Of a DNA stretch of 64,000 nt, positions 1 to 64,000 are shown in pieces. The translations under genes and the position numbers were made by a program. The number at the start of each line of letters is the position of its first letter. Within the stretch, counting starts at the first letter, position 1. The notes beneath the pieces were generated by a model, which was given only the letters and a program-made list of their open reading frames with translations, had not been told where the DNA came from and made no database searches. Source of the DNA: an uncultured Candidatus Saccharibacteria bacterium (GTDB lineage: Bacteria > Patescibacteriota > Minisyncoccia > Phycocordibacterales > UBA12088); contig CAYPKR010000001.1 of the NCBI GenBank assembly GCA_964411375.1, positions 358,629 to 422,628 of the forward strand, written 5' to 3'.

Positions 1-1259
1 TCGGCGGTTTCATCGTTGGCGGCTTTCTATTCTTCGTTCTCTTCAAAGGCACCAACCCACTGCAAGATGCTGGTTCAGTCACTATTTGGGGGACGTTTTC
101 AGGGGCACAAATGACCAATTCTCTCCAAACCATCCAGAAAAAAACGAGCGGGCTCGCAAGTGTAACCTACCAAGAAAAAGATCCGCGCACGTTTAAAGAC
201 ACCATTCTTGAAGCACTTGCCGCTGGGAAAGGTCCCGATCTCATTCTTCTCAATCTCGACGATATTCTATCCTACCGGGATCGAATTTTATTCATTCCAT
301 ATACTTCCTACAGCGAACGTTCGTTCCGCGACACATTTTTTGATGACGCAGGGACATTGCTATTCCCGGACGGTATTGCGGGCATACCATTTTCGTACGA
401 TCCGATCGTAATGTATTTCAACCGCGATCGATTTGCTTCTGCAGGAATCGCAAAGCCGCCGGAATATTGGGATGAAATGTTGACCTTGGTGCCAAAACTC
501 ACTAAGATCGATGACAATCAAAACGTACTCCAAAGTGGTCTTGCATTTGGCGAATCGGCAAATGTCGATCATTACAAAGAAATCCTCTCACTCCTTATTT
601 TGCAGGCAGGTTCTCCGATAACACAGGTGCAGACAAATGGTTCCGTCTCTTCTTCGCTTAATAAAAATATCGAAGGGGGAAATGAACGTCCTGGAAACGC
701 GGCGCTCCGCTTCTTTACGGAATTTTCGAATCCAATAAAATCAGTCTACTCATGGAATCGTGCGCTCCCGAGTGCACGGCAAATGTTCCTCTCGGGAGAT
801 TTAGCAATCTACTTTGGGTATGCGAGCGAATATCCTGATCTTCGCGCTGCAAATCCAAACTTGAATTTTGATCTCGCAAGCGTACCGCAATCGCGCACCG
901 CGAAGCGCCGGAGTTCGTACGGACAGATGACTGTGTTTGCGATTCCAAAACTTTCCAAAAATCCACGAGGCGCTCTGATTGCCGCTCAAATCCTTTCAAC
1001 AAACACTGCTGAGCAAGCATTTATAAAAACAACCAAGTTGCCGCCGGTTCGGAGAGATCTTCTCTCGGTTGCACAAACTGATGCATATCTAAGTGTCTTA
1101 TATGACTCAGCAATTATCGGTCGCGGATGGTTAGATCCAGGTCCAAGCGACAGTCTCCCTGTTTTCGCGCGTATGATCGATCAAGTAACTTCTGGTTCCA
1201 AAACCGTTGAAGATTCTGTAGCAGAAGGGGAAGCAGGGCTCGCAAAATTGTTTAAATGA
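1..1259 (+). CDS. ABC-transporter family-1 solute-binding protein (5' end cut by window edge)
   Basis: The frame is open from position 3 with no upstream stop. There is an N-terminal TM/signal-like stretch GGFIVGGFLFFVLF, then an ITIWG-type beginning and a DYxxxL/PDLIL pattern typical of family-1 solute-binding proteins. Confidence 0.55.
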   Translation, partial: GGFIVGGFLFFVLFKGTNPLQDAGSVTIWGTFSGAQMTNSLQTIQKKTSGLASVTYQEKDPRTFKDTILEALAAGKGPDLILLNLDDILSYRDRILFIPYTSYSERSFRDTFFDDAGTLLFPDGIAGIPFSYDPIVMYFNRDRFASAGIAKPPEYWDEMLTLVPKLTKIDDNQNVLQSGLAFGESANVDHYKEILSLLILQAGSPITQVQTNGSVSSSLNKNIEGGNERPGNAALRFFTEFSNPIKSVYSWNRALPSARQMFLSGDLAIYFGYASEYPDLRAANPNLNFDLASVPQSRTAKRRSSYGQMTVFAIPKLSKNPRGALIAAQILSTNTAEQAFIKTTKLPPVRRDLLSVAQTDAYLSVLYDSAIIGRGWLDPGPSDSLPVFARMIDQVTSGSKTVEDSVAEGEAGLAKLFK

Positions 1260-1275
1260 TATACTAAGCTCAACT

Positions 1276-1665
1276 ATGAAACTCCGCATCCGTTTTGCCT
1301 TCAAGAAAATATTTGTTTTCGGAGCACTCTTCCTTTCGAGTCCAATTTTGGTGCTTGCACAAGCGCGGACTGGCGCAAGTTTTCCAAATCCAATTGCTGC
1401 GCCTGACCTTACGACATTTCTCACGCTGGTTCTAAATGCGGTCACGCTCATTGTCTTTCCGTTCATCGTGCTTTTTATTGTCTATGCGGGATTCAAGATG
1501 ATTGCAGCGCGAGGAAACCCAGGAGAAATTTCCAAGGCAAAAGAGCAGATAATATACGCAATAATTGGTGCGCTTATCATTCTTGGTGCGCAAGCAATTT
1601 CCTTCGCGATCAAGGGCACCGTCGATACTATTCGTTGCGGTGGTGTTGGCTGTAATCCGCTCTAA
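1276..1665 (+). CDS. small two-TM VirB2/TrbC-like (CPR 'T4SS pilin-like') protein, array member 1
   Basis: 129 aa with a signal peptide, a hydrophobic helix, a short charged loop (ARGNPGEISKAKEQ) and a second helix. The architecture matches the N-terminal domain of ORFs 19076 and 20679. Confidence 0.5.
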   Translation: MKLRIRFAFKKIFVFGALFLSSPILVLAQARTGASFPNPIAAPDLTTFLTLVLNAVTLIVFPFIVLFIVYAGFKMIAARGNPGEISKAKEQIIYAIIGALIILGAQAISFAIKGTVDTIRCGGVGCNPL

Positions 1666-1670
1666 TCCAC

Positions 1671-2009
1671 ATGAATTCCAAGGTCAGATTGTTTCGAAAC
1701 AATATTATTGCGGTAGCAGTCGGTATTGGTACATTTCTTGCCCCACATATTGTCCGCGCCGATCCTCCGACACTTCGCGACATCATCGTCAAAATAACAT
1801 CGCTCATTCAGCTCGCGTCTATTTTGCTCGGTGGGCTCTTGGTTGTGGCGTTTGTGTGGGGTATCGCACGGTTTATCCTGAATGTGGGCGGATCTGACAA
1901 GCGCGCTGCCGATAAGCAATACTTATTTTGGGTAGTTGTCGCGATGTTCGTAATGTTTGGTGTCGTTGGACTCGTCACAATACTTCAAAACACGCTCCTC
2001 AATGGCTAA
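1671..2009 (+). CDS. small two-TM pilin-like protein, array member 2
   Basis: 112 aa with the same signal + TM-loop-TM layout. The 6-nt gap to the upstream gene suggests an operon. Confidence 0.5.
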   Translation: MNSKVRLFRNNIIAVAVGIGTFLAPHIVRADPPTLRDIIVKITSLIQLASILLGGLLVVAFVWGIARFILNVGGSDKRAADKQYLFWVVVAMFVMFGVVGLVTILQNTLLNG

Positions 2010-2412
2010 ACAATTCATACAAAAAGGCGGACTGGCTCTGATGTTGTGCATCAGCATTGTTCTTCCGAGTGTTGCGTACGGCGAAGCCACCATCGATGAT
2101 TTGTTGGTACATTCAATTGCTTTCGTAAACGGATATCTTATTTATGTGGCCTTTGCCGCGACATTCCTATTTTTCCTATACGGCATCGCACGGTACATTC
2201 TTGCTTCTGGAGATGATGCAAAAGTGGCGGGACGCCAGCTTATGATCTGGGGTTCGGTCGCTATGTTTATTGTTTCCTCAATTTGGGGATTGGTTGCGAT
2301 TATAAACCGCACGCTCGGACTTCCTGGCCAGCCAGAGGGAACGATTCGTGCGACCTGTGTTCATTTATTTGGTGAAGCACCTACCGAAAGCAATTGTGCC
2401 GATACCAACTAG
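2002..2412 (+). CDS. small two-TM pilin-like protein, array member 3
   Basis: The start is taken at the internal ATG 2002 (MAKQFIQKGG...), giving an 8-nt overlap with the upstream stop (aATGGCTAAa). It has two TM helices flanking a DDAKVAGRQLMIWGS loop. Confidence 0.45.
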   Translation: MAKQFIQKGGLALMLCISIVLPSVAYGEATIDDLLVHSIAFVNGYLIYVAFAATFLFFLYGIARYILASGDDAKVAGRQLMIWGSVAMFIVSSIWGLVAIINRTLGLPGQPEGTIRATCVHLFGEAPTESNCADTN

Positions 2413-2473
2413 CATTTGTGGAGAAGTCACTCGACAAATAATCGATGTACCGTAGCATGTAAGTATTATTTTC

Positions 2474-2842
2474 ATGAATCGACACGCTGTATCTCGAATC
2501 ACTGCAACCGTCGCATCGGTTTTTGTTTTCGCTACTCCGCTTATTACGCTTGCGCAAGGAAGCGATCTTTTTACTGTTGGTCAAGATAGCGCTACCGCAC
2601 TTCTTAATATTCTACAAACGCTGACGCAGGTTGCATTTCTCGCAATAATGGTCGCGTTCTTCTGGGGTCTCGCTAAATACATTTGGGGCGGCGCCGAGGA
2701 TAAAGAGCGCGGAAAAAATCTAATGGTGTGGGGAACGCTTGCCATTTTCGTCGCTGCGTCTATCTGGGGAATTGTGACGGTACTCAAAATCACTTTTGGT
2801 GTTGGTAATGAACAAACAGGCTTTGTACCGCTAGTCATTTAA
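2474..2842 (+). CDS. small two-TM pilin-like protein, array member 4
   Basis: 122 aa with a signal peptide and the conserved motif FFWGLAKYIWGGAEDKERGKNLMVWG...ASIWGIV shared with members 5 and 6. Confidence 0.55.
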   Translation: MNRHAVSRITATVASVFVFATPLITLAQGSDLFTVGQDSATALLNILQTLTQVAFLAIMVAFFWGLAKYIWGGAEDKERGKNLMVWGTLAIFVAASIWGIVTVLKITFGVGNEQTGFVPLVI

Positions 2843-2857
2843 CAGTAATAAATCAGT

Positions 2858-3223
2858 ATGACGACATCTAAAATACGATCAGCACTTATGCACGGCGTTG
2901 TCGCCGTAGGTTCTCTTGTTCCAGTTTTGGTTTCCGCACAAGCAAATGCACTCGACACAGTCGACCAGAGTACGATAACCCTTCTCACGATCGTCTCGCG
3001 CCTCTCCCTTATCGCATTCATGGCGATTCTCCTCTTTTTCTTCTGGGCAATAGCTAAATACATTTGGGGTGGCGCTGAGGATAAGGAAGAAACGAAGAAT
3101 CTCCTTATCTGGGCGGTGGTCGCACTGTTTGTCGCCGCTTCAATCTGGGGAATCGTTCAAGTGCTTAAAACAACCTTCGGGGTTGGCGACGAGACATCAG
3201 TCAATATTCCCCGCGCATTCTAA
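2858..3223 (+). CDS. small two-TM pilin-like protein, array member 5
   Basis: 121 aa carrying the motif FFWAIAKYIWGGAEDKEETKNLLIWA...ASIWGIV; a close paralog of 2474 and 3319. Confidence 0.55.
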   Translation: MTTSKIRSALMHGVVAVGSLVPVLVSAQANALDTVDQSTITLLTIVSRLSLIAFMAILLFFFWAIAKYIWGGAEDKEETKNLLIWAVVALFVAASIWGIVQVLKTTFGVGDETSVNIPRAF

Positions 3224-3318
3224 GCTTTATTTGTCCACACCGGATCCTTGCATGAAGGGCGGGAGGCGGTATTCTAAAGGGGAATTAGTCGCAATAGTTT
3301 ATTAATATTTTTGTATTC

Positions 3319-3672
3319 ATGAAAAAACTTATTTCGCTTTCCGCTCTCGGTATGTTTGCTCCGGCGCTTGCATTTGCACAGCTCACTGGTGCAGGTAATA
3401 CCATCACCGCAGCAGTAACAACGTTGGGAAATGTTGTTAACGCCCTTATTCCAATCGCGTTTGCTGCCGCACTCCTCTTCTTCTTCTGGGGTCTCGCACA
3501 GTACATCTGGGGTGGTGCCGAAGAGAAGGAAAAGGGTCGCAACCTCATGATCTGGGGCGTTGTTGCGCTCTTCATCATGGCGTCGATCTGGGGAATCGTT
3601 GGTGTGCTTCGAACAACGTTTGGTATTACTGCAAACCCATCGACTGCACAGGTTCCAGGCGTAACTCCGTAA
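3319..3672 (+). CDS. small two-TM pilin-like protein, array member 6
   Basis: 117 aa carrying the motif FFFWGLAQYIWGGAEEKEKGRNLMIWG...ASIWGIV. Confidence 0.55.
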   Translation: MKKLISLSALGMFAPALAFAQLTGAGNTITAAVTTLGNVVNALIPIAFAAALLFFFWGLAQYIWGGAEEKEKGRNLMIWGVVALFIMASIWGIVGVLRTTFGITANPSTAQVPGVTP

Positions 3673-3691
3673 TCTCTCCATTTTCCCTCAT

Positions 3692-3970
3692 ATGGGATTT
3701 CCTACTTCCGTATCGGAATTTATGAATCGGGTTGATGCCGCAATCATCAACCCGATTTTGGCATTACTCTTTACTGCAGGCATGCTGTACTTCCTCTGGG
3801 GCGGATTCCAGTTTATTGTCGGCGCAGCAGAACCATCAAAGCGCATTGAAGGGAAGCAGCACATGCTATGGGGTGTTATTGGTATGTTCGTAATGTTTTC
3901 GGTCTACGTCATTCTTCGAGTCGGACTTACGACATTTGACATAACGCCAGCACCAGGGTTGCCGCTCTAA
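3692..3970 (+). CDS. small two-TM pilin-like protein, array member 7 (no signal peptide)
   Basis: 92 aa with a diverged version of the same core (LWGGFQFIVGAAEPSKRIEGKQHMLWG). Confidence 0.45.
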   Translation: MGFPTSVSEFMNRVDAAIINPILALLFTAGMLYFLWGGFQFIVGAAEPSKRIEGKQHMLWGVIGMFVMFSVYVILRVGLTTFDITPAPGLPL

Positions 3971-3998
3971 AAATTCGCCCATTTCTCCAAAAGAAAAA

Positions 3999-4036
3999 GC
4001 AGGACGTGCGCGTTGCGCATGTCCTGCTTGTGGTAT
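3999..4036. terminator. bidirectional hairpin terminator between convergent genes
   Basis: Stem GCAGGACGTGCGC/GCGCATGTCCTGC (one G-U pair) followed by TTGTGGTAT. It lies between the end of the pilin array (+) and the stop of the 4084 (-) gene. Confidence 0.5.
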
Positions 4037-4083
4037 GTCGGCGATAATTGCCGACATACCGAATGTACTTTTTCCACATGCAG

Positions 4084-5325
4084 CTAACTTCTCTTCACCT
4101 GGATATGTATCTCCGCGGTGGGAGAGGTGTTTATAGGGCTTTTGGCGTACTTGAAGGTGAGACAATGAGCGTCTCTGCCTTCTCGTGTCCATGGCCTAGC
4201 TTTCCACCAAGGAATCCAGTCGACCGTAGTCGATGTCCACCGCTTCACTCCGATTTCCCAAGCCGCGATGGCTGGATCGGAATCCCAAGTGACAGATAGC
4301 CCGGGATTAAAGCAGAACTCCCTTTGTCCTCCTTTCTTGAGTGGTCCGGTACGTAAGTCTGAATCGGGGGTCTGCAACGTGACCTCTTGTCCCCGGATAA
4401 CCGGCTTCGTGAGGCTCTCTCCGAGATTTCTCACCAGGTTGGCACCCGGAACTGTTGGCAGGTGGATGTATCCCGAAGGTCCAGGCTTTGTCCCTTCGAT
4501 GATGGTGATCCTGTTCACGTCATCTGCTGTCGCATGTTGCTTCAGGATTCTGACGTTCGCACTCTCACCTGAACCACCGATCACATCGCCGACTTCATAG
4601 TCACCGAAGTGAAGTTGGCCGTCATCTCCGAGCGCACAGGGGCTTAATCCTGTTTTCGGATCGACTGCACAAACAGTCCTCCAACCCCAGAACAATTGAG
4701 CTGCTGCCACAAGAAGAATAATGGCGAGCATACCGACTGCAAATCGCCTTGCTTTAGGAATCAAATCCGCAGCGATAAGGGCGATAACCGTGGCAACAAT
4801 TGCTGCGGGATTTTGCTGGTACCAGAAGAGTAAATTTCTTCCGAACAGGGAAAATATCGCCCCAGCGAATATCACTCCCAGGAGGCATGCAAGAAATGCA
4901 GTTCCTCGACGAGGTGTTACACCTTGTTCCGCAAATCCACCTCTGATGGCGGAGATAAGAAATAAGAGTGCTATCACTCCGCCTCCTATCCACATCCCGT
5001 ATTCTCTTGCGAAGTTCTGGGTAGTGGCGAGGGAGGGAATGTATGGGGTTATATGACCCCACCAATACCAGGAGGCGGCAGCAAGGATACTGAAGAGTCC
5101 AAACCAACCGATTGTACTGAATTTCCTCCTTGGCCGGTCTTGTGTCTCCGCGGGATGCGTGACAATAGTTTGGGTCGTTGTTCCCGCCCTTCTCCTTCTC
5201 GGAGGCGGGGGAGCTGGCGCTGCACCGGTTCCTACCGGTGCAGCGTCTGCGGTTGCAGCAGTCGTCGTTACTGCTCCTTCTTCCGGTCTCGACACTGTCG
5301 CCGAGTTCCTTGTTATCCTTGGCAT
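4084..5325 (-). CDS. membrane protein with a Pro/Ala-rich N-terminus, about 5 TM helices and a C-terminal soluble domain (possible NfeD-like partner of the SPFH protein)
   Basis: 413 aa lying in a high-GC island directly downstream of the SPFH gene (16-nt gap). The membrane-plus-C-terminal-beta-rich layout recalls NfeD/YuaF proteins, but I see no recognizable motif. Confidence 0.4.
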   Translation of the reverse strand: MPRITRNSATVSRPEEGAVTTTAATADAAPVGTGAAPAPPPPRRRRAGTTTQTIVTHPAETQDRPRRKFSTIGWFGLFSILAAASWYWWGHITPYIPSLATTQNFAREYGMWIGGGVIALLFLISAIRGGFAEQGVTPRRGTAFLACLLGVIFAGAIFSLFGRNLLFWYQQNPAAIVATVIALIAADLIPKARRFAVGMLAIILLVAAAQLFWGWRTVCAVDPKTGLSPCALGDDGQLHFGDYEVGDVIGGSGESANVRILKQHATADDVNRITIIEGTKPGPSGYIHLPTVPGANLVRNLGESLTKPVIRGQEVTLQTPDSDLRTGPLKKGGQREFCFNPGLSVTWDSDPAIAAWEIGVKRWTSTTVDWIPWWKARPWTREGRDAHCLTFKYAKSPINTSPTAEIHIQVKRS

Positions 5326-5340
5326 CCTCTCTTCCCTTGC

Positions 5341-6654
5341 TTACGGTGAGTTGCCCTCCGCTGGTGGCGGTGGGGAGTGGTCGGTGTTTGCAGAACCAGA
5401 ATTAGCCGGTGTACCCCTAAAGATCGCACCTGCAAGTCCTGCCATTTCCTCGATACCCCTTGCTCCGAAGAAAAAGGTAGCCTTATCTCCGAGCGCTTTA
5501 GTGGTTTCGAGCCCTACGGCGATGCGAGATACATCGTCCAGAGAACCATCAGCTTGTGTTAAACCAGCCTTGATGCCCTCCAGTCGTGCAGTGCTCGCAG
5601 CACCGTCACCTTCGCCTTCCCTCGTTCGCTTAACCCTGTCTGCTTCAGCAGCCAGAACCGTAGCTCGTGCCGCCGCAACCGCCTGAGCGGGCCTCTGGAG
5701 CTGAGTATTCAGCTCATGTGACAGACCAATTGCTTTGATCGCTCCCTGAGTTATTTTTGTACCCCAGGTTTTAGAACGATCTTGCAGTCGAGCGAGGATT
5801 TGATCGCTGAACTCCCTCACCCTGACCATCACTTCCGCGAGCGTATGTGAAGGCAAGAGTTCAGTCAGTGTACGAGTGACCACGTCTTCGAGCAGCCGTT
5901 TTGCTGTGTCGAGATCACGAAGCTCTCGTACAAAGACTCGAGGATTCAGTATCTGAAAGGCAAATATAGCAGATACCTCCTGAGTCACACGCTGCGCAAG
6001 CGGGTCGGGATTGTTTGCATCCCCACCTTGCGCAAATGTGATTCGGAAGACCGGCCTTCTGCCTGGCGGGACGGGAACCCTGTCCTCGTTTCGTACCAGA
6101 AATTCTGGTTCATCCGGCACCTCCTTTTGGATTTCTCCGCTCGGAAAGGTTATTAACGAGCAGAGTCCATAGGGAAGAAATACCGGACCGCTCGTAACGT
6201 TCATGATTGGACGATTGAGCAGGAGTACGACCCCCACTTCATCCGGACCAACGGTGATAACCGAGAGCCCGTCTTCGTCTATCGTGAAGAAGCTGGCAAG
6301 TATATAAGCCAGCACCAAGAGACTCGTAAGAATGCTTGACCAGAGATGGTTATACCCCTGCATATACTGGGCGAGTCGGTGAGGAATAACGTAGAGGGTG
6401 AGATAGACAGCACCGCAAACGAGAACGATCGCGATAAGCGACCATACGACTCTGCGGATAGTCTCGCCGAATCCCGGCGCACCCTCATTTCCGTTTTGGA
6501 TGGGGGAAGGAGCTGGTGGAGTTCTTCGACGCGCACGCATTTTTAGTCCGTAGCGCACGATGACCCCCAAGAATGAGATAGTTACCAAGAAGAAGATTCC
6601 ACCAAAGACGAGATTGCCTGCTCCAAAGGAGTCGACAAGCTGATTGGTGTCCAT
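5341..6654 (-). CDS. SPFH/band-7 (stomatin/prohibitin/HflK-C-like) membrane protein
   Basis: 437 aa with an N-terminal TM region, a core segment (AQRVTQEVSAIFAFQILNPRVFVRELRDLDTAKRLLEDVVTRTL...) and an Ala-rich helix (QAVAAARATVLAAEADRVKRTREGE) typical of SPFH domains. GC is about 57-60%. Confidence 0.65.
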   Translation of the reverse strand: MDTNQLVDSFGAGNLVFGGIFFLVTISFLGVIVRYGLKMRARRRTPPAPSPIQNGNEGAPGFGETIRRVVWSLIAIVLVCGAVYLTLYVIPHRLAQYMQGYNHLWSSILTSLLVLAYILASFFTIDEDGLSVITVGPDEVGVVLLLNRPIMNVTSGPVFLPYGLCSLITFPSGEIQKEVPDEPEFLVRNEDRVPVPPGRRPVFRITFAQGGDANNPDPLAQRVTQEVSAIFAFQILNPRVFVRELRDLDTAKRLLEDVVTRTLTELLPSHTLAEVMVRVREFSDQILARLQDRSKTWGTKITQGAIKAIGLSHELNTQLQRPAQAVAAARATVLAAEADRVKRTREGEGDGAASTARLEGIKAGLTQADGSLDDVSRIAVGLETTKALGDKATFFFGARGIEEMAGLAGAIFRGTPANSGSANTDHSPPPPAEGNSP

Positions 6655-6767
6655 GTTCCTAACCTTCCATTGTCAGAGAGCGGGTACGGCAGTGTCCTGC
6701 GTCATGCAGAAGGTGGCCGTTCTATCGAGTTTATATCATATAAATATTAAAAAGTCAAGGCATTTTC

Positions 6768-7988
6768 ATGGCTCTACTAGAGGGGAAATGGCGTTTGATT
6801 GCTACAATAGCCGCATCCATGAACTGGTGTAAAACTGCCCTACAACGCATGCCGATTGAGGTATTTGTCCTCGGTATCCCATCATTTTTTCTCATAGTTG
6901 GAGGAATTGTATATCGACTATTTTTTATGGCCGGTTCGGATGTAAACACGATCTTTACTACCTTCGCGGCACAGTCAATTGGTGGCGCGTGGTTTTGGAT
7001 GGCGTTTCTCGCCATCATTTGTTGGCTTATCTTGAGAAGTGGCAGAATGATCAATCGTTTTTTGGCGGAACATGATTCAACCGAAGCATCACTTCGATCG
7101 GAATTCCCGAGTCTTCAAAAAAAAATCGGTATGCTGTGGGGAAGCGCCGGATTCATTTTGGCGCTGACCGCACTTTGCTCGATTGCAGTCGCGCTCTCTA
7201 TTACCGCGCTGTTTCATACCGCATCAGCAGCACGGACGATTTATTTTTCACACACACTCTCCGAGATCGAATATGGAGTCTTTGGAGCATATCCACATTT
7301 TGCTATCATCGAATTTTTCGAACGATTTCCATCACTCGATTACTTTATTGTGAATGGATACAACGGACTTTTTGTGTGTGTATCATTTACGTTTTTGCTT
7401 TCACTCGCAACATCGACCCGAATCTTCCGAAGGTACGTACTCGCGTTTTTTATTACTTTCGGCATCGCACTTCCAATTTGGTTTATTTTTCCTCTAGTCG
7501 CACCGCTTGAACTACATGTCGATAATGTATTTCGACAATCCCAATCATCCGCTGTCGTTGCCGCACTTACTGAGTACAATGCTGAACCACTTCCACCAGC
7601 ATCGGAAATGTATCGCAAACAACTTGAAAAATTATGGATTGCACCAGACGGCGATTGGCTTGCGGTCAGTGCGTTTCCAAGCATGCATGCGGGGTGGGCA
7701 CTTATCACCATCATTACGTTATTTTCAATCGATACATTACTTGGACTTATATTTGTACCGACTTTTATTTTCTGCATTATCGGAACGGTGTATACGCTGA
7801 ACCATTATGTTTCCGATGTTGCTGCCGGTTTCTTGGTAGGGATACTTGCGTTTTGGATTGCGGAGCGCGTACTTCGATTCGAGGAAAAATATCGAAGTGA
7901 CGGAGGAAATTTCTTTCTCGCCGCAACGTTGATGCAAACAGATTTAAAGGATCTGTGGAGAAAGGTAGGGAGGTTTTTGAAGGTGTAG
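6768..7988 (+). CDS. PAP2-superfamily integral membrane protein (phosphatase / IPC-synthase-like)
   Basis: 406 aa and polytopic. It carries the motifs FPSMHAGWA (PSGH-like) and LNHYVSDVAAG (H-x3-D) of the PAP2 fold. The start codon is uncertain. Confidence 0.5.
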   Translation: MALLEGKWRLIATIAASMNWCKTALQRMPIEVFVLGIPSFFLIVGGIVYRLFFMAGSDVNTIFTTFAAQSIGGAWFWMAFLAIICWLILRSGRMINRFLAEHDSTEASLRSEFPSLQKKIGMLWGSAGFILALTALCSIAVALSITALFHTASAARTIYFSHTLSEIEYGVFGAYPHFAIIEFFERFPSLDYFIVNGYNGLFVCVSFTFLLSLATSTRIFRRYVLAFFITFGIALPIWFIFPLVAPLELHVDNVFRQSQSSAVVAALTEYNAEPLPPASEMYRKQLEKLWIAPDGDWLAVSAFPSMHAGWALITIITLFSIDTLLGLIFVPTFIFCIIGTVYTLNHYVSDVAAGFLVGILAFWIAERVLRFEEKYRSDGGNFFLAATLMQTDLKDLWRKVGRFLKV

Positions 7989-8032
7989 GGATTATTGGCA
8001 TACAGAGCTTTTTTAGGTAAGATTCAAAACAT

Positions 8033-8105
8033 CCGCCCATAGCTCAGTTGGTAGAGCGACTCCCTCTTAAGGAGACGGTCCAAGGTTCGAGTCCTTGTGG
8101 GCGGA
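8033..8105 (+). tRNA. tRNA-Lys (anticodon CTT)
   Basis: Hand-folded cloverleaf: acceptor CCGCCCA/TGGGCGG, D-stem GCTC/GAGC, anticodon loop CTCTTAA, T-arm CAAGG-TTCGAGT-CCTTG, discriminator A. No CCA is encoded. Confidence 0.8.
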
Positions 8106-8150
8106 CAAGCGTTAAGAAATCCTGATCTACGTCAGGATTTTAGCTTGTCC
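8103..8150. terminator. nested perfect hairpin overlapping the tRNA-Lys 3' end
   Basis: Outer stem GGACAAGC/GCTTGTCC and inner stem AAATCCTGA-TCTACG-TCAGGATTT. The left arm begins inside the tRNA acceptor 3' strand. Confidence 0.55.
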
Positions 8151-8260
8151 GAGCCGGAGCAATGTTGCGTAGCAACTGCGAGGCGGGATCGCGAGTGCTT
8201 AGCATTTTGTGCGTAGCTACAAAATACTTAGCAACTCGTGATGACTTTTTAAAAGACGGC

Positions 8261-8384
8261 AATCGGTCACCGATAATTTTGCGTAGCAAAATTTCGTCGA
8301 CCCCAGCTCGCCGTCGCTTCGCGACATGGCTGCGCTTTTCGATTCCCAACACACTCAAAGCAGCTTGAGTGCTCTCTCGGCACT
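8261..8384 (+). ncRNA. structured non-coding element, copy A (44-nt conserved module, GCGTAGC-loop hairpin, GTCGC hairpin, inverted pseudo-copy of the tRNA-Leu 3' half)
   Basis: 8261-8304 is identical to 9116-9159. Hairpin AATTTT-GCGTAGC-AAAATT; hairpin GTCGC-TTC-GCGAC. TTTTCGATTCCCAAC is a T-loop copy, CACTCAA-AGCAGC-TTGAGTG is an inserted hairpin, and CTCTCGGCAC is a plus-orientation copy of the tRNA-Leu 3' acceptor. Confidence 0.5.
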
Positions 8385-8409
8385 CTTTACTCAACTTCGT
8401 TTCGTTCGG

Positions 8410-8496
8410 TGCCGAGAGTGGGAATCGAACCCACACGAGCGTTTATAGCCCTCGGGATTTTAAGTCCCGTATGTCTACCAATTCCATCATCTCGGC
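8410..8496 (-). tRNA. tRNA-Leu (anticodon TAA), long variable arm
   Basis: The reverse complement folds with acceptor GCCGAGA/TCTCGGC, anticodon stem CGGGA/TCCCG with loop CTTAAAA, a long variable arm, T-arm GTGGG-TTCGATT-CCCAC and discriminator A. Confidence 0.8.
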
Positions 8497-8503
8497 GTAC
8501 TCG

Positions 8504-9097
8504 CTATTGTAAATTAGTACCCCAATATTGTCTCGATGCAAGTATTGCAATAAATCCGCACCCTATGAATGAATAGATAGGATAGGCTAAGTTATAGGCT
8601 GCGTACGAGGAAACTGCAAGAATCCCGCAGAGTGCGGAAAGGGTGATGAGTGCCCAAGGTAGCAACGCCTCCGACTCGGGCATTCGGTATGTTTTAGTGA
8701 TCGTTGGGATGGTAAAAAATGCATCGCCGATGATTGAAATATAAATTGCAAGTACTGGGTCGTTGGTATACACCCATGCGGCTATTGCCATGATTCCTAT
8801 TAGGAACGCAAGTGTATCAATCCAGTGGTACGCCGTAAGATATTTTTTGTAATAAACCGAGACGCCGAGTGTTAGTAGGCAATTAAAGGTGAATATGGTT
8901 GGAATGACTATCGACCAATCTGCGCCTTTTGAAAACTGCGCAAGAGCCGGAATTGCAGAAAGGAGTGACCAACCTATTTGTGAATAAATATGTGGACGAG
9001 TAGTGCCGTATATAACGCTCCGCAAATAGGGAACCGCCGAAGAAAGCGCAATGCACGTTGCAGCTATTCCGAGTAGTGCGTGGGAATTGATAGGCAT
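8504..9097 (-). CDS. polytopic membrane protein (hypothetical, about 6 TM)
   Basis: 197 aa and hydrophobic throughout. It sits between tRNA-Leu and the second copy of the 44-nt module. Confidence 0.5.
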   Translation of the reverse strand: MPINSHALLGIAATCIALSSAVPYLRSVIYGTTRPHIYSQIGWSLLSAIPALAQFSKGADWSIVIPTIFTFNCLLTLGVSVYYKKYLTAYHWIDTLAFLIGIMAIAAWVYTNDPVLAIYISIIGDAFFTIPTITKTYRMPESEALLPWALITLSALCGILAVSSYAAYNLAYPIYSFIGCGFIAILASRQYWGTNLQ

Positions 9098-9115
9098 TGG
9101 TTTCTTAATTTTAGG

Positions 9116-9320
9116 AATCGGTCACCGATAATTTTGCGTAGCAAAATTTCGTCGACCCCGCCTTACTCATCCATAAGCCAGTCCACGCAGGATCGGTCCT
9201 TACAGGACCAGTATACCGTGCGGATTTTTTCTTCGCCTTCGGCTCGAAAAAAGTCTCGCACGGTTTTCGATTCCCGCACGAACGCTCCCCCGGAGCGTTC
9301 TCGGGCCCCAACTTCGTTGG
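9116..9320 (+). ncRNA. structured non-coding element, copy B (44-nt module + variable hairpins + T-loop copy of tRNA-Cys + CCC-triloop hairpin)
   Basis: 9116-9159 is identical to 8261-8304. There is a GGTCC-TTACA-GGACC hairpin; TTTTCGATTCCCGC is a plus-orientation copy of the tRNA-Cys T-loop/T-stem; and there is a GAACGCTCC-CCC-GGAGCGTTC hairpin. Confidence 0.5.
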
Positions 9321-9392
9321 AGTCCACGGCGGGAATCGAACCCGCGTATAAGGGTTTTGCAGACCCATGCCTTACCACTTGGCCACGTGGAC
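9321..9392 (-). tRNA. tRNA-Cys (anticodon GCA)
   Basis: The reverse complement folds with acceptor GTCCACG/CGTGGAC, anticodon stem TGGGT/ACCCT (a 27-43 U-U pair) with loop CTGCAAA, T-arm GCGGG-TTCGATT-CCCGC and discriminator T. Confidence 0.75.
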
Positions 9393-9397
9393 AATTT

Positions 9398-9715
9398 TTA
9401 TTGCAGTGCCTCGGCGCTGGTATCCGTCATCGGAATATCCGGCGCAATGACAAAATCGATGAAGGGAAGTCCGCGGAGCGCGCTCTTCTCCTTTAAATAT
9501 TCACGAAATTCACTTCGCTTCCGCTTCAAAAAATCAAGCGCTGCAGCTTCGTGATCTTTTGGATACACCGAGCAAAAAATCTTTGCCTGCTTTAAATCTT
9601 CCGAAAGATACACGCCGGTTACGGTTATGAGCGACTGACGATTGGATTCTATATTCACAAATGTCGCAGCAAGATGCTGAAGCTCTTCCCTCGTGCGTGC
9701 AGTACTGTCCTCCAT
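9398..9715 (-). CDS. rbfA: ribosome-binding factor A
   Basis: 105 aa carrying the RbfA core ITVTGVYLSEDLKQAKIFCSVY. It lies immediately downstream of infB, the conserved infB-rbfA order. Confidence 0.75.
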   Translation of the reverse strand: MEDSTARTREELQHLAATFVNIESNRQSLITVTGVYLSEDLKQAKIFCSVYPKDHEAAALDFLKRKRSEFREYLKEKSALRGLPFIDFVIAPDIPMTDTSAEALQ

Positions 9716-9724
9716 AAAACTATC

Positions 9725-11227
9725 TTATTTAACGACAATAATAAAGCACTGCAGAGTGTCCCCCGGAGCGATCAAGGTTTTTGATTCGACTTCCGCACCA
9801 AACTCTCCCGATTCAACCGATTTTGTTGGTGCTTTCTGTTGTTGGAGTCCAATGATTACTCCGTCTCCTATAATCTCGCCACGACGATCAATTGAGAATC
9901 GATCTTTGATTTTTAACACACCGTTTTCTGCTTTGCCGCCGATGATTTGCTTGTCCTTGTTGGTGCTAAATACTTTAAGTACTTTTGCGCTGCCAGTTTC
10001 ATCCCTTCCTTCTTTTTTCGGTCGGCGGGTTTCGAGTTTTTCTTCGAGCCATTCGGCAAGGCGATAGATGATATCGAAAAGACCGATGTCGATACCGTTT
10101 CGTCGCGCGGACTCTTCTGCCGCACTATCCACTTTCACATTGAACCCAACGATGAGTCCTTGTTTGCCAAAGCCGATCGATTGCGCATCATTTTCGCTGA
10201 TTGTCCCAATGCCTTCCGAAATGATCTTACAGCGCACACCTTCCATGTGAATTTTTCCGATCTCGTGTTTGATCGCGTCGATCGCACCTGCTGCGTCCGC
10301 CTTGATTACAACCGGCACGATAAATGTATCCTGATCTTCCGCTTCTGGAGCGACCGTGCCTTTTCCACTTCGACGGAATTCATCCGCAATGGCTTCCGCT
10401 TCTTTTTTGCTCCCCACTGTTTGGAAATGAGCCCCCGTTTCGGGAACTTCAGAAAAACCAATTATTTGAATGGGGCTTGAAAACATTGCTTCGGTGATAC
10501 TCCGTCCCGCAAAATCTTGCATAATGCGAGTCGGTGCAAACGCGCTTCCTGCGACAACAAATTGTCCGCTCCGGAGCGTACCGTCTTTTAGGATGAGTGT
10601 TGCGGAAATTCCTTTTTTCGGATCGCGTGATGCTTCAATGATGAAACCGCTCGCGTCCGCGTCCGGGTTTCCTTTGAGTTCACCAAGTTCGGAAAGTAAG
10701 AGAAGAACATCGAGCAGATCTTCAACGCCGTCGCCGGTTTTTGATGAGAGGGGAACATACGGCACATCACCACCAAGTCCTTCGAGGTAAATTTCATTTT
10801 CAATCAACGAGCTTTTTGCCCGCTCTATATTTGCTCCACTCTTGTCGATTTTGGTGAGCGCGACTACAAACGGCGTTCCTTGCGAGCGGATCGCATTCAT
10901 TGCTTCTATTGTCTGCGCTTTTACACCGTCTTCTGCGGATACGACCAAAATGGCAATATCGGCGACTTCAAGCCCTTGCGAGCGCATTCTCGAGAATGCT
11001 TCGTGTCCGGGCGTATCGAGAAAAGTGATTTTCTTTTTTTCTCCCTCCTTTGTTTCGTGGAGAACTTCATACGCCGAAAGCCGCTGAGTGATGCCGCCTG
11101 CTTCCGAGTCAACGACCCGCGTTTTTCGGATGTAGTCCAAAAGGGTTGATTTGCCATGATCAATATGCCCAAGGATTGCGACAACCGGGGGACGAGTATT
11201 CTTTTGTTCAGGAGTAGAGGTGGACAT
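9725..11227 (-). CDS. infB: translation initiation factor IF-2 (short form starting at the G domain)
   Basis: 500 aa with G1 AILGHIDHGKSTLLD, a DTPGHEAF switch, NKID and the IF-2 C-terminal domains (GFNVKVD..., IIYRLAEWL). Confidence 0.85.
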   Translation of the reverse strand: MSTSTPEQKNTRPPVVAILGHIDHGKSTLLDYIRKTRVVDSEAGGITQRLSAYEVLHETKEGEKKKITFLDTPGHEAFSRMRSQGLEVADIAILVVSAEDGVKAQTIEAMNAIRSQGTPFVVALTKIDKSGANIERAKSSLIENEIYLEGLGGDVPYVPLSSKTGDGVEDLLDVLLLLSELGELKGNPDADASGFIIEASRDPKKGISATLILKDGTLRSGQFVVAGSAFAPTRIMQDFAGRSITEAMFSSPIQIIGFSEVPETGAHFQTVGSKKEAEAIADEFRRSGKGTVAPEAEDQDTFIVPVVIKADAAGAIDAIKHEIGKIHMEGVRCKIISEGIGTISENDAQSIGFGKQGLIVGFNVKVDSAAEESARRNGIDIGLFDIIYRLAEWLEEKLETRRPKKEGRDETGSAKVLKVFSTNKDKQIIGGKAENGVLKIKDRFSIDRRGEIIGDGVIIGLQQQKAPTKSVESGEFGAEVESKTLIAPGDTLQCFIIVVK

Positions 11228-11309
11228 AGGACTTTTTTGAAATGCAAAAATAACTGCTTTCTGATGCTATCTCTTTTACCGCTCTTTGGCTACCCCGAGC
11301 TATTTCCTG

Positions 11310-11813
11310 TTATTTCTTTGCCGATTCAAGACGTGCCTTGAGCCGCTCCGCCGCCTCATTCTCTTCATCGGTCAGATCGTACGTCGAAGCAAAATGGTGG
11401 AGCGGTTTCGAATAGACACTTACTCGATCTCTCGAGTGAAGACCCGTTATGACAAATCCGTCTCCCTCTTCGCTCGCTGCCGCAACCGAAAAACTTTGGT
11501 TGCCGCCCGATCCATCTCCCTTGAACGGATGGAATCTGATTACTTCACTTCCTTGGAGAGAGCGGCGAAGACGCTTTTCGACGCCTTCGAGATAGATTTC
11601 CAAATCTTTTCGAAATGTCGCTTCTTTTGAATATTGTTCGGCGATAGTGCGAAGCATTGCTTCCAAGTTTTTCTCTGGACTCCCACGAAGTAGGCGAGAA
11701 ATGCGCCACTCGAGATGGATTACCCAAAAGAGCAATATCAATATCGCGGCAATAAGAAAAAGCGCGCCGATTACCGACGGAGTTTTCAGGGTTTCGATTG
11801 AGAGTGCCTGCAT
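11310..11813 (-). CDS. single-TM protein, DUF4446-like
   Basis: 167 aa with an N-terminal TM helix then RFHPFKGDGSGGNQSFSVAAASEEGDGFVITGLHSRDRVSVYSKPL, which resembles the DUF4446 core. Assigned from memory of the family. Confidence 0.35.
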   Translation of the reverse strand: MQALSIETLKTPSVIGALFLIAAILILLFWVIHLEWRISRLLRGSPEKNLEAMLRTIAEQYSKEATFRKDLEIYLEGVEKRLRRSLQGSEVIRFHPFKGDGSGGNQSFSVAAASEEGDGFVITGLHSRDRVSVYSKPLHHFASTYDLTDEENEAAERLKARLESAKK

Positions 11814-11895
11814 GACGATTTTCAGTATACCGTGAGTCGGGGTTCATTCGAAATTCACTTTCCAAAAACGGATTGTACGGTACAATCGAAAAGTT

Positions 11896-13080
11896 ATGGC
11901 AGAAGAAAGCAAGTCTCGAATATATCTCGACCATGCCGCATCTACTCCGGTTTTGCCGGAAGTGATGGACAGGATGGCACCATATTGGAATGATGTCTTT
12001 GCGAACGCGGGAGCGATTCATTCGGATGGAGTCAAAGCAAAGCAGGCTTTGGAGGATGCACGCGAAGTATGCGCAAAATCGCTTGGGGTCAAGTCGAGCG
12101 ATATTATTTTTACTTCCGGCGGAACCGAAGGAAACAACCTTGCAATTTTCGGACTTGCAGAATCCTTGCTCGACAGCGGACTCGCCTATGGCGATATGCA
12201 TTTCATAACGGGCGCGATCGAGCACGCATCGGTGCTTGATTGTTTTAAAGTACTTGAGAAAAAAGGTGCGAGCTTTACGATCGTACCGGTTGGCGAAGAA
12301 GGACTCATCTATCCAGAAGATGTTGCCGCGGCAATCACAGAAAAGACGGTGCTTGTTTCAATAATGTATGCAAATTCCGAAATCGGCACCATCCAGCCGA
12401 TTCGTGATATTAGCGAAGCGATCAAAAAGAAAATCGCTGGATCGGCGCAGAAAATATATTTTCATACCGACGCATGCCAAGCGCCCGTGTATCTTTCGTG
12501 CCACGCAGATACACTCGGCGTTGATTTGATGACTATCGATGCACAAAAACTCTACGGACCAAAAGGATCTGGTGCGTTGTATATAAAACAGGGGACGCCG
12601 ATTGCGCCAATTATGCGTGGCGGAAACCAAGAAAGAAATTTGCGTCCCGGTACACCAGTCGTCATGCTCGCTGTGGGACTTGCAGAAGCGTTGAAAATCG
12701 CAGATCTGAATCGAACAGAAGAAAGCGAGCGTGTACTTGAACTCCGTGACTATTTTATCGATGAGGTTCTCAAAGAAATTCCAACTGCCCACGTAAATGG
12801 TTCTCGCAAAAATCGACTTCCAAACAATGCAAATTTTTCATTTCCTGGGAAGCTGGCAGAAATGATCGTGCTCGGTCTTGATCAGAAGGGAATTTCTGCA
12901 TCAACAAGAAGCGCGTGTCACATTAATGAAAAAGGCGGTTCGCATGTCGTACGCGCACTCGGACTTGGGGAAGATTATGCAACAAGCGCAGTCCGCTTCT
13001 CGCTCGGACGATCAACAACGAAAGAAATGATTGATGCGACTGTTGCAGCGCTGAAAGAGACTATTGACAAAAATAAATAA
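11896..13080 (+). CDS. cysteine desulfurase (class-V aminotransferase, IscS/NifS-like)
   Basis: 394 aa with LDHAASTP, a PLP-lysine region DAQKLYGPKGSGALYIK, and an active-site Cys loop STRSACHINEKG. Confidence 0.8.
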   Translation: MAEESKSRIYLDHAASTPVLPEVMDRMAPYWNDVFANAGAIHSDGVKAKQALEDAREVCAKSLGVKSSDIIFTSGGTEGNNLAIFGLAESLLDSGLAYGDMHFITGAIEHASVLDCFKVLEKKGASFTIVPVGEEGLIYPEDVAAAITEKTVLVSIMYANSEIGTIQPIRDISEAIKKKIAGSAQKIYFHTDACQAPVYLSCHADTLGVDLMTIDAQKLYGPKGSGALYIKQGTPIAPIMRGGNQERNLRPGTPVVMLAVGLAEALKIADLNRTEESERVLELRDYFIDEVLKEIPTAHVNGSRKNRLPNNANFSFPGKLAEMIVLGLDQKGISASTRSACHINEKGGSHVVRALGLGEDYATSAVRFSLGRSTTKEMIDATVAALKETIDKNK

Positions 13081-13103
13081 TTAGTGTAAAAAATTAGGAG
13101 CTT

Positions 13104-13490
13104 TTGGGCATGGAGCCCGTACGTAGATACGAGGAGGAATCTTCAGTGCAGACGCAAGGAACTCTCGAGAGGTGCGCAGAGAGTGCAGTTCGTCAGTTTT
13201 TGAACGATCAAGTTGGAACGCTTTTGATCGGCGTAAAGAGGAAAACGCCAATCAGTTTCATCGTCTACTGGTTTGCGAATGATCCGACAACCGGTCGCGA
13301 AGCTCGCGGTTTGGTGATGTGTGATCGAGACGGAACATACCTTCTTGTATTAAAGCGTACGTATTTTCCGGACACACGCACCTGGATACAATACGACACA
13401 GCGACAAAACAAATGTCAGCTTATACTCACGCAAGGGGTAGAATCAGCGGTGATCGCGCTTTCCAATATGCTGTATCAGCAGCGGCATGA
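13104..13490 (+). CDS. hypothetical protein
   Basis: 128-aa ORF followed by a clean terminator (13503-13538). No recognizable motif. Confidence 0.35.
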   Translation: MGMEPVRRYEEESSVQTQGTLERCAESAVRQFLNDQVGTLLIGVKRKTPISFIVYWFANDPTTGREARGLVMCDRDGTYLLVLKRTYFPDTRTWIQYDTATKQMSAYTHARGRISGDRAFQYAVSAAA

Positions 13491-13502
13491 GCCGCTCCAT
13501 TT

Positions 13503-13538
13503 CGACCAGCCGCAAGTGGCTGGTCGAATTCTTTTTTG
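13503..13538 (+). terminator. rho-independent terminator
   Basis: CGACCAGCCGCAAGTGGCTGGTCG stem-loop followed by AATTCTTTTTT. Confidence 0.6.
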
Positions 13539-13683
13539 GCTTTCTTTACGAAAGCTCTTTTTTATGATTTTATAGTGATACCAACCGCATCTCCCGAGAC
13601 GCTATCGATACGAAACCCTGAAACGCGTCCGCACGGGAGGCAGTGTTTGGTACAATATATTTTGTAACGACGATACAAAGGGC

Positions 13684-14544
13684 ATGAATCTTGAGGATTT
13701 GTCAAAAACACAGTTGGTATTACTCACCCTCTTGGTGAGTTTTATCACCTCGATCGCAACCGGTATCATGGCGGTCGCGCTTTTGACATCGCAAAATCAG
13801 CAGAGTCCGATTACGCGCACGATCAACAACGTTATCGAGCACACGATTGAAAAAGTCGTGCCGAGCGATACAAAAACAAAAGAGGCGCCTGCGGTAACGA
13901 GCCAAGATCAGATTACTAATGCGATTGCGGGGGCGAGCAAATCAATCGTTCGCATCTACACGACCCTTGATCCAACCGCATCAACCACTAACATTTCAGA
14001 AAAAGGCGTGTTCCATGGAATCGGGGTACTTGTTTCAAGTGATGGACTCTTCCTTGTTCCAGATTCACTTGCAATCAAGGGACGCACATACACAGTTGAA
14101 ACGGGAAATGGTATCCAAACTCCCGCAACGATTGTTGCAGAAGGAAGAGGGGATGTTGCGCTTATGAAGATGACTCTCGCAACTAACACACCCACTCTAT
14201 CAAGTGCAACGCTCGGCACACCAGCCTCGCTCAAACTTGGTCAGACAGTGGTTGGAGTTGGCGGAGAATCGCGCACATCGGTATCGGTCGGAACTATTTC
14301 GAGTCTCGTATCAGGAGAAGGAGATAGTATCAAAGCGATCGAAGCTGAAACTGCCGGAGTTTCCACGCTCGGAAGCGTCCTCATTTCATCTTCTGGATTG
14401 GCGCTCGGACTTTACTTACCAGATTCAAAAACATATGCGCCGATTTCTTCTGATCTGGTAAAAAGCTTGCAGAAACCCGTAACAGAAAAGCCGCAAGGAA
14501 CGTCATCACAAGCAGCGAGCGGCAGTACGGCCAACACCCCATAA
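13684..14544 (+). CDS. membrane-anchored trypsin-like (S1/HtrA-fold) domain protein, probably catalytically inactive
   Basis: 286 aa with an N-terminal TM helix and HtrA-like strands (SIVRIYTT..., GDVALMKM ~ DIALLKI) but no GNSGG/GDSG serine motif. A TGGTACAAT extended -10 sits about 30 nt upstream. Confidence 0.4.
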
Positions 14545-14564
14545 ATTCCGAATTATTTGCTTAC

Positions 14565-17270
14565 TTGTCTAAATCTACTCACATGACTCCATTCAATAAT
14601 TTCACAACCAAGGCGAAGGAAGCGGTACGAAAAGCCCACGAACTTGCTATTGAACGCGGACAAAATCACGTCAATCCGCTCCATCTTCTAACCGCACTCA
14701 TCCTGCAGGAAGAAAATACTGTCTTTTCTATACTCGAGCGACTCGACGTCGATACGGTACTTTTGACTGACACACTCCTTGAAGCACTTGAAGCGCCGGA
14801 AGGATCATCAGTGCTCTCACCTTCATATCAGCTCTACCTCACGCCAGAACTTGCACACGTACTTGAAAATTCTGCACGCATTGCGTCAGCACTTGGCGAT
14901 CAGTTTGTTTCTACCGAACATCTTTTCATCGCTATTCTTGATAATCCGGGCCCAGCGCGCGAAGTAATCGCTCGTTTCCGATTTGATCGGAATTCTGTCA
15001 TCAGAATTATTCAGGAACTCAAGGCAAACAATGTTACTGATGTCGCACAACCAAAGAAATTTAAAGCCCTCGCAAAATTTACGCGTAATCTAACGGCGCT
15101 TGCCGCTGACAACAAACTCGATCCAGTCATCGGTCGTGATGGTGAAATCACCCGCGTCATTCAGATCCTTTCTCGTCGAACCAAAAATAATCCGATTTTG
15201 ATCGGTGAGGCGGGTGTTGGAAAAACCGCAATCGCCGAAGGTCTCGCAAATCGTATCGCATCAGGTGACGCACCAGAATCGCTTCGCGGAAAGGAACTTG
15301 TTGCGCTCGACTTAGGGCTTCTCATTGCGGGTACGAAATATCGCGGCGAATTTGAAGAGCGTCTCAAAAACATTATGAAAGAAGTTGAGAAGGCGGATGG
15401 GAAAGTCATCCTCTTTATCGACGAGCTTCATACGATCGTTGGTGCGGGTGCAGCAGATGGCGCGATGGATGCGTCAAACATGCTGAAGCCAGCGCTTGCG
15501 CGCGGAGAACTTCGGGTTATCGGTGCAACGACGCTTGCTGAATATCAAAAGCACATCGAAAAAGATGCAGCGCTCACGCGTCGCTTCCAGCCGGTCATTG
15601 TAAATGAACCGTCGATCGAAGATGCGGTCGCGATTCTTCGTGGACTTCGTGAAAAGTACGAAGTCTTCCATGGCGTTCGAATTACCGATGAAGCAATCGT
15701 TGCGGCAGTTAATCTTTCTTCCCGCTATATCACTGATCGATTCTTGCCGGACAAGGCGATCGATTTGATTGACGAATCTGCGTCAGCACTCCGTATCTCG
15801 CTTGAAAATAAACCGGCGGCTCTCGAAGATGCACACCGCAAAATAATGCGCCTCGAAGTCGAGAAGGAAGCGCTTTCAAAAGACTTGGAAATTCACGAAG
15901 GTCGTGATACCAAGGCGCGCATCAAACAAATTGAAAAAGAAATCGCCGATCTTCGCGAGAAGACTGCCGACCTCGAACTTCGATGGAGCAACGAAAAGGA
16001 AGTGCTCTCTGATATCAAGGCGCTCAAAAAACAACTTGAAACGCTTCGAAATGAAGCAGAAAACGCGGAAGCAGTTGCTGATCTTTCTCGTGCTGCCGAA
16101 GTACGCTATGGAAAAATTCCGGCACTTGAGCGCGATCTCGATCAGAAGGTCAAAAAATTAAAGCGATTCCAGCAGACGCGCCGTGTGCTGAAAGAAGAGA
16201 TTATGGAAGAGGATATTGCAGCAGTTGTTGCGCGCTGGACGGGTGTTCCGGTTTCTCGAATGCTCGAAGAAGAAGCACAGAAGCTTTCTCGTATGGAAGA
16301 TTCGCTGAAAGATCGAATCGTGGGACAAGATGATGCAATTACGAAGGTTGCCGCTGCGGTGAAGCGATCTCGTGCAGGCATTGCTGATCCAAATCGTCCA
16401 ATCGGTTCGTTCCTCTTCCTCGGTCCAACGGGAGTTGGTAAAACGGAACTCTCAAAGGCGCTCGCTGAATTCATGTTTGATGACGAGAAATCGCTCATTC
16501 GAGTCGACATGTCCGAATACATGGAACGCCACGCAGTGTCCAAGCTCATCGGTGCGCCTCCAGGATATGTTGGATTTGAAGAAGGCGGATCTTTGACCGA
16601 ACTCGTTCGTCATCGTCCGTACTCGGTTTTGCTCTTCGACGAAATTGAAAAAGCGCATCCCGAAGTCTTCAACATTCTGCTTCAAGTTCTCGACAGCGGT
16701 CATTTGACCGATTCAAAGGGACGCAAAGTGAACTTCAAAAATACAATCATCATTTTGACTTCGAACATTGGTTCGCAATACATCGATCGCATGACGCAGA
16801 TCGGATTCTCGAAAGATAATGGTAACGAGGCGGTGCAGTACGAAATGACAAAGGACAAGGTGATGGATTCGCTCAAAGAATTCTTCCGCCCTGAATTCCT
16901 CAATCGTCTTGATGAAATCATCATCTTCAATATGCTCTCCGAGGACGCGATTAAGAATATTGTCGCGATGCAGGTGAAGTTGGTCGCTGATCGCTTGCTC
17001 CAAAAGGGAATCACGCTCACGCTCACTGATGCCGTCTATGCGCATCTCGCAAAAACTGGATACGATCCGCACTACGGTGCCCGTCCACTGAAGCGCTTGA
17101 TTCAAAACAAGATTTTGACCCCGGTCGCCTCGATGATGATCTCCGAAGGACTGCTTGGGGGTGGCTCGGTTGTCGTCGACATGAAGGGGACGGAATTCGC
17201 ATTCGATGTGAAGAAAAAGAAGGGAACCGTTCGTCGGGCTTCAAAGAAAGAGGAGAAGGTGTTGGTATAG
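14565..17270 (+). CDS. clpB: ATP-dependent chaperone ClpB
   Basis: 901 aa with Clp-N repeats, D1 Walker [16 protein letters not shown], a long coiled-coil M-domain, D2 Walker [16 protein letters not shown], Walker [11 protein letters not shown] and sensor GARPLKR. Confidence 0.85.
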
Positions 17271-17280
17271 TAATTTAATC

Positions 17281-17326
17281 GAGCGGAGAATCCGGTGCGA
17301 AGCGGTTCGCACCGGATTCTCCGCTC
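17281..17326. terminator. 21-bp perfect palindrome (clpB terminator)
   Basis: GAGCGGAGAATCCGGTGCGAA-GCG-GTTCGCACCGGATTCTCCGCTC. Confidence 0.6.
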
Positions 17327-17343
17327 GATTGTTGTATGAAAAC

Positions 17344-17371
17344 AAAAAATCCCTGTGAGGGGATTTTTTGG
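17344..17371. repeat. AAAAAATCCC-N6-GGGATTTTTT palindrome (family member 1)
   Basis: Perfect 10-bp stem. Same-family hairpins lie at 18243-18272 and 22570-22617. Confidence 0.6.
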
Positions 17372-17382
17372 TAAAGTTCGAA

Positions 17383-18066
17383 TTAATTTTTGGAAGATTC
17401 GGGTTTATTCGTTTTCTTCTTTTGATCAGCCATTGCCCTTACATTCTCCAGACGTTGCTGTCGTTCATAACGTGTCACATACCAATCCTCAACTAAATTC
17501 TCTATGAGACCTATAAGTAATTGCGCCTCGTTTGGATCAATTTCGATAATTACATTTACGTCCTTTTCCATGTGTGCACCGATATTCCCTACGGAACGTA
17601 CAGCGTCAATAGCGTCCCAAGTATCAATATTCACCTGATCTTTTATGGCTTCAATCTCATTTTTTAACATTCCTGATTCTACTTTCCAGAAATCTCGAAT
17701 CATTCCTTGCAGAGCACGCCTAGCAAGGGTAGCCGAAGCTTTCGGACTTAGATCTCTAATTCTGCAGGCTTCGTAGTAATCCTCTTTGATAGCAACTGGT
17801 ATGTATTCTGGCAATACTTTGGCCGAAGACTCTGGAAGCAGTTGCCAGGTTTGAGTAGTAGGCCCCTCTTCCCCCTGCACTAATCTTGTGAGTCTCGTTT
17901 TTAAATAAAGCTCGTGGCACATAGGATTGGGACATCGTACAGCAAAAAAACCAACGCCCACAGCACCCTTTTTCGTAGCATTGATATAGACACTTCTCCA
18001 GTGATTAAAGCTGTCATTTCCCACAATGGTGGAGTGGTGACCACAGTATGGACATGTGTAATTCAT
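17383..18066 (-). CDS. Zn-ribbon + DUF4145 domain protein (defence-island-associated family)
   Basis: N-terminal CPYCGHH...CPNPMC ribbon and C-terminal ...AVRSVGNIGAHMEKDVNVIIEIDPNEAQLLIGLIENLVEDWYV, matching the R-x2-GN-x-GAH core of DUF4145. The start is taken at ATG 18066 (GAGGG RBS), because the upstream GTG-extended frame to 18207 overlaps the tRNA-Tyr-associated hairpin region. Confidence 0.5.
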   Translation of the reverse strand: MNYTCPYCGHHSTIVGNDSFNHWRSVYINATKKGAVGVGFFAVRCPNPMCHELYLKTRLTRLVQGEEGPTTQTWQLLPESSAKVLPEYIPVAIKEDYYEACRIRDLSPKASATLARRALQGMIRDFWKVESGMLKNEIEAIKDQVNIDTWDAIDAVRSVGNIGAHMEKDVNVIIEIDPNEAQLLIGLIENLVEDWYVTRYERQQRLENVRAMADQKKKTNKPESSKN

Positions 18067-18191
18067 AATACCCTCAATATATTCCTCTCTTCTTTGTATG
18101 TCCAAAATATTTTGAGAGGGAGTTTCGACCCCTACAGGGTCAGTCCAGGTTGTATGATCTTTTCTTCCTTCGGTCGAAAAGCTCGACAACC

Positions 18192-18242
18192 TTTTCGAAT
18201 CCCTCACGAAAGTTCCCCCGGAGCTTTCTCTGTGCCACCAAA
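18192..18242 (+). ncRNA. inverted pseudo-copy of the tRNA-Tyr 3' half with a CCC-triloop hairpin insert
   Basis: TTCGAATCCCTC is a plus-orientation copy of the tRNA-Tyr T-loop/T-stem, followed by the GAAAGTTCC-CCC-GGAGCTTTC hairpin and GTGCCACCA, which resembles the acceptor 3'-CCA. Confidence 0.45.
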
Positions 18243-18272
18243 CAAAAAATCCCTTTCAAGGGATTTTTTGTT
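18243..18272. repeat. CAAACAAAAAATCCC-TTTCAA-GGGATTTTTTGTTTG perfect palindrome abutting the tRNA-Tyr 3' CCA
   Basis: 15-bp perfect stem ending 1 nt before the tRNA-Tyr 3' end. Confidence 0.6.
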
Positions 18273-18358
18273 TGGTGCGCCGGGAGGGATTCGAACCCCC
18301 GTAGGCATAAGCCGCTTGGTTTACAGCCAAGTGCGATTGACCACTCCGCCACCGACGC
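18273..18358 (-). tRNA. tRNA-Tyr (anticodon GTA), long variable arm, CCA encoded
   Basis: The reverse complement folds with acceptor GCGTCGG/CCGGCGC (a G-U pair), anticodon stem CTTGG/CCAAG with loop CTGTAAA, a long variable arm, T-arm GGGGG-TTCGAAT-CCCTC and ACCA. Confidence 0.75.
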
Positions 18359-18408
18359 GTTCCCACAAATTATCACGCTCCCTAGAATCTGGGAAGGAGT
18401 GGTGAATA

Positions 18409-18924
18409 TTACTTACAAATCGACGTTGAAGAGGCTATATGTCCCACGGTCGAACTTGAGGTTCCTACAATGCAGATGATACCTCTGCCAAATGCCCCGC
18501 TGCCCACTTCGAGAAATGCAAGAACAGAATAATCATCTGTCTTCGGAGAACTGCCTCCGCCGCTTGAAGAAATGCCATATTGGCACACGCCTGTTGAAGA
18601 TAGAGTACAAACTGTTGTTCCGTTCGGATCCTTAAATTTGGAGAGTTGGGTCATATCAATTCCATTTATTGTTCCCGTGCACGAATTTATATTCGAGCTT
18701 GCCGCGGTACAGCCTTGAAGCGCTGGACCCGTAGCTCCGGTTGCGAGATTGAGTACGCGCCCAATCTGTTCAAGATCAGAAATACGTTGGGCATCACGCG
18801 CCTTGGTCCTGGCGCTATTCAAGGATGCAAGAACAACTGATGAGAGAATGCCGATGATTGCGATGACCACGAGAAGTTCGATAAGCGTGAATCCATAACT
18901 CCTCCTTATTTGGGGGCTGCTCAT
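18409..18924 (-). CDS. type IV pilin / pseudopilin (class III signal peptide)
   Basis: N-terminus MSSPQIRRSYG|FTLIELLVVIAIIGIL with the prepilin-peptidase site G-F and a Glu at +5. The remainder is Ser/Thr/Gly-rich with 6 Cys. Confidence 0.7.
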   Translation of the reverse strand: MSSPQIRRSYGFTLIELLVVIAIIGILSSVVLASLNSARTKARDAQRISDLEQIGRVLNLATGATGPALQGCTAASSNINSCTGTINGIDMTQLSKFKDPNGTTVCTLSSTGVCQYGISSSGGGSSPKTDDYSVLAFLEVGSGAFGRGIICIVGTSSSTVGHIASSTSICK

Positions 18925-19075
18925 ACTGATGTAGTTCAAATTAATTACAACAAATTTATCATAGCATCCTTCAAGGAAGCGGCGCAGGGTTCCGAGGCCG
19001 AGGTGGGGAAATCTTTCCCCGCGTTCTGTGTATAAAAACAGCCATATCGTCGCATTTTATCGTTATACTAATTTC

Positions 19076-20053
19076 ATGAAGTATCTTGCATGGCTCCTTG
19101 CCTTGCTCTCGTTTTCGATTATCCCGACGGCCGTGTTTGCCGCTGGTGGACTTGTACCGTGCGATGGACCGGAGTGTGATATCTGTTCGTTTGTTGCGCT
19201 CGGACAAAAAATCCTCAATTTCCTCGTCTATGCTTCGGTCCTTATTGCGACCATCATGTTCACGTATGCAGGGATTGAAATGCTCATTCATTCCGACAAT
19301 TCCGGAGCGATCTCGCAAGCGCGACATACGTTTATGAATGTACTGATTGGACTCGTCGCAATTCTCGCCGCGTGGCTCATCATCGATACAGTTATGCGCG
19401 TTCTCTTTACCTACAACAATGGTTTTGAAGGAACGGCAGGATACGGAAAGCCTTGGGAGGATATTTTGTGCGCGTATCAATCGGAACCGCCTCCACCCAC
19501 TACCGGAGGCGGTGGAACGACTGCTACCGCAGGAGGGGGTAGCGCGACCGCGGGAGGTGGAGGTGGATCATGCACAGTACAAACGGATGGTGCGTGTAGT
19601 GTGAGTGCGCTGACACCAGTCTTCGATACCGTAGCAAGCCAAGCATCGCAAATCTGCAATGCAGAAAGCGGCGGAAATCCGAACAGTGAAAGTGCTGTGG
19701 ATCGCATTCTCGCTGGCGGACAGGCATTTTCAGTCGGGCTATTTCAAATAAACATGACGCAACATGATCTCACTGCTCCGGCATGCAAGGCGCTAAACGG
19801 CGGTAATCCAATGGATTGCTCCCAATTAGATACTTCTGTAATAGGTCCACCGCTCACTCCACCTGCATTTACCGGCTCAAATCGAAATGCCCGCATTACT
19901 AATACTGCTTTGTACAATGCATGTAGTGCAGCGCTCAAAAATCCTGCGTGCGCAATACAGACTGCCAAACAAATTTACATTGCTGGCGGAGGTCCTTCGC
20001 GCCCAAATTCATGGGCACAGTGGTCGACTGCTGCAACCTGTCATCTTCCGTAA
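19076..20053 (+). CDS. fusion protein: N-terminal VirB2/TrbC-like two-TM pilin domain, Gly/Thr linker, C-terminal lytic-transglycosylase/lysozyme-like domain
   Basis: The start is taken at MKYLAWLL. It has a signal peptide, then PCDGPECDICS, two TM helices (the same layout as array gene 1276) and a GGGTTATAGGG linker. The C-terminal CNAESGGNPNSES...GLFQIN matches the E-S...GL(F/M)QI signature of SLT/Rpf-type transglycosylases. Confidence 0.5.
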   Translation: MKYLAWLLALLSFSIIPTAVFAAGGLVPCDGPECDICSFVALGQKILNFLVYASVLIATIMFTYAGIEMLIHSDNSGAISQARHTFMNVLIGLVAILAAWLIIDTVMRVLFTYNNGFEGTAGYGKPWEDILCAYQSEPPPPTTGGGGTTATAGGGSATAGGGGGSCTVQTDGACSVSALTPVFDTVASQASQICNAESGGNPNSESAVDRILAGGQAFSVGLFQINMTQHDLTAPACKALNGGNPMDCSQLDTSVIGPPLTPPAFTGSNRNARITNTALYNACSAALKNPACAIQTAKQIYIAGGGPSRPNSWAQWSTAATCHLP

Positions 20054-20084
20054 TTTTTGCTCGTAGCATAGTATTAGTACAACC

Positions 20085-20666
20085 ATGAAAATATTCCTCA
20101 AATTTTTTCTCGGCATAGGGGTGATCGGGCTCATTGGAGTTTCCATTCTCTATTTCTTTTTTACGAAACAGCAACCAATCGAGGAGCCAACAACTGGAGA
20201 GGCAACGATAAACGGATTTCCAACAAGTGGCGGTGGAACAATTATCGGAGGAGGATCGGCGGGGAGCACAACAACCACTGGAGAGATTCCTCCCGGCAAG
20301 CGCGCTATTCAGACCCGTGGATCTGACAAGATTGTGGTAAATGATTTCCTCGCAAGTTCAACACCGCATCAGGACGAATATATCGGCGAATATTATTTAC
20401 TGAATGAATCGACGACGACACCGCCATTCCAAATTATTTACACGGCGAAAGATCAGTTTTTCCAGATTTCGATTGAAAAAGCTCCGCTCGGAATTGTCCG
20501 AAAAGATGCAGAAACATTTCTTCTTACCTCGCTCGGTATAAACCAACAGACGGCGTGCTTACTGAAACATTCAGTCGGAGTTCCTAATTGGCTCGATACG
20601 CATTATTCGGGAAAGAATGTGGAATTTAGTTTTTGCCCAGGTACTGTATTGCTTCCAGAAATTTAA
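20085..20666 (+). CDS. membrane-anchored hypothetical protein with Gly/Thr-rich linker
   Basis: 193 aa with an N-terminal TM helix, a GGGTIIGGGSAGSTTTTG linker and a beta-rich C-terminus. Confidence 0.4.
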   Translation: MKIFLKFFLGIGVIGLIGVSILYFFFTKQQPIEEPTTGEATINGFPTSGGGTIIGGGSAGSTTTTGEIPPGKRAIQTRGSDKIVVNDFLASSTPHQDEYIGEYYLLNESTTTPPFQIIYTAKDQFFQISIEKAPLGIVRKDAETFLLTSLGINQQTACLLKHSVGVPNWLDTHYSGKNVEFSFCPGTVLLPEI

Positions 20667-20678
20667 TTTATCCTCGAT

Positions 20679-21617
20679 ATGAAATCAGTAATCCGATTTT
20701 TTACAGTGACGGTAGTTGCATTTATGCCGTTTGTCGTTTTGTATGCCGCGGGTGGACTCGTACCGTGCGACGGACCAGAGTGTGATCTATGTTCACTTGT
20801 CGCGCTCGCTCAGAAAATAATGAATTTCCTGATTTTCATTGCGGTCATTATTGCGACCATCATGTTTGTCTACGCGGGATTCACGATGCTCGTGAATGCA
20901 GACAATGCAGGAAAGCGAAGTGAGGGGCGGAAAATTTTTGTGAATGTACTGATTGGACTCGTCGCAATTCTCGCCGCGTGGCTCATCATCGATACGGTCA
21001 TGAAAGTTCTCTTCGTCAATTCTGAACTCAACAACGATCGGGTCGGGCGCCCGTGGCAGGATATTTTGTGCGAGTTTCAATCCGTAAAGCCGCCACCCGA
21101 TGGGGGTGGAACTGCAACTGCAGGAACAGCTACCGCAGGCACCGCGACTGCTGGCGGTACCGCAACAGCAGGAGGCGGAACCGCAGGTGGTAGTGGTAGC
21201 GGAGCTCCATTGCATCAGGATGCGGCGTTCGCTCTTCTTAATGCAAGTAACATCGCAATACATAGCTCAGGTGATTGTACCGATCCGAATATTTCCACCT
21301 GTACATCTCTTGAAGGAATGCGGCAGGGAACTGTTGCCGGCATCATCAATCTATCGAATAGCGTCTGTGGCTCGGATGGGGGTTGTGTCGTAGTGACCGG
21401 AGGTACGGAAGTAGGGCATGAACCAGGAGTCTGTTCTCATTCAAATGGATGCAAGGCAGACGTTGCATTTAATCCTGCGGTCGATGCATATATCACGACC
21501 TTTGTTCGAATAGGCGACCGGACTGACGGTGCGGCGCAGTATCAGGATAGGTGTGGAAATATCTATGCCCGAGAGTCAGACCATTGGGACATCTCTTTCC
21601 CGAACGCATGCTCCTAA
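20679..21617 (+). CDS. fusion protein: N-terminal pilin-like two-TM domain (paralog of 19076) + (GTATA)n linker + Cys-rich C-terminal domain of unknown function
   Basis: The N-terminal 130 aa is about 75% identical to 19076, including a 55-nt identical DNA tract (20941-20995 = 19335-19389). The C-terminal domain is unrelated and has 12 Cys. Confidence 0.5.
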   Translation: MKSVIRFFTVTVVAFMPFVVLYAAGGLVPCDGPECDLCSLVALAQKIMNFLIFIAVIIATIMFVYAGFTMLVNADNAGKRSEGRKIFVNVLIGLVAILAAWLIIDTVMKVLFVNSELNNDRVGRPWQDILCEFQSVKPPPDGGGTATAGTATAGTATAGGTATAGGGTAGGSGSGAPLHQDAAFALLNASNIAIHSSGDCTDPNISTCTSLEGMRQGTVAGIINLSNSVCGSDGGCVVVTGGTEVGHEPGVCSHSNGCKADVAFNPAVDAYITTFVRIGDRTDGAAQYQDRCGNIYARESDHWDISFPNACS

Positions 21618-21629
21618 TAGGAATCGACC

Positions 21630-21658
21630 TTTGACCGCAGGAAACCCTCGTGCTATAG
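21630..21658 (+). promoter_or_regulatory. sigma-70-like promoter (TTGACC-17-TATAGT) giving a leaderless rpmG mRNA
   Basis: Consensus -35, 17-nt spacer and consensus -10. The ATG at 21668 lies 9 nt after the -10. Confidence 0.5.
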
Positions 21659-21667
21659 TCTCATCCT

Positions 21668-21823
21668 ATGTCACAGGATAACTTGGTAAAAATCAAAAAT
21701 AGCCAGACGGGAGAAATGTATTTCACCCGTAAAAATCGTCGCAAAGTCGAGAAAAAGCTCGACCTTAAGAAGTACTCTCCAAAGCTTCGCAAACACGTTT
21801 CTTTCAAGGAAGTAAAAAAATAA
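21668..21823 (+). CDS. rpmG: 50S ribosomal protein L33
   Basis: 51 aa, [51 protein letters not shown]. It fits the L33 pattern (...Y.T.KN.R...KLELKK..P..RKHV..KE.K). It is absent from the ORF track because it is under 60 aa. Confidence 0.75.
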
Positions 21824-21824
21824 T

Positions 21825-21868
21825 CAAAACAACAAACCCCGCCAATTGGCGGGGTTTGTTGTTTTGAT
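21825..21868 (+). terminator. rho-independent terminator
   Basis: AAAACAACAAACCCCGCC-AATT-GGCGGGGTTTGTTGTTTT followed by a T-rich tract. Confidence 0.65.
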
Positions 21869-21912
21869 CACTGCGCCGTACACTTACGGTATTATTCTTT
21901 TACAATTCCGAC

Positions 21913-22203
21913 ATGAATATGGAGGGACAAAATCAGGGAGCGGAAGCAACTCCTGATTTTACAAAAGCGGATACGTGGGAAGATGTCATGACTGTTTTAG
22001 ACACCGTCGAGGGTGTGCAGGGATCCAAGCAGTTCTACCCAGTAGATATGATTCACGAGCAGATGAGTACATACGCTGCTCGACTCGCAGAAGGAAATGA
22101 AGATTTGGCGGCAGATGAACTTGCCCAAATAACTGGAACGGGAGGTCTTCGAGGTGCAGTAGAGCGGGCAGTACAGAAAAGAATTGAAAACGCAAAAAAG
22201 TAA
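21913..22203 (+). CDS. hypothetical acidic protein
   Basis: 96 aa followed by the hairpin AAACCGCC-TTTCGA-GGCGTTT. Confidence 0.35.
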   Translation: MNMEGQNQGAEATPDFTKADTWEDVMTVLDTVEGVQGSKQFYPVDMIHEQMSTYAARLAEGNEDLAADELAQITGTGGLRGAVERAVQKRIENAKK

Positions 22204-22245
22204 CCAAAACCGCCTTTCGAGGCGTTTACCTTCTACTACTCAACT

Positions 22246-22365
22246 TTATCGTCGCTTCTTACTTGCTCGCTTTGTCAACATTTCTCTCTTCGCCGCAAGT
22301 CGCTTTTTTGTTTTCCGTGAGCGAGATTTTCTAGCTCGCGCCGGTCCTGTGTCTCTTTTTGCCAT
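22246..22365 (-). CDS. possible very basic 39-aa protein (ribosomal-protein-like composition)
   Basis: MAKRDTGPARARKSRSRKTKKRLAAKREMLTKRASKKRR; 17 of 39 residues are K/R. The ATG is at 22365 and a terminator hairpin follows. Confidence 0.25.
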   Translation of the reverse strand: MAKRDTGPARARKSRSRKTKKRLAAKREMLTKRASKKRR

Positions 22366-22432
22366 ATGACTCTAGTATATCGTACCGAAAGGGTAAGAGG
22401 AAACATTTACATGTTGGCGGACTATGAGGAAC

Positions 22433-22560
22433 TCGGTCACGGATAATTGTTGCTACGCACAATTTCCGCGACCCGTGAAAAGGTGTCCGTACACCTTTTC
22501 ACCACCGTCGCTATGCGACATGGCTCCGTCTTTCGATTCTGAAGGAGGTCTGCGCAGGCA
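22433..22560 (+). ncRNA. structured non-coding element, copy C (diverged homolog of copies A/B, with T-loop copy of tRNA-Trp)
   Basis: CGGTCACGGATAATTGTTGCTACGCACAATTTCCGCGACCCG aligns to the 44-nt module; the loop GCGTAGC becomes GCTACGC while the stem is kept. It has an inserted 12-bp hairpin, a GTCGC-TAT-GCGAC hairpin conserved with copy A, TTTCGATTCTGAA (a tRNA-Trp T-loop copy) and a GTCTGCG-CAGG-CAGAC hairpin. Confidence 0.5.
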
Positions 22561-22569
22561 GACTTCTGT

Positions 22570-22617
22570 GGCCCGCAAATGTAAAATCCCTCAAAAGGGA
22601 TTTTACATTTGCGGGCC
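22570..22617. repeat. 21-bp perfect palindrome GGCCCGCAAATGTAAAATCCC-TCAAAA-GGGATTTTACATTTGCGGGCC overlapping the tRNA-Trp 3' end
   Basis: The right arm includes the tRNA-Trp acceptor 3' strand (GGGCCC). Confidence 0.6.
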
Positions 22618-22682
22618 CACTCAGAATCGAACTGAGAACGTCGGTTTTGGAGACCGAAATTTTACCGTTAAACTATAGGCCC
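22612..22682 (-). tRNA. tRNA-Trp (anticodon CCA)
   Basis: The reverse complement folds with acceptor GGGCCTA/TGGGCCC (a U-G pair), anticodon stem TCGGT/ACCGA with loop CTCCAAA, T-arm CTCAG-TTCGATT-CTGAG and discriminator G. Confidence 0.75.
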
Positions 22683-22736
22683 AATCGTGACTGTGTAGCC
22701 ATTCTTCCAGAGAATCGGATAAAACTCAAATGGAAA

Positions 22737-23648
22737 TTATTTTTGAGCCCATTTTGAAACTATTGGGAGAATGTTTGGATCAGTACCACTTTCGTACCAC
22801 TGAATATCCGGATTCCGTTTAAACCACCGGAGCTGACGCTTTGCATATTGCCAATCCCCATACTCGAGTCGCTTTGCGAGTTCCTCTTTTGAAATTTTAC
22901 CGTTTAGATATTCAAGCGTCAGTGAAAAATCAAATCCAAGCTCTGATGCGCGTCCAGTGTTGAGTGCGCCGCTTTCATATTCTTTTTGAATTTCTTGAAT
23001 CATGTCGTCGAGTCGCGTCTCAATTCGTTTTTGAATACGTTCGCGAAGAAGTTCATCTTGGGGTTTTAGACCAATTATGAGCGAATCAAATCGTGATTTG
23101 TATAGAGCGGGGATTTCTGGAACTTTGCCAAGCACGGTCGCAATTTCAATCGCACGTATAAGCCGGCGCGGATTTTCTCTTTCAATCGATAGCGTGCGAA
23201 CTGGATCGAGTTCCTCAAGTATTTTGAAAAGTTCTTCTGCTGATTTTTCCGAAAGCTCTGCTCGTAATATTGAATTTTCTTGAACTTCAGGAAATTCTCG
23301 ATCATATAAAACAGCATCAATGTAGTAACCGGTTCCACCACAGAGAATTGGAAGCTTTCCCCGACTTTGAATATCGGCGATAATCGCTTCCGCCCGTTTC
23401 TGATATTCAGCAACTGAAACGCGCTCGGTGATATCCGCGATATTAAGAAGATGGTGGGGAACACCGCTCATTTCTTCTTCGGTTACTTTGACGGTTGTTT
23501 GATCAAATCCGCGATACACCTGTCTGGAGTCAGCAGAAACTACCTCGCCGTCAAAATGTTTCGCGAGCAGAATAGAAAGCGCCGTCTTGCCGGAAGCGGT
23601 TGGTCCAACGATTGCGAGGAGTTTTTGGTTGTCTGTATTGCGTTTCAT
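22737..23648 (-). CDS. miaA: tRNA dimethylallyltransferase
   Basis: 303 aa with the P-loop GPTASGKTALSILLAK and ADSRQVYRG (the MiaA signature). Confidence 0.8.
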   Translation of the reverse strand: MKRNTDNQKLLAIVGPTASGKTALSILLAKHFDGEVVSADSRQVYRGFDQTTVKVTEEEMSGVPHHLLNIADITERVSVAEYQKRAEAIIADIQSRGKLPILCGGTGYYIDAVLYDREFPEVQENSILRAELSEKSAEELFKILEELDPVRTLSIERENPRRLIRAIEIATVLGKVPEIPALYKSRFDSLIIGLKPQDELLRERIQKRIETRLDDMIQEIQKEYESGALNTGRASELGFDFSLTLEYLNGKISKEELAKRLEYGDWQYAKRQLRWFKRNPDIQWYESGTDPNILPIVSKWAQK

Positions 23649-23701
23649 TTCAAGGTAGATTACCTTACGACCAGAACCACCACAACAAGGGACTATTCAC
23701 T

Positions 23702-24367
23702 ATGACTGAGACCGCACACGAACAAGCGCTCCGCTTGTTCAAGGAAGCTGGGGCACTGCTCGAAGGCCATTTTGTCGGCACCTCGGGCAGACATTTGGAA
23801 CATTACGTGAACAAGGATGCACTATATGTATCTCCCTACACCATAAGCACCATCTGTCGGTTGGTTGCGCAGATGATTGCTGAGCTGGGTCTTGGTATAG
23901 ATGTTGTCCTCGGCCCTGCATGCGGCGGTATCGTACTTTCGCAGTGGACAGCATTTCACCTTTCAGAGATCGTTGGTGGCGATGAAGTCCATGCGGTGTT
24001 TGCCGACAAAAATAATGACGGCACACTCGTTCTCAAGCGAGGCTACGATAGGATTGTCAAAGGCAGTCGTGTTCTGGTGACAGAAGATATCTTGAATACA
24101 GGCAAATCTACGCGTCGCTCTGTTGATCTGGTAACTAAACACGGAGGTTTTATAATCGGCGTCAGCGCTTTGTGGAACAGGAGCAGTAAAAATGTTCTTG
24201 ATCTTGGTTTGGGCACGAAGTTGTATCCTCTCATCGAACAGAGCCTTCCTTCGTGGGCCGCAACGCCGCAAGATCCTTGCCCGCTCTGCGACGCGCTTGT
24301 TCCCATTAATACTGAATTCGGTCACGGTCGTAAGTATTTAGCGACGCTTACCGCCTCGAATTCCTAG
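23702..24367 (+). CDS. type-I phosphoribosyltransferase, orotate-PRTase-like
   Basis: The start is taken at MTETAHE. It has the PRPP-binding motif RVLVTEDILNTGKSTRRSV and a C-terminal CPLCD. Confidence 0.55.
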   Translation: MTETAHEQALRLFKEAGALLEGHFVGTSGRHLEHYVNKDALYVSPYTISTICRLVAQMIAELGLGIDVVLGPACGGIVLSQWTAFHLSEIVGGDEVHAVFADKNNDGTLVLKRGYDRIVKGSRVLVTEDILNTGKSTRRSVDLVTKHGGFIIGVSALWNRSSKNVLDLGLGTKLYPLIEQSLPSWAATPQDPCPLCDALVPINTEFGHGRKYLATLTASNS

Positions 24368-24456
24368 ACTTCGCTCGTCTGCACCGCCTCGAAAGAGGCG
24401 GTGCTTTCTTTTTTGCATGTTTTCATATACAGTCTTGCGCAGATCAACTGTGACGC

Positions 24457-25197
24457 ATGTGCGTCCAAACCACGGGAAAAGTAAGGATGACGATAGTCTA
24501 CTTGGCGCTTCATGGTCTGCATATGTATGACAATCAAGCGCTGACCGCTGCGAAGCTCTTCCGCGGTCCCCTCAGATCCTACATCGTTCCGAAAGTAGGA
24601 TTGCCCACGATGAATGCCTTGAGTCCAAGTGGAGTAAAAATGGCGCTCCAAAGGGTTGAGATTCCAACCGGCGGCGATCTCTTTCTAGACCTGAAAATCC
24701 AGACAGGTGATCCACGGGAGGTTCTCGAAATACTTGAGATATGGGGTTCGGTATTCCCGAATGCCTACATAAATGTGTTGCCGGCGGCATTCTATACGTT
24801 ACCGAATGTATTGCCTCAAATACCCGATTCTCGCAGGCTTCGTATTCTCTCGCTCTTCAATATGTCATTTCGAGGAGGAAGTGACCATGCAGACTCAGCT
24901 GTTGAAAGCAGTGTTGAATTCTCTCAACGCTTTGGATGCGATGGGATCATTATGCCGGGTTCTGGTGGTGAGTGGGGATTCGAGTTTGCACGAAGACATG
25001 GACTAAAGATTGTTGTTACCGGAGTTCGCCGACCAGGCGATCGGAATGATGATGTTCATGCGTTACCTGTAGAGCCGGGTGTCGTGCGGGAAATCAATCC
25101 CTTTGCGTTTGTGCTTGGCAATCCGGTTTTGAATGCGACTGATCCCGAAAAGGCACTCTCGGTGTATTTAGAAGAAGCCGGAGCTCTCCAACCTTGA
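24457..25197 (+). CDS. orotidine-5'-phosphate decarboxylase-like (PyrF-like) TIM-barrel protein
   Basis: FLDLKIQTGDP (cf. FLDLKFHDIPNT), KIVVTGVRRPGD (cf. LVTPGIRPQG) and FAFVLGNPVLNATDPEKAL (cf. YMVIGRPVTQSVDPAQTL). The spacing of the second Asp in the DxKxxD motif is altered. A hairpin + T6 terminator follows at 25209-25238. Confidence 0.45.
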   Translation: MCVQTTGKVRMTIVYLALHGLHMYDNQALTAAKLFRGPLRSYIVPKVGLPTMNALSPSGVKMALQRVEIPTGGDLFLDLKIQTGDPREVLEILEIWGSVFPNAYINVLPAAFYTLPNVLPQIPDSRRLRILSLFNMSFRGGSDHADSAVESSVEFSQRFGCDGIIMPGSGGEWGFEFARRHGLKIVVTGVRRPGDRNDDVHALPVEPGVVREINPFAFVLGNPVLNATDPEKALSVYLEEAGALQP

Positions 25198-25246
25198 TTG
25201 TTTTGCGACCCCGAGCGCTAACGTGCTCGGGTTTTTTATATTGTTG

Positions 25247-25329
25247 TGCCCGAGGTGGGAATCGAACCCACACTTCTTGCGAAACACGATTTTGAGTCGT
25301 GCGCGTCTACCAATTCCGCCACTCGGGCA
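25247..25329 (-). tRNA. tRNA-Leu (anticodon CAA), long variable arm
   Basis: The reverse complement folds with acceptor GCCCGAG/CTCGGGC, anticodon stem CACGA/TCGTG with loop CTCAAAA, a long variable arm, T-arm GTGGG-TTCGATT-CCCAC and discriminator A. Confidence 0.8.
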
Positions 25330-25482
25330 TTCCCTAGATTTTGGGTCGTGGAGAAAATGTCTCCCAGACATTTTCTCCTACCAATTCCGCCATCCCGGCA
25401 ATTGGCTTGAGTGTAGCAGATTCACATATTGCCGCAATTTTTTCACATTTTTTGCCTGCAAATGGCGTGGTACAATCACCGA

Positions 25483-26523
25483 ATGAAATCAGAACAGCAG
25501 TACGAAGCGTCCATCTTCTGGGTGCCGATCGAAAAGATTATTCCGAATCCTTTCCAGCCACGCAAAGATTTTGATGAAGCGAGACTTCGAGAACTTGCTG
25601 AATCTATCCGCCAATACGGAGTACTCCAACCGCTTGTTGTCACCAAAAAAGAAACGGAACATCAAGACGGCAATCTCACGGTAAATTACGAACTCATTGC
25701 CGGTGAGCGCCGTCTGCGCGCTTCCAAACTCGCAGGACTTTCGCAACTTCCGGTTTTGATTCGCTCTGCTGATGAATCTGATCAGATGAAGTTGGAGCTC
25801 GCGATCATCGAAAACTTGCAGCGTGAAGATCTAAATCCTGTTGATCGTGCTCGCGCGTTTCGCCAACTTGCGGATCATTTTAAATTTACGCATCAGGAAA
25901 TCGGTACCAAAGTAGGAAAGAGTCGCGAATATGTATCCAACTCGCTTCGCGTTCTTCTCCTTCCCGACAATATTCAAAAAGCAATCACGGACGGAATGCT
26001 CTCTGAAGGTCACACACGTCCCTTGCTCATGCTCGTTGGTCGTGACGCTGAACAAGAAACGCTCTTTGCCGATATTCTTTCGAAGAAACTTACCGTTCGC
26101 GAAGCTGAACAAATTGCGCGCCGCATCGCAGTGGATCGTGCAAGAAAGAAGCCCTTGAATCCTGAAATGATCGAACTTGAACGCGAACTTTCGGAATCGC
26201 TCGGAACACGCGTACACATCGAAGCAAAAGAAGTTGGTGGAAAATTAGTTATCGATTATTTTTCTGCATCCGACCTCCAGAGCATACTCGCACTGATTAA
26301 AGAGAAAAAAGAAATCGCAGAAATTACTGGCGTTCAGCCAAAAGTAGAACTTCCCGCGTCTGTGCTTGATACGCCTTCTGCCGTTCCTGATGGTCCGCTT
26401 TCGGCTGCGATTGCACCTGAGGACGCTCCCGCAGTTGTTGAAGAGACAAAAATTATGCAAAACGATGTTCCACCTAAAGAAGAGGAACAAGACCTGTATT
26501 CGATACGAAATTTTACACTCTAA
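25483..26523 (+). CDS. parB: chromosome partitioning protein ParB/Spo0J
   Basis: ParB box PNPFQPRKDFDE, LAESIRQYGVLQPLVV, GERRLRASKLAGL and the HTH region. TGGTACAAT lies at 25466-25474, suggesting a leaderless or near-leaderless start at 25483. Confidence 0.8.
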   Translation: MKSEQQYEASIFWVPIEKIIPNPFQPRKDFDEARLRELAESIRQYGVLQPLVVTKKETEHQDGNLTVNYELIAGERRLRASKLAGLSQLPVLIRSADESDQMKLELAIIENLQREDLNPVDRARAFRQLADHFKFTHQEIGTKVGKSREYVSNSLRVLLLPDNIQKAITDGMLSEGHTRPLLMLVGRDAEQETLFADILSKKLTVREAEQIARRIAVDRARKKPLNPEMIELERELSESLGTRVHIEAKEVGGKLVIDYFSASDLQSILALIKEKKEIAEITGVQPKVELPASVLDTPSAVPDGPLSAAIAPEDAPAVVEETKIMQNDVPPKEEEQDLYSIRNFTL

Positions 26524-26795
26524 AGATCGTCTGAACTTGCTATTGCAAATTTTGTTTCTGCAGTTAATCCGTCTACGAAACGTCCATCTTCAGTGGCATA
26601 CCCGTGTATCGCGGTACCATTTAAAATTTCGTCATCCAAATCAACGCTAGGATTCTCCGCAGCACATTGTTTATTAGCTAAGGAATGGTCGAATCCTTTA
26701 TACACCTTGCCGCCATATAATACGGCGGCATAATGCAAATCCTTCCTTCGAATCGAGGGATCAATTTCATTATTTTGAGGACTTTCGGCTGACAT
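26520..26795 (-). CDS. hypothetical protein
   Basis: 92 aa, with the start taken at MSAESPQ. No motif recognized. Confidence 0.3.
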   Translation of the reverse strand: MSAESPQNNEIDPSIRRKDLHYAAVLYGGKVYKGFDHSLANKQCAAENPSVDLDDEILNGTAIHGYATEDGRFVDGLTAETKFAIASSDDL

Positions 26796-26808
26796 AGTAT
26801 TGATTATA

Positions 26809-28392
26809 TTACCCCTTGGGAATATCGTGTATTGCTTTTGGTTGTGCATCGACTGCAGTTCGAATATGTTTCCTCGCAGTTGCTGTTTTTACTAGATCAA
26901 GCCATTTGCCAGTTGGTTTTGAAGACTTTTTGGTTATGACTTCAACAATGTCACCGTTTCGAAGTTTGGTGTCGAGCGTGACGAGCTTGCCGTTTACTTT
27001 GACTCCAGAGATGTGGTCACCAATGTCTGAATGAATCGCATATGCAAAATCGATCGGACTTGATGCGATTGGTAAATCAACAACGTCACCCTTCGGGGTG
27101 AATACGAACACGCGGTGGCTGAAAAAATCTCCTTTAAGTTCATTGAAGAAATCATCACTTTCTTGGAGTTCTTCCTGGGTATCGGCAACTTCAGCAATCC
27201 ATTTTGGAATATTTTCGGTCGAATACGATACCGCCTCATTCGGTTTTTCTCTACCCATCCGGCGCGCGCCAGGAAGAAGCGACCATAGCCACATGAATGC
27301 CGAGTAACTCGAACGACCTTCATCGCCAGATTCTTTGTATGCAAAATGCGCAGCAATACCAAATTGTGCTTCTTTATGCATCACTTCGGTTCGAATTTGA
27401 ATTTCAACAATACCGCCGTCTCCAGTAAATACCGTGGTATGGAGTGACTGATACCCATTTGGTTTTGGAAAGGCGATGTAATCTTTGATTTTTCCCGGAA
27501 GTGGTCGCCAGAGGCTGTGTACGATACCGAGTGCGCGATAACAATCAGAAACCGTTTTTACAATGATACGAATCGCAATAATGTCATAGATTTTCTCAAC
27601 TTCGCCTTCCTTACGCTCAACTTTTTTGTGAAAACTGTACACACCTTTGGTGCGGGCTTCAGTTCGGAAATCAGTCATCCCTTGCGCCGCAAGTTCTTTT
27701 TTCAAAACCTTCTGGACTTTTTCAAGATCAACGCCACTTTCTTTGCGTCGCTCATCGAGTTTGCGCTTCGCTTCCTCATATTCTTTCGTATAGACGAAAG
27801 GAAATGCGAGATCTTCGAGTTCGCGCTTCAGCCGACCCATTCCGAGCCGATCAGCAATCGGCGCGTAGATTTCGAGTGTTTCAAGCGCGATGCGTCGCTG
27901 TTTCTCTTTTTTCACATGACCCAATGTTTTCATATTGTGGAGGCGGTCCATGAGTTTGATGATGATGACGCGCACATCTTGAGATGTTGCGACGAAGAGT
28001 TTACGCAAACTCTCTACGTGACGTGTTGCACCGCGGTATTTGAGCGCTCCAAGTTTGGTGACGCCTTCGACAAGAAAGAGCACATCTTTGCCGAATTCTT
28101 TTTCGATGGTGTCTTGCGTAATATTCACATCTTCAATGGAGTCATGAAGAAATCCGGCTGCTATGGTCTGTGCGCCCATCCCAAGTTCGGCGAGTGATTT
28201 TGCGGTTTCAAATAAATGAAGAAAATAGGGTTCTCCGGAAAGCCGGGTGTGGTCTTTGTGCGCTTCTTTTGCAAAATCGTACGCTTTGCGAATGAGGGCT
28301 TCGTCTCCGGGAGAGAGGGAACCCGTTACGGTGAAGATTTCTTTGACATCAGGCATGATTTTCATTATGGTGAATCGCAGTCGAAAGCGCAA
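26809..28392 (-). CDS. bifunctional (p)ppGpp synthetase/hydrolase, RelA/SpoT family (short form, HD + synthetase + TGS)
   Basis: HD motif GFLHDSIED, the synthetase region (RxKxxxS-like YSFHKK..., DIIAIRII) and a TGS domain VFVFTPKGDVVDLPIASSPIDFAYAIHSDIG. Confidence 0.8.
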   Translation of the reverse strand: MRFRLRFTIMKIMPDVKEIFTVTGSLSPGDEALIRKAYDFAKEAHKDHTRLSGEPYFLHLFETAKSLAELGMGAQTIAAGFLHDSIEDVNITQDTIEKEFGKDVLFLVEGVTKLGALKYRGATRHVESLRKLFVATSQDVRVIIIKLMDRLHNMKTLGHVKKEKQRRIALETLEIYAPIADRLGMGRLKRELEDLAFPFVYTKEYEEAKRKLDERRKESGVDLEKVQKVLKKELAAQGMTDFRTEARTKGVYSFHKKVERKEGEVEKIYDIIAIRIIVKTVSDCYRALGIVHSLWRPLPGKIKDYIAFPKPNGYQSLHTTVFTGDGGIVEIQIRTEVMHKEAQFGIAAHFAYKESGDEGRSSYSAFMWLWSLLPGARRMGREKPNEAVSYSTENIPKWIAEVADTQEELQESDDFFNELKGDFFSHRVFVFTPKGDVVDLPIASSPIDFAYAIHSDIGDHISGVKVNGKLVTLDTKLRNGDIVEVITKKSSKPTGKWLDLVKTATARKHIRTAVDAQPKAIHDIPKG

Positions 28393-28420
28393 TGGTGCGC
28401 AAATACGGAGGCTACGAATG

Positions 28421-28690
28421 ACGATCGATCAATCTGTACTTGATACAGAGGGAGGAGATATTGCCGCATTAGAGTGCCGGGTTCGAGACTTGCTCATGCA
28501 GGGTCAGAGAATCCACCCAGGATTAGCGGGAGAGTTTTCTCATCCCAAATTCTCTCAATTGGTAGGCGATGCCCAGCAAGCCCTTGCCGAGGATGGGAAT
28601 TTCATCTTGGCTCGTCAAATTGATTTGCTGTTCCCGGGAGATGGGATAATCGGCGAAGGCCCGATCATCCAAAATGGGAGATGCGACTGA
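28421..28690 (+). CDS. hypothetical small protein
   Basis: 89 aa from MTIDQSVL. The longer track ORF from 28247 overlaps relA on the opposite strand, so the internal start is preferred. Confidence 0.3.
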   Translation, partial: TIDQSVLDTEGGDIAALECRVRDLLMQGQRIHPGLAGEFSHPKFSQLVGDAQQALAEDGNFILARQIDLLFPGDGIIGEGPIIQNGRCD

Positions 28691-28862
28691 AAGCGAGGCA
28701 AAAATGCGGAAGACCGACTGTCCAGTGTGTCTCGATCAGCGTTCGGTATGCCTGTTTCATCAAATGACGGTTCGGACTTTTGTCGCAATCATTCTTTTTG
28801 CTCCTGCCGCCAATATGACGGTATATGCGCTTCGTCGTTTTCGCAGACGAAGGCGCCAGTGA
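28674..28862 (+). CDS. hypothetical small membrane/zinc-ribbon-like protein
   Basis: 62 aa with CPVC...C, then a TM helix and an R-rich tail. A GC hairpin terminator follows at 28866-28893. Confidence 0.3.
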   Translation: MGDATESEAKMRKTDCPVCLDQRSVCLFHQMTVRTFVAIILFAPAANMTVYALRRFRRRRRQ

Positions 28863-28985
28863 GTTTGACCGGTGCGGGCGAATGCCCGCACCGGATCTCT
28901 ATTTGACATCGTTTGTTTATTTTTCTATGGTCGAACAAGAACTACTCAAAAACAGAGGAGATTGGTCGTGGGAGAAGCATATGAC

Positions 28986-29477
28986 GAAATGGTAGATCGA
29001 TATCGATGTACCGCATGCGGTTCGTTTTCCGGAAGATACAAGAAGTGTTTTGGTTGCGAGAATAAATATCGAAGACACTGTATTTCTTGTACGCGATTTG
29101 TTAGGCGCGGTCACAAGAAGTGTGATAGGTGTGAACGTGGAGACTTGATTAATGAGTGGGATCAGGGGATTCAAACACTCAAAACAGAAATTGCCAAGGC
29201 GCTTGGGCATACCCACGTCTCGATTAGAGCAATCTTTGCGGCGCGTGTGGAAAAATCAAGGAAAAGAAAGTTATTGCTCTCAGAGAACGCGTATGCACGG
29301 GGAAGATTTTCTGAGCGAAAACTAATATTGCTCCAATTGTACCAACGGGCAGAACATTTTCAGAATCGACTCAACAGAGAATTAGTACTGCCATACCGTT
29401 TTTACTGGGATGCTGGTTTTTTAAATCAGTATTGGGATATTATTCATGCTCCCGAGTTCGCATTATATGTAAAATAA
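28986..29477 (+). CDS. Cys-rich (multi CxxC) zinc-ribbon protein, hypothetical
   Basis: The start is taken at MVDRYRCTACGSF, which has a GGAGA RBS. It carries 4 CxxC pairs in 60 aa. Confidence 0.4.
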   Translation, partial: EMVDRYRCTACGSFSGRYKKCFGCENKYRRHCISCTRFVRRGHKKCDRCERGDLINEWDQGIQTLKTEIAKALGHTHVSIRAIFAARVEKSRKRKLLLSENAYARGRFSERKLILLQLYQRAEHFQNRLNRELVLPYRFYWDAGFLNQYWDIIHAPEFALYVK

Positions 29478-29502
29478 AAGGAGCCACCTGGCTCCTTTCT
29501 TT

Positions 29503-31869
29503 TTATGACTTCAATGCTTCAATCGCGTCGTCAACCGTAAACTTTTCCAAATCTACTCCGGACGGAAGCGGAATTCGTTTGAATCCTTTTTTGAGGAAGA
29601 GTCCTGATTTTGATTCGTAGACGCGAATCATCTTTTTTGTTTTTGGGTGGAGTCCGACTTCCTTCGCGACCTTTTCTCCTTTTCGTCCTTTCTTTTCTTC
29701 TTTCAAAATTTCGAGTGCGCGTGGAAGCTTGATTTCATAAATATCGTCAGGAGATTTGACCGAACGGAAATCGCCTTCGTGTACGATAAAAGGACCAAAG
29801 CGACCAATTGACGCGGTGATTTCTGAACCGGTGTCAGGATGCGTGCCGAGAACTCGCGGGATCGTCAAAAATTTAAGTGCCTGCTCGAGTGTTACTGTTG
29901 TCGGATCGAATTCTTTTGGAATCGAGGCGCGTTTCGGCTTTATTTCTTCAGTCACTTTTTTTCCACGCCCTTTTTTCTTTTCAGGCGTTTCGCCAACTTG
30001 TACATACGGACCAAAACGTCCATTCATGACGTACACATTTTCTCCAGTTTCGGGATAGGTTCCAATCGGTGCTTCTGGTTTCACTTCACTGCCATCTTCA
30101 AGACGCGCGCCTTTGCAATCAGGGAAGCGCGAACAGCTCATGAATTTGCCGCTTCGAGACAATTTGTAAATCATCGGTGAGCCGCACACCGGACATGGAA
30201 ATTCTTTTGGCGCAGAACCAAGATCCGTAATTTTTGATGCGTCTTTTTCCTTAACCTTCACATCCTTCTGGAATGGACTATAAAACGCCTTGAGCGTTTT
30301 TACATATTCCCGTTCTCCGCGCGCGATCTCGTCGAGCTCGTCCTCCATTTCTGCTGTGAAGGAATCACTAATATAGTTCATAAAATTCTGCTCGAGGAAG
30401 CTCGAAACAACGTCTCCGGTATCCGTTGGTCGGAGCGTGCGTCCTTCTTTCAGAACATAGCCGCGATCTTGAAGCGTTTTCATAATCGACGCATAGGTTG
30501 AAGGTCGTCCGATTCCGCGCTTTTCAAGTTCTTTGACAAGCCCTGCTTCGGTGTAGCGACCAGGCGGTTGTGTTTCTTTTCCTTCCGCGTCGAGAGAAAG
30601 AATGGCAACCGGTTCTCCAACAACTACTTTTGGAAGTTCAACATCTTCGCCCCGCGCACGAGGATCAACAACGAGCCATCCATCGAATGTGACGCGCGAA
30701 CCGTTCGCAGTGAAGTCGGGAATGTCAGCACTCTTCGGTCGTGCCGTGATTTTAGTGCGAAGCGTTTCTGCATCCGCCATCTGCGAAGCGACTGTTCGCT
30801 CCCAAATAAGCTGATAGAGCATTTTTTGTTCTGCATTTGCACCAGCACTTTCTTTTTCAACATGTGCGGGGCGAATCGCTTCGTGCGCTTCCTGCGCGTT
30901 CTTGCTTTTTGTTTTGAATGTACGTCCCTCAACGTACTTTTTGCCAAACTTCTTTTCGACAAGTTTTAGAATGCCTGCAACTGCTCCGGCCGAGAGATTC
31001 ACCGAGTCGGTTCGCATATAAGTGATATGACCGGCTTCATAGAGTTTTTGAGCAATACCCATGGTGCGCGCCGGAGAAAATCCAAGGCGCGTTGATGCCG
31101 CTTGCTGAAGTGTCGATGTAGTGAACGGAGGGCGTGGCGTGCGCTTAACTGCGGTTTCGGTGACATCAGTGATTGTCCACAATTCTTTTCTTCCGACTTC
31201 GAGAATGTGATCAACGATTTTTTTATCGCGCGGCTCCTCGACACAGGTAAAGGTGATCTTTTCATTCGCCTTCGTTTTTGTTTCTGCAGTAATTACCCAA
31301 TATGCTTCGGGAATGAAGGAGCGAATTTCGCGCTCGCGCTCCATAAGAATACGAAGGGCAGGCGATTGTACGCGTCCCGCAGAAAGTCCGTAGCGTACCT
31401 TTTTCCAGATCAAACCTGAAAGGTCATAGCCCACGAGGCGATCCAAGACGCGCCGTGCTTCCTGTGCCTGACGGAGATCCTCATCAATATCACGAGGATT
31501 TTTCATCGCTTCTTGAACTGCTTCTTTGGTGATTTCGTTGAACGTAATTCGCTTCGTCTTTTTCTTTGGAAGTTTAAGCGCTTCGAAAAGGTGCCACGCG
31601 ATCGCTTCGCCTTCGCGGTCGGGGTCGGTTGCAAGAACAATTTCATCCGCTTTGTCGGCAAGCGTTTTCAGTTCATGGATCACATGCTCTTTGCCGCGCG
31701 ATACTTCGTAGCGCGGGACAAATCCTGCATCGATGTCGATCGCGTCTTTGTTTGATTTTGGCAAATCACGAACATGCCCCACGGACGCTTTGACCGTGTA
31801 TTCGTTGTTCAAATATTTTGCGATCGTTTTTGCTTTCGCGGGGGATTCGACAATTAAAAGTTTTGACAT
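29503..31869 (-). CDS. topA: DNA topoisomerase I
   Basis: 788 aa with Toprim LLIVESPAKAKTI, the active-site region GHITYMRTDS and C-terminal Zn-ribbon and Lys-rich repeats. Confidence 0.9.
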   Translation of the reverse strand: MSKLLIVESPAKAKTIAKYLNNEYTVKASVGHVRDLPKSNKDAIDIDAGFVPRYEVSRGKEHVIHELKTLADKADEIVLATDPDREGEAIAWHLFEALKLPKKKTKRITFNEITKEAVQEAMKNPRDIDEDLRQAQEARRVLDRLVGYDLSGLIWKKVRYGLSAGRVQSPALRILMEREREIRSFIPEAYWVITAETKTKANEKITFTCVEEPRDKKIVDHILEVGRKELWTITDVTETAVKRTPRPPFTTSTLQQAASTRLGFSPARTMGIAQKLYEAGHITYMRTDSVNLSAGAVAGILKLVEKKFGKKYVEGRTFKTKSKNAQEAHEAIRPAHVEKESAGANAEQKMLYQLIWERTVASQMADAETLRTKITARPKSADIPDFTANGSRVTFDGWLVVDPRARGEDVELPKVVVGEPVAILSLDAEGKETQPPGRYTEAGLVKELEKRGIGRPSTYASIMKTLQDRGYVLKEGRTLRPTDTGDVVSSFLEQNFMNYISDSFTAEMEDELDEIARGEREYVKTLKAFYSPFQKDVKVKEKDASKITDLGSAPKEFPCPVCGSPMIYKLSRSGKFMSCSRFPDCKGARLEDGSEVKPEAPIGTYPETGENVYVMNGRFGPYVQVGETPEKKKGRGKKVTEEIKPKRASIPKEFDPTTVTLEQALKFLTIPRVLGTHPDTGSEITASIGRFGPFIVHEGDFRSVKSPDDIYEIKLPRALEILKEEKKGRKGEKVAKEVGLHPKTKKMIRVYESKSGLFLKKGFKRIPLPSGVDLEKFTVDDAIEALKS

Positions 31870-32094
31870 ACTGTCCGCTCACTAATACGGGGACTTCGCT
31901 TTTTTGTCAAATGCGCTTATTCAAGAAATACGGATTTCACCCATGCGCTCCGTGATAATTCCCGAAAGTTGCATGGGGGATAACAATACATTTATATGTG
32001 TGATTTTGAAGCCATTCTTTGTTGCGTAGAAGGCGGATGAGCTCATTCTGTGAATGAGGATTTTCGAGAAATTCGGTTACGATTTCGCAATTCC

Positions 32095-32664
32095 TTAATT
32101 TCCGCCTACGCAAACAGTCGTCTGACTGCCCCACCAATTGCCGTTTGCGCCTGTATATTTGCCGACACAATAATGCGGCTGGGAGCCAATTTCATAATAC
32201 GCGCCGCCGCTGTTGTAATAGCCCTTGTCTCCGGTTGCGTGGGAAAAACTGCCCGCATCCGCCAGACGAATCATGAATCCGTACGTTTGGTAGTTGTCGC
32301 CGGAATCTGAATCGTAATAATACCGATATACGTTTGCGCCGGGATTCGGATCGATCGGTACTTTGAGGTAGGGAGCGAGGTCGGTAACCAATCCGCACCA
32401 CGCAGCATTTCCTCCGCATGCTTGCGTCACATCAGTCTGGGCGTTGTTACGCTTCGGGTAATAACCGTACGTGTTCACATAGAGAGCGAGTGCCGTTCGT
32501 ATCTGTTTTACGTCTGATAATCGAGTGGCGTCCTGTGTTTTGGTACGCGCAGATGCAAGGGAAGCGAGAATGACGCCTGCAAGCAGTCCAATAATCGCGA
32601 TGACGACAAGAAGTTCGATGAGGGTAAAAGCGCGTTGTCGGGCGCGCTGTTCGGAGGTGACCAT
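32095..32664 (-). CDS. type IV pilin (class III signal peptide)
   Basis: MVTSEQRARQRA|FTLIELLVVIAIIGLLAG. Ala rather than Gly sits at -1. The globular part is Tyr/Gly/Asn-rich with 4 Cys. Confidence 0.65.
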   Translation of the reverse strand: MVTSEQRARQRAFTLIELLVVIAIIGLLAGVILASLASARTKTQDATRLSDVKQIRTALALYVNTYGYYPKRNNAQTDVTQACGGNAAWCGLVTDLAPYLKVPIDPNPGANVYRYYYDSDSGDNYQTYGFMIRLADAGSFSHATGDKGYYNSGGAYYEIGSQPHYCVGKYTGANGNWWGSQTTVCVGGN

Positions 32665-32776
32665 ATATTTTCAGAATATCAATATATGGCGGGAATACAA
32701 TCTCACCATTTCTGTAGGTGGGGATTAAAAGCACATCGTAGCAAGACATAATTTTTACCCAAGCAATATGTTTTTG

Positions 32777-33646
32777 CTAACACCTATGCAGTGAGCCGCT
32801 TCGCTCAATGATGATTCCTTTGAGTTCCAGCGTTGCGAGAAGTACGTTTGTTTTTGAAATGGGAAAATTGAGCACTCGGATGATTTCATCGCGAGGAAGC
32901 GGATTCTCAAGAAGATCAATAATCCGGCGTTCATCTAGGGAAAGAGAGGAAAGGTCAATGCTTGGCTTTTCGCCTTCTACCGAAAAGCCGAGTGCTTCCA
33001 AAATATCTTCGCTTTTAGTTATTGGTGTCGCACCATTTCGAATGAGCATATGCGGTCCATACGAGTGTGGATTAAAAATCGAACCAGGAACTGCAAAAAC
33101 ATCACGATTATATTCGGTCGCAAGTTTTGAGGTAATGAGCGTTCCTGATTTTTCTCCAGCCTCGATCACGAGTGTCGCATGAGAAATTCCTGCCATAAGG
33201 CGATTGCGGCGCGGGAAGCTCCAAGTCGTCGCTTTGAAATCAGGTTCGAATTCAGAAAGTAATGCGCCCTTTGTATCCAAAATTCTTTTTGCAAGTAAAC
33301 GATTTGATGCGGGGTAGAGAACGGCGTCAGCAATTCCACTTCCGGGAATCGCAAGTGTGTAGAGACTCGCATCAAGTGCCGCTTCGTGCGCGAGCGCGTC
33401 AGTTCCAAGCGCGAGACCAGAAACAATTCCAACCTTGTAGCCGCGAAGTCCCGCAATCAATTTTTGCGTCACTTCTTTTCCGTACGAAGAAATCGCACGC
33501 GAACCAACGACTGCGAGCAACTTCAAATCCGGCGAGGGAAGTGTCCCGCGCAAATATAGTTTCTTTGGCGGATCAGTAATTTCTTTCAGGAGTTGAGGAA
33601 ACTCGTCGAACGAAAGTGTTTCCATATCAATATATTGTAGCGCCAC
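32777..33646 (-). CDS. dprA: DNA processing protein DprA (Smf)
   Basis: LAVVGSRAISSYGKEVTQKLIAGL, GIVSGLALGTDALAHEAAL and a C-terminal wHTH. The dprA-topA neighbourhood is conserved. Confidence 0.8.
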   Translation of the reverse strand: MALQYIDMETLSFDEFPQLLKEITDPPKKLYLRGTLPSPDLKLLAVVGSRAISSYGKEVTQKLIAGLRGYKVGIVSGLALGTDALAHEAALDASLYTLAIPGSGIADAVLYPASNRLLAKRILDTKGALLSEFEPDFKATTWSFPRRNRLMAGISHATLVIEAGEKSGTLITSKLATEYNRDVFAVPGSIFNPHSYGPHMLIRNGATPITKSEDILEALGFSVEGEKPSIDLSSLSLDERRIIDLLENPLPRDEIIRVLNFPISKTNVLLATLELKGIIIERSGSLHRC

Positions 33647-33755
33647 ATGGATTGTATAAAAAAGAAAACCCCGCTCGGCAGTTACGTGCTGCTCAAGCGG
33701 GGGTGACTCATGGAGTCAAATTGGTTGGTCGCAGGTCAACGACCTAGAAAAGGAG

Positions 33756-34310
33756 CTAGTTCGACTGCATTCGTAGATGATTGGCGAGCGCTTTACGTCG
33801 CCGTGCGACTTCGGCCTGACTTAGCCTTGAAGGGACGCTTCTGACGGCGTCCACTGGATCCGGCATCTTGGCTGTGATTGTCGGCTGGGGCTCGTGTCGA
33901 ATATCGAACCGAATGACCCGTTTGCCTGCCGGTGGGATGACCCAATCCGTTGTTGCAGGCCTTGAAAAGGCAACGTGCATGCCCTCCTCGAAATCGAGGT
34001 CGAGGCCGATCACCCGGTCGCCGACATGATCGGGCCACGTCAAACCCTCGAGATGACGGAAATACCTTTGACGATTCTGCCGGGCTTTTGCCGCCAGCTC
34101 GTCGTAGGCCTGCCCCCGAAGGAGGGCGATCTCGGGGTTCATGCCCCGATGGTCCGGCACCTGCTCGATCGGGACATATGGTCCCAAACCACGTGCGCCG
34201 GTGTCGTAGGTTGCTGTACTAAACATCGCCATTTCCCTGTCTGGCGTTTTTAGGACATCAGACCGTCTGAGTCCAGAAAAATATATACCATACTGAAGGG
34301 GTATTGTCAA
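33756..34310 (-). CDS. hypothetical protein in a GC-rich segment
   Basis: 184 aa with GC clearly above neighbours (about 58%). No motif recognized. Confidence 0.35.
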   Translation of the reverse strand: MTIPLQYGIYFSGLRRSDVLKTPDREMAMFSTATYDTGARGLGPYVPIEQVPDHRGMNPEIALLRGQAYDELAAKARQNRQRYFRHLEGLTWPDHVGDRVIGLDLDFEEGMHVAFSRPATTDWVIPPAGKRVIRFDIRHEPQPTITAKMPDPVDAVRSVPSRLSQAEVARRRKALANHLRMQSN

Positions 34311-34435
34311 TTAACAACTTTCGTGTTACAGATGAATTAGTTCATCATCAATCAGCTGCGAGGGATTTGGGACCCACCCCTCGTATGCTGTAGAGCCGCA
34401 TGCTCCTACGGTGTGACCGTCGCGCCGGAAAGCGT

Positions 34436-34480
34436 GTGGTTCCGACCCCTCGACCGCGAATTTTTCTCGCGGTCGAGGGG
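34436..34480. terminator. 14-bp GC-rich hairpin + T-tract
   Basis: CCCCTCGACCGCGA-ATTTTTC-TCGCGGTCGAGGGG followed by ATTGTCTTTT. Confidence 0.5.
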
Positions 34481-34667
34481 ATTGTCTTTTATTGACGACA
34501 CGCCAGGCACTTGCTACCTTTTTGGTATGAGTAGTATCTCGTCGTCCTCGAGCTCACGTATCCGCTAAGCGGGGCTTTGGATTATGAGACCAGAACCCGC
34601 CACAAGCGGGCATTTTTTATCCATTATTATTTCGCTTCGGCGCATATACATATATAATTGCCTCACC

Positions 34668-35942
34668 ATGCTAGACATCAATTTCATCCGCGAGAATCTC
34701 GATATTGTTAAGATGGCAGCGAAGAAGAAGCATATCGATGTCGATCTTGACCGACTCATTGCGCTCGATGACGAACGCAAAGTACGCCAAACAAAGATAG
34801 AAGCGATGCGCGCTGATCAAAACGTCGCGAGCGATCAGATTGCTCGTGCCCGCGATTCTGCGGAACGTGAAGCAATCATCACGAGCGTGCGCGCCGTCAA
34901 AGATGAAATGCAGAAAGAAGAAGAAGCGATTCGTCCGATTCTTGAAGAATGGCGAGGACTTATGGTGATGGTACCGAACGTTCCGGATATGTCGGTTCCT
35001 GATGGTGATTCTGACGAAGACAATGTTGAAGCACGCGTATGGGGTGAAAAAACGACATTTGATTTTGAACCAAAAAATCATGTCGATCTTATGCTGGCAA
35101 ACGACATGCTCGATTTGGAGCGCGGCACCAAGGTTGCGGGATTTCGTGGATATTTTTTGAAAGGAGATGGTGCCAGGCTCGCGTTTGCGCTTTGGCAATT
35201 TGTTATTGATGAATTTTCAAAACAAGATTTTACGCCGATGATTGTGCCGTCTTTGGTTCGCCGCGAGCCATTTATCGGCACCGGGTATCTGCCACAATCG
35301 GAAGAAGATCTCTACAAAACGCAGGATGGCGATTATCTCGCGGGAACCGCAGAAGTCGCAACGATGGGCTACTACATGGACGAAGTCATCGATTCGAAAC
35401 AACTTCCAATAAAATATTTTGCATTTTCTCCATGTTTCCGTCGCGAAGCGGGAAGTCACGGCAAGGATACCCGCGGCATCATTCGCGTGCATGAGTTTTT
35501 CAAATTTGAACAAGTGGTGCTCTGCGAAGCGAATCACGAAACATCGGTCAAATTCCATGAAGAATTGACGAAGAATTCTGAAGAGCTTTTAAAGCTTCTA
35601 AACCTTCCATACCACGTTGTGGTAAATTGCGGCGGTGATATTGGACTTGGACAAGTGAAGAAATACGACATCGAAGCATGGATGCCATCAGAGAAAAAAT
35701 ATCGCGAGACACATTCGTCTTCGTACTTCCATGATTTTCAGACACGCCGCCTCAACATTCGTTATCGCGATGAAACCGGCAAAATGCGCTTTGTACATTC
35801 CTTGAATAACACCGCAATCGCAACTCCGCGCATCTTGGCACATATTATCGAAAACAATCAGCGTGCGGACGGTTCAATCTATATTCCCGAAGTATTACAA
35901 AAATACATGGGCAAAGCAGTAATCGAAGCGAAGCAGAAATAA
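34668..35942 (+). CDS. serS: seryl-tRNA synthetase
   Basis: The start is taken at MLDINFIRENLD, with TATATAAT at 34643. It has an N-terminal coiled coil and class-II motifs (FRREAGS, GRDTRGIIRVHEF, ...ATPR). Confidence 0.85.
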   Translation: MLDINFIRENLDIVKMAAKKKHIDVDLDRLIALDDERKVRQTKIEAMRADQNVASDQIARARDSAEREAIITSVRAVKDEMQKEEEAIRPILEEWRGLMVMVPNVPDMSVPDGDSDEDNVEARVWGEKTTFDFEPKNHVDLMLANDMLDLERGTKVAGFRGYFLKGDGARLAFALWQFVIDEFSKQDFTPMIVPSLVRREPFIGTGYLPQSEEDLYKTQDGDYLAGTAEVATMGYYMDEVIDSKQLPIKYFAFSPCFRREAGSHGKDTRGIIRVHEFFKFEQVVLCEANHETSVKFHEELTKNSEELLKLLNLPYHVVVNCGGDIGLGQVKKYDIEAWMPSEKKYRETHSSSYFHDFQTRRLNIRYRDETGKMRFVHSLNNTAIATPRILAHIIENNQRADGSIYIPEVLQKYMGKAVIEAKQK

Positions 35943-36809
35943 ATGATTAGAAGAAGGGGAATCGGAAAAGGGAGGCTTGAGGTAACGACAAAGGAGCGTG
36001 CAGAAAAGCGCCGCCTAAAAAGACGACGACGCATGATTCTCATTTTTATCTGCATACTTTTTCTCATCGCAGGAATTATTGGAATCTTCCATATCCCTGC
36101 GCTACGAATCAAAAGTGTTAAGGTTGCTGGAGTTGAAACAATTCCAGAAAATGCGCTCGAATCATTGATCAAAGACAATCTTGCCGGTTCGTATTTTTTC
36201 CTAATCCCCAAAGACAGCATTTTCTTTTATCCAAAGCGATCAATTGAGGGAACGGTCACCGATACCTATCCTGAAATTAAAGACGTTGGGGTTTCACTTT
36301 CAAATCTCACCACGCTTTCTAGTTCAGTTTCTGAGCGCCATCAAATCGGCGTGTGGTGTAAGGAGGAGATCACGTGCTATTTCCTCGACGACACCGGATA
36401 TCTTTTTGAAAATGCGCCGCAAATTTCTGGCAACGTGTATTTCACCTATCGCGGTGATCTCGTAAGCGGAACTTCAACTGATGCACTCAAAGGATCATTT
36501 CTTGATGAAGCCACATTCAAAAAATTAAACACCTTCATTCAAGCGCTCAAAGATCTCCATGTCTTTACGCCAATTGCATTTACCAAAACTGCCCAAGGAG
36601 AAGGAGTGATCTCGACTGAAGAAGGTGTCGATATTCGCATTAATACAGTGAGTGATATAAGCGCAACACTTGAAAATCTCACCTCAGCACTTGGAAGTTC
36701 GTCGCTCCAAGATCCAAAAACTCGCGCGAGCCTTGAATATATCGATCTCCGTTTTTCAAATAAAATTTACTACAAGCTCAAGGGAGGAAGTGCAGTCAAA
36801 GAGGAGTAG
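35943..36809 (+). CDS. FtsQ/DivIB-like cell-division protein (basic tail, TM, POTRA)
   Basis: RRRGIGKGRL...KRRRRM, a TM helix and IKSVKVAGVETIPENAL (POTRA-like). Confidence 0.5.
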   Translation: MIRRRGIGKGRLEVTTKERAEKRRLKRRRRMILIFICILFLIAGIIGIFHIPALRIKSVKVAGVETIPENALESLIKDNLAGSYFFLIPKDSIFFYPKRSIEGTVTDTYPEIKDVGVSLSNLTTLSSSVSERHQIGVWCKEEITCYFLDDTGYLFENAPQISGNVYFTYRGDLVSGTSTDALKGSFLDEATFKKLNTFIQALKDLHVFTPIAFTKTAQGEGVISTEEGVDIRINTVSDISATLENLTSALGSSSLQDPKTRASLEYIDLRFSNKIYYKLKGGSAVKEE

Positions 36810-36873
36810 CTATTGACGAGATGGTAATTTTGATGGTATAGAAAAGGTTGAACAATGTAGGGAGAGTCCTTGC

Positions 36874-37236
36874 ATGGGTTCATTCCACGAGTCTCATGTA
36901 GCAGACGCGAAAATCCTCGCAGAACTTTTTGCGGCGCTTAAAGATCCGGTTGCCGTTCTTATTTTTCTTTCGGCAAAGAAGGGGGAATTTTGGAGCGCGC
37001 ATGACATGGCTGCCTCGTTCGATGCGTCGCTCGATTGGCGGGCAAGCGCGGTTGCTCCGAGTGTAGCTACGATTCTCAGGCATGCAAATATACTCCATAG
37101 GCTTGGATTGCTGGAACAGGGTCCGTGGACCGATGGTTTCAAACGATTCTCGATCTCTTCACACGGTCTGCTGTTAAGGGAGCAATTCGTCTGGATAAGT
37201 GCTGCACGCAAGTCACGAAATATTTTTTCTCCTTAG
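36874..37236 (+). CDS. possible ArsR-like winged-helix regulator
   Basis: LAELFAALKDPVAVLIFLS...VATILRHANILHRLGLLE resembles the ArsR/SmtB HTH. Confidence 0.3.
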   Translation: MGSFHESHVADAKILAELFAALKDPVAVLIFLSAKKGEFWSAHDMAASFDASLDWRASAVAPSVATILRHANILHRLGLLEQGPWTDGFKRFSISSHGLLLREQFVWISAARKSRNIFSP

Positions 37237-37335
37237 GAGAAGCCGATTACACCCGCGTGGCGTCAGCCGCGCGGGAATTCTTTTTAACACTCACCCTCTC
37301 TCTAAACAGTTGATACACGGTATACTAAGGAGACG

Positions 37336-37719
37336 ATGCCCCTGGTATTTATCTATTACACCTATTGGCACTACACCCATGCGCCACGGGATATTTTCCA
37401 GATTTGGAAAAATTTCCTATGGTTTTTTCTCAATTTTTTCTCCATCCCTCTTCTCCTTATGTCGCTCTTTGCGCCATTTGAGCGACTCGATGAAAAACCG
37501 CGAAAAGGATTTGATCTCGAAGCGATCGGGGAAGCTTTGATTGTGAATATCCTGATGCGCATCGTTGGATTTGCGGTCAGGGCAGGAACAATCGCGATCG
37601 GACTCGTATTTCTGGCAGTCACTTTTTTTGGTGGAATACTTTTTCTTCTCGCATGGCTTTTGATGCCACTTCTGATTCTCTCCCTTATCGTTGCCGGAAT
37701 GTTTCTTATAGTTGTCTAA
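37336..37719 (+). CDS. small polytopic membrane protein, translationally coupled to the downstream AAA+ gene
   Basis: 127 aa with about 4 TM helices. It overlaps the next start by 8 nt. Confidence 0.45.
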   Translation: MPLVFIYYTYWHYTHAPRDIFQIWKNFLWFFLNFFSIPLLLMSLFAPFERLDEKPRKGFDLEAIGEALIVNILMRIVGFAVRAGTIAIGLVFLAVTFFGGILFLLAWLLMPLLILSLIVAGMFLIVV

Positions 37720-40189
37720 TATGATCTTCTCCGCATTCCAAGACACGGTCGAGAAAGTGTATGCGCCCGCGCTGCTTCTTGAACGAACACTGCCGCATCG
37801 TCTGCGCCATCGAATTGAACTCATACTCGACGGCATTCTCGCGCTTACATTTGCGGGGATCCTTGTTTCTTTTTTGTCTGCAAATGTTGCAAGTAATCTC
37901 GGCACCTATCCTGCGTTTCATTTCTTCACACTCTATGCGGATAAACTGTACGGCATTTTTTTGATCGCGGTCGCGCTTCGCGCAATCCTCTCCGGTCTTG
38001 AATCATTTTTTCGCTCGTATTATTTTCGAGGACTTGAAACAATCCTGAAAGAAAATACCCTCCATGAAATGCCGACCACTCTCGAAGTCGCGTCGTTCAT
38101 TTCCGGAATAAAAGGTGATGATTTGGTTGGCGGGTTTTTCATGTCGGAATATGGCGCTGAGATTGCACTCCGCTCCGGTCTTTCGCTCGAAAAAGTGCAA
38201 GCATTTCTTTCTGCTCGCGAACATTCACTTCCGCCGGCGACTCTAAATCTCACCGAACCAGTTTCGATGAAAAGCTATGCTTCCGACATCGTGCATTCAG
38301 ATGAGGGATTTGCACAATTTCTTCGCGAGTCAGGAATCACCGAAGATATTTTTATTGAAACGGCAGATTGGATAGAGCGTGCTCATTCAGAGGCGAAATA
38401 TCACCGAAGATGGTGGTCGCGCGACAATCTGGGACGCATTCCATCAATCGGCAAAAACTGGTCGTATGGTCAGGTACAAGTTCTTGAAAAATACGCGCAT
38501 CCGCTTGCGAGCGACCCGGTGTACCGTGCAACTGAAAATCAGTCGTGGGGAGATGAGGAGTCCGTCAAAAAATTGGAAACCATACTTTCGCGCGATCGCG
38601 AAGCAAATGCGCTTATGGTTGGAGAAGCGGGAGTTGGTGTTCTTGAAATTATCGCGCGACTTGGACACATGGTTGAAAGCGGTCAGGCGCTCCCACAACT
38701 TGAGCGCAAACGAATATATCTCTTGCAGGGAGATGCAATCATCGCAGGCACTCGCGAAAAAGGCGCATTCGAAGCCGCATTTCATTCGGCGATGAAAGAA
38801 GCGATTCGAGTCGGGAACATCATTTTGGTTATTGAAAATTTTCCACTCTTTGTGGAAAGCGCTTCGTCAATCGGATCCAATCCAGTCGAGCTTCTTGAAG
38901 ACTATCTTCGCTCGAATAAAATCCAATTTGTCGCGACTGCGGATCAAGGCGATTATCATCGCGTACTCGAACAAAATACGCTTTTCATGGAACTTTTCGA
39001 GCGAGTCCAGATTGGAGAAATGGGCGGCGAAACCTTGATTCGACTGCTTCAAAATCTTGCGCTCGAACTCGAACATCACACCGGAATTCTCATAACCTAT
39101 CCGGCGCTCAAGGAAATTGCCGAGGGTGCTGATCGTTACATCCCAGATGGCGTGATGCCAGACAAAGCGATCGACCTTCTCTCCGAAGTCATTCCCGCAG
39201 TTGAAGAAAAGAAAAAAGATACGGTTGAGAAAAGTGACGTGCTCGATCTCATCTCTGGCAAAACTGGCGTGCCGCTTGGAGATGTATCGACTGCAGAAAA
39301 AGACAAGCTCTTGAATCTCGAATCGATTCTTCATAGTCGGGTGATCGGACAGGATGCGGCGATTTCGGGCGTTGCAAATGCGATGCGACGAGCACGTGCG
39401 GGAATTCAAAATCCAAATCGTCCAATCGGCTCATTCCTTTTCCTTGGACCAACCGGAGTTGGAAAAACTGAGACGACCAAAGCGCTTGCGGCAGTGTTCT
39501 TTAATAACGAGGACGCGATGATCCGTCTCGACATGTCGGAATACAAAGGGGCGGATGCGCTGGAGCGGCTCATCGGCTCGTTTGAAACGGGGAAGCCAGG
39601 CACACTCGTTTCTAAACTTCGTGAAAAACCATATGCTGTTCTCCTCCTCGACGAGTTTGAAAAAGCAACTGCAGAAGCGCAGGATCTGTTCCTCCAAGTT
39701 CTTGACGAAGGTAAGTTTAAAGACGCGAGCGGCAAAGAAGTGAATGCGCGAAATACGATAATCATCGCGACATCGAACGCCGCGAGCGACAAAATTTGGG
39801 AATATTTCAAATCGAATACGCCGATTGACGGACACGAGCGCGAAATCATCGACACGATTATCGAGCGGAAAATTTACAAGCCGGAACTTTTAAACCGCTT
39901 CGACGGCGTCATCGTCTTCCATCCTTTGAGCGAGGCGGATATCGAAAAAGTCGCGCGCCTCATGCTTGAGCGTCTTGCGAAGCGCCTCAAAGAACGCGGC
40001 GTGATTCTTACGATTAACGATCCGCTGATCAAATACCTAACCAAGATCGGATACGATCCAGAGTTCGGTGCTCGTCCGATGAATCGCGCGATTCAAGAAA
40101 AAATAGAACAGCTCATCGCTGACCGAATGCTTCAAGGAACAATCAAATCTGGCTCGCACGTAGAACTTACTGATGCGGATTTGAAATAA
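37712..40189 (+). CDS. membrane-anchored Clp/Hsp100-family AAA+ protein with a degenerate (ATPase-dead) D1 and intact D2
   Basis: Two N-terminal TM helices are followed by one Clp-N-like repeat. The D1 Walker A is GEAGVGVLEIIARLG (K and T lost) and Walker B is ILVIENFP (DE lost). D2 is intact: [28 protein letters not shown] and GARPMNR. There is no long M-domain. Confidence 0.65.
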   Translation: MSNMIFSAFQDTVEKVYAPALLLERTLPHRLRHRIELILDGILALTFAGILVSFLSANVASNLGTYPAFHFFTLYADKLYGIFLIAVALRAILSGLESFFRSYYFRGLETILKENTLHEMPTTLEVASFISGIKGDDLVGGFFMSEYGAEIALRSGLSLEKVQAFLSAREHSLPPATLNLTEPVSMKSYASDIVHSDEGFAQFLRESGITEDIFIETADWIERAHSEAKYHRRWWSRDNLGRIPSIGKNWSYGQVQVLEKYAHPLASDPVYRATENQSWGDEESVKKLETILSRDREANALMVGEAGVGVLEIIARLGHMVESGQALPQLERKRIYLLQGDAIIAGTREKGAFEAAFHSAMKEAIRVGNIILVIENFPLFVESASSIGSNPVELLEDYLRSNKIQFVATADQGDYHRVLEQNTLFMELFERVQIGEMGGETLIRLLQNLALELEHHTGILITYPALKEIAEGADRYIPDGVMPDKAIDLLSEVIPAVEEKKKDTVEKSDVLDLISGKTGVPLGDVSTAEKDKLLNLESILHSRVIGQDAAISGVANAMRRARAGIQNPNRPIGSFLFLGPTGVGKTETTKALAAVFFNNEDAMIRLDMSEYKGADALERLIGSFETGKPGTLVSKLREKPYAVLLLDEFEKATAEAQDLFLQVLDEGKFKDASGKEVNARNTIIIATSNAASDKIWEYFKSNTPIDGHEREIIDTIIERKIYKPELLNRFDGVIVFHPLSEADIEKVARLMLERLAKRLKERGVILTINDPLIKYLTKIGYDPEFGARPMNRAIQEKIEQLIADRMLQGTIKSGSHVELTDADLK

Positions 40190-40207
40190 AAAAACAGGAG
40201 CCGTATT

Positions 40208-40540
40208 TCAGACTCCTGTAGAAGGGACGTGGTCGGGAATACCGATCTCGTCAAATATATACACGCAATCTCTGACAAACTGTCCGAATCGGTAGGGAAC
40301 CACCATCCGCTCCTCCCACTTGTCGGCGATGATGATCGCAAGCATTTTTGGTACGCAAATCGCGTCGAGAAGGGTTAGCAGAACCTGCCGTGGGCTAGCT
40401 TCTTCCGCATTTCCCCGTACTACGAGATACAACAGTTCCCTTGGTAGAAATACCCACGGCTTATCGTCAAGAATACCGAACGGAATATTGTCGTTCGCAA
40501 TCTCGAGGGATCGTATCAGCTCTGCAAACGCTTTGTCCAT
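40208..40540 (-). CDS. hypothetical protein (member of a 4-gene small-ORF operon)
   Basis: 110 aa. A hairpin at 40196-40222 follows the stop. Confidence 0.35.
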   Translation of the reverse strand: MDKAFAELIRSLEIANDNIPFGILDDKPWVFLPRELLYLVVRGNAEEASPRQVLLTLLDAICVPKMLAIIIADKWEERMVVPYRFGQFVRDCVYIFDEIGIPDHVPSTGV

Positions 40541-40549
40541 CGATTTCTC

Positions 40550-40882
40550 CTAGAATCTGAGCGTGTAGAACTCAAGATGTTCATGATGTTCCCGAGCGAT
40601 CGAGATAGCCATCGGAACAGGAAGAACATGATCTTGTTCCCACTCTCTAAGTATTAGGAATGTCTTCACATTCGAATACCCGGCAGCTTTCGCATGGACT
40701 GAAAGATATTCCTTGGACCCATCATTCTCAATGATCCACGCATGTAGTTGAGGATCTTCCTCCTTAATGCTTACAAATTCGTTGACATCCAAATCGGGAA
40801 GAAAATCATCATTGGCTGCGATGGGCATAACCCACCACTTAGGGTGTAACTCTATGACCGTATCGGTCATCGTATGCTCCAC
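40550..40882 (-). CDS. hypothetical protein
   Basis: 110 aa, acidic, lying 10 nt from the neighbouring gene. Confidence 0.35.
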   Translation of the reverse strand: MEHTMTDTVIELHPKWWVMPIAANDDFLPDLDVNEFVSIKEEDPQLHAWIIENDGSKEYLSVHAKAAGYSNVKTFLILREWEQDHVLPVPMAISIAREHHEHLEFYTLRF

Positions 40883-40963
40883 TTCTCGGTTACTTCCTCA
40901 GATTACCTTGAACCGCTGAGTCGCTCTTGTCAATTACTCTATCTCATATAGAAAAGGGGAGCC

Positions 40964-41329
40964 TTAATTGCTCCCCCACCTCGCCACTATTTTCGGATCG
41001 TCTCTTGCTAGACGATATAATTTTACTGCTTCGAGAAAATTCAGCACCCATTCGATTGAAAGATATCCCGGTCGCCTAGCATCATTCCTAAATCTCGATT
41101 TGAGTACTCGATGCGCTTCACTGTCTTTGTGCAGAGTAATGTAGCGGTGTACGAAAATCCAATATCCACTGGGATCAAATTCCATTCGAGCGGCAGTAAC
41201 AAGTGCTACTTCACAAAGCGGAGAAGTTTTTTCCCGCTTGAATAATACCAAGTAGGTGTCGGCAAATTCGCTGGGGATAAATTCACAGGAAAATTCTCGA
41301 ATTACCCTCAAACGTTCACGGGTAACCAT
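40964..41329 (-). CDS. hypothetical protein
   Basis: 121 aa. Confidence 0.35.
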   Translation of the reverse strand: MVTRERLRVIREFSCEFIPSEFADTYLVLFKREKTSPLCEVALVTAARMEFDPSGYWIFVHRYITLHKDSEAHRVLKSRFRNDARRPGYLSIEWVLNFLEAVKLYRLARDDPKIVARWGSN

Positions 41330-41562
41330 GCCCCTCTCCTCAAGCTTCGTCTGTGATGTTGTTGCGCTAAGAACGCTTCTCGAGCTTCTCGTGCATCTTG
41401 TTCCGCGAGCGTAGAACGCAGGCGATCCCTTTGGCTCTGCAAGCAGTCTCTTACGAGCTCTTCAGTAAGCGGCCCACCATATTTTTGTTGATGGCGAACT
41501 GCACCCCACGGGATGAAGTCAAAGCCTTCGCGCATGACACGCTCCCAACTGTCTCCAATCAC
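41308..41562 (-). CDS. hypothetical protein
   Basis: 84 aa, with a 22-nt overlap with the downstream gene. Confidence 0.3.
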   Translation of the reverse strand: MIGDSWERVMREGFDFIPWGAVRHQQKYGGPLTEELVRDCLQSQRDRLRSTLAEQDAREAREAFLAQQHHRRSLRRGAWLPVNV

Positions 41563-41599
41563 AATTCCACTTGTACATTATGCTGTCAATCGGTAGAGT

Positions 41600-42583
41600 G
41601 TGCGCATGTCATTTTGGAATAATTTGAAGAAACCGATACTCGTACTTGCGCCGATGGCAGACGTGACTGACGCGGCATTTCGTCGTGTCATTGCAAAATA
41701 CGGCAAACCGGACGTGATGTGGACTGAATTCGTTTCTGCCGATGGTCTCTATCATACTCGTGAAATTCAAAAAATTCCCGATGATCAGAATCCGCTAATG
41801 AGTGATCTTATTTTTTCCGAAGCGGAACGACCAATTGTCGCGCAATTTTTTACCGCAAAGCCGGAGATGATGGAATATGCCGCACGTCTCGCGCGTGAAC
41901 TCGGTTTCGACGGTGTTGATATCAACATGGGCTGTCCTGACCGAAGTATCGAAAAGCAGGGTGCAGGCGCGTCCCTCATCAAAAATCCGGAGCTCGCGAT
42001 CAAACTCGTCGAAGCCGCTAAGCGAGGTGCAGGCGATCTTCCTGTTTCAGTAAAAACTCGTATCGGATATTCGAAGCGCGAAGAACTTGAAGAATGGATT
42101 CCAAAAATTCTTGCTGCAAAGCCAGCGGCGCTTACGCTCCACGCGCGAACACGAAAAGAAATGTCGAATGTTCCTGCACGATTCGAACATGTGAAGCGCG
42201 CAGTCGAAATTAGAGACGCAGTTTCTCCAGAGACGCTCATTCTTGGAAATGGAGATGTAATGACAATCGAAGAAGGGAAAGTAAAAACTAAAGAAACGGA
42301 TTCTGACGGCGTCATGATCGGTCGTGGCATTTTTGGCAATCCATATTGCTTTAATCCGGAAATCAAGATGAATGAATTGCCTCTTTCTGAGCGATTCAAG
42401 ATTATGATTGAACACACCAAACTATTCAGTGAACTGTTGCAACACAAGAATTTTGCAATCATGAAAAAACACTACAAAGCCTATGTGAATGGATTTGATG
42501 GCGCCAAAGAACTCCGAATGAAACTGATGGACGCAAAGGATGTGAAAGAAATTGAGGCAATTGTGTCCGAGTATCTCAGGTGA
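41600..42583 (+). CDS. dus: tRNA-dihydrouridine synthase
   Basis: LAPMADVTDAAFRRV, the FMN-binding region INMGCP, catalytic Cys at GCP and the VKTRIGY lysine. Confidence 0.8.
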   Translation: MRMSFWNNLKKPILVLAPMADVTDAAFRRVIAKYGKPDVMWTEFVSADGLYHTREIQKIPDDQNPLMSDLIFSEAERPIVAQFFTAKPEMMEYAARLARELGFDGVDINMGCPDRSIEKQGAGASLIKNPELAIKLVEAAKRGAGDLPVSVKTRIGYSKREELEEWIPKILAAKPAALTLHARTRKEMSNVPARFEHVKRAVEIRDAVSPETLILGNGDVMTIEEGKVKTKETDSDGVMIGRGIFGNPYCFNPEIKMNELPLSERFKIMIEHTKLFSELLQHKNFAIMKKHYKAYVNGFDGAKELRMKLMDAKDVKEIEAIVSEYLR

Positions 42584-42883
42584 TGCAGGGTGCACTTATT
42601 TGTGTTACATAGAATCTAGAGCTCGTCTCTAGAGGGGAAGAGTAATGTCCTTGGACACACACCTACCACTTTTTATTGGGTCCCATCATCTCGTACTTGA
42701 GCAAATAATCAGACAAGGCATATTTCCTTTCTGGCTAATTCCTGACTATAGCTATCACCTGGCGGTCAGGATCAACTCGATCGGAGATCTATGCGAACGT
42801 CTTCCCGATGTTTTTGGGAGGAGTGACAAACGAAGACTTCAACTTTCGCATGAAAGAGCCGCAGGAGGAGTATTCGCGCATGC

Positions 42884-43327
42884 ATGTTTGAGGTAGAAAG
42901 GAAGACCTTCGCGCCGGAGAAACTCTCCGGCGCGATTCATTTTGACTTGTCCCCATACTTTTCGATCCTCATTCTATTTTCAGATACAAAGGGTCAGTAT
43001 AATAGAGACGTGGAGCAGATACTTGAGACGAACATTTTTTTCTACATCACCTCTGTCGCCGTTGTGGTGGTAGCAGTCTTAGTCTGTATCGCGCTCTACT
43101 ACATCATTGGCATACTTCAGAATGTTCGTGATGTCACCGATCGGATTCGTCGTGGTAGCGAACAGCTTGCGGAAGATGCGAGTGAATTTCGTGAACAGAT
43201 TATCCAAACGACAACGCCGATTCGTGATGTCGCTGCGTTCGTAGGACGAAGAACCGGATGGTTCGAAGGCGGTAAGAAAAAACGTGCCAAACGAAAAAGC
43301 ACGAAAAAGCCGAAGACAGAGGAATAG
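42884..43327 (+). CDS. single-TM hypothetical protein with Lys-rich tail
   Basis: 147 aa. Confidence 0.3.
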   Translation: MFEVERKTFAPEKLSGAIHFDLSPYFSILILFSDTKGQYNRDVEQILETNIFFYITSVAVVVVAVLVCIALYYIIGILQNVRDVTDRIRRGSEQLAEDASEFREQIIQTTTPIRDVAAFVGRRTGWFEGGKKKRAKRKSTKKPKTEE

Positions 43328-43365
43328 TACGGACGCCCAGTAATTACAAATAATTCAGGACGAAT

Positions 43366-43770
43366 ATGAAAAAAGCAGTTAAACGAAATCTCGGTGTCGC
43401 AGCTGCAGCAGCGGCAGCAGGAGTCGCGGCAGCAGGGGCAGGCGCATATTATTTTTATGCAAGTAAAGATGCGAAGAAACATCGTAAGGTAGCTGCTGCG
43501 TGGATGCTTAAAGCAGAAAAAGAAATAAAATCACAGGCAGGGAAGCTCAAGGATGCAGCGATGAACGAAAAGAACTACAAACAGATCGTTCAAACTGTTT
43601 CGAAGAAGTATCAGCAGGCAAATAAGGTTGGTGGCGCGGAGCTCGCATCATTCGTCAAAAATTTGAATGGCGAATGGAAGAAAATGAAGAAGCAGGCGCC
43701 AGCTGCAAAGAAGGCAGTCACAAAAGCAGTACAGAAGGTGGCGAAGAAGGCCGCTGCAAAGAAAAAATAA
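43366..43770 (+). CDS. Ala/Lys-rich protein (TM helix + histone-H1-like AKKA-repeat tail)
   Basis: 134 aa followed by a strong terminator at 43778-43826. Confidence 0.4.
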   Translation: MKKAVKRNLGVAAAAAAAGVAAAGAGAYYFYASKDAKKHRKVAAAWMLKAEKEIKSQAGKLKDAAMNEKNYKQIVQTVSKKYQQANKVGGAELASFVKNLNGEWKKMKKQAPAAKKAVTKAVQKVAKKAAAKKK

Positions 43771-43870
43771 TATTTTGAAACAAACCCCCGCGCGACCGAA
43801 GGTCGCGCGGGGGTTTGTTATTTTATAAAAAAGTTGTAATTTACTTCAAGCGCTATTTGGGGACAGTCCG

Positions 43871-44197
43871 ATGAAGCATGTCTTCTTGGTTCTATGGATG
43901 TTTTCTTGCCTCTTCTTCTCTGTACTGTGTGTCAGCGGTCTTTTTGAGGAGAATTACCCACAAGCAGGTTTTGGGGTGATTCTTGTTTCCTACGCATACT
44001 TTCGTTTCTTCCGAACTTCAAGACAGCCCCTTTCTCTACATAATGCGCGAGATAACGTGCTGGATGGAGGACTCTCTGTATGCGTCGGAGTCTACGGTCT
44101 TTTCTTTACAAATCTGTTTCCTGATCTGACTCCATATCTCTGGCTCTTGTTCATTTGCTTTGGCGTTCGCATCGCGTTTTCAAATGCTCCAACATAA
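43871..44197 (+). CDS. small membrane protein, hypothetical
   Basis: 108 aa with 3 TM helices. Confidence 0.35.
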   Translation: MKHVFLVLWMFSCLFFSVLCVSGLFEENYPQAGFGVILVSYAYFRFFRTSRQPLSLHNARDNVLDGGLSVCVGVYGLFFTNLFPDLTPYLWLLFICFGVRIAFSNAPT

Positions 44198-44247
44198 TAA
44201 TGGCGGCCCTTCGGGGCCGTTTCTATTTTCTGCTATACTGAATCCTT

Positions 44248-45306
44248 ATGAAAAATGCTGACCGAAGTGAACATCAGACCCTTTACCGTAAATACCGTCC
44301 AGAAGACTTCGAGGAAGTATTAGGACAGGAACACATCACCAGCGTACTCAAGGGTGAAATTGAAAAAGGTACGGTCGCTCACGCATATCTCTTTGCGGGT
44401 CCGAGGGGAACCGGAAAAACCTCAACCGCACGCATTCTTGCCCGCGCGATTGGTACGACCGACAACGATCTTTACGAAATCGATGCGGCTTCAAACCGCA
44501 AGATTGATGAAATGCGCGCTCTTCGCGAAGCAGTTCTCGCACTTCCATTTGAATCACCAAAAAAAGTCTACATTCTCGACGAAGTGCACATGCTGACCAA
44601 CGAGGCGTTTAATGCATTTCTTAAAACGCTCGAAGAGCCGCCAGCTCATGTTGTCTTTATTCTTGCAACAACCGATTTCGACAAAGTGCCGGAAACGATC
44701 ATCTCTCGGTGCGAAACATTTACATTCCGTAAACCATGGCAGAAAATTCTCTCGGAACTCATTTTGAAAACGGCAAAGAAAGAAGGCGTATCGCTTGACT
44801 CCGCCTCTGCCGATCTTATCGCGCTTCTCTCCGAAGGATCGTTTCGTGATGCGCATGGCATTCTCCAAAAAATTCTTTCTTCGACTTCAGACAAAAAAGT
44901 GACGATCGATGAAGTTGAAATTGTTACTGGAAGCCCGAAGGGAAGCTTGGTCAATCAGGTCATTCAAGGAATAGCAGAAGGCGCGGCTGAAAAAAGTCTG
45001 GACGCGCTTCGAAGCGCGTCTGCAAGCAATATCGACATGAAATTGTTTTTGCGGCTTGTGCTTGAAAAATGCCGCGCAATTCTTCTTTTCCGTTTTGCGC
45101 CGTCTCATAAGAAATCGCTTGAAGAAAAATATACCGCTGAAGATGTTGCGTTTCTTCAGTCGATTGCCGGAGAAAAACAGTCAAAACTCAATTCAAACGC
45201 ACTTCGCGAACTATTGCTCGCCTACAACGAACTCTCATATTCCGCGCTTCCCGAAATTCCTATCGAATTAGCACTCATGAAAATCAGCAATGCCGAAGGA
45301 AACTAA
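44248..45306 (+). CDS. dnaX: DNA polymerase III subunit gamma/tau (short form lacking zinc module)
   Basis: YRKYRPEDFEEVLGQEHI, GPRGTGKTSTARILA, ILDEVHML and SRC sensor, 352 aa. Confidence 0.75.
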   Translation: MKNADRSEHQTLYRKYRPEDFEEVLGQEHITSVLKGEIEKGTVAHAYLFAGPRGTGKTSTARILARAIGTTDNDLYEIDAASNRKIDEMRALREAVLALPFESPKKVYILDEVHMLTNEAFNAFLKTLEEPPAHVVFILATTDFDKVPETIISRCETFTFRKPWQKILSELILKTAKKEGVSLDSASADLIALLSEGSFRDAHGILQKILSSTSDKKVTIDEVEIVTGSPKGSLVNQVIQGIAEGAAEKSLDALRSASASNIDMKLFLRLVLEKCRAILLFRFAPSHKKSLEEKYTAEDVAFLQSIAGEKQSKLNSNALRELLLAYNELSYSALPEIPIELALMKISNAEGN

Positions 45307-45928
45307 AACAATATGGCTCGTGCGGCACGGGCTTACCGTTTCAAATATTTCAAACACGATCCAGGGACTTGATGATCCGCTCACTGAAGAGGGAATCAAG
45401 CAGGCAAAAAAGCTGGGCGAGCGATTCATAAAAATCGATTTCGATTTGCTTCTTGCGAGCGACGCCATCCGCGCAATTGGGACTGCAGAGCAGATTGCAA
45501 AGTTCAGCAATCACAATATCCAATCAAGCCCGCTCTTCAGAGAGCTGTCTGATCCGACAGAACTCATTGGGCAAATGAGGACAGAACCAGATGCGGTCGT
45601 GTATCTGGAAGCGCAAAGAGAAAATAACGAAGATCCGGATTGGAAGTATCGCGATGAAGAAAGCTACGCTGACCTTTTTGCTCGCGCGGAAGCCGCATTT
45701 ATGCACATCCTTTCCCACGAAGAGGAGCGAATTGTAGTGGTCACGCACGGACGGTTTCTAAAATTTCTCACCGCATACGCGATGTTTGGCGACACGCTGA
45801 CTCCGAATATTTGGAATTCCATGAATGGATCGATGCGAACCGTGAATACCGGAATTACGCTTCTGAAATGGAATGGGGAGAAGTGGCATCTTCTTGCGTG
45901 GAATGATCATGCGCATTTAGGGGAATAG
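45290..45928 (+). CDS. histidine phosphatase (phosphoglycerate-mutase-like) family protein
   Basis: IWLVRHGLTVSN (the RHG motif) and a C-terminal VVTHGRF second His. It overlaps dnaX by 17 nt. Confidence 0.65.
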   Translation: MPKETKTIWLVRHGLTVSNISNTIQGLDDPLTEEGIKQAKKLGERFIKIDFDLLLASDAIRAIGTAEQIAKFSNHNIQSSPLFRELSDPTELIGQMRTEPDAVVYLEAQRENNEDPDWKYRDEESYADLFARAEAAFMHILSHEEERIVVVTHGRFLKFLTAYAMFGDTLTPNIWNSMNGSMRTVNTGITLLKWNGEKWHLLAWNDHAHLGE

Positions 45929-45936
45929 CAAACGCC

Positions 45937-45962
45937 GGTTTTTCCCTTCGGAAAAACCGGCG
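45937..45962. terminator. bidirectional hairpin terminator
   Basis: GCCGGTTTTTCC-CTTC-GGAAAAACCGGC between convergent genes. Confidence 0.55.
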
Positions 45963-45982
45963 CCACTTCTTTCTTATTGCTA

Positions 45983-46216
45983 TCACTCATCTCGCAACCG
46001 ATCCTCTAATTCGTTCTGACGCGCAATCGTTTCGCGGCAGCCGTTAATTTGACCGGTCAGTATTGCAACTTGGTCTTCGAGTGCTTGCTTTTCCCTCGGC
46101 AGGTCGGGCACGACTATTATCAGCGCGAAAACTGCTCCAACGATACCAGATATAACAGCAACGACCATTGTAGCTATAACAGAAATTAGACACCTTTTTA
46201 GACGTCTCATCTCCAA
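45983..46216 (-). CDS. small TM + coiled-coil protein, hypothetical
   Basis: 77 aa. Confidence 0.3.
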   Translation of the reverse strand: MEMRRLKRCLISVIATMVVAVISGIVGAVFALIIVVPDLPREKQALEDQVAILTGQINGCRETIARQNELEDRLRDE

Positions 46217-46305
46217 TACCTCGTCATGCTAGTTCAACTTCGCCTACCTTAGAATATGAGGATGCCGAAGTCAATTCTATTGACTCCTTGGCGGATGGGT
46301 ATTAA

Positions 46306-46575
46306 ATGAACTCAGCGCAATTCGAGTCAGGGAGAAACACTTCGATGACACGGGGTTCCGGTCTTCAGCACTTTATGGGACGGTATCAATGTTTGATGCC
46401 ACGTTGGTCTTGTCGTGCGGAGCAGCCTTCGAAGCCGTCAGAACCAGAGCCGCCAACCTATGGCGATGACGTTCATCTGATCGCGGTTATCCAAGAACTC
46501 GAAGCTGCACGCCTTCCTAGGCGTGTCGAGCAACCAGACGAACCTTCGCCTGCCGATCAAATGCCGGCGTATTGA
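46306..46575 (+). CDS. hypothetical protein
   Basis: 89 aa followed by the terminator GAAAGCGGAGAGCAC-ATAC-GTGCTCTCCGCTTC. Confidence 0.25.
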   Translation: MNSAQFESGRNTSMTRGSGLQHFMGRYQCLMPRWSCRAEQPSKPSEPEPPTYGDDVHLIAVIQELEAARLPRRVEQPDEPSPADQMPAY

Positions 46576-46639
46576 AATACCGAAAGCGGAGAGCACATAC
46601 GTGCTCTCCGCTTCGAACTTTTTAATACAGTGGCTTTAA

Positions 46640-47212
46640 CTATATTTGCGCGCCGTCGCCAACATTCATCTGCGCTTTGTAGCGTTCAATGACTTCAGGA
46701 TGTTTGCCTTCTTTGCATTCCGCGACAAATTTGTCCGCACTTGCTCCGTCAGGGAATGTCATGTATGCAAGTGCACCTCGGCATACCGCATTGATATCAA
46801 TTTTCATACTCGCGGTTGAAGTCGCCGTGGTTGTTGCAGGACTCGTAACCGTGAAGATTCCTTTCATGTTGTATCTCTGCCATTGATCGGAATTAAGCGC
46901 TTCTTTTGGTACAAAGAAACCGCTGATCGTCACATGTTGGCCGCTTTGAAATGCGTTCATCGCATCTGCCGATTGCCCAAAATTGACTGCGTAATGGTCG
47001 CCTTGGTCGCTTTTAATTCCGAATGCGCATTCCATCGTTTGTGGACCATCAGGATTTGCGTGCGGCAAACATTCATAGGTTCCCGAGATTGTCATGGGTT
47101 GCGGAGTTGAATCGATCGGAGCAGCATCGTGCTCTTTCATTCCTCCAAATGCTAAAAGTGCGCCGATAAGCACCACCAGCACGCCAAGCGCGATTACTAT
47201 TTTTGTTTGCAT
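46640..47212 (-). CDS. membrane-anchored/secreted hypothetical protein
   Basis: 190 aa with an N-terminal hydrophobic anchor. Confidence 0.4.
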   Translation of the reverse strand: MQTKIVIALGVLVVLIGALLAFGGMKEHDAAPIDSTPQPMTISGTYECLPHANPDGPQTMECAFGIKSDQGDHYAVNFGQSADAMNAFQSGQHVTISGFFVPKEALNSDQWQRYNMKGIFTVTSPATTTATSTASMKIDINAVCRGALAYMTFPDGASADKFVAECKEGKHPEVIERYKAQMNVGDGAQI

Positions 47213-47358
47213 ACGCTAAGTATAACGAAGTACTAATAGATTTCTATATCATTGAAGACATTTCATGAAGGCAAAACTTACAGTTTCGAAGAAATCTAGA
47301 TTCATATAAAAGTGAGAAGCGGCCACCTTCGAGAGGTTGGCCGCTTGTCGACAGAAGA

Positions 47359-47715
47359 TCAGGGCTCTGTCAGGAAATGGTGTTTGTAAAGTGGGTGTCT
47401 GGTCACGCGAGTGGCCGCTGCGTCCACCCATTCCTGGCTATCGCAGCGAAGAATGACTGAACCGCAATTGTCCACCCCTCCACGTTCCAGCTCTATTTCT
47501 GTCTCCACGCAGGGAGACCATTGCGCCAAATCCTTTATTAACGCGCCTCGGATACCCTGCGCAGTGGCACGAAAGTATAGTCTGGCTTCTGGCATGGTGA
47601 CATCCCAAAAAGTTGCACTGTCGGCACAGTACAAGTACACATGTGAAATGTCAATTTCTACCCAACAAGAATTGCCACTAGTTGCGACACTCCGTCTACG
47701 GCAAGTTCTGCCCAA
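47359..47715 (-). CDS. hypothetical protein
   Basis: 118 aa (or fewer if the start is MPEARL). A terminator-like hairpin lies at 47318-47350. Confidence 0.3.
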   Translation of the reverse strand: MGRTCRRRSVATSGNSCWVEIDISHVYLYCADSATFWDVTMPEARLYFRATAQGIRGALIKDLAQWSPCVETEIELERGGVDNCGSVILRCDSQEWVDAAATRVTRHPLYKHHFLTEP

Positions 47716-47984
47716 ATAAGGACGAGCGCAAAGATAATTCCAATACAGGCAATCACTCGATGAAGCGGACTCTGTATTTTTCGTATTGCAAAATCAATCG
47801 AAAGACCAGTCACAAAAAGGAGTGCTCCCATAATCACAAAATCCATAGCGCCCCAATCAAAACCGCCGCCTACTCCGCCGTTAACGGTTGCGTTTGGATT
47901 CATAAGAGTTGCTACGAAGGGGACAAGGAGCAGCAGTCCGGTAATAGCCGCAACACGAACAATATTTCTCGTTGAAGTAATCAT
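47658..47984 (-). CDS. small membrane protein, hypothetical
   Basis: 108 aa with 3 TM helices. Confidence 0.35.
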   Translation of the reverse strand: MITSTRNIVRVAAITGLLLLVPFVATLMNPNATVNGGVGGGFDWGAMDFVIMGALLFVTGLSIDFAIRKIQSPLHRVIACIGIIFALVLIWAELAVDGVSQLVAILVG

Positions 47985-48032
47985 ATTCCTCTAGAACGTG
48001 TAGCGGGGGAAAAAGGTTACCAAGGCTTCAAT

Positions 48033-48563
48033 CTACCTTGATTCTCCTTCGAAATTTGGTTCGACAATCGCCCACTGCATGCGTTCAGTATCGAGTTTTA
48101 GATACACGCTTTTGCCGACCGTTGGCGCTGCAGCCATGGGATCGGTTGGTTTTCGATCCGCATAATTTACAACGATGACATTTTTCTGTTTTGGATTTTG
48201 ACTCTCTTCAATTGTCTGCGGCGCTATCCGATCGCCGAGCAAATACCCATCCGTGCCGCTATATCCGTTTGTTGCATCTTGAATTGCGCCGACCACATAA
48301 AAAAATGTGCCGCTTCCGCTCAAACTTTGCGTAACGATAAACGCGAGATCGGGAATTCCGTCGCCATTCAAATCGGTCTTCAGTTCATTTCCAAAATACT
48401 GTGTCGTCGTGCCGTCTATCGTTGTCGGCTTTCCATCAATAAAATACGTAGCGGCTTTATAGTTAGTTGGTGCTTGCTTCTGATGATAGATATAGGAATT
48501 CAATACAAAAAATCCGCCCACTAAAACGACCACGATTCCAAGTACCCCAAGTGTCCATTTCAT
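48033..48563 (-). CDS. membrane-anchored hypothetical protein
   Basis: 176 aa with an N-terminal TM helix. Confidence 0.4.
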   Translation of the reverse strand: MKWTLGVLGIVVVLVGGFFVLNSYIYHQKQAPTNYKAATYFIDGKPTTIDGTTTQYFGNELKTDLNGDGIPDLAFIVTQSLSGSGTFFYVVGAIQDATNGYSGTDGYLLGDRIAPQTIEESQNPKQKNVIVVNYADRKPTDPMAAAPTVGKSVYLKLDTERMQWAIVEPNFEGESR

Positions 48564-48596
48564 ATCATTAGTATATCTCTATTTGGCTTTCTTTTG

Positions 48597-48665
48597 CTGC
48601 GGGACTAGGGGTCGAACCTAGATTAAAGGCTTCAAAGGCCTCTGTCCTGCCATTAGACGATCCCG
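48597..48665 (-). tRNA. tRNA-Gln (anticodon TTG)
   Basis: The reverse complement folds with acceptor GCGGGAT/GTCCCGC (a U-G pair), anticodon stem GAGGC/GCCTT with loop CTTTGAA, T-loop TTCGACC and discriminator A. The D-arm is short, so tRNAscan should confirm. Confidence 0.65.
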
Positions 48666-48764
48666 CAATAGTAGAGTAAAAGTAGCAAATTCAAGAGTTA
48701 ATTGCTACTTAATGCGAGTATGCATACCTTTCTTTCGTGAGGTTTTTATGCGATAACATGGACG

Positions 48765-49148
48765 ATGGCAACAGGACCAGACCTTAAGGCTATAGCCCAA
48801 TCGCGTCTCAATACGGCTAAGATGTTGATGGAGACTGAAGATTGGCATGGCGCTAGTTATATGCTTCCTCATGCTCTTGAATGCGCATTAAAAGCAGCAA
48901 TCTGTAAGACTCTTCACTTAGGAGTATACCCAGACAACGAGAAGAGCACCGCTATAAGAACTTTTTTTGCCACCCACTATTTTGTCCAGCTCCTTGTTGC
49001 GTCAGGTTTACAAGATATCATTAGTCCAACGGGGGCAAAGAAGGTAGACCAGAACTGGGCTGACTTCACTCTCGTGTTTGCAGGAAACTGGCCTGAAATG
49101 GAAGATACGAAGAAAAATATGAACGAGATCTTAGTTTTGCGGAATTGA
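48765..49148 (+). CDS. HEPN-domain protein
   Basis: The N-terminal pattern A..DL..A..MLMETEDWHGASYMLPHALECALKAAICK matches the HEPN helix-1/2 consensus (...QAvEKaLKA...), and R-x5-H (RTFFATH) is present. Confidence 0.55.
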   Translation: MATGPDLKAIAQSRLNTAKMLMETEDWHGASYMLPHALECALKAAICKTLHLGVYPDNEKSTAIRTFFATHYFVQLLVASGLQDIISPTGAKKVDQNWADFTLVFAGNWPEMEDTKKNMNEILVLRN

Positions 49149-49567
49149 AACAACTCGAAAGTCTCCGTGCCATGGATCCGCTTCACTTTGAAAAATATAT
49201 AGTGGATATGTTCAGAAAGAAAGGATATGAAGGAAAAGAAGGTGCTGGACGAGGTGATCACGGGATTGATGGCGAAATATGGAGTGGACACGCGATATTC
49301 GCCCTTCAGATGAAAAGATATCAGATAGGACACAATGTGGGAGAAAGAGAGATACGAGATTTTCATGGCAGTATTTCAAAGCTCCATAAATATTTAGGTG
49401 GAAAGTTTATAACCACCAGTGATTTCACTCCGGCTGCACGAAAGTGGGCAGAGGATACACCAATGATTGAATTATGGAATGGTGAAAAACTACTCGAAGA
49501 GTTAGGAAAAGTGGAAGCTCCTGTTCATATCGCTGACCGAGCTTTTGGATCGAAAAGAAATATCTAA
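49145..49567 (+). CDS. Mrr-cat / restriction-endonuclease-fold (PD-(D/E)xK) protein
   Basis: FEKYIVDMFRKKGY...GDHGIDGEIW...ALQMKRY gives D...D...Q-x-K, as in Mrr_cat (PF04471). There is a 4-nt ATGA overlap with the HEPN gene. Confidence 0.6.
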   Translation: MKQLESLRAMDPLHFEKYIVDMFRKKGYEGKEGAGRGDHGIDGEIWSGHAIFALQMKRYQIGHNVGEREIRDFHGSISKLHKYLGGKFITTSDFTPAARKWAEDTPMIELWNGEKLLEELGKVEAPVHIADRAFGSKRNI

Positions 49568-49577
49568 ACTAATTTTT

Positions 49578-50468
49578 CTACAAACTCTCCAATCTAAAAT
49601 TATCGAACTTCACATCCATGAAGTCGGTGCGCACTCCGGCATAGCCCGTCTGCGTTATTGGCGGCGTGCCGCCAATAACTTTGCCATCATCTTTTGCGGA
49701 AAGTAAAAGCATCCACGCGGTTTCATTTGCACGCATCATATAGAGCGCTATGCCGACAGAAGACCCGTCGGGAGTCGTCGTCGTTTCGCTTCTGAGGCGA
49801 ATCCATTCGTTGTGAGGAATTAAATTAACGTTTGGTTGATTGCCCGCGTATGTTCCGGGGAAAATCTGCTTCTGCGCCATCGTGAAATACGTGCCGTTAT
49901 ATTTTTTCTTGATGACTGCCGTACCGTCGACGCGAATTCCTGCGTAGTAGAGCGTTTGTCCACCGATTTGGTAGCGGCTCATGAGCAAGAGTCCGTTGGA
50001 TGCATTTCGGCTGGGGCTCGAAGAAAAATTGTCCGCCGCGATGTAAAAACTCGTGTCTGCGCGCACATTATTCCACTCTTGCCGAGTGACCAGGCGGAAA
50101 ATATTTTGCGGATGAAATCCGTTGTCAGTATCGATCGGATTTGCTGACGCATACGCAATACGCCACGGATCAAGAGCCGGAAGCGAACCTTGGATCGTTT
50201 CACCCGCGCCATTTTCGATAATCATTTTTCCGCCAGAGTTTACAAACCAATACGGACTCCAACTTTCATTGATCGATCCAGCTTCGTTCACCACGCCGTT
50301 TGAGTTGAATGAGTAGACGAATGGGGAAGTGACGAGCGCCGCTGCGGCACCTATAGATAGTGGAGGAATTATTCCAGAAAGTTTTGCGGTCTCAATACCA
50401 AGAGTACTTGCGAGCATCACTCCTACCACAACGATAGCGATTCTACTTCGTGTAGTCAGCGTGTCCAT
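49578..50468 (-). CDS. exported hypothetical protein (beta-rich; first gene downstream in the EPS operon)
   Basis: 296 aa with an N-terminal signal/anchor. Confidence 0.4.
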   Translation of the reverse strand: MDTLTTRSRIAIVVVGVMLASTLGIETAKLSGIIPPLSIGAAAALVTSPFVYSFNSNGVVNEAGSINESWSPYWFVNSGGKMIIENGAGETIQGSLPALDPWRIAYASANPIDTDNGFHPQNIFRLVTRQEWNNVRADTSFYIAADNFSSSPSRNASNGLLLMSRYQIGGQTLYYAGIRVDGTAVIKKKYNGTYFTMAQKQIFPGTYAGNQPNVNLIPHNEWIRLRSETTTTPDGSSVGIALYMMRANETAWMLLLSAKDDGKVIGGTPPITQTGYAGVRTDFMDVKFDNFRLESL

Positions 50469-50491
50469 CTTGCTACTTAGTATAGTTCATC

Positions 50492-52117
50492 TCATAGTGC
50501 GTGTGCAGTTACTTTTTCTACATCAAGCGATGCGGCGTTTGGTTCGGCGCTCCAGATTTGAATTCCTAAGCTTCCGCTATGCACGTATGAAGGCTTCACC
50601 GCGCTCGATACGGTTTTTCCATACGCGCTGCATGATGCTCTGTTACCATCGACTTTCATCGATGCTTCGAATGTGCCGGTCGTAGTCGGATAGTTGTACG
50701 GTGTCGCTTCAATTGTTTGTTGTTCTTTGTTGATATGCGCGACGAGCGAGATGGTCGATGTTGAAAATGCGCATGAGAGGAATGACTTTGAGTCAGTCTG
50801 GTAGCGGGAAATAAGCGAGAGGTGACTTCCGCTATTCCACTTTGCAGAAATAGTCATTTCGTAGTCATGCCAGAGACGTGAGCCATTCAGAAGTCCTGCT
50901 GCACCCGTCGTATCCGGAGTCGAGCGGAGATGCAGTGTATTATCGCTTCTGGTGACTTTGCCCCAGTTACTGCTCCAATCGGTCGTGAAGGTATCGCTCG
51001 TGTAGGGAAGCGGGCGAGGCGCAGAATCATTCAGCATATTGCGGAGATCATCACCACTCCACGATGCGACTGGTTCGATACGCTTCACCATGTACGCATT
51101 TGGATCAGCGTAGTTGAACGGGTCGTCGCGGCTCGGGTCGATCTGATAGAAGGCGTACATAAACTGCGCTTTCACCACGTTTGAGAGAATATCTTTTGCA
51201 TCCGCAAAGTTCACCGTGTCTTGTCCGTAATCGTTAAAGGGAAACGCGAATGCGGTGACTTTTTTTCCAAATGCATTTTCGAGTTTTTGTTTGGAGAATA
51301 TAAGGTCGTCAGTGACGCGCTTGGTGTATTCGTTGTTTGTTTCAAGGCGTTTGTCGCCCGTTCGCCAAAATTTGTTACTTAAGAATCGATTTTGCGGCAG
51401 AACATCGAGATTGTCTCCGGTTGATGACGCGGTTGGCACATCGTAGAGGCGGTGATCTTCATCGCCGTGCGATTCAAGCTCCCATCTGCCGCTGTCTGCC
51501 ATGAATGCGAGTTCTGATTTCGAGAGATAAAAGTTTGACGTCTTTTTTACATCATCTGGAAGGGAGAAGCCGGTGATGACGAACATGACTGCATTGAAGC
51601 CGAGATCTTTGAGAACCGGGTCGACTGGATAAAAACTTTCTTTGCGTCCATCGTCGAATGTGAGGAGGAATGATTTTGGCGGCAATGTTATTTTCCCTTG
51701 CATAAACTGCTCAAACTGATCGAGCGTGATCGTATGCCAGCCGTCGTCATGGAGCGCACGCATTTGTTCGACGAAAATATTTTGTGGAAGTGGAGGATTA
51801 TCGTTTCCTTCTGGTGGTGTGCCGTGATAGAGGAGAACAGGAACTCCGCCCGAACCATCGCTCGAACTTTGTGAAAACCACACCGCAGCCGCCTGATTCC
51901 CCCACGGAAGGCGATAAAATGCGGTGTAGAAGGTGTTTCCGGTAATGCGGGAAATCAATTCTCCGGTTCCGTTCACAAAATTGTAGGCGCCGTTATATAC
52001 GAGGAAGCCCATGACTGCGCCAAGCAGAATGATGATGAAGGAAGACATCAGCGCTACTTTTTTGAAGGAAAATTCGAAAAACATTTTTTGAAGATTATCT
52101 ATTATCTCGTTCCCCAA
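50492..52117 (-). CDS. polysaccharide deacetylase (NodB-domain; PgaB/IcaB-like) with C-terminal beta-rich domain
   Basis: Motif FLLTFDDGRKESFY (TFDDG) and His motifs. An N-terminal TM helix is present. Confidence 0.65.
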   Translation of the reverse strand: MGNEIIDNLQKMFFEFSFKKVALMSSFIIILLGAVMGFLVYNGAYNFVNGTGELISRITGNTFYTAFYRLPWGNQAAAVWFSQSSSDGSGGVPVLLYHGTPPEGNDNPPLPQNIFVEQMRALHDDGWHTITLDQFEQFMQGKITLPPKSFLLTFDDGRKESFYPVDPVLKDLGFNAVMFVITGFSLPDDVKKTSNFYLSKSELAFMADSGRWELESHGDEDHRLYDVPTASSTGDNLDVLPQNRFLSNKFWRTGDKRLETNNEYTKRVTDDLIFSKQKLENAFGKKVTAFAFPFNDYGQDTVNFADAKDILSNVVKAQFMYAFYQIDPSRDDPFNYADPNAYMVKRIEPVASWSGDDLRNMLNDSAPRPLPYTSDTFTTDWSSNWGKVTRSDNTLHLRSTPDTTGAAGLLNGSRLWHDYEMTISAKWNSGSHLSLISRYQTDSKSFLSCAFSTSTISLVAHINKEQQTIEATPYNYPTTTGTFEASMKVDGNRASCSAYGKTVSSAVKPSYVHSGSLGIQIWSAEPNAASLDVEKVTAHAL

Positions 52118-53490
52118 CGGGTGTCAGCGATTGTGACCAAGGCCCACGGCAACTGCCACATGAGAATCACACTGTAAAACCAGAACGATAGGACTGCGCG
52201 AAGCCATGGTCGTCTACCAACCTGCGCGCGGTAATAGATGCCGTGGAGGAGAAGCATAAGGAGGAGACCGACCAGGTAGACAACCGGAACGATGTGATAC
52301 ACGACTGGATTCCAAACAACGGCGTGCAGGAAGACGAATGGACCAGCGAATGCGAGAAACACATACATATAGAAGAAGACTGCCGCAAACGGATGCTTCT
52401 TCCAGAGGAATGAGGACGCGATAAAGGTTTCGCGAATCCACGATTTCTTCCAGCGTTGTTGTTGCTTCACATACTTTGAGAACGAACTTGGTACCACCGT
52501 ATGTGCTTTTGCTTCGGGAGAGTACGCGGTCATATATTTGCGAAGCATGTAATTGGTGAGTGAGCGATCGTCGCCGAAGGTGCATTCGGTTCCGAAGAAT
52601 GTTTGATGTAGCCAGTCGTCGATGAACTCGTCGAGATATTCTTTTCGATACGCACTACAACAGCCGGGACAGCAGGTTACGATTCCGAATACTGATTCCG
52701 CCGCTTTGTACACTTTGAATGCGATGTAGTAGCGAAGCGCCTGCATTTGGGTCAACACATTTTCGTCTGCATTGTAGACGTCCGTGTGTCCCGAAACTGC
52801 TCCGACTCTTCTATCGGCAAAATATTTTACGAGATGACGTACGCCGTCTGGTGAGATGAAGCTGTCAGAGTCGATGAAAATAATGATTTCATTTTTGGCG
52901 CGCTTTACTCCTTCCGCCATTCCGGCGCGCTTGCCGCGATTGACCTTCCAGTCGACGACTTCGACGCGCGCGACACTGCCTGATATATCTTTTGCTGCGC
53001 GTTCCATTTCTCCAAACGTGCCGTCGGTTGAGCCGTCATTGATCGCGATAACCTCGATTTTTTCGGATGGATATTCGACTTCCGCAAAGCGGAGCAAGGT
53101 TTCCCGAATATTGTCTTCTTCGTTTTTCGCGGGCACGACGAAGGTTATCGTCGGTTCGTAATCTGCTTTGAAATGAATGGTGCGATGGAAGAACGAGAGG
53201 AAAAAGCGTGAGAAGATATAACCGGTAATCGTAATACTGTAGATACGGAAGAAAAGGTCGTCGTTCAGGTAACTTCCGCTCGTCACCTTGACCAGAATGA
53301 TCGTGTAGATGATGCAGAAGAATGCAAACCACAGTCCGGCGTCTCCCCAGACAAACTGGATCTCCCTCTCTTTTTTCTGTCGGCGAGGATTGGTTAGCGT
53401 CGTTTGCATGATGGTGTGATTATCTGCCAATACCGCGATATGCGATGTCACTTTCGATAAATGATTCTTTGTCGAGACAATTGCGCCCAT
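52102..53490 (-). CDS. processive family-2 glycosyltransferase (PgaC/IcaA/cellulose-synthase-like)
   Basis: D, DxD (IDSDS), TED-like and QQRW (QQRWKKSW) motifs, flanked by TM helices. Confidence 0.7.
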   Translation of the reverse strand: MGAIVSTKNHLSKVTSHIAVLADNHTIMQTTLTNPRRQKKEREIQFVWGDAGLWFAFFCIIYTIILVKVTSGSYLNDDLFFRIYSITITGYIFSRFFLSFFHRTIHFKADYEPTITFVVPAKNEEDNIRETLLRFAEVEYPSEKIEVIAINDGSTDGTFGEMERAAKDISGSVARVEVVDWKVNRGKRAGMAEGVKRAKNEIIIFIDSDSFISPDGVRHLVKYFADRRVGAVSGHTDVYNADENVLTQMQALRYYIAFKVYKAAESVFGIVTCCPGCCSAYRKEYLDEFIDDWLHQTFFGTECTFGDDRSLTNYMLRKYMTAYSPEAKAHTVVPSSFSKYVKQQQRWKKSWIRETFIASSFLWKKHPFAAVFFYMYVFLAFAGPFVFLHAVVWNPVVYHIVPVVYLVGLLLMLLLHGIYYRAQVGRRPWLRAVLSFWFYSVILMWQLPWALVTIADTRWGTR

Positions 53491-54778
53491 CGATCACGAT
53501 CTCGATATTTTTCTCTCTGAATTCATACGGCGTCAGCGAGACGAATTCTTTGTGGGCGGTCGCGATGATTGCTGCTGACGCGCCGTCGAGGGCCTTTTCA
53601 AGTGAATCAACATTGGATTCTTTGGGCGCATACGGATCGAATACTTGCACATTCGCGCCTTTCTTTTTGAGCGCGTGCCAGATCTCGTAGGCTGGGCTTT
53701 CGCGCAAGTCGCTGATATTTGCTTTGTAGGAAAGTCCGAGAAGGGCAATCGTTGTTCCTTGGAGCGAACTGTTTTTTTCTTGGAGTTCTTGTTCCAAAAT
53801 ATGAACGGTGAATTCCGGCATGCCGTTGTTTATTTCACGAGCAAGTGAAAGGAATCGATGCGTAAATCCATTTTCTTTTGCATAGCGAATCAAGTAGTAC
53901 GGATCAACGGGGATGCAGTGTCCGCCAACTCCCGCACCCGGATGATGGAGCATGAAGCCGAATGGTTTGGTCGAGGCGCCTTCGAGTACGTTGGTGACAT
54001 CGATCCCGAGCATGTCGAAGGACATCGCGAGTTCGTTGACGAATGCAATGTTTACATCGCGGAAGGAATTTTCAACCATCTTCACTGCTTCTGCTTCGCG
54101 AATGGTTTGCATTTCGTGTACATTTGCATCGAGAATCGATCGATAAAAACGTGCGGCACGTTCGCGTGCTTCTGGTGTTATACCTCCAACCACGCGCGGG
54201 ATTTTATTTGCTGGCCATTTTTTGTCACCTGGATTGATTCGCTCTGGACAATGTGCAAAATCAAAATCAACGCCACCCTGAAGACCAGATTCTTTTTCGA
54301 GAATTGGAATGAGAATTTCTTCAGATGTTCCGGGATGCACTGTCGATTCGAGAATAAGTAATTGTCCCGGAGTCATATTTTTCCCAATCGAACGGCATGC
54401 CTCTTGGAGAAGGGTGAGGTCAGGCATATGTGATTCATCGACGGGAGTTGGTACACAGATAATCACTGTTTCATTCGTACCAATGGTAGAAAATCGATCA
54501 GAGAGTCCGAGTTGTCCGCTTCGAAGTTCACTCTCAAGTCGTTCATCTAAGTCGGGAACCGAACCATTTCGAATGCGCTCTAATTTTTTGCTATCAATAT
54601 CAATACCGGTCGAAGCATATCCGTTCCGTTTGGCGAGAAGGAGAAGCGGAAGTCCAACATATCCGAGTCCAACGACCGCAACACTTCCAACCGTATATTT
54701 TGAATCTTCAGAAAAGTCCGCATCTCTATTCCACTTGGTGCGAGGATTCCTTCTTTGAATAAGCGCATTTTTTTCCAT
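53420..54778 (-). CDS. nucleotide-sugar (UDP-glucose/UDP-ManNAc) 6-dehydrogenase
   Basis: N-terminal Rossmann fold VAVVGLGYVGLPLL, a catalytic Cys region and a UDPG_MGDP_dh C-terminal domain. Confidence 0.75.
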   Translation of the reverse strand: MEKNALIQRRNPRTKWNRDADFSEDSKYTVGSVAVVGLGYVGLPLLLLAKRNGYASTGIDIDSKKLERIRNGSVPDLDERLESELRSGQLGLSDRFSTIGTNETVIICVPTPVDESHMPDLTLLQEACRSIGKNMTPGQLLILESTVHPGTSEEILIPILEKESGLQGGVDFDFAHCPERINPGDKKWPANKIPRVVGGITPEARERAARFYRSILDANVHEMQTIREAEAVKMVENSFRDVNIAFVNELAMSFDMLGIDVTNVLEGASTKPFGFMLHHPGAGVGGHCIPVDPYYLIRYAKENGFTHRFLSLAREINNGMPEFTVHILEQELQEKNSSLQGTTIALLGLSYKANISDLRESPAYEIWHALKKKGANVQVFDPYAPKESNVDSLEKALDGASAAIIATAHKEFVSLTPYEFREKNIEIVIDGRNCLDKESFIESDIAYRGIGR

Positions 54779-55127
54779 AGTAATTTTGTGTTAGCTATTC
54801 TCTATCTGAAGACGACAGGTTATTCGAAGCACTTACCGGTTCATGTAAACTTCAGGAACTCGTCGTTTTGTCAGAAGAAGCAATTCGGTCAAAGTGAGGG
54901 CCCCTTGCGTTTATATTCCGCAAAGGGCCCTCAACTACGGCATCACCAGCCGTAAACGCTCCTCAGACATTGATAGGTACTTAGTCTAATAACTCGTCTT
55001 CCGATATATCTGCATAATAAATTGAACGTCGATGCGAATTTTTTCTTCGCATACCAGAATCGTAGCAATGTAGTGGTGAAGGAAAAATGAAAAAAACCAT
55101 GAAGAAAAATTCATACAAAGAAAACAA

Positions 55128-55160
55128 AAAATGCGCAGGGAAGCCTGCGCATTTTTTGTA
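55128..55160. terminator. bidirectional hairpin terminator
   Basis: AAAAAATGCGCAGG-GAAG-CCTGCGCATTTTTT. Confidence 0.6.
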
Positions 55161-55167
55161 CCTATTG

Positions 55168-56334
55168 CTATATTGTTTCGCCGCGCGTCTCCGAACTACT
55201 CGAAAAATCAACCGATATCTCACTCTTGAGTTCAGATTTCTCCTCGGAGGTAGAGGGTTCCATAACGGGAGTGCCGCTTGGCAAATATACGGATACTGTT
55301 GTACCTTGTCGGAGCGCGCTTCTGATAGTGATTCGTCCATGATGTACGCGGACAATTTCATTCACGATCGTGAGCCCAAGTCCGCTTCCGGCTCGACGCA
55401 CGCGACGCACTCTCGAAGTGTCTGCGCGATAAAACGGTTCAAAAATATGGAAGAGATCTTCCTGAGAAATACCGATACCGGTGTCTGCAACCGAGAAGAG
55501 AACGCGGTTACGATCATTTCGCTCTAATAGAACAGTGACGACACCGCCAGAATCGCGTGGAGTATAGCTGATCGCATTTTTAATCACGTTCATAACGACT
55601 TGTTCGAGTGCAGTTGCGTTGCCCCACACGGTGCGGTACGTATCCATTTTGACAACTATTTTGACATTTCGTTCTTCTGCGAATGAACGAAGCCTCCGCA
55701 CCGTATCTTCAACAATCACTCCAAGATCAGTATCCTGAAATTGGATTCGCTCGGGTCTTGTGAACATGTCGAGCGAAAGCAAGTTGTTGATAATCGAAGA
55801 AATGCGATCAAGCTCATCAACGGTGCTGTGGAATACTTTTTTTATTGATGGATCGAGTTCGGGATCGAGGAGTGCGACCTCACTTGATGTCTTGATCGTT
55901 GAAAGCGGTGTGCGAAGTTCGTGCGCGATATTACTGATGAAGAGTTTCTGATAGCGAAGCGTGTCGCGTGCGGGGCGAAGTGTAAAGCGCGCAACCAATA
56001 TCCCGAATCCAATTGCGATCAATATGACACCGCCAAATATATACCAGATGCTTTTTTCTTGGATTCCACTAATCGACTTGGCAAGCTCTTCGGGTGTTTG
56101 CAGTGGTGCATTTGTGAGGATCGCACGGATATTTTCGACGACGAACATCGCAATCGCGTGGTTGTTGTATTCAAGCACCATGCCGAAGGCGATGATGAGA
56201 ATCAAAACCATTCCTGCTTGGAGCAGAATGACGTGCGTTGTTGTTCGGAAAAAGAGATCGCTACGATACTTCTCCCGTAATCCGGTAGCCCACTCCGCGA
56301 ACTGTTTCAAATAACGTTTCGCCATCTTTTCCAT
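55168..56334 (-). CDS. sensor histidine kinase
   Basis: 2 TM helices, H-box NIAHELRTPLSTI and HATPase N/G boxes. Confidence 0.8.
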   Translation of the reverse strand: MEKMAKRYLKQFAEWATGLREKYRSDLFFRTTTHVILLQAGMVLILIIAFGMVLEYNNHAIAMFVVENIRAILTNAPLQTPEELAKSISGIQEKSIWYIFGGVILIAIGFGILVARFTLRPARDTLRYQKLFISNIAHELRTPLSTIKTSSEVALLDPELDPSIKKVFHSTVDELDRISSIINNLLSLDMFTRPERIQFQDTDLGVIVEDTVRRLRSFAEERNVKIVVKMDTYRTVWGNATALEQVVMNVIKNAISYTPRDSGGVVTVLLERNDRNRVLFSVADTGIGISQEDLFHIFEPFYRADTSRVRRVRRAGSGLGLTIVNEIVRVHHGRITIRSALRQGTTVSVYLPSGTPVMEPSTSEEKSELKSEISVDFSSSSETRGETI

Positions 56335-56947
56335 TTTCGAGTTTTTTACGAAGATTTTTCATGTGCACGTCAAGTACGTTGGACCACCGAAGGGCATTGA
56401 AATCCCAGACTCGGTCGAAGAGCGTTTCGCGAGATAATACCACTCCTGGTTCCTTGAGGAAACATTCAAGCAGCGCGAATTCTTTGAGCGTGAGTGGCAC
56501 CTCGTCGCCATCCTTTCTGACAGTTCTGGTTGCCACATCCATTTCAATCACACCAACTTTGAGCACAATCGGTTCTGAAGTCTTGGGACGACGAAGCACC
56601 GAATTGATGCGCGCCACTACTTCCTCGAATGAGAAGGGTTTGACGATATAATCGTCGGCGCCTTTATTCAAGACTTCGATTTTATGTTCGGTTTCGTTTC
56701 GTGCGGTCAAGACGATGATTGGTGTCGTAACCCCTTCTTTTCGAACCGTTTCGGTAATGGTCGCTCCATCCATGCCGGGGAGCATAAGGTCGAGTAAGAT
56801 AAGGTCGTATTCTTTTTGGTAGAGTATAATTCGTTTGCAGGCTTTCTCGGAATCGGAGAGCCAATCTACCGCAAATCCTTCAAGTTCAAGTCCTTTTTTA
56901 AGAGCTTTTGCTAGTTTTTCCTCATCTTCAACTATTAGCAGTCGCAT
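56261..56947 (-). CDS. OmpR-family response regulator
   Basis: Receiver domain (LLIVEDE..., LDLMLPGMDG) plus a winged-helix C-terminus (LTLKEFALLECFL). Confidence 0.8.
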   Translation of the reverse strand: MRLLIVEDEEKLAKALKKGLELEGFAVDWLSDSEKACKRIILYQKEYDLILLDLMLPGMDGATITETVRKEGVTTPIIVLTARNETEHKIEVLNKGADDYIVKPFSFEEVVARINSVLRRPKTSEPIVLKVGVIEMDVATRTVRKDGDEVPLTLKEFALLECFLKEPGVVLSRETLFDRVWDFNALRWSNVLDVHMKNLRKKLENGKDGETLFETVRGVGYRITGEVS

Positions 56948-57209
56948 ATTATTGTAGTGGTTAAGCTAGTAATCCTACTCTGCGATCTTCTATATTCTCG
57001 AAGACGAACTAAGTATGAAGTACCTTACCTGAAGCTTTAATGAAGAATTGTTCAGAGAGGGAAAATGCCTCTATAATTATATTCTGTGGAATATCGGAGA
57101 GCCAGCGAAGTACTAGTACCTATGGGAATTATAACAGGAAAAAATATTACGATTTTGACACTCGTCATTTTTGTGGTCGGGGCGATTATTGCGTACGTGA
57201 CGATCTAAT

Positions 57210-57638
57210 ATGGAAACCTTTCTTTTTTATGCACATCTCACGTCGCTCGCGGTTGCTGCCGTCGGAGTTTTCTATGCAGATTCGCTCGCGATGAAATGGA
57301 CCCGAGGAAAATCTGCCACCCTTGAACTTCGACACTTGAACTTCGCACATCTCATCGTTTCATTCGCACTTCTCTCACTCGTCATCACCGGCGGATTCTT
57401 ATTTTGGCCAATGCGAAGTTATTTGCTCTTTTATCCGCCATTCTTGCTCAAAATGGCGTTCGTCCTTGTACTTATATTGAATTCTTTTGCGATCGACACA
57501 TTCATGCATGTCGCGCGTGCGAGATCGTTTGATTCGCTTTCTCCCAAAGAAAAATTGCCGCTCTTTATCAGCGGTGCTCTTTCAACACTTTGTTGGTTTG
57601 GCGCGGGTATCACTGCACTCGTGATTTTTGGAATCTAA
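57210..57638 (+). CDS. polytopic membrane protein, hypothetical
   Basis: 142 aa with 4 TM helices. Confidence 0.4.
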   Translation: METFLFYAHLTSLAVAAVGVFYADSLAMKWTRGKSATLELRHLNFAHLIVSFALLSLVITGGFLFWPMRSYLLFYPPFLLKMAFVLVLILNSFAIDTFMHVARARSFDSLSPKEKLPLFISGALSTLCWFGAGITALVIFGI

Positions 57639-57642
57639 TTCC

Positions 57643-57882
57643 ATGTACTTCGTGTATATACTCGAGTGCAAAGATCGTACGCTGTATACAGGAATCACGA
57701 CTGACGTCACCCGTCGATTTTCTGAGCACAAAGCAGGAAAGGGCGGACATTACACCAGAGCACACCCACCGAAGAAAATGCTCTATGTCGAAGACGCGGC
57801 AAACAGAAGTACAGCCTCAAAGCGCGAAGCAGAAATCAAACGCATGACTCGGAGGGAGAAATTGCTCCTGGTGCGTAGATAA
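57643..57882 (+). CDS. GIY-YIG nuclease-domain protein (UPF0213/YhbQ-like)
   Basis: MYFVYILECKDRTLYTGITTDVTRRFSEH: GIY-YIG with conserved R and E. Confidence 0.65.
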   Translation: MYFVYILECKDRTLYTGITTDVTRRFSEHKAGKGGHYTRAHPPKKMLYVEDAANRSTASKREAEIKRMTRREKLLLVRR

Positions 57883-57991
57883 TCTGTTGTACCGTGCTAT
57901 CCCCAAACGATCCTGTGAGGAAGTTTTCGATTGACTGATAGAATACAGGCAACACTCTTCGGTGAATTTTCAGTGAGGAGCTGTTCGGCAA

Positions 57992-58603
57992 ATGTTGTTG
58001 CCAACAAAATATTCGTTTCGATTGATATCCTCACGGAAGTATGAGGAGAATTTGGCTACCACGATTCCACCGATTACTAAGAATGTTTCTCAAGAGGATA
58101 TTGATGATGGTAAGCGAGTATTTTTGAAACTCGCGGGAATGGTTGGACTTGGCGTTGTTGCTTCGCAAGTATTTTCAAATAAAGCAGAAGCGTACGTCAT
58201 GGGAAGCGCACCGACCTCGGGAGTTGTCGGAGTAAAAAATTCCTCGAACACGCGCATTAATCCGGCAACGGATGAAAGTCTCACCTCGCTCTTAACCGGT
58301 CAAGGGGTTACGAAGCTTACGACAAATCTTACTGCTTCGGGCACGGTACGTACGCCAACGAGCGGCAAAAAAATTCGAGTCTACGCGACTCGCTTTTCTC
58401 TGACTGCTGACATGACCAGCGTCTCATTCCGATTCACCTCGGGAGGCACTGATTATGAAAAGTTTCTTGCGCCAAAAACCGGAGGACTCTACGGATCAAA
58501 CAATCATCCGAATTATGTCGAAGGTGGCGTCGATCAAGTATTGTACTGTGCAATTTCAGGAACCGGCACAGTACAAATTAATGTTGATTATCTCGAAGTA
58601 TAA
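57992..58603 (+). CDS. exported protein with Tat-type (KR-variant) signal peptide
   Basis: DDGKRVFLKLAGMVGLGVVASQVFSNKAEA|Y: the Tat motif (S/T-R-R-x-F-L-K) appears as KRVFLK with an h-region and an AxA site. The mature part is Ser/Thr/Gly-rich and beta-rich. Confidence 0.45.
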   Translation: MLLPTKYSFRLISSRKYEENLATTIPPITKNVSQEDIDDGKRVFLKLAGMVGLGVVASQVFSNKAEAYVMGSAPTSGVVGVKNSSNTRINPATDESLTSLLTGQGVTKLTTNLTASGTVRTPTSGKKIRVYATRFSLTADMTSVSFRFTSGGTDYEKFLAPKTGGLYGSNNHPNYVEGGVDQVLYCAISGTGTVQINVDYLEV

Positions 58604-58619
58604 TCGCTAGCAGATTTCC

Positions 58620-59054
58620 ATGCGTGATTCGATCAATCTCCGCGGCGCACTTCATATCGAACTTCGAAATAAAGAAGGAGATCTTGTGAGTGATATCAAG
58701 GTGCCAAATACAATTACCGATTTGGGCAAAGCATACATTGCTGATCGCTTGGGCTCACAGACACAAACAGCAATGAGTAATATGGCAATCGGAACAGGAA
58801 CGCCCTCCACGACAACGCTCGGCACTGAACTTGCAAGACGAAATTTTCGAACCCCTACATCAAGTAGTGCAACGTGGACGTATGTTGCGGAGTGGAATAT
58901 TGATGACAATGTTTCTGGAACAATAACCGAAGCAGGAATTTTTAATTCTGACCTGGCAAATAGCGGCACGATGCTCTGCTCATCTTCTTTTACGGGAATC
59001 GTAAAAGCAGTGAATGACACGCTGACCATAACGTGGACGATAACAATTTCATAA
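58620..59054 (+). CDS. hypothetical beta-rich protein
   Basis: 144 aa ending ...LTITWTITIS. Confidence 0.35.
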   Translation: MRDSINLRGALHIELRNKEGDLVSDIKVPNTITDLGKAYIADRLGSQTQTAMSNMAIGTGTPSTTTLGTELARRNFRTPTSSSATWTYVAEWNIDDNVSGTITEAGIFNSDLANSGTMLCSSSFTGIVKAVNDTLTITWTITIS

Positions 59055-59800
59055 TGCCTCCAACTGAAAACAGACGAAGAGACAGGAAGCAAGATGGATC
59101 AGATGGTCCTGAATTTTCTCTCGGTGAAAATTTGATTCTTCGAAGACTTCGGTGGGGAAGTCTTGGCCCTCGCGCGCTTCGGTCGATGGATGCAGTTGCT
59201 GACGATTCTCTCGTTGATGAAAGTCTGGCACTTGCGAGACATATGCAGTCAATGATTGCTGACAAAATCGAGATTGCATCTGCCGGCGCACACCCGCTCG
59301 TAAATCAGGGAATGCAAATAGCGAAGCAAATTGTTGCTGACATTTTTAATGAAAAATCTGATGAGGAAGTTCCGCCAGAGCCAGCACCAGCGGATCAGGT
59401 ACCGGTAGAAACTCCGCCGCCAGAAGAAGTTCCTCCAGAAGAACCGATACAAACAGAAACTGAAACAACAACGCCAGAACAAATTCCTGCCGAAGAAGAA
59501 AGTCCAGTTGAGGAATCGAAGGTTCCGGAACCTGAGATACAAGAAACTCCACCGGTAGAAGATACAGCAAGTTCAACTCCTAAAGTGGAGATTCCCGAAT
59601 CTGCTCCAGAGACAAATTCAACGACGACTGATGAAAATGGTGTCGAGTTAGATACTGAATATAATCCAGTCACGGAAGACTCGCCGCCAGCGCTTTCACC
59701 TCAAGCAGAAGGGAACGCAAGTACGACTTCACCCGCTCCAAATGTTCAGAAAGCGGAATCCACCACATCAAATCCGTCAGAGCCTGTTGAAGACGAGTAG
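59033..59800 (+). CDS. highly acidic Pro/Glu/Thr-rich (disordered) protein
   Basis: 255 aa. The C-terminal 150 aa is PE-repeat-like, reminiscent of scaffold/spacer proteins. Confidence 0.4.
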   Translation: MDDNNFIMPPTENRRRDRKQDGSDGPEFSLGENLILRRLRWGSLGPRALRSMDAVADDSLVDESLALARHMQSMIADKIEIASAGAHPLVNQGMQIAKQIVADIFNEKSDEEVPPEPAPADQVPVETPPPEEVPPEEPIQTETETTTPEQIPAEEESPVEESKVPEPEIQETPPVEDTASSTPKVEIPESAPETNSTTTDENGVELDTEYNPVTEDSPPALSPQAEGNASTTSPAPNVQKAESTTSNPSEPVEDE

Positions 59801-59842
59801 TGCCCTCATGGTATTCTAATAAGTAATTAATTTTTTTAAGAT

Positions 59843-60646
59843 ATGGCCATAACGACACTCGACGGAGCACTCGCGGGAATGCAACCCCCGGTTGAATTTT
59901 CAAAATCGCTCACCGGTACCATGGTTGCTGGTCGTGCGCACTCACTCTTTTATCTTTCAGGTATTCCTGGCGCTGCAGTCGCTCCGTCTCCCGGTATCGG
60001 TGGGGCAGTACTCACTAGTTATTCCGGACAGTTACCATTTACGAATCCAGGTGCAGGAAATAGTTATCTTGCACGTTTTTGTGCACAAGCAACGATCGCA
60101 GGGACACTTCTTCTTTGCGATCGACTCTGGCACAACAGCGGTATCAACATTACAGCAACCAGCGAACAGACATTTACCAGTTCTGCACAAATCCCTACAC
60201 GCGATAATACTGGCACCAACAATGGCGTTGGAGTGTATGCAGGAGTAGAAGTATCAAGTGCGACTGGTTCTGGTACTCCGACTCTGACACTCAAATATAC
60301 AAATTCTTCCGGTACTCAAAATCAAACGGCAACCAACACGGTCGCAACCGTTGCGTCATCGATTGCAGGAACGTTTCATACTATTGGTCTTGCGGCGGGG
60401 GATGTTGGAATTCAAAAAGCCCAATCGCTGACGCTCTCTGCTACATGGACTTCGGGCACGATTCATGTCGTTCTCTACCGCGTACTTGCCCGAATGGAGC
60501 TTGGTCCCCAAATTCCAAACGCAATGGATCTTTTGACCGCCGGATTTACTCGCATGTACGACAACACGGTTCCATTCCTCGTATTTATTCCAAACACCAC
60601 GACGACTTCAAACATTTCAGGAAATGTAATCTGGACGCAAGGCTAA
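59843..60646 (+). CDS. hypothetical 267-aa protein, paralog 1
   Basis: About 60% identical to the next gene (MAITT..., LPFTNP, CDRLWHNSG, NNGVGVYAGVEV, TLKYTNSSGT, VLYRV). Confidence 0.45.
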   Translation: MAITTLDGALAGMQPPVEFSKSLTGTMVAGRAHSLFYLSGIPGAAVAPSPGIGGAVLTSYSGQLPFTNPGAGNSYLARFCAQATIAGTLLLCDRLWHNSGINITATSEQTFTSSAQIPTRDNTGTNNGVGVYAGVEVSSATGSGTPTLTLKYTNSSGTQNQTATNTVATVASSIAGTFHTIGLAAGDVGIQKAQSLTLSATWTSGTIHVVLYRVLARMELGPQIPNAMDLLTAGFTRMYDNTVPFLVFIPNTTTTSNISGNVIWTQG

Positions 60647-60653
60647 TTTTTGT

Positions 60654-61463
60654 ATGGCTATTACAACAATAAGCGGTGCGGTCAGCAGCATGATGCAGCC
60701 GATTGATTTTGTTAAGCAAGCGACTGGTACCTTGGTAGGCGGTCGCCCGATATCGCTATTTTATTTAGCTGGTACTCCTGCTGCTGCAACCGCTCCTTCT
60801 CCCGGAATCGATGGAGCAGCGCTTACTACGTACACGGGTCAATTGCCATTCACGAATCCCTTGAGTGGAAATACATACTTGGCACGAATGCAGGCACAAG
60901 CATCAATTCCAGGCACCCTTATGTTATGCGACCGACTCTGGCATAACAGCGGATATAACGTAACCTTAACCACGGAACAAACAAGTAATGCCGCGCAAAT
61001 CCCTGCACGCGACAATAATGGAACTAACAACGGAGTTGGAGTGTACGCCGGTGTGGAAGTTGCAACGGCACTTGGAAACGGTACGCCGACGTTCACACTT
61101 AAATATACAAATTCATCGGGAACCGCGGGACAAACCGCAACCAATACGATTGCGACTGCAAACGGTCCCGTTGCCGGCACCTTTTTTCCAATCGGTCTTG
61201 CAAACGGAGATGTGGGAATCCAAAAAGTTGAATCACTCACACTTTCTGCAACGTATACGTCGGGCAAGATTGGAGTCGTGTTGTACCGAGTCATTGCGCG
61301 ACTTGAAATTGGGGTAACAGGCGGAATCATGACGAATGCGATTGATGCAGTGACTGCCGGTTTTCCGCGCCTCTATGATAACAGCGTACCGTTTCTCATT
61401 TTTAATCCGAACGGTGTCAACTCAACAAATATCAATGGACACATTATCCTCTCGCAAGGATAA
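60654..61463 (+). CDS. hypothetical 269-aa protein, paralog 2
   Basis: A tandem paralog of 59843. Confidence 0.45.
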   Translation: MAITTISGAVSSMMQPIDFVKQATGTLVGGRPISLFYLAGTPAAATAPSPGIDGAALTTYTGQLPFTNPLSGNTYLARMQAQASIPGTLMLCDRLWHNSGYNVTLTTEQTSNAAQIPARDNNGTNNGVGVYAGVEVATALGNGTPTFTLKYTNSSGTAGQTATNTIATANGPVAGTFFPIGLANGDVGIQKVESLTLSATYTSGKIGVVLYRVIARLEIGVTGGIMTNAIDAVTAGFPRLYDNSVPFLIFNPNGVNSTNINGHIILSQG

Positions 61464-61472
61464 TAGAAATAT

Positions 61473-61706
61473 ATGGCACAAGTAGGACGAGCAAATTTTA
61501 CATCCGCATTTGGAATGAAACACCGAAAGACGGATCGTTTTGCGCTGATGCGTGATACGTGTTCTGAGTCAGATAACAAACCAAATATCTGGAAGACGTG
61601 GTGGCTTGATGATATCTCCGTCTCTGCAACCACAAAAACACTTACGGATACTCTCTCCGGAAGTGGTGGTGGATCATCCGGCAATATTTTCATAATGTCT
61701 GAGTGA
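61473..61706 (+). CDS. small hypothetical protein
   Basis: 77 aa. It overlaps the tatC start by 4 nt. Confidence 0.3.
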   Translation: MAQVGRANFTSAFGMKHRKTDRFALMRDTCSESDNKPNIWKTWWLDDISVSATTKTLTDTLSGSGGGSSGNIFIMSE

Positions 61707-62440
61707 GCATGGATTCTCTGACGGCGTTTACGGAAAAATACGGCACCTATCTTGAAGATGTCCGTGTTCGAGTGTACCGACTGGTAGTTATTTTTGCGAT
61801 TACTTTCGTGGTCGGATTTTTTTCGACCTCATGGCTCGTTAAAATATTGGTTGATGTTTGGAAAATAGAAAATGTAACGATTGTTGCGACTTCGCCGTTT
61901 CAGTTGGTTGATCTTGCGGTATCGATCGGATTTTTTCTTGCGATAATTGTCATTTTACCTCTCAGTGTACGAGAGATGTATGCGTTTCTCCGCACCGGTC
62001 TCCTCAAGCGTGAGCGGCGCCTATTTCTTTCGCTCCTTCCGGTCGCATTTCTATTGTTTGTTATTGGTTTTGCGTATGGAGTTGCGGTCATGTATTTTGC
62101 GCTCCAGGTCATTGCACAAGTGAATGTTTCTTTAGGTGTTGCTAATTTGTGGGACATCACTCGATTTGTATCCCAAATAATGATTACTTCGGCACTCCTT
62201 GGCGTTGTATTTGAATTTCCGGTAGTACTAACTTTTTTGATTCGACTTGGGATCGTGCCAATTTCATTCCTAACTCGGAAGCGTCGCCATGCGATCGTAG
62301 TTATCCTCATTTTAGTTGCGCTTCTGCCTCCAACAGACGGAATATCCTTTATAATAATGTCAGTGCCGCTCATCGGTATTTATGAGCTGACTATCTTTTT
62401 TAATTCTTTTAAGAAGCGTGGTCGAAATTTACCAGTATAA
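61703..62440 (+). CDS. tatC: twin-arginine translocase subunit TatC
   Basis: 245 aa with 6 TM helices in TatC topology and conserved FFSTSWLV..., PFQLVDLAVSIGFF and LPPTDG motifs. Confidence 0.7.
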   Translation: MSMDSLTAFTEKYGTYLEDVRVRVYRLVVIFAITFVVGFFSTSWLVKILVDVWKIENVTIVATSPFQLVDLAVSIGFFLAIIVILPLSVREMYAFLRTGLLKRERRLFLSLLPVAFLLFVIGFAYGVAVMYFALQVIAQVNVSLGVANLWDITRFVSQIMITSALLGVVFEFPVVLTFLIRLGIVPISFLTRKRRHAIVVILILVALLPPTDGISFIIMSVPLIGIYELTIFFNSFKKRGRNLPV

Positions 62441-62455
62441 AAAGGAGAGCAAAAT

Positions 62456-62626
62456 ATGTTTGGACTAGGAACTCGAGAAATAATCATCATTGGTGTTGTC
62501 GCCGTATTGCTGTTTGGATCAAGCCGCATACCTGCGCTTACGAAGAGTATTGTTGATGCAATTCGTACACTTCGTGGAGCATTCAAAGAGGAGGAAATAG
62601 TGTCGTCGAAAAAAGTTATTAAATAA
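62456..62626 (+). CDS. tatA: twin-arginine translocase TatA/E-family subunit
   Basis: MFGLGTREIIIIGVVAVLLFGSSRIPALTKSIVDAIRTLRGAF: TM helix + FG hinge + amphipathic helix. AAAGGAGAG RBS. Confidence 0.7.
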   Translation: MFGLGTREIIIIGVVAVLLFGSSRIPALTKSIVDAIRTLRGAFKEEEIVSSKKVIK

Positions 62627-62636
62627 AGAGTATTCT

Positions 62637-62801
62637 ATGGATATTGGAGTGAAGGAAATAGCAATTATCGCAGTCGTGATGGTGGTCCTCTTTGGATCAA
62701 GTCGTATCCCAGAATTTGCAAAAAACATTGTTGAAGCGATGCGCAATGTTCGCAATGCATTTTCTGGTAAAGAAACGGTTGCAGTAAGCAAACGCCGCTA
62801 A
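62637..62801 (+). CDS. second TatA/TatB-family subunit
   Basis: MDIGVKEIAIIAVVMVVLFGSSRIPEFAKNIVEAMRNVRNAF. Confidence 0.65.
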   Translation: MDIGVKEIAIIAVVMVVLFGSSRIPEFAKNIVEAMRNVRNAFSGKETVAVSKRR

Positions 62802-62832
62802 TACTTCGCGGCACTGCCGCCTGTACTCGGGT

Positions 62833-64000
62833 ATGAACATAATCGGCGACCCTAAGCTAGGTATATTCAGGGCGTGCCTTGGTATATTTTTTATTAGTGG
62901 GATTCTATTCCACGCTTCTCCTCTATTTGCCGATAGTTATCCAACGTATGCTCCAGGCGTTCAGATCACTATCGGAGAATTTGTATATAACGACGATTTT
63001 TCTCCGAGCACCGATGATTGCACGATAACTGTTTATAATCCATCGGGAACAACAGTGGTGAGTGCAGTCACCATGACTGCAAATGCAAACGGATGGCATT
63101 ACTATGCTTTTACTCCTTCAAGTATTGAGGGAACATGGCCCGCCTTCATTTCGTGCGGCTCAACTCTTACCGGAGATTTGATAAAGGAAGACAAGACATT
63201 TCAAATTAGTTCATATGTCGTTTCCTCGACGACCGTTGCCTCCCTCGTAAACGCAAACACCAACTCAGTCGTCACTTCCGCTTCTTCTTCGCTCCCTGCA
63301 ACGGTGTGGAATTACACATCGCGTACACTTTCATCGTTCGGCACGCTCGCGACTGATGTATGGAGCGCGACGACTCGGCTACTCACGGGCGCAAGTATTA
63401 CTGGCGGTTCACTCGCGACACTTTCTGATGTTCAAAACGCTACTTCATCGATTGCCTCTGCAATTACTACCGCTTCAAGTTCGGTCGCGAATAGTGTGAA
63501 TGGAAATACTAATTCGCAAACGAGCGGTATTACATCGGCGGTTAACTCACATACTGATTCAGCACTGAATACCGCAACTTCTTCTATCCAATCGGCAATT
63601 ACGACCGCCTCATCGTCCGTTGCAAATTCAGTAAATGCAAACACCAACACGGTTGTTGGAAATGCTTCCTCCTCATTGTTTGCGATGCTTCCGTCAGCAA
63701 TCTGGTCCTATAGCGCACGCACCCTTACTTCATTCGGAACATTGGCAACTGATGTGTGGAGCGCAACCACACGCCTCCTCACGGGTGCCGGTATAACCGG
63801 AGGTTCTCTCGCAACACTCTCTGACGTAAATTCAGCCTCGAGCTCAATTCAATCTGCAATCACAACCGCGTCATCGTCCGTTGCAAATTCAATTAATGGC
63901 AACACAAACTCGCAGACTTCGGGAATTACTTCAGCCGTAAACGCACACACTGATTCTGCACTCGCAACCGCAACCTCATCGGTCGCAGCAGTTGTAAATG
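62833..64000 (+). CDS. large secreted Ser/Thr/Ala/Asn-rich repeat protein (3' end beyond window)
   Basis: Signal peptide MNIIGDPKLGIFRACLGIFFISGILFHASPLFA. Repeats of about 123 aa (...TVWNYTSRTLSSFGTLATDVWSATTRLLTGA.ITGGSLATLSDV...SSVANSVNGNTNSQTSGITSAVN.HTDSAL...) occur at least 2.5 times. The frame is open to the window end. Confidence 0.55.
   Translation, partial: MNIIGDPKLGIFRACLGIFFISGILFHASPLFADSYPTYAPGVQITIGEFVYNDDFSPSTDDCTITVYNPSGTTVVSAVTMTANANGWHYYAFTPSSIEGTWPAFISCGSTLTGDLIKEDKTFQISSYVVSSTTVASLVNANTNSVVTSASSSLPATVWNYTSRTLSSFGTLATDVWSATTRLLTGASITGGSLATLSDVQNATSSIASAITTASSSVANSVNGNTNSQTSGITSAVNSHTDSALNTATSSIQSAITTASSSVANSVNANTNTVVGNASSSLFAMLPSAIWSYSARTLTSFGTLATDVWSATTRLLTGAGITGGSLATLSDVNSASSSIQSAITTASSSVANSINGNTNSQTSGITSAVNAHTDSALATATSSVAAVVN

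What the first reader, a model, noticed from the sequence alone, without database searches (positions are those of the whole stretch)
1276..3970. Tandem array of seven paralogous two-TM 'pilin-like' (VirB2/TrbC-type) genes
Seven consecutive same-strand genes of 92-136 aa sit 6-100 nt apart. Each encodes a signal peptide (six of seven) and two hydrophobic helices around a short charged loop. Four share the near-invariant core FFWGLAKYIWGGAE(D/E)KE.GKNLM.WG...ASIWGIV. This is the architecture of conjugative/T4SS pilins (VirB2/TrbC) and of the small 'T4SS pilin-like' family that is expanded in CPR bacteria. No VirB4/VirB6/VirD4 ATPase or channel gene is in the window, so the array is either an orphan, divergent pilus-subunit repertoire or a distinct small-membrane-protein system. 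The level of diversification (members 1-3 versus 4-6 versus 7) suggests antigenic or functional variation of a surface filament or a host-contact structure.
Basis: partly seen in the sequence, partly recalled or inferred. Interest (0 to 1): 0.6.

Follow-up and report, generated by a model that had tools for sequence, protein, structure and literature searches.

The report
Patescibacterial VirB2-like pilin gene array
Seven adjacent small membrane-protein genes in an ultra-small (CPR/Patescibacteria) bacterium belong to the known 'T4SS pilin' family, whose multi-gene arrays are already published and are essential in a cultured relative; what looks new is that this array is joined to a sugar-binding-protein gene rather than to secretion-machine genes.

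Summary
Seven same-strand ORFs (1276-3970) encode proteins of 92-136 aa. Six have signal-peptidase-I-type leaders, and all have two hydrophobic helices around a short charged loop. Five of the seven pass Pfam's own threshold for PF18895 (T4SS_pilin). All seven match an HMM built only from relatives' arrays (E 1e-25 to 1e-39). The host is a Patescibacteria chromosome.

Arrays of 2-11 divergent VirB2-like pilin genes in Patescibacteria are already published (PMC12102498). A six-gene PF18895 array is essential in Southlakia epibionticum (PMC10633639). This is therefore a new member of a known kind.

- The array is an old, ordered set. A gene-1-type (TrbC-like) member comes first and a leaderless gene-7-type member comes last in about 75-90% of 85 related arrays. 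Only genes 4 and 5 are a recent duplication. This argues against antigenic variation.
- A membrane-anchored sugar-type solute-binding protein sits immediately upstream in 40 of 51 pilin-seeded loci. In the reverse test, 68 of 70 SBP-seeded loci carry a pilin-like gene immediately downstream.
- No VirB4/VirD4-type ATPase lies in the window or in 131 related loci.

Only three genes, not four, share the quoted core motif. Fold searches were uninformative.

The parts
1..1259 (+). 3' 1259 nt of a 433-aa, N-terminally membrane-anchored, sugar-type solute-binding protein (SBP_bac_8 / SBP_bac_1). Its true start lies 42 nt before the window. Its stop is 16 nt before gene 1.
   Evidence: Pfam SBP_bac_8 at 76.4 bits and SBP_bac_1 at 60.3 bits. 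The full gene is in the identical contig L001:3206-4507. The best solved relatives are sugar-binding proteins (4r9f MBP1, E 7e-11). It lies directly upstream of the array in 40 of 51 genomes, and 68 of 70 SBP-seeded loci have a pilin-like gene directly downstream.
1276..1665 (+). Gene 1, 129 aa. The 'first-position' type and the most TrbC/VirB2-like member. Leader to about A30, mature about 99 aa, with 2 Cys in the C-terminal tail.
   Evidence: PF18895 at 48.5 bits and PF04956 at 28.4 bits. NF045849 (Mycoplasma ICE pilin-like) at 31.1 bits, below its cutoff of 40. The gene-1 type comes first in 32 of 36 and 43 of 49 arrays.
1671..2009 (+). Gene 2, 112 aa. A divergent member with leader ...VRA|D.
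   Evidence: PF18895 at 24.0 bits, just below the gathering score. The relatives-only HMM gives E 1e-25. Its best external match is the second gene of the L011 array.
2002..2412 (+). Gene 3, 136 aa from ATG 2002 (8-nt overlap with gene 2) or 123 aa from ATG 2041. A divergent member with 2 Cys in a long C-terminal tail.
   Evidence: PF18895 reaches only 10.4 bits, but the relatives-only HMM gives E 5e-29. Its best external match is the third gene of L011. The alternative start comes from the public gene call.
2474..2842 (+). Gene 4, 122 aa. A 'middle' type carrying the full FFWGLAKYIWGGAEDKE.GKNLM.WG...ASIWGIV core.
   Evidence: PF18895 at 34.8 bits. Motif 24 of 24. It is 57% identical to gene 5, and both best-hit the same single gene in L011, which indicates a recent duplication.
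2858..3223 (+). Gene 5, 121 aa. A 'middle' type and the recent duplicate partner of gene 4.
   Evidence: PF18895 at 39.6 bits. Motif 19 of 24.
3319..3672 (+). Gene 6, 117 aa. The best-conserved 'middle' type.
   Evidence: PF18895 at 40.9 bits. It is 66% identical to its positional counterpart in L011. The AF2 model shows a helical hairpin.
3692..3970 (+). Gene 7, 92 aa. The leaderless 'last-position' type.
   Evidence: PF18895 at 35.2 bits. There is no upstream in-frame start. The gene-7 type comes last in 27 of 36 and 43 of 49 arrays, and the median length of the last member is 95 aa.
3999..4061 (.). Two stem-loops between the array and the convergent gene 4084-5325(-). The loop at 4031-4061 is followed by a T-rich tail on the + strand. 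The loop at 3999-4027 is followed by T-rich sequence on the - strand. Together they are the likely end of the transcription unit.
   Evidence: The pattern scan found a 14-pair hairpin at 4031-4061. The 3999-4027 hairpin was read directly from the sequence. These are consensus patterns only, not shown to function.

Best explanation
The seven genes are the Paceibacteria-type version of the multi-gene 'VirB2-like pilin array' of Patescibacteria.

What the proteins are. Each product is a small inner-membrane protein of Pfam family PF18895. Six are inserted through Sec and trimmed by signal peptidase I. The seventh is made without a leader. In all seven, the mature 81-109-aa protein is a helix-loop-helix hairpin with both ends outside the cell and a short charged loop inside.

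How the set is organised. The genes are co-transcribed with the upstream membrane-anchored sugar-binding protein, and probably with the small methyltransferase before it. The set is not redundant. A TrbC-like type always leads, a leaderless type always closes, and 2-5 'middle' types lie between them. Only the middle types duplicate.

What I infer they do. They are distinct subunits of one heteromeric envelope structure. This is most probably the pilus or conduit of the patescibacterial T4SS-like machine, whose VirB4/VirB6 genes lie elsewhere on the chromosome, and it is used for contact with the host cell.

Shown here: the genes, their topology features, family membership, conserved order, the SBP linkage and the absence of nearby T4SS genes. 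Inferred: cleavage of the leaders, co-transcription, assembly into a filament, dependence on a distant T4SS, and a role in host contact.
For: - Family. PF18895 passes its gathering score for 5 of 7 genes, and TrbC passes for gene 1. An HMM built only from relatives matches all 7 at E 1e-25 to 1e-39. There are sub-threshold hits to the Mycoplasma-ICE 'pilin-like conjugal transfer protein' NF045849 for 5 of the 7 array genes and for both fusion proteins elsewhere in the window.
- Topology. hhalign against real VirB2/TrbC sequences aligns cleavage site, helix 1, loop and helix 2 in register (P 0.0013, probability 18%).
- Same kind as published arrays. There are 441 arrays of 2-11 genes with about 25% mean identity (PMC12102498). 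SEML1_0014-0016 are PF18895, SEML1_0019 is annotated as a pilin, the members shown score as essential in Tn-seq, and the array sits beside a VirB6-like gene (PMC10633639 main text and supplements).
- Non-redundant ordered set.
- Operon features. The methyltransferase stop overlaps the SBP start (ATGA). The SBP-to-gene-1 gap is 16 nt here, and a 4-nt overlap is the commonest arrangement in relatives. Hairpins follow gene 7.
Against: - No VirB4, VirD4, VirB6 or PrgI gene lies in 64 kb or within 6-10 kb of 131 related loci. The link to a T4SS therefore rests on family name and on analogy with Saccharibacteria.
- Similarity to bona fide VirB2 is marginal. Only gene 1 passes TrbC, by 0.5 bit. hhalign probability is 18%. 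There is no PDB sequence hit and no tblastn hit in 72,556 plasmids.
- Fold searches return only generic helical hairpins, with no conjugative pilin in the top 50-60.
- A T4SS model does not explain the near-obligate SBP partner.
- There are no experimental data for Paceibacteria.
Confidence: 0.6

Rival explanations
1. SBP-coupled, T4SS-independent module. The hairpin proteins oligomerise in the membrane as the partner of the otherwise orphan sugar-type binding protein. They act either as a new kind of SBP-dependent uptake or anchoring complex, or as a short surface fibre that displays the SBP as a glycan receptor. The T4SS plays no part.
For: - The SBP lies immediately upstream in 40 of 51 pilin-seeded loci.
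- A pilin-like gene lies immediately downstream in 68 of 70 SBP-seeded loci. The median gap is 4 nt and the commonest arrangement is a 4-nt overlap.
- The SBP is strongly conserved, with more than 1,100 homologues and about 43-47% identity across the class.
- No ABC permease or ATPase for it lies in the window, and none appears among the conserved neighbours.
- No T4SS gene lies nearby in 131 loci.
- The operon sits in a housekeeping neighbourhood, gyrA-methyltransferase-SBP-array ... infB.
Against: - gyrA and infB are just as syntenic, so in these compact, vertically inherited genomes adjacency alone is weak evidence of shared function.
- The same protein family sits inside the T4SS cluster, without an SBP, in Southlakia.
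- No energising component is evident.
- I know of no precedent for 2-TM hairpins serving as an SBP-dependent permease.
Confidence: 0.2
2. Interchangeable pilin repertoire. The paralogues are alternative major subunits that are swapped or mixed to vary the surface, for antigenic or host-range variation, as proposed for Bartonella and Anaplasma VirB2 paralogues and suggested for Patescibacteria.
For: - Mutual identity is low, 19-57%.
- Array size varies from 3 to 8 between genomes.
- Genes 4 and 5 are a recent duplication.
- PMC12102498 raises this idea.
Against: - The first and last positions are held by the same orthologous types in about 75-90% of arrays in two independent samples.
- Genes 1, 6 and 7 are clearly closer to their positional counterparts in another genome than to any paralogue in the window. 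For genes 2 and 3 the identities are comparable, but the best external hit is still the positional counterpart.
- One member consistently lacks a leader.
- The members of the Southlakia array are individually essential, so they are not redundant.
Confidence: 0.12
3. Unrelated small membrane proteins (holin, bacteriocin/immunity or similar) that hit a pilin HMM only because of hydrophobic composition.
For: - The proteins are short, two-helix and hydrophobic.
- Several weak hits to unrelated membrane families appear at E 0.003-0.4.
- Some JGI homologues carry unrelated automatic names such as TRAP small permease or YidH.
Against: - PF18895 passes its curated threshold in 5 of 7 genes, with full-length domain alignment.
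- Gene-1 orthologues repeatedly also hit TrbC.
- No PHROG family, and so no holin family, matches at E up to 0.01.
- No lysis, toxin or phage genes lie nearby.
- The locus is a conserved chromosomal site in more than 120 genomes and contigs.
Confidence: 0.03

Closest known systems
Pilin array SEML1_0014-0019 of 'Ca. Southlakia epibionticum' ML1 (Saccharibacteria), Wang et al. 2023, PMC10633639
   Same: Six tandem same-strand genes; the sizes seen run 127-138 aa. SEML1_0014-0016 are PF18895 and SEML1_0019 is annotated as a pilin. The members are sequence-divergent but share one fold, and the host is a patescibacterial chromosome.
   Different: The Southlakia array lies inside the T4SS cluster, next to a VirB6-like gene and a PrgI-like gene, and has no SBP upstream. 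Essentiality is shown there and is untested here. The present array has seven members, one of them leaderless. It lies between an SBP gene and infB, with no T4SS gene within 64 kb.
VirB2-like pilin arrays across Patescibacteria (441 arrays of 2-11 genes in 383 assemblies), Quinonero-Coronel et al. 2025, PMC12102498
   Same: The definition is met: tandem PF18895/PF04956 genes, low mutual identity (about 25% mean and 54% maximum in the paper; 19-57% here) and a chromosomal location.
   Different: The paper reports arrays as most abundant in Microgenomatia and Saccharimonadia, and it discusses antigenic or host-range variation. It does not mention a solute-binding-protein partner ('solute' occurs 0 times) or a fixed member order. 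Two of the seven members here would fail its HMM cutoffs.
Conjugative pilins VirB2 / TrbC / TraA (Pfam PF04956 and relatives) of Gram-negative T4SS
   Same: A cleaved leader followed by two hydrophobic helices and a short charged loop, with small mature size. Gene 1 reaches the TrbC gathering score. The hhalign alignment is in register.
   Different: The similarity is marginal. The leaders here are ordinary ones of 20-31 aa rather than the long VirB2/TraA leaders, which I state from my own knowledge. The genes are not in a virB/tra operon. There are seven different members instead of one major pilin. No structural match to solved pili was recovered.
Mbov_0395-family pilin-like conjugal transfer protein of Mycoplasma ICEs (NCBIfam NF045849)
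   Same: A small two-helix protein of a monoderm conjugation system. Five of the seven array genes and both fusion proteins (19028-20053, 20679-21617) hit it at E 1e-7 to 7e-3. This fits the proposed MPF-FATA ancestry of the patescibacterial T4SS.
   Different: All scores (16-31 bits) are below the model's cutoff of 40, so these genes are not members. The Mycoplasma gene is single-copy and lies within an ICE.
Tandem VirB2 paralogues of Bartonella and Anaplasma T4SS
   Same: Multiple divergent VirB2 copies lie side by side (cited in PMC12102498).
   Different: Those are thought to be alternative surface variants within a virB locus. Here the members are ancient, position-specific and probably used together.

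Membership tests
Pfam PF18895 T4SS_pilin | Whole-protein score at or above the curated gathering score (26.6 bits) | tested here: met
   Genes 1, 4, 5, 6 and 7 score 48.5, 34.8, 39.6, 40.9 and 35.2 bits. Gene 2 scores 24.0 and gene 3 scores 10.4, both below threshold.
Pfam PF18895 T4SS_pilin | The two sub-threshold members (genes 2 and 3) are homologous to the rest | tested here: met
   An HMM built from 265 array members of 51 other genomes, with no window sequences, gives E 1e-25 for gene 2 and 5e-29 for gene 3. Their positional counterparts are present in L011.
Pfam PF18895 T4SS_pilin | Leader followed by a helix-loop-helix hairpin of about 70 aa | tested here: met
   Hydropathy, the AF2 model of gene 6 and AxA-type sites in genes 1-6. 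Gene 7 lacks the leader.
Patescibacterial VirB2-like pilin array (PMC12102498) | Two or more pilin-family genes in tandem, or separated by one gene, on a Patescibacteria chromosome, with divergent sequences | tested here: met
   Seven contiguous genes with 19-57% pairwise identity. All relatives are Patescibacteria, and the neighbours are housekeeping genes.
Patescibacterial VirB2-like pilin array (PMC12102498) | Required for epibiotic growth | not testable with these tools
   Shown only for Southlakia ML1 by Tn-seq.
TrbC/VirB2 conjugative pilin (PF04956) | Score at or above the gathering score (27.9 bits) | tested here: inconclusive
   Gene 1 scores 28.4 bits and no other array gene hits. Orthologues of gene 1 in other contigs give 'weak' TrbC hits.
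TrbC/VirB2 conjugative pilin (PF04956) | Profile-profile homology to bona fide VirB2 | tested here: inconclusive
   hhalign of the array profile against 5 real VirB2/TrbC sequences from plasmids gave probability 18%, P 0.0013 and 71 columns aligned in register. The VirB2 profile is narrow.
TrbC/VirB2 conjugative pilin (PF04956) | Structural match to solved conjugative pilins | tested here: inconclusive
TrbC/VirB2 conjugative pilin (PF04956) | Encoded with VirB4 and other mating-pair-formation genes | tested here: not met
   None lies in the 64-kb window. None lies within 6-10 kb in 131 related loci. The ORFs of at least 500 aa there are GyrA, IF-2, ClpB, FtsH, PyrG, SecA and others, and the unscanned ones lack a Walker A motif. 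The rest of the 514-kb genome was not available.
TrbC/VirB2 conjugative pilin (PF04956) | Polymerises into an extracellular pilus | not testable with these tools
   This needs microscopy, proteomics or multimer modelling.
Type IV pilin (T4P; class III leader, PF07963 N_methyl) | Prepilin-peptidase motif with an N-methylated hydrophobic N-terminus | tested here: not met
   No N_methyl hit for any of the seven, and their leaders are of the signal-peptidase-I type. True T4P pilins are elsewhere in the window (18409-18939, 32095-32664).
SBP-dependent ABC importer (CUT1 type) | The binding protein is accompanied by two permeases and an ATPase | tested here: not met
   The SBP is present. No BPD_transp_1 or ABC_tran gene appears among the window ORFs of at least 150 aa or among the conserved neighbours. 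A distant permease elsewhere in the genome cannot be excluded.
Holin / bacteriocin-type small membrane proteins | Match to a holin or bacteriocin family, or a lysis/toxin gene context | tested here: not met
   No PHROG hit at E up to 0.01. No such Pfam hit. The context is housekeeping.

The most novel reading that the evidence does not exclude
The 'methyltransferase - membrane-anchored sugar-binding protein - ordered pilin-like set' is a self-contained envelope apparatus conserved across Paceibacteria, and it works without the T4SS. The hairpin proteins form a heteromeric membrane or surface assembly whose dedicated partner is the otherwise orphan binding protein. That would be either a new class of SBP-dependent uptake system or a glycan-sensing host-contact fibre in organisms that depend on host metabolites.
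Probability: 0.2. Interest if true: 0.7.

Novelty: new member of a known kind. Interest (0 to 1): 0.35.

Why it matters
Patescibacteria are a very large, mostly uncultured share of bacterial diversity, and they live attached to host cells. In the one genetically tractable species, the T4SS-like machine and its unusual multi-pilin array are essential for that lifestyle.

This locus shows that the largest class, Paceibacteria, keeps an ordered and evidently non-redundant set of 4-7 such subunits at a fixed housekeeping locus. The set is detached from the secretion ATPases and is attached to a sugar-type binding protein.

That sharpens the open question of what these pilin sets build: one heteromeric structure or a collection of variants. 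It also supplies a concrete candidate partner, the SBP, to test. If the SBP link is functional, it would connect host-contact structures to nutrient capture.

As submitted, however, the finding mainly rediscovers a published feature.

Tried and rejected
- **An 822-aa gene is not VirB4.** It is conserved about 2 kb upstream in 38 loci and looked like a VirB4 candidate, but it is GyrA.
- **A long operon in L022/L030 is not a T4SS cluster.** It reads RF-YceG-ClpB-FtsE-FtsX-PyrG, then 2-3 pilin-like genes, then FtsH.
- **Large ORFs near related arrays gave no VirB4/VirD4.** Ten further ORFs were scanned and are a Schlafen-type helicase, PrkA, PPDK, SecA, a pectate-lyase-like protein or unknowns. 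A motif screen found no other Walker-A protein of at least 500 aa.
- **A profile search of PDB sequences found nothing relevant** (best hit PsaF, E 0.5).
- **tblastn of gene 1 against 72,556 plasmids gave no match at E up to 1**.
- **The VirB2 reference profile stayed narrow.** A second tblastn meant to broaden it returned almost only Rhizobiaceae.
- **The search for related loci with all seven aligned failed** because the alignment had no conserved block. It was rerun with genes 4-6.
- **PHROGs gave no hit**.
- **Rfam and the tRNA scan found nothing inside the array**.
- **The promoter scan was no better than shuffled sequence**, with 6 hits against 5.4 expected, so no promoter is claimed.
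- **Cluster look-up gave no names or accessions for the source proteins**.
- **The rest of the 513,972-bp source contig could not be reached**, so the presence of VirB4 elsewhere in this genome is untested.
- **Organism labels were not resolved.** Many related MAGs are titled 'uncultured Candidatus Saccharibacteria bacterium', while others, and NCBI's names for the SBP homologues, say Paceibacterota, Kaiser-, Taylor- or Zambryskibacteria. I treat the clade as Paceibacteria/Parcubacteria but could not verify the labels.

Full report

Yes.
- 1276-1665 (129 aa)
- 1671-2009 (112 aa)
- 2002-2412 (136 aa; a public gene call starts at ATG 2041, giving 123 aa)
- 2474-2842 (122 aa)
- 2858-3223 (121 aa)
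- 3319-3672 (117 aa)
- 3692-3970 (92 aa)

The spacings are 5, -8, 61, 15, 95 and 19 nt.

Genes 1-6 begin with a basic stretch, a hydrophobic core and an AxA-like site. Gene 7 has no leader, and no in-frame start exists further upstream. Its 92 aa equal the mature length of the others, 81-109 aa. After the leader, every protein has two strongly hydrophobic segments separated by a short charged loop. An AlphaFold2 model of gene 6, built on a 45-sequence alignment, gives a leader helix and then a hairpin of helices 28-64 and 67-101, with pLDDT above 90 in the hairpin.

One detail is overstated. Only genes 4, 5 and 6 carry the quoted core (24, 19 and 21 of 24 fixed positions). Gene 3 has a degenerate copy at 7 of 24.

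**2. What family is it?**

Pfam places genes 1, 4, 5, 6 and 7 in PF18895 (T4SS_pilin), above the curated threshold of 26.6 bits, with scores from 34.8 to 48.5. Gene 2 falls just short at 24.0 and gene 3 is far below at 10.4. Gene 1 also passes TrbC/VirB2 PF04956 by half a bit, 28.4 against 27.9.

An HMM built solely from 265 array members of 51 other genomes recognises all seven at E 1e-25 to 1e-39, so genes 2 and 3 are divergent members and not intruders.

NCBIfam gives only sub-threshold hits, of 16-31 bits against a cutoff of 40. All are to one model, the Mycoplasma-ICE 'Mbov_0395 family pilin-like conjugal transfer protein'.

Direct links to classical VirB2 are weak:
- No PDB sequence hit.
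- No tblastn hit in the plasmid collection.
- hhalign against five genuine VirB2/TrbC proteins fetched from plasmids gives an in-register alignment, but only 18% probability and P 0.0013.
- Fold searches return generic helical hairpins. That is expected for a two-helix fold and is uninformative.
- No PHROG family, and therefore no holin, matches.

**3. Host and surroundings.**

The window is an ordinary patescibacterial chromosome segment. It carries a short IF-2, ClpB, TopA, RelA/SpoT, SerRS, ParB, DnaX, DprA, TatC and seven tRNAs. The source contig is 513,972 bp.

Every ORF of at least 150 aa was scanned. The window contains no VirB4, VirD4, VirB6, PrgI, ABC permease or ABC ATPase.

Two hairpins follow gene 7, before a convergent gene. 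Promoter-like matches are no more frequent than in shuffled sequence.

**4. Relatives.**

Two peptide patterns from genes 4-6 retrieved 51 loci from species-representative genomes, and all of them are Patescibacteria. Every locus carries a same-strand tandem array of 2-7 family members, 3-7 wherever the array is complete.

Clustering of the neighbours shows a fixed chromosomal site, and independent metagenome contigs repeat it. The gene order is:
- Pth, then an S1 protein, then an MBL-fold protein
- GyrA
- a small class-I methyltransferase
- a 433-aa SBP_bac_1/8 protein
- the array
- a convergent IF-2 further downstream

The ORF at 111-1259 in the window is the 3' part of that SBP gene. An identical 11.5-kb contig, with 0 mismatches over 8,290 nt, supplies the missing start and an N-terminal membrane anchor. 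It also shows the methyltransferase stop overlapping the SBP start as ATGA.

**5.

(a) *The order is conserved.* I assigned each array member to its best-matching window gene.
- A gene-1-type member comes first in 32 of 36 complete genome arrays and in 43 of 49 metagenome arrays.
- A short, leaderless gene-7-type member comes last in 27 of 36 and 43 of 49.
- Genes 1, 2, 3, 6 and 7 each find their best external match at the same position in the closest genome, L011, at 55, 42, 37, 66 and 57% identity. For genes 1, 6 and 7 this clearly exceeds the identity to any paralogue in the window. For genes 2 and 3 the two values are comparable.
- Genes 4 and 5 are 57% identical to each other, and both hit a single L011 gene. 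They are a recent duplication.

The array is therefore an old set of specialised subunits with a duplicating middle class. It is not a fast-turnover repertoire.

(b) *The SBP linkage holds in both directions.*
- The SBP lies directly upstream in 40 of 51 pilin-seeded loci. Most exceptions are contigs cut at that point.
- In 80 loci seeded independently with the SBP, 68 of the 70 with enough downstream sequence have a pilin-like ORF starting directly after it. The median gap is 4 nt, and a 4-nt overlap is the commonest arrangement. Arrays of 4-7 genes occur in 36 of the 43 long loci.
- The SBP is far better conserved than the pilin-like genes, with more than 1,100 homologues at about 43-47% identity. 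It resembles sugar-binding proteins of ABC importers, yet it has no permease or ATPase nearby.

**6. No T4SS genes lie nearby, in the window or in relatives.**

Among the 131 related loci, the ORFs of at least 500 aa fall into these groups:
- GyrA (79), IF-2 (16), ClpB (7), FtsH and PyrG.
- Singletons that proved to be a helicase, PrkA, PPDK, SecA or proteins of unknown family.
- Unscanned singletons, all of which lack a Walker A motif.

L022 and L030 carry short secondary pilin clusters between pyrG and ftsH.

**7. What is already known.**

Quinonero-Coronel et al. 2025 searched 3,035 Patescibacteria genomes with PF04956 and PF18895. They report 441 arrays of 2-11 pilin genes, with mean identity 25% and a maximum of 54%. 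The pilin gene lies near virB4 in only 1,135 of 1,948 assemblies. They suggest antigenic or host-range variation. The paper does not mention a solute-binding partner.

Wang et al. [quoted passage not shown] Their tables show SEML1_0014-0016 as PF18895, SEML1_0019 annotated as a pilin, and the members shown scored essential, beside a VirB6-like gene. A 2025 review calls this a pilin array of six structurally conserved, sequence-divergent VirB2-like pilins.

No paper in the held library links an SBP to these arrays.

**8. Interpretation.**

The most likely reading (0.6) is that these are the Paceibacteria pilin set of the patescibacterial T4SS-like apparatus. The proteins are Sec-inserted hairpins, co-expressed with the SBP, that assemble as distinct subunits into one heteromeric envelope structure. 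The machine that assembles them is encoded elsewhere; virB4 lies near dnaA in this class.

Family membership, topology features, order, linkage and the absence of nearby T4SS genes are shown here. Leader cleavage, co-transcription, filament formation, T4SS dependence and a host-contact role are inferred.

The main rival (0.2) takes the SBP linkage at face value and proposes a T4SS-independent SBP-hairpin module. Against it, gyrA and infB are equally syntenic in these compact genomes, and the same family sits in a T4SS cluster without an SBP in Southlakia.

Antigenic variation (0.12) conflicts with the positional orthology and with the essentiality of individual members in Southlakia. A spurious HMM hit (0.03) conflicts with the curated-threshold matches and with the conservation of the locus.

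**9. Verdict.**

The feature is real and correctly classified, but it is an instance of something already published, so it is a new member of a known kind. The incremental content is the fixed subunit order, the leaderless terminal member and the near-obligate SBP partner in Paceibacteria. I score interest at 0.35.

Noticed in passing
window 19028-20053 (+) and 20679-21617 (+), with 20085-20666 (+) between them: Two larger proteins (341 and 312 aa) carry an N-terminal T4SS_pilin domain (PF18895 at 39.1 and 40.2 bits; the second also hits TrbC at 23.4). The two are 58% identical over the first 140 aa, which includes a shared AAGGLVPCDGPECD.CS motif. A Gly/Thr/Ala-rich linker follows, and then different Cys-rich C-terminal domains. 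One of these gives a weak hit to lysozyme-like SLT_3 (E 0.008). They look like pilin-anchored effector or cell-wall-hydrolase fusions.
   Followed up: partly
window 18409-18939 (-) and 32095-32664 (-); 32777-33646 (-): Two type IV pilin-like genes carry the N-terminal methylation motif (PF07963, 35 bits each). A DprA gene lies next to the second one. This is type-IV-pilus/competence equipment distinct from the PF18895 array.
   Followed up: no
L001:2682-3209 (just upstream of the window start) and the same position in 34 related loci: A small class-I SAM methyltransferase (175-209 aa; Methyltransf_11/25/31) always precedes the SBP gene, and its stop codon overlaps the SBP start (ATGA). Whether it belongs to the same functional unit, for example by modifying the pilin-like proteins, is unknown.
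   Followed up: partly
window 59843-60646 (+) and 60654-61463 (+), beside 59033-59800 (+) and TatC at 61703-62440: Two tandem paralogues (267 and 269 aa, 66% identical) have no Pfam match. They are preceded by another ORF of unknown family.
   Followed up: partly
window 4084-5325 (-) and 5341-6654 (-): A 413-aa protein converges on the array. It has no Pfam match, a Pro/Ala/Thr/Arg-rich N-terminus and several hydrophobic segments, and it lies in a local G+C rise (0.536 against about 0.47). Next to it is an SPFH/Band-7 protein. SPFH neighbours recur downstream of the array in only 8 related loci.
   Followed up: no
L022:9691-10901 and L030:9854-10602: Some relatives carry a second, short cluster of 2-3 pilin-like genes between pyrG and ftsH, after an RF-YceG-ClpB-FtsE-FtsX run. 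It has no SBP and no T4SS genes.
   Followed up: yes
window 14565-17270 (+) and 37712-40189 (+): There are two ClpB-like AAA+ genes. The second (825 aa) matches only the second AAA module and the D2-small domain well, so it may be a degenerate or specialised paralogue.
   Followed up: no

What the first reader, a model, noticed from the sequence alone, without database searches (positions are those of the whole stretch)
4040..6700. High-GC island (about 57-60% versus about 46% background) carrying an SPFH/band-7 protein and a putative NfeD-like membrane partner
GC rises sharply between the terminator at 3999 and about 6700, covering two minus-strand genes. The upstream gene (437 aa) has a clear SPFH core and a Gly/Pro-rich tail. 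The downstream gene (413 aa) has a Pro/Ala-rich N-terminus, about 5 TM helices and a soluble C-terminal domain. That layout recalls NfeD/YuaF proteins, which are co-operonic with stomatin-like genes. The compositional jump and the Actinobacteria-like Pro/Ala-rich low-complexity stretches argue for horizontal acquisition of a membrane-microdomain scaffold pair.
Basis: partly seen in the sequence, partly recalled or inferred. Interest (0 to 1): 0.5.

Follow-up and report, generated by a model that had tools for sequence, protein, structure and literature searches.

The report
Fast-evolving SPFH membrane-scaffold operon, not foreign
The two genes are a real stomatin-like membrane-scaffold gene and an orphan membrane partner that sit in a slot conserved across Paceibacteria (CPR bacteria); they are an old, rapidly diverging resident of this lineage, not a recently imported actinobacterial island, and the partner could not be shown to be NfeD.

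Summary
The two minus-strand genes exist as described: partner 4084-5325 (413 aa) and SPFH 5341-6654 (437 aa). They are 15 nt apart. The GC rise is real but overstated: 53.4% against 47.0%, not 57-60% against 46%.

The 437-aa protein is a genuine SPFH/Band_7 protein, closest to stomatins. The 413-aa protein is a multi-pass membrane orphan. It has no NfeD signal and no relative among 1.84 billion representative proteins.

The horizontal-transfer reading is largely refuted:
- A sister genome (L001) has the same operon in the same place.
- 10 of 12 Paceibacteria loci have a convergent gene pair in this slot, after the pilin array and before RbfA/IF-2. The upstream gene is SPFH-like in at least 8.
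- No tRNA, repeats or mobility genes border the pair.
- Arg codons are AGR-rich and CGC-poor, the opposite of Actinobacteria.

One compositional anomaly remains. The pair has the most atypical tetranucleotide signature in the window, and protein composition does not explain it. That trait is shared with L001 and, more weakly, with other relatives, so it predates their divergence.

Best reading: a vertically inherited, very fast-evolving SPFH scaffold operon with a hypervariable partner that is probably surface-exposed.

The parts
5341..6654 (-). SPFH/Band_7 (stomatin-like) gene, 437 aa. It has three N-terminal hydrophobic segments, an SPFH domain at about residues 135-339, an Ala/Glu-rich helical region with a conserved EGEG motif, and a Gly/Pro/Ser-rich tail.
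   Evidence: ORF. Pfam Band_7 E=7.7e-13. PDB profile hits to stomatins at E about 3e-9 and to QmcA at 1e-3. Ortholog P0003/L001 at 52-55% identity. Full-length homolog in L015 at E=6e-29.
4084..5325 (-). Orphan partner gene, 413 aa. It has a Pro/Ala/Arg-rich disordered N-tail (about 1-68), about 5 TM helices (about 69-215), and a roughly 200-aa non-helical C-terminal region with 4 Cys.
   Evidence: ORF. It matches only itself among 5.8 billion clusters and 1.84 billion representatives. The only detectable homolog is the syntenic L001 partner (C-terminal 84 aa at 31%, E about 2e-6 to 3e-7). TM and Cys analysis. Helices 71-217 in the model.
5326..5340 (-). 15-nt spacer between the SPFH stop and the partner start, with a purine-rich SD-like stretch (GCAAGGGAAGAGAGG). 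The same 15-nt spacing is found in L001.
   Evidence: Sequences printed. Gene coordinates.
6655..6760 (-). Promoter and 5' leader of the operon. The -35 TTGACT lies at about 6758-6753, followed by a 17-nt spacer containing TG, then the -10 TATAAA at about 6735-6730. The leader carries a two-tier hairpin at about 6720-6686.
   Evidence: Alignment with L001 shows a nearly invariant promoter and leader block, although the CDS is only 52% identical at protein level. Fold (z=-1.7 and -1.4, not significant on energy alone). No Rfam match.
3997..4060 (.). Two adjacent hairpins (3997-4029 and 4032-4060) in the gap between the convergent last pilin gene (ends 3970) and the partner gene (ends 4084). They are likely bidirectional terminators.
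   Evidence: Inverted repeats I5 and I9. Terminator-like site 4031-4061.

Best explanation
This is a vertically inherited, lineage-typical two-gene operon of Paceibacteria (CPR). It encodes a stomatin-like SPFH scaffold and a co-translated orphan membrane partner that evolves very fast.

Shown:
- The upstream protein has a Band_7 domain and N-terminal hydrophobic anchors.
- The two genes are 15 nt apart behind one conserved sigma-70-like promoter and leader.
- The operon sits in a conserved chromosomal slot: gyrA - methyltransferase - SBP - pilin array - [pair, convergent] - RbfA - IF-2. The slot is filled in 10 of 12 related loci.
- Divergence is far faster than in the flanks.

Inferred, the mechanism:
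- The SPFH protein is anchored by a TM hairpin, with its SPFH domain and Ala/Glu-rich helices in the cytoplasm. Like stomatin, QmcA and flotillin, it oligomerises into a ring or cage that fences off a membrane patch.
- The partner's 5-TM bundle sits in or at that patch.
- The partner's Arg/Pro-rich N-tail faces the cage side.
- The partner's Cys-paired C-terminal domain is displayed on the cell surface. Diversifying pressure there (host, phage or neighbour contact in an episymbiotic lifestyle) would drive the extreme sequence turnover.

The GC bump is mostly a by-product of Ala/Gly/Pro/Arg/Trp/Thr-rich composition. The atypical codon and oligonucleotide usage is a long-standing trait of the genes in this slot. 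It is typical of weakly expressed, fast-evolving accessory genes and is not a mark of recent import.
For: SPFH identity: Pfam Band_7 at E=7.7e-13; stomatin and QmcA in the PDB.

Operon: the 15-nt gap is conserved in L001, and so are the promoter and leader.

Synteny:
- L001 has PAP2 - SPFH - partner - 7 pilins - SBP - MT, as in the window.
- The same slot holds a convergent pair in L009, L010, L013, L015, L017, L018, L019 and L020. It is empty in L016 and L021.
- Pfam finds Band_7 in L015 and L018.
- The L015 SPFH is a full-length homolog (E=6e-29 to 8e-32), although its SBP is only 48% identical.
- A second upstream family (L017, L019, L020, and L010 weakly) gives only SPFH proteins as its top four PDB hits.

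Rate gradient, window against L001: 'end' gene 93%, SBP 87%, MT 85%, pilins 66-87%, PAP2 61%, SPFH 52%, partner about 25-31% in patches.

Composition:
- GC expected from amino acids is 0.537, observed 0.535 (partner); expected 0.519, observed 0.536 (SPFH).
- GC3 is 0.51 against 0.454+-0.062.
- The pair is GC-richer than its flanks in 7 of 8 loci, across genome GC of 40-55%.
- AGR-rich, CGC-poor Arg usage relative to the flanks recurs in 5 of 6 loci.
- The tetranucleotide outlier status is shared by L001 (z=-8.1) and, more weakly, by L009, L015 and L013.

No island hallmarks were found.

Topology: KR-rich loops alternate as expected for N-in/C-out, and 7 of 8 partners have an even Cys count in the C-terminal region.
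Against: - The nucleotide signature really differs from the host's. Tetranucleotide r=0.49 against 0.835+-0.066. Recoding the same proteins with host codon usage gives 0.72+-0.04. CGCG and GCGC are 0.46x and 0.61x against 2.0x and 2.1x, and rhoCG is 0.95 against 1.35. Arg codon usage differs at p=6e-14. This fits a foreign origin as well as it fits weak selection.
- The other low-rhoCG genes in the window include defence-type genes (Mrr endonuclease, HEPN, DUF4145), which are often mobile.
- Homology across the slot is proven only for window/L001/L015 (SPFH) and window/L001 (partner). L009 and L013 are unresolved. hhalign between the two SPFH-like families was negative. Partner similarity beyond L001 is no better than shuffled sequences.
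- Cage formation, the physical pairing and the topology are all inferred. Both AF2 models were unusable (pLDDT 46 and 35).
- The background for the codon statistics is only 59 genes from one 64-kb window.
Confidence: 0.6

Rival explanations
1. Ancient horizontal acquisition or xenologous replacement. The SPFH-partner cassette of the window/L001 clade was imported into the pre-existing slot, from an unsampled donor or from a distant CPR lineage, before the two genomes split. It still carries the donor's nucleotide signature.
For: - It is the strongest tetranucleotide outlier in both the window (z=-5.3 to -5.8) and L001 (z=-8.1).
- The protein sequence does not explain this.
- The CG/GC oligomer and Arg-codon usage are unlike the host's.
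- Identity drops sharply in the pair relative to the flanks.
- Hinderhofer et al. 2009 (PMC2636767) argue that SPFH operons are often laterally transferred.
Against: - No donor exists in the databases. The SPFH has only L001 as a close relative among 5.8 billion clusters, and the partner has none.
- The next-closest SPFH is the positional ortholog in L015.
- The promoter and leader are conserved in place.
- No mobility genes, tRNA or repeats lie at the borders.
- The same direction of codon and GC deviation is seen in the slot genes of distant relatives with different SPFH families.
- GC3 of 0.51 and AGR codons exclude a recent high-GC actinobacterial source.
Confidence: 0.2
2. The 413-aa partner is an extremely divergent NfeD-type protein. 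It would work as NfeD does with stomatin, QmcA or flotillin: its TM helices and soluble domain dock onto the SPFH ring and promote or regulate oligomerisation.
For: - It is co-operonic with a stomatin-like SPFH and has a multi-TM plus soluble-domain layout.
- The top PDB hit of the partner profile, out of 177,635 sequences, is YbbJ, the NfeD partner of QmcA (E=0.24).
- The literature shows that some NfeD homologs (YuaF, YqiJ) were recognisable only by structure (PMC2636767).
Against: - The YbbJ match is not significant, covers only a hydrophobic hairpin, and vanishes with the single sequence.
- There is no PF01957 hit at E<=1 and no NCBIfam hit.
- The C-terminal region is about 200 aa with 4 Cys and is predicted extracytoplasmic. 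The QmcA-YbbJ cage protrudes into the cytoplasm (PMC13086221).
- Partners in the same slot of relatives range from 156 to 618 aa with 1 to 12 TM segments.
Confidence: 0.1
3. The pair is a functional accessory of the adjacent T4SS-type pilin array, for example a membrane platform or assembly and quality-control factor for the pilus. This could be true together with the best explanation.
For: The pair lies immediately after the 4-7 tandem T4SS_pilin genes in 10 of 12 loci, across SBP identities of 44-100%. SPFH microdomains have been reported to harbour T4SS components in Agrobacterium (title and abstract of PMC8656257).
Against: - The pair is convergent to the pilin genes and has its own promoter and terminators.
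- CPR genomes are highly syntenic, so adjacency alone is weak evidence.
- Two loci keep the pilin array but lack the pair (L016, L021).
Confidence: 0.15

Closest known systems
Prokaryotic stomatin-like SPFH proteins (SPFH1 of Hinderhofer et al. 2009: P. horikoshii PH1511, E. coli QmcA/YbbK)
   Same: It has a Band_7 domain above the Pfam threshold, and the best solved-structure matches are stomatins and QmcA. It also has an N-terminal membrane anchor, an Ala/Glu-rich helical segment after the SPFH domain with a conserved EGEG motif, and a membrane partner in the same operon.
   Different: - It has three N-terminal hydrophobic segments rather than one.
- It has a long insertion inside the SPFH domain (Pfam aligns 205 residues to 173 model positions) and a Gly/Pro-rich tail.
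- It is only 23-26% identical to the nearest outgroup SPFH proteins (HflK-like).
- NCBIfam has no match.
- Its partner is not a recognisable NfeD.
NfeD family (PF01957; YbbJ, YuaF, PH0471/PH1510)
   Same: The gene shares an operon with an SPFH gene and encodes a multi-pass TM region followed by a non-membrane C-terminal domain.
   Different: - No sequence match to the NfeD OB-fold domain was found.
- The C-terminal region is about three times longer, contains Cys, and is predicted to lie outside the cell.
- The gene lies downstream of the SPFH gene.
- It has a long disordered Pro/Ala/Arg-rich N-tail.
HflK/HflC
   Same: The TVGPDEVGVV motif at the start of the SPFH domain is shared with HflK-type proteins. 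These were the only distant hits in the metagenome scan.
   Different: HflK/HflC are two paralogous single-TM SPFH proteins with periplasmic domains. Here the second gene is not an SPFH protein, and the SPFH domain is predicted to be cytoplasmic.

Membership tests
SPFH / Band_7 superfamily (437-aa protein) | SPFH (Band_7, PF01145) domain above the curated threshold | tested here: met
   49.3 bits against a cutoff of 23.6, E=7.7e-13, residues 135-339. The L001 ortholog scores 57.6 bits. PDB stomatins match at E about 3e-9.
SPFH / Band_7 superfamily (437-aa protein) | N-terminal membrane anchor preceding the SPFH domain | tested here: met
   Three hydrophobic segments at about 6-36, 68-90 and 105-125 (sequence). 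The hairpin is conserved in L001 and L015.
SPFH / Band_7 superfamily (437-aa protein) | C-terminal helical or coiled-coil region that builds the oligomeric ring or cage | tested here: inconclusive
   An Ala/Glu-rich segment (AAEADRVKRTREGEGDGAA) aligns with the stomatin helix, and E346-G349 are invariant in three orthologs. The AF2 model has pLDDT 35, so there is no structural support. Oligomerisation cannot be tested here.
NfeD (413-aa partner) | C-terminal NfeD/OB-fold beta-barrel domain (PF01957) | tested here: not met
   No hit at E<=1 in Pfam and none in NCBIfam. The PDB sequence and profile searches do not match any NfeD soluble domain. Fold-level similarity could not be tested because the model has pLDDT 46 overall and about 30 in this region.
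NfeD (413-aa partner) | Shares an operon with an SPFH gene | tested here: met
   Same strand, 15-nt gap, conserved in L001.
NfeD (413-aa partner) | Several TM helices N-terminal to the soluble domain | tested here: met
   Helical block at residues 71-217. Four to five hydrophobic segments. There is a weak, non-significant similarity between the last TM hairpin and YbbJ residues 31-98 (E=0.24).
NfeD (413-aa partner) | Soluble domain on the same side of the membrane as the SPFH domain (cytoplasmic in QmcA-YbbJ) | tested here: inconclusive
   The positive-inside pattern is N-tail, loop 2 and loop 4 with 3-4 K/R each, against 1 each in loops 1 and 3. With 5 TM segments this gives N-in/C-out. Four Cys in the C-terminal region fit an extracytoplasmic location. 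The SPFH domain is predicted cytoplasmic, because the loop before its TM hairpin is Arg-rich (sequence). This is a crude prediction only, and it leans towards 'not met'.
Horizontally acquired genomic island | Nucleotide composition deviating from the host | tested here: met
   GC is +6.4 points. Tetranucleotide r=0.49, z=-5.3, and this is not explained by the protein sequence. The CG/GC oligomers and Arg codons differ. However, GC3 is within 1 sd, and most of the GC excess comes from amino-acid composition.
Horizontally acquired genomic island | Closest homologs in a different lineage from the flanking genes | tested here: not met
   The only homologs found are positional orthologs in Paceibacteria. 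No actinobacterial or other close hit was found.
Horizontally acquired genomic island | Absent from the same site in related genomes | tested here: not met
   The pair is present in L001, and the slot is occupied in 10 of 12 related loci.
Horizontally acquired genomic island | Mobility hallmarks at the borders (tRNA target, direct repeats, integrase or transposase) | tested here: not met
   The nearest tRNA is at 8033, beyond PAP2. There are no flanking direct repeats. The neighbouring genes are a pilin and PAP2.

The most novel reading that the evidence does not exclude
Paceibacteria may carry a class-wide, hypervariable 'SPFH cage plus surface-displayed partner' module fixed next to their pilin array. 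In this reading the cytoplasmic scaffold is retained, in at least two very divergent SPFH families. The co-translated partner turns over so fast that orthologs become unrecognisable, ranging from 156 to 618 aa with 1 to 12 TM segments and an extracellular domain with paired Cys. The module would then be a diversifying cell-surface system for host attachment or phage evasion in episymbiotic CPR bacteria, organised by an SPFH microdomain. It would be functionally analogous to, but not homologous with, SPFH-NfeD pairs.
Probability: 0.15. Interest if true: 0.55.

Novelty: new variant of a known kind. Interest (0 to 1): 0.3.

Why it matters
SPFH scaffolds and their operon partners are known, so the basic finding is ordinary. 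The horizontal-transfer story, which made the finding attractive, does not hold.

What is mildly useful:
- It documents an SPFH operon whose partner is not a recognisable NfeD.
- That operon sits in a conserved chromosomal slot across a CPR class and evolves several-fold faster than its neighbours.
- It is a worked example of how a GC bump and a Pro/Ala-rich sequence can mimic an imported island.

If the surface-module reading were true, it would give a handle on how ultra-small episymbiotic bacteria vary their cell surface.

Tried and rejected
1. Structure route. An AF2 model of the partner from the single sequence gave pLDDT 46. An AF2 model of the SPFH from a 2-sequence alignment gave pLDDT 35. 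Both are unusable, so no fold search was run.
2. Searches for partner relatives. The word-indexed search and the exhaustive phmmer search of 1.84 billion representatives found only the protein itself. PADLOC, NCBIfam and PHROGs gave nothing meaningful. A Cas8e hit at E=0.011 and 12.6 bits in PADLOC was dismissed as noise.
3. Genome-collection scans with the SPFH and PAP2 patterns found nothing. The metagenome scan returned only distant HflK/HflC pairs.
4. Linking the non-Pfam upstream proteins to SPFH. The HMM of three orthologs, single-sequence hhalign and profile-profile hhalign were all negative. Only the PDB profile search of family B gave coherent, though marginal, SPFH hits.
5. Partner C-terminal domain homology across loci. 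The MAFFT alignment is unconvincing, and the HMM scores no better than shuffled sequences. I therefore rejected my by-eye impression of a shared terminal beta-strand motif.
6. Actinobacterial origin was rejected on GC3, Arg codon usage and the absence of any hit.
7. A defence-system reading was considered because the other atypical genes are Mrr and HEPN. It was rejected because there is no PADLOC hit.
8. Rfam search of the conserved leader gave no match, and its folding energy is not significant.
Full report
OBSERVATION.
The window contains the two minus-strand ORFs described. The partner is 4084..5325 (413 aa) and the SPFH is 5341..6654 (437 aa). They are 15 nt apart. GC of 4040-6700 is 53.4%, against 47.0% for the rest of the window. 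This is the highest of all 2.66-kb windows, at about 4 sd above the mean. Only two 400-nt windows (5001-5600) reach 57.5-57.8%. The GC rise is therefore real and gene-bounded, but about half as large as stated. Two hairpins (3997-4029 and 4032-4060) fill the convergent gap between the last pilin gene and the partner gene.

WHAT THE PROTEINS ARE.
The 437-aa protein passes Pfam Band_7 (49.3 bits, E=7.7e-13, residues 135-339). A profile of it and its ortholog matches solved stomatins (E about 3e-9) and QmcA (1e-3). It has three N-terminal hydrophobic segments. After the SPFH domain comes an Ala/Glu-rich segment with an invariant EGEG motif.

The 413-aa protein has no Pfam hit at E<=1 other than a 12-bit chance match to an unrelated viral family. 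In particular there is no NfeD hit. It has no NCBIfam, PADLOC or PHROGs match. It has no relative in the word-indexed search of 5.8 billion clusters or in an exhaustive phmmer search of 1.84 billion representatives. Its layout is:
- a Pro/Ala/Arg-rich N-tail;
- about 5 TM helices (residues about 69-215);
- a roughly 200-aa non-helical C-terminal region with 4 Cys.

ORGANISM AND CONTEXT.
Source names on homologs of the flanking solute-binding protein (SBP) place the window in Paceibacteria/Parcubacteria. The neighbourhood runs as follows:
- SBP (cut by the window start);
- seven tandem small membrane-protein genes, of which the three I scanned are T4SS_pilin (1276-3970, + strand);
- the pair (convergent);
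- PAP2 phosphatase;
- tRNA-Lys and tRNA-Leu;
- a 197-aa membrane protein;
- tRNA-Cys;
- RbfA, IF-2, DUF4446 and an aminotransferase.

TEST OF THE ISLAND HYPOTHESIS BY SYNTENY.
The SPFH has one close relative, P0003 (55% identity). Its contig, L001, shows the same order: PAP2 - SPFH - partner (332 aa) - 7 pilins - SBP - methyltransferase.

Pairwise protein identities between the window and L001 form a gradient:
- 'end' gene 93%
- SBP 87%
- methyltransferase 85%
- pilins 66-87%
- PAP2 61%
- SPFH 52%
- partner about 25-31%, in patches only (C-terminal 84 aa at E about 2e-6)

Anchoring on SBP homologs at decreasing identity, I read ten further distinct loci. The order gyrA - MT - SBP - pilin array - [slot] - RbfA - IF-2 - DUF4446 - aminotransferase is conserved. 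The slot holds a convergent gene pair in 10 of the 12 loci, counting the window. It is empty in L016 and L021.

The upstream slot gene falls into these groups:
- Pfam Band_7 in the window, L001, L015 and L018.
- The L015 protein is a full-length homolog of the window's (E=6e-29; E=8e-32 to L001), although its genome's SBP is only 48% identical.
- A second family (L017, L019, L020, and L010 weakly) gives only SPFH proteins as its four best PDB matches: PH1511 stomatin at E=0.005, 3bk6, 2rpb and QmcA. Direct hhalign against the first family was negative.
- L009 and L013 remain unresolved.

The downstream genes share an architecture. They have 1 to 12 hydrophobic segments, followed by a non-membrane C-terminal region that carries 2 or 4 Cys in 7 of 8 loci. 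Beyond window/L001, however, their sequence similarity is no better than that of shuffled controls.

No tRNA, direct repeats or mobility genes border the pair. The promoter (TTGACT, 17 nt, TATAAA, with TG upstream) and a leader of about 70 nt are almost invariant between the window and L001. This argues that the operon has stayed in place while its coding sequence diverged.

COMPOSITION IN DETAIL.
GC3 of both genes is 0.51, against 0.454+-0.062 for the window's genes. The excess lies in GC2 for the partner (0.55 against 0.42) and in GC1 for the SPFH (0.63 against 0.54).

Using the window's own synonymous preferences, the amino-acid composition predicts GC of 0.537 for the partner (observed 0.535). 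For the SPFH it predicts 0.519 (observed 0.536). The background residual sd is 0.020. Ala, Gly, Pro, Arg, Thr and Trp are enriched; Lys, Glu and Asn are depleted.

- r to the rest of the window is 0.49 against 0.835+-0.066, the lowest of 112 windows.
- Recoding the same proteins with host codon usage gives 0.72+-0.04, like recoded control genes. Real control genes score 0.84-0.92.
- The host over-represents CGCG (2.0x), GCGC (2.1x) and CpG (rho 1.35). The pair shows 0.46x, 0.61x and 0.95.
- Arg codons are 53% AGR and 5% CGC, against 16% and 33% in the background (p=6e-14).

The pair is not unique in this. About 5 of 59 other genes have equally low rhoCG, among them an Mrr-type endonuclease, a weak HEPN match and a DUF4145 protein.

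Crucially, the same traits recur in the relatives:
- The pair is GC-richer than its flanks in 7 of 8 loci.
- Arg usage is AGR-up and CGC-down in 5 of 6 loci.
- The pair is the tetranucleotide outlier in L001 (z=-8.1), and the lowest or near-lowest segment in L009, L015 and L013 (z about -2.2 to -2.4). It is not an outlier in five other loci.

The signature is therefore older than the window/L001 split, and it is partly a property of whatever occupies this slot. It is incompatible with a recent actinobacterial source. An ancient import into the window/L001 ancestor cannot be excluded.

NfeD QUESTION.
SPFH1-type and SPFH2-type genes commonly share an operon with NfeD, and some NfeD homologs were recognised only from structure (PMC2636767). 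The hypothesis is therefore reasonable. Here, though:
- The defining OB-fold domain is not detectable by sequence.
- The one suggestive result is that the top PDB hit of the partner profile is YbbJ, the NfeD of QmcA. It is non-significant (E=0.24), is limited to a TM hairpin, and is lost with the single sequence.
- The positive-inside pattern and the paired Cys predict that the partner's C-terminal domain lies outside the cell. The SPFH domain is predicted inside (and sequence reading). The QmcA-YbbJ cage is cytoplasmic (PMC13086221).

I therefore do not file the partner under NfeD. A structurally cryptic relationship remains possible, at about 0.1.

MECHANISM (INFERRED).
By analogy with solved SPFH assemblies, the SPFH protein should form a membrane-anchored oligomeric ring or cage on the cytoplasmic face. 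The partner, translated from the same mRNA, would be its client or adaptor. Its TM bundle would sit in the enclosed patch, its basic disordered N-tail would face the cage, and its variable disulfide-bonded domain would be on the surface. The extreme turnover of the partner and the fast evolution of the SPFH fit diversifying or relaxed selection on a surface-related module. A link to the neighbouring pilin array rests on adjacency only.

VERDICT.
The genes are real, and the SPFH call is correct. NfeD membership is not supported. The actinobacterial horizontal-transfer interpretation is not supported. The compositional anomaly is real in kind but smaller than claimed, and it is shared with relatives. 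This is a lineage-specific variant of a known kind of operon and is of modest interest.

LIMITS.
- Codon and oligonucleotide backgrounds come from one 64-kb window, and the genes were called crudely.
- Topology rests on Kyte-Doolittle hydropathy and K/R counts only.
- Both AF2 models failed.
- The survey covers 12 loci.

Noticed in passing
window 1276-3970 (+): Seven tandem small membrane-protein genes (92-151 aa). The three I scanned with Pfam (1276-1665, 3319-3672, 3692-3970) are T4SS_pilin/TrbC-VirB2-like. The precomputed Pfam marks on the identical locus L002 call two more, and 1671-2009 and 1957-2412 have no hit. An array of 4-7 such genes directly follows the SBP gene in all 12 related loci examined. 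Neighbouring copies share 72-78% identical DNA blocks (D1, D2).
   Followed up: partly
window 6655-6760 (-); L001 1415-1515: The promoter (TTGACT, 17 nt, TATAAA) and a 5' leader of about 70 nt with a two-tier hairpin (about 6720-6686) are almost invariant between the window and L001. The downstream protein is only 52% identical. The loop sequence differs while the stems are kept. There is no Rfam match, and the folding z-scores are only -1.7 and -1.4. This may be a regulatory leader.
   Followed up: partly
window 6768-7988 (+): The PAP2-family phosphatase lies divergent to the SPFH operon. Its true start is probably Met18 (about 6819), because the L001 ortholog aligns from there. PAP2 occupies this position only in the window and L001. 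In more distant relatives the pair is followed, after a gap or a few small or other genes, by RbfA where the locus reaches that far.
   Followed up: partly
whole window: The host genome has a strong genomic signature. CGCG and GCGC are about 2-fold over-represented, rhoCG is 1.35, and AAAA/TTTT is 2.3-fold over-represented. A minority of genes lack the CG/GC over-representation.
   Followed up: partly
window 48765-49567 (+): Two adjacent small genes have low rhoCG: a weak HEPN-domain match (127 aa, E=7.5e-4, below the Pfam cutoff) and an Mrr_cat restriction-endonuclease-fold protein (140 aa, E=1e-25). This may be a small defence or toxin-type cassette.
   Followed up: no
window 17383-18207 (-): A DUF4145 protein (274 aa) has the most atypical codon usage among mid-sized genes (rhoCG 0.81, GC 42%). 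It lies next to tRNA-Tyr (18273-18358).
   Followed up: no
window 33756-34310 (-): A 184-aa ORF with no Pfam match is GC-richer than the reported 'island' (56.9% GC, GC3 0.61). The flagged pair is therefore not the only GC-rich coding stretch in the window.
   Followed up: no
L017 12907-13980, L019 12113-13420, L020 13333-14526, L010 7541-8890: The upstream slot genes of these relatives form a separate sequence family with no Pfam hit. The best PDB profile matches of that family are all stomatin or QmcA SPFH domains (E=0.005-0.6). It is probably an unrecognised, very divergent SPFH branch in Paceibacteria.
   Followed up: partly
window 8033-8106, 8408-8496, 9318-9392: tRNA-Lys(CTT), tRNA-Leu(TAA) and tRNA-Cys(GCA) lie between PAP2 and RbfA, together with a 197-aa multi-pass membrane protein (8504-9097) that has no Pfam match.
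   Followed up: no

Follow-up and report, generated by a model that had tools for sequence, protein, structure and literature searches.

The exact 44-nt repeat AATCGGTCACCGATAATTTTGCGTAGCAAAATTTCGTCGACCCC, which occurs twice in a 64-kb window (the whole stretch of Saccharibacterium DNA analysed), is the antisense strand of a hairpin, P3, shared by two separate elements of 100–250 nt, one behind tRNA-Leu(taa) and the other behind tRNA-Cys. Both belong to a widespread family that is apparently undescribed, since neither an Rfam family nor a paper on it was found. Its members are probably non-autonomous, protein-less insertion elements (~100–250 nt) that spread horizontally among Patescibacteria (CPR). 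This reading draws on their common architecture, their association with gene 3' ends, a structure specific to one strand, filled and empty sites in close relatives, and a foreign copy of the target.

The two 44-mers, at 8261–8304 and 9116–9159 of the plus strand, match exactly, as an earlier note on this DNA had reported, and are the only two; a search allowing up to three mismatches returned no additional copies, with none expected by chance. The motif TTTTCGATTCCC, which the note placed 3' of both, is present at 8336–8347 and 9264–9275. A copy with one mismatch adjoins tRNA-Tyr at 18192–18203, and six matches were found against 0.8 expected. The repeat had been described as an A/T stem with a 7-nt loop; the loop in fact has 3 nt and caps a perfect 8-bp stem (AATTTTGC/GCAAAATT) that is itself the apex of the longer, bulged P3 hairpin. 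Two more GCGTAGC hairpins, at 8164–8176 and 8203–8228, are there as claimed and belong to a third element, on the plus strand behind tRNA-Lys, in which they form the apices of P2 and P3. The heptamer is not enriched across the window (6 matches against 5 expected, four of them within 1 kb), nor is it conserved in the family, where the P3 apex reads UAC, UU, GAAA, GCGACGGC, and others. Because the structured strand is the minus strand, the tRNA-sense strand here, the 44-mer as quoted is antisense.

The repeats do flank tRNA-Leu(taa) (8408–8496, minus strand; ARAGORN, Rfam tRNA 61.3 bits) and a 197-aa membrane-protein ORF (8504–9097, minus strand) that lies outside the elements. Element A, whose parts all lie on the minus strand, targets this tRNA. 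Its anti-acceptor segment (8374–8383) reads GTGCCGAGAG, is complementary to the discriminator and 3' acceptor strand of tRNA-Leu, and forms an inverted repeat with 8409–8418 at 10 of 10 positions. A small conserved hairpin recognised from the sequence, P1.1 (8351–8371), follows; its position and a similar sequence of the GCAAGCAAACUGCUUUGCUUGC type recur at many loci. Beyond it the anti-T segment (8338–8348), TGGGAATCGAA, is complementary at 11 of 11 positions to 8419–8429, the T-loop and 3' T-stem; it constitutes the 5' strand of P1 and falls within the TTTTCGATTCCC motif. The type A core (8257–8348) joins P1, P2 (8305–8335), and P3 (the 44-mer at 8261–8304) in a three-way junction and scores 78 bits (E = 3e-20) against R1, the covariance model of this core.

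A composite of two elements, again on the minus strand, occupies the region behind tRNA-Cys(gca) (9318–9392, minus strand; ARAGORN and Rfam). Element B (9178–9317) has a type B core, assigned from a 12/12 inverted repeat, its sequence, and the type B alignment. It comprises small hairpins at 9308–9320 and 9280–9300, an anti-T segment (9266–9277), a long U6/A6 hairpin (9215–9263), AUACUG (9209–9214), a GNRA-like hairpin (9195–9209), and a direct but degenerate copy of the 3' end of tRNA-Cys (9178–9195). Element A' (9112–9174; R1 43.5 bits, E = 4e-10) is a type A core without P2, has the second 44-mer (9116–9159) as its P3, and lies 15 nt ahead of the start codon (ATG) of the 197-aa ORF. The elements at Leu and Cys differ outside P3, and the 44-mers are best explained as parts of two neighbouring family members, 855 nt apart, whose P3s were recently homogenised by gene conversion or recent copying.

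Five of the seven tRNAs in the window carry an element. Element E (8107–8255, plus strand; R1 25.5 bits at 8152–8244), behind tRNA-Lys(ctt) (8033–8106, plus strand), is convergent with element A; it has a terminator-like hairpin at ~8119–8142 and a type A core with a long P3. The diverged element C (22427–22610, minus strand; R1 34.9 bits at 22427–22496) follows tRNA-Trp (22611–22682, minus strand) with a bidirectional terminator hairpin (22576–22610), an anti-acceptor segment (22568–22575), a hairpin, an anti-T segment (22532–22542), a P2 region, and P3 (22433–22474). Behind tRNA-Tyr (18273–18358, minus strand) lies element D (about 18113–18272, minus strand), also diverged and given a type B core by the type B alignment; a terminator hairpin, a partial anti-acceptor segment, a hairpin (18209–18229), an anti-T segment complementary at 12 of 12 positions (18194–18205), a long hairpin (18148–18191), UGGACUG, a small hairpin, and a copy of the T-loop and T-stem (18117–18128) follow one another. 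Spurious ORFs created by the elements appear at 8140–8436 (minus strand) and 9080–9496 (plus strand).

One interpretation offered in the earlier note was that the 44-mers are attL and attR of a single insert, 8305–9115, carrying tRNA-Leu and the membrane-protein gene. Exact direct repeats around a rare, accessory-looking ORF agree with it: the encoded protein has only three homologues among 5.8 billion proteins, a Pfam scan gave no family, and an exact-protein look-up found no record. Two element-free loci (L130 and L131), in which tRNA-Cys is followed directly by tRNA-Leu without the ORF, agree as well. The comparison of relatives nonetheless contradicts it. Locus L132 has the same order of tRNA-Cys, a 200-aa homologue, tRNA-Leu, and tRNA-Lys, and L132–134 keep the whole tRNA-Cys/gene/Leu/Lys/Leu cluster, with the homologue between the tRNAs and with neither element nor 44-mer. 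Moreover, both 44-mers serve as P3 in complete elements, each on its own tRNA, like 160 other copies, and the two elements are unlike outside P3. A single insert is therefore extremely unlikely, and the position of the 197-aa ORF is, judged by gene order, one of ancestral synteny and not that of element cargo. The repeats that do resemble att sites are another pair of sequences: the 3' end of each tRNA and the copy that follows P3. Contigs of near relatives that carry RbfA and IF-2 stop right at the element region.

The note's other suggestion, a dispersed family in tRNA trailers, was essentially right, and that family is much larger than was visible to its author. A pattern scan together with the covariance model R1, which matches the elements of both 44-mers, yields 160 copies at ~120 metagenome or genome loci, with up to five R1 copies in one 12-kb locus. 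A same-strand tRNA lies at most 400 nt upstream of 84 of the 127 pattern matches, most commonly ~100–125 nt away. The tRNA hosts span 31 anticodons; the other hosts are tmRNA and topA, with the elements placed at the 3' end of the gene or, for topA, of its coding sequence. The elements are always co-oriented with the gene and immediately 3' of it, and the host organisms are CPR/Patescibacteria with tiny genomes.

No associated enzyme was found. The elements contain no ORF, and no recombinase, transposase, or reverse transcriptase turned up beside them or, by Pfam scan, among 34 ORFs of the window. The 630 flanking ORFs within 2.5 kb reveal no conserved neighbour gene and no integrase cluster, only housekeeping genes of unrelated kinds, in either orientation. 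Neither a larger, integrase-bearing island nor a riboswitch or cis-regulatory leader fits these results; a leader would explain the conserved structure but should precede a consistent set of regulated genes. An IS110 bridge-RNA system finds no support, as no adjacent DEDD or serine recombinase was found, though a factor may act in trans. A phage or plasmid origin was rejected because viral contigs, phage records, and plasmid records gave no match. A full-text search of the literature found no description of such an element.

The conservation of the core is one of structure. In the type A core paired cells amount to 94.1%, a share that falls to 74.9% in shuffles, and double changes occur in 25 of its 27 pairs. 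The observed values were not attained in any of 500 shuffles, and slid controls give 35–50%. For the type B alignment (A3) the count of pairs with double changes is 16 of 21. Strong covariation is confined to the gene-sense strand. Folding is more favourable there for every one of the 102 distinct P3 hairpins (mean folding-energy difference −6.1 kcal/mol), and P3 has 164 G.U pairs on that strand against 8 on the other. The apparent conservation of P3, its G.U pairs included, is inflated, because the pattern by which most copies were gathered fixes part of P3. Nucleotides of the junction and internal loops are invariant; P3 has an invariant bulged A, a G.U pair, and a variable apex. P2 has a symmetric GGA/GAG loop. 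In topology the fold combines an acceptor/T-like stacked helix with a hairpin orthogonal to it.

These features narrow the identity of the core. The strand asymmetry of folding speaks against the plus-strand small RNA raised in the earlier note. A plus-strand tRNA- or tmRNA-like gene (TTCGATTCCC with an acceptor-like 3' strand) would lack a 5' partner strand and a T-stem, and the structure lies on the other strand. In Rfam 15 only the tRNAs reach threshold, with nothing over the cores even at E ≤ 5–10. Hammerhead, hairpin, twister, pistol, and hatchet ribozymes were excluded, since their core motifs are absent by inspection and Rfam gives no match. A box C/D or K-turn guide RNA does not fit either, as the P2 loop is symmetric and neither a K-turn with a 3-nt bulge nor C/D boxes are present. 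Group I introns of Patescibacteria sit in anticodon loops (PMC13011429). A group I or other self-splicing intron is ruled out here by a complete tRNA upstream, the lack of an Rfam match (RF00028), and a core that, at ~100 nt, is too small.

The elements are built around copies of their target. After the end of the target gene, and often a terminator hairpin (a terminator-like hairpin stands between tRNA and core in 49 of 79 elements, 62%), comes an antisense copy of the last ~20 nt of the target, split by a small conserved hairpin. The three-way junction with P2 and P3 follows, and then a direct repeat of the target end. Several kinds of core share this platform of antisense and copy. The direct repeat begins at T-loop position C56 (...GUGAC|CGAAUCC...), a junction that is precise and constant over 31 tRNA types, tmRNA, and topA. 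It is identical to the tRNA end at 19 of 19 positions in 26 of 76 cases, can extend 29–43 nt or more into the trailer, ranges overall from 5 to >43 nt, and is degenerate in many copies. Whole units form a tandem array at L037, and at L035 the terminator hairpin is extended to a long perfect palindrome that takes in the tRNA end. This architecture also speaks against a REP/MITE reading of the earlier note in the strict sense. The inverted segments (the antisense copy, X', and the direct repeat) are target-derived and differ between copies, constant terminal inverted repeats and a short target duplication of fixed length are lacking, and the core is a ~100-nt three-way junction tied to gene 3' ends, not a REP/BIME palindrome of 20–40 nt of the GTAG type.

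The antisense segment is a true complement of the target and not a copy of its 5' strands. Complementarity at 10 or more of 12 positions to T54–65 of the neighbouring tRNA is found in 82 of 176 downstream regions against 2 of 161 upstream control regions. A degenerate tandem tRNA copy with the core in its T-loop was rejected, because the anti-T AATCGAA is the true complement of the loop TTCGATT, the anti-acceptor covers the discriminator, and topA has the same design. The gene-proximal 3' end, X, always pairs 12/12 with the 5' strands of the tRNA, and for the direct repeat this pairing is as good or poorer. Where the two differ, the split is near even, the antisense agreeing with X at 7 positions and with the repeat at 9; X:X' mismatches comprise 21 G.U against 14 A.C, with no clear wobble bias. 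Perfect complementarity to the tRNA 3' half outlasts decay of the direct repeat in elements A and C of the window and at L063, L082, and L108.

Such a segment could be a guide, like an IS110 bridge RNA or a transposon omega-RNA, by which a recombinase or nuclease encoded in trans homes the element to the matching gene end. A target complement of 12 + 8 nt lies across the insertion point and adjoins a conserved scaffold, and each target has its own version of it, even where that target is protein-coding; the structure is moreover conserved on the transcribed strand. Insertion programmed by RNA in this manner is improbable all the same. No associated recombinase was found, a terminator often precedes the scaffold, and guided systems are not known to duplicate 19–43 nt of target. 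The guide would also fit filled and empty sites equally and so could not tell them apart.

The elements at topA bear on the origin of the two target copies. They duplicate the coding tail including the stop codon, and the differences between the two tails at L081 and L119 are nearly all synonymous. At L081 the element stands between topA and relA, a gap of only 42 nt or 2 nt in relatives with 95%-identical TopA (L135–141) and 85%-identical TopA (L142–146). The downstream tail equals the native tail of the empty relative at 20 of 20 positions, and the in-frame upstream copy differs from it at four. All filled topA alleles read MMEGTK and all empty ones MMLGTK; at L089 the downstream copy is frameshifted. 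By this sequence comparison one of the two target copies is of foreign origin.

A further question is whether the elements are inert. They might be what is left of larger integrated elements in decay, or have arisen through palindrome extension at tRNA terminators, with neither present function nor mobility. The many degenerate direct repeats are consistent with decay, palindromes such as that at L035 do run through the tRNA end, and no associated enzyme was found. Passive repeats would hardly show, however, the constancy of the C56 junction across all target types, P2 and P3 maintained by compensatory substitutions, several conserved cores, or a polymorphism of filled and empty alleles with a foreign flanking copy, and this origin is very unlikely.

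A cis-acting host RNA that functions within the tRNA or tmRNA precursor deserves more weight but is still rather unlikely. In one version the anti-strand paired with the 3'-end copy, together with the orthogonal hairpin, would make a tRNA-like minihelix that brings in RNase P, RNase Z, or the CCA enzyme to cut the trailer. In another, a riboswitch-like three-way junction would gate tRNA maturation, the 5' strand of P1 pairing either with the downstream T-like strand, so that the tRNA stays folded, or with the 3' half of the tRNA itself, which then misfolds. Strong covariation on one strand, together with invariant nucleotides in the junction and internal loops, is typical of functional RNA. 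The fixed position and orientation 3' of the gene, complementarity to the tRNA 3' half kept where the direct repeat decayed, and different cores on one anti/copy platform argue in the same direction. So does the match of subtype to tRNA between the window and locus L002: type B lies behind tRNA-Cys in both, short-P3 type A behind tRNA-Leu(taa), and long-P3 type A behind tRNA-Lys (13759–13878 in L002), with compensatory changes in P3 between them. This pattern fits long vertical retention under selection and thus possibly a host function. Against it, the elements are dispensable, for close relatives have the same tRNAs with spacers of 1–52 nt and no element. They also occur at a protein gene, topA, with its coding tail and stop codon duplicated; the terminator-like hairpins ahead of the core would limit co-transcription in 62% of cases; and direct repeats that reach into flanking DNA, tandem arrays of whole units, and a foreign copy of the target end count against it as well.

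Mobile insertion elements probably account best for these observations, and the following course of events is proposed for them. Insertion would take place in tRNA and tmRNA genes at the T-loop or, in topA, at a site close to the gene's end that resembles a T-loop. The gene would stay intact because the element brings a replacement 3' end, X, often followed by its own terminator hairpin. Next would come the split antisense X' of the same end, broken by the small conserved hairpin, and then a core of one of several kinds, the type A core being the P1/P2/P3 three-way junction; the displaced original end would be left as the direct repeat just after P3. The element may act as folded RNA or folded single-stranded DNA, with X:X' pairing that would recreate a duplex likeness of the target site beside the P2/P3 scaffold. 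A factor encoded elsewhere could use this fold to place the element at the T-loop CGA, and later spread from genome to genome may use flanking homology. Several points weigh against mobility. No recombinase, transposase, or reverse transcriptase was found beside the elements, the match of subtypes with L002 fits vertical retention, and the X:X' mismatches show no clear wobble bias. An element with antisense and sense copies of one target, moreover, cannot easily jump to a new type of target, yet 31 anticodons, tmRNA, and topA are occupied.

A bolder form of the proposal can be put forward tentatively. The family may represent a new protein-less, self-targeting mobile RNA or single-stranded DNA element whose split antisense, beside a conserved three-way-junction scaffold, is a reprogrammable 'address' for the 3' end of an essential gene, or alternatively a 3'-located switch that gates tRNA maturation. 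A self-targeting element would insert in the T-loop while supplying a spare gene end, whether of tRNA, tmRNA, or topA. Its insertion would be directed by the guide, and a host enzyme or ribozyme activity of the core would be the candidate catalytic partner.

A comparison with known systems reveals likenesses to several of them. A classification by Williams (2002) reportedly covers tRNA/tmRNA-targeting integrative elements with tyrosine integrases, including their T-loop sublocation. The present elements resemble the T-loop class in inserting at the T-loop, also of tmRNA, and in leaving the gene intact through a replacement 3' end, which at topA is an in-frame tail. As in that class, the displaced end becomes a direct repeat of variable length and the copy borne by the element can be foreign. 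They are unlike it in having, at 100–250 nt, no integrase or other gene. They also carry an antisense target copy and a strand-specific covarying core, and they occupy dozens of tRNA types in one lineage.

Integron attC and CTX-phage attP(+) are folded single-strand recombination sites. The likeness to them lies in structure conserved over sequence, on one strand only, as an imperfect hairpin with extrahelical bulged bases and a variable apex; the hairpin of those sites rebuilds a duplex recombination site, as is proposed here, and units form arrays, here at L037. The differences are that neither P3 nor P1 has GTTRRRY R/L boxes or a dif-like motif, that no linked IntI or Xer gene was found, and that the rebuilt duplex would be an image of the target gene end beside a three-way junction core. 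MITEs, REP/BIME, ERIC, Correia, and RPE sequences are likewise short, non-coding, multi-copy, structured, and often co-transcribed, and they too break assemblies. Their constant terminal inverted repeats and short fixed-length duplication are absent here, where the site is strict (a gene 3' end with a T-loop-like motif) and each copy has sense and antisense segments derived from its target.

Riboswitch-type three-way-junction RNAs, and tRNA-like structures such as mascRNA and viral TLS, share with the element a conserved three-way junction with invariant nucleotides, a P1 with alternative pairing, and an acceptor/T-like stacked helix beside its orthogonal hairpin. Unlike these RNAs, the element lies 3' of a tRNA and not in a 5' UTR, is dispensable in relatives, is flanked by duplicated DNA, and matches no Rfam family. 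The bridge RNA or seekRNA of IS110 and the omega-RNA of TnpB/IscB also join a non-coding scaffold to target-complementary segments that specify location. In contrast to them, no recombinase or nuclease lies in or beside the present elements, the guides are longer and both pair with one strand, and the target duplication is long.

The genomes of CPR/Patescibacteria are ~1 Mb and under strong reduction, yet most tRNA genes in some of their lineages carry one or two elements of 100–250 nt. In practical terms, the elements break short-read assemblies beside tRNA clusters, can mislead the prediction of att sites and genomic islands, and create spurious ORFs. If the elements are mobile, a spare 3' end combined with an antisense image of the site would be a new route by which non-coding DNA enters essential single-copy genes without killing them, and would point to an activity, recombinational or RNA-guided, that might lend itself to programming. 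If they are functional RNAs, they would constitute a new layer of control over tRNA maturation.

The 44-mer present in two exact copies on the plus strand (8261-8304 and 9116-9159) is the P3 hairpin of a larger element that sits directly 3' of tRNAs. On their 3' side both copies have TTTTCGATTCCC (8336-8347 and 9264-9275), which recurs with one mismatch at 18192-18203. Each TTTTCGATTCCC reverse-complements the T-loop and 3' T-stem of the neighbouring tRNA (inverted repeats I9 and I11, 12/12 and 11/11 complementary). The element behind tRNA-Leu(taa), element A, contains a second antisense segment complementary to the acceptor 3' strand (inverted repeat I20, 10/10). A window scan allowing up to three mismatches returns no further 44-mer, the chance expectation being zero. 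The element behind tRNA-Trp carries a diverged copy (22433-22474) in the same layout as A, and the element behind tRNA-Tyr is laid out likewise. The element behind tRNA-Lys (8033-8106), the only plus-strand tRNA concerned, comprises the two additional GCGTAGC hairpins reported earlier (8164-8176 and 8203-8228) and is arranged tail to tail with element A. Five of the seven window tRNAs are followed by an element; tRNA-Leu(caa) and tRNA-Gln have a terminator only, or nothing, downstream. Four mechanical ORFs of 68-138 aa, at 8140-8436 (minus), 8162-8368 (plus), 9080-9496 (plus) and 9111-9368 (minus), lie wholly over tRNAs and elements, and almost certainly none of them is a gene.

Read along the gene-sense strand, the parts come in this order: the target gene's 3' end (X), a loop or terminator-like hairpin, an anti-acceptor segment, a small sequence-conserved hairpin, an anti-T segment, a core, and a direct repeat of the target end that starts at T-loop C56, directly after ...GUGAC. 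The terminator-like hairpin with its T-run is present in 49 of 79 cases, a loop in the others. In trailers without a terminator, the bases right behind the tRNA share the motif CC(G/A)AACGAA(G/A)CGAAG, conserved between the window (8384-8407, 9303-9320) and the related locus L002 (11900-11915, 12165-12180, 1165-1180). The type A core folds into a three-way junction. Its P1 is formed by the anti-T segment and the beginning of the direct repeat, GAAAG makes up J1/2, and P2 holds an invariant GGA/GAG internal loop; P3 combines an invariant G.U pair and a bulged A with a variable apex. Type B cores have the same flanks around a long U6/A6 hairpin, GUACUG and a GNRA hairpin, with covariation in 16 of 21 pairs across nine copies. 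At least two more core types exist, and C and D keep these antisense and direct-repeat flanks: type C is found in locus L001, after tRNA-Glu and tRNA-Trp, and type D (GTTCGGCG..GCGAAAAAGTGTTTACATTTTTTCGC..GGAGGAGGCC..GGCCGATATCC) is frequently upstream of a type A core (C and D: L001 1211-1339 minus, ~1990-2200 and 13830-14070; L013, L016, L107).

Across 125 distinct copies, 94.1% of cells are base-paired; shuffles give 74.9% and slid controls 35-50%. Double changes occur at 25 of 27 pairs, and the observed values are not attained in any of 500 shuffles. P3 is more stable on the gene-sense strand in all 102 distinct hairpins (G.U pairs 164 versus 8), part of P3 being fixed by the retrieval pattern, and the 44-mer as originally quoted is therefore the antisense of the structured strand. 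P2 and P3 are maintained by compensatory change on just one of the strands; the folded single strand, whether RNA or single-stranded DNA, must therefore matter for the element's persistence.

The earlier note suggested that the 44-mer pair could be an att-like duplication or a dispersed REP/MITE-like or small-RNA family, and a dispersed family behind tRNAs is indeed what emerges. A degenerate P3 pattern matches at least 120 metagenome stretches and no viral contigs. Among the pattern matches listed, a tRNA on the same strand lies no more than 400 nt upstream in 84 of 127; the typical distance is 100-125 nt, and 31 anticodons are represented. Covariance model R1, built from 31 copies (alignment A1), finds 160 copies among the collected loci, up to five per 12-kb locus and four within the window: 8257-8348, 9112-9174 and 22427-22496 on the minus strand and 8152-8244 on the plus strand. 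Elements also target the 3' ends of tmRNA and topA; going by the source names of its TopA relatives, one topA case belongs to a Kaiserbacteria/Parcubacteria host, and the family therefore spans distant CPR (Patescibacteria) lineages. Phage and plasmid records contain no match. Several elements are preceded by a sequence ending ...ACACCGCA, sometimes with GGTTCGAA close by, in place of an ARAGORN-called tRNA (L011 ~3930-3975; L071/L092; L115; L121; L105/L127); it may represent a degraded tRNA or a further RNA gene serving as target. At L112 (~5240-5790, minus) and L046 (~280-450, plus), a tRNA-Glu-like sequence (GGTCTCATCGTCTAA...TAGGACACCAGGTTCTCATCCTGGCAATCCGGG...) has type A cores placed where the D-loop and T-loop would be, with an additional small hairpin past the anticodon in L046. 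It has no matching 3' acceptor strand, ARAGORN makes no call, and it could represent a pseudogene or a tRNA interrupted at several points.

Several features indicate that the elements are inserted DNA able to move. In 26 of 76 cases the direct repeat is a 19/19 match to the tRNA end, and it can reach 29-43+ nt into the trailer; at L037, 2.5 whole units stand in tandem. X pairs 12/12 with the tRNA 5' strands in every case, and the direct repeat pairs with them as well as X, or worse. At topA, the upstream tail is in frame with a stop codon, and the entire tail with its stop is repeated after P3. The two tails differ by seven codons in L081, all synonymous, and by about 13 synonymous changes and one non-synonymous change in L119; in L089 the downstream copy is frameshifted. 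In seven contigs, topA genes whose product is 95% identical to the L081 protein lie 42 nt from relA with an empty site, and TopA of 85% identity is empty too. The L081 downstream tail matches the empty relative's native tail 20/20, while its in-frame upstream copy differs at four positions, and all filled alleles encode MMEGTK where all empty ones encode MMLGTK; the imported copy is thus the upstream one. The filled L081 allele is also ~340 nt longer between topA and relA, past the duplicated tail (12640-12980), a stretch that contains a GC-rich hairpin (AGAGGCGGCCGCATGGCCGCCTCT).

The 44-mers do enclose tRNA-Leu(taa) (8408-8496, minus) and a 197-aa ORF (8504-9097, minus), but this gene is not cargo; its position is ancestral synteny. 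Relatives L132-134 have the order RbfA, tRNA-Cys, a 200-aa homologue, tRNA-Leu, tRNA-Lys, tRNA-Leu, separated by 1-44 nt and free of elements, and L130 and L131 are element-free too. Across 630 flanking ORFs there is no consistently linked protein gene, and none of the 34 window ORFs encodes a recombinase or reverse transcriptase. Short-read contigs L128 and L129, from the same strain (100% identical RbfA) and a relative with 84% IF-2, end within ~45 nt past rbfA, where the tRNA-Cys/element region starts (window 9393-9400), which fits repeat-induced assembly breaks.

Since the elements are dispensable, patchy and accompanied by imported target copies, they are probably non-autonomous mobile insertion elements. 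A host role, as a processing signal or a switch acting on tRNA folding, is possible and has two observations in its favour: perfect antisense segments are kept even at sites with a decayed direct repeat, and the window and L002 carry the same subtype behind the same tRNA. A search with the adjoining IF-2 gene returns Candidatus Saccharibacteria genomes. In 21 kb of L002, whose IF-2 is 67% identical, all six tRNAs have the same element kinds downstream on the tRNA-sense strand: a type B core behind tRNA-Cys, a type A core with a near-identical 44-mer behind tRNA-Leu-taa, and type A with a long P3, then type B, behind tRNA-Lys. Between the two loci the Leu acceptor changes from CUCUCGG to CCCCCGG with the antisense segment altered in step, and a C-G pair within P3 is swapped to G-C. 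The P3 of the L002 orthologue of A differs at 5-6 positions from the window P3s, which lie 855 nt apart yet are identical. Outside P3, A and the tRNA-Cys element A' are unlike: A has P2, and A' lacks it and is preceded by a type B core. The identical P3s would be explained most simply by recent homogenisation or copying on a local scale. The order of the tRNA cluster differs among lineages (window 6768-8106, L002 12290-13730, L132 4594-4886), with breakpoints that coincide with elements; in the window tRNA-Lys, together with its element, runs opposite to tRNA-Leu and stands beside a PAP2-family gene, whereas Cys, Leu, Lys and Leu are all co-linear in L132.

No Rfam 15 family matches the element, an Rfam search of the window reports tRNAs only, and full-text searches of the literature turned up no description. 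The closest paper, on anticodon-loop group I introns in Patescibacteria, reports no group II introns there (PMC13011429). As mobile elements, they may enter by a Campbell-type insertion, which would reproduce the layout exactly: in a unit ordered core-X-loop-X', pairing of X with X' (the split antisense copy) would create a duplex image of the target, and crossover at the T-loop CGA would yield gene-X-loop-X'-core-original end. The logic would resemble that of CTX attP(+) and integron attC. The window also encodes DprA (32777-33646, minus), two prepilin-type N-methylation proteins (18409-18939 and 32095-32664, both minus) and T4SS-pilin-like proteins (19028-21617, plus), a set that fits DNA uptake, and such uptake could spread the elements by homologous recombination.
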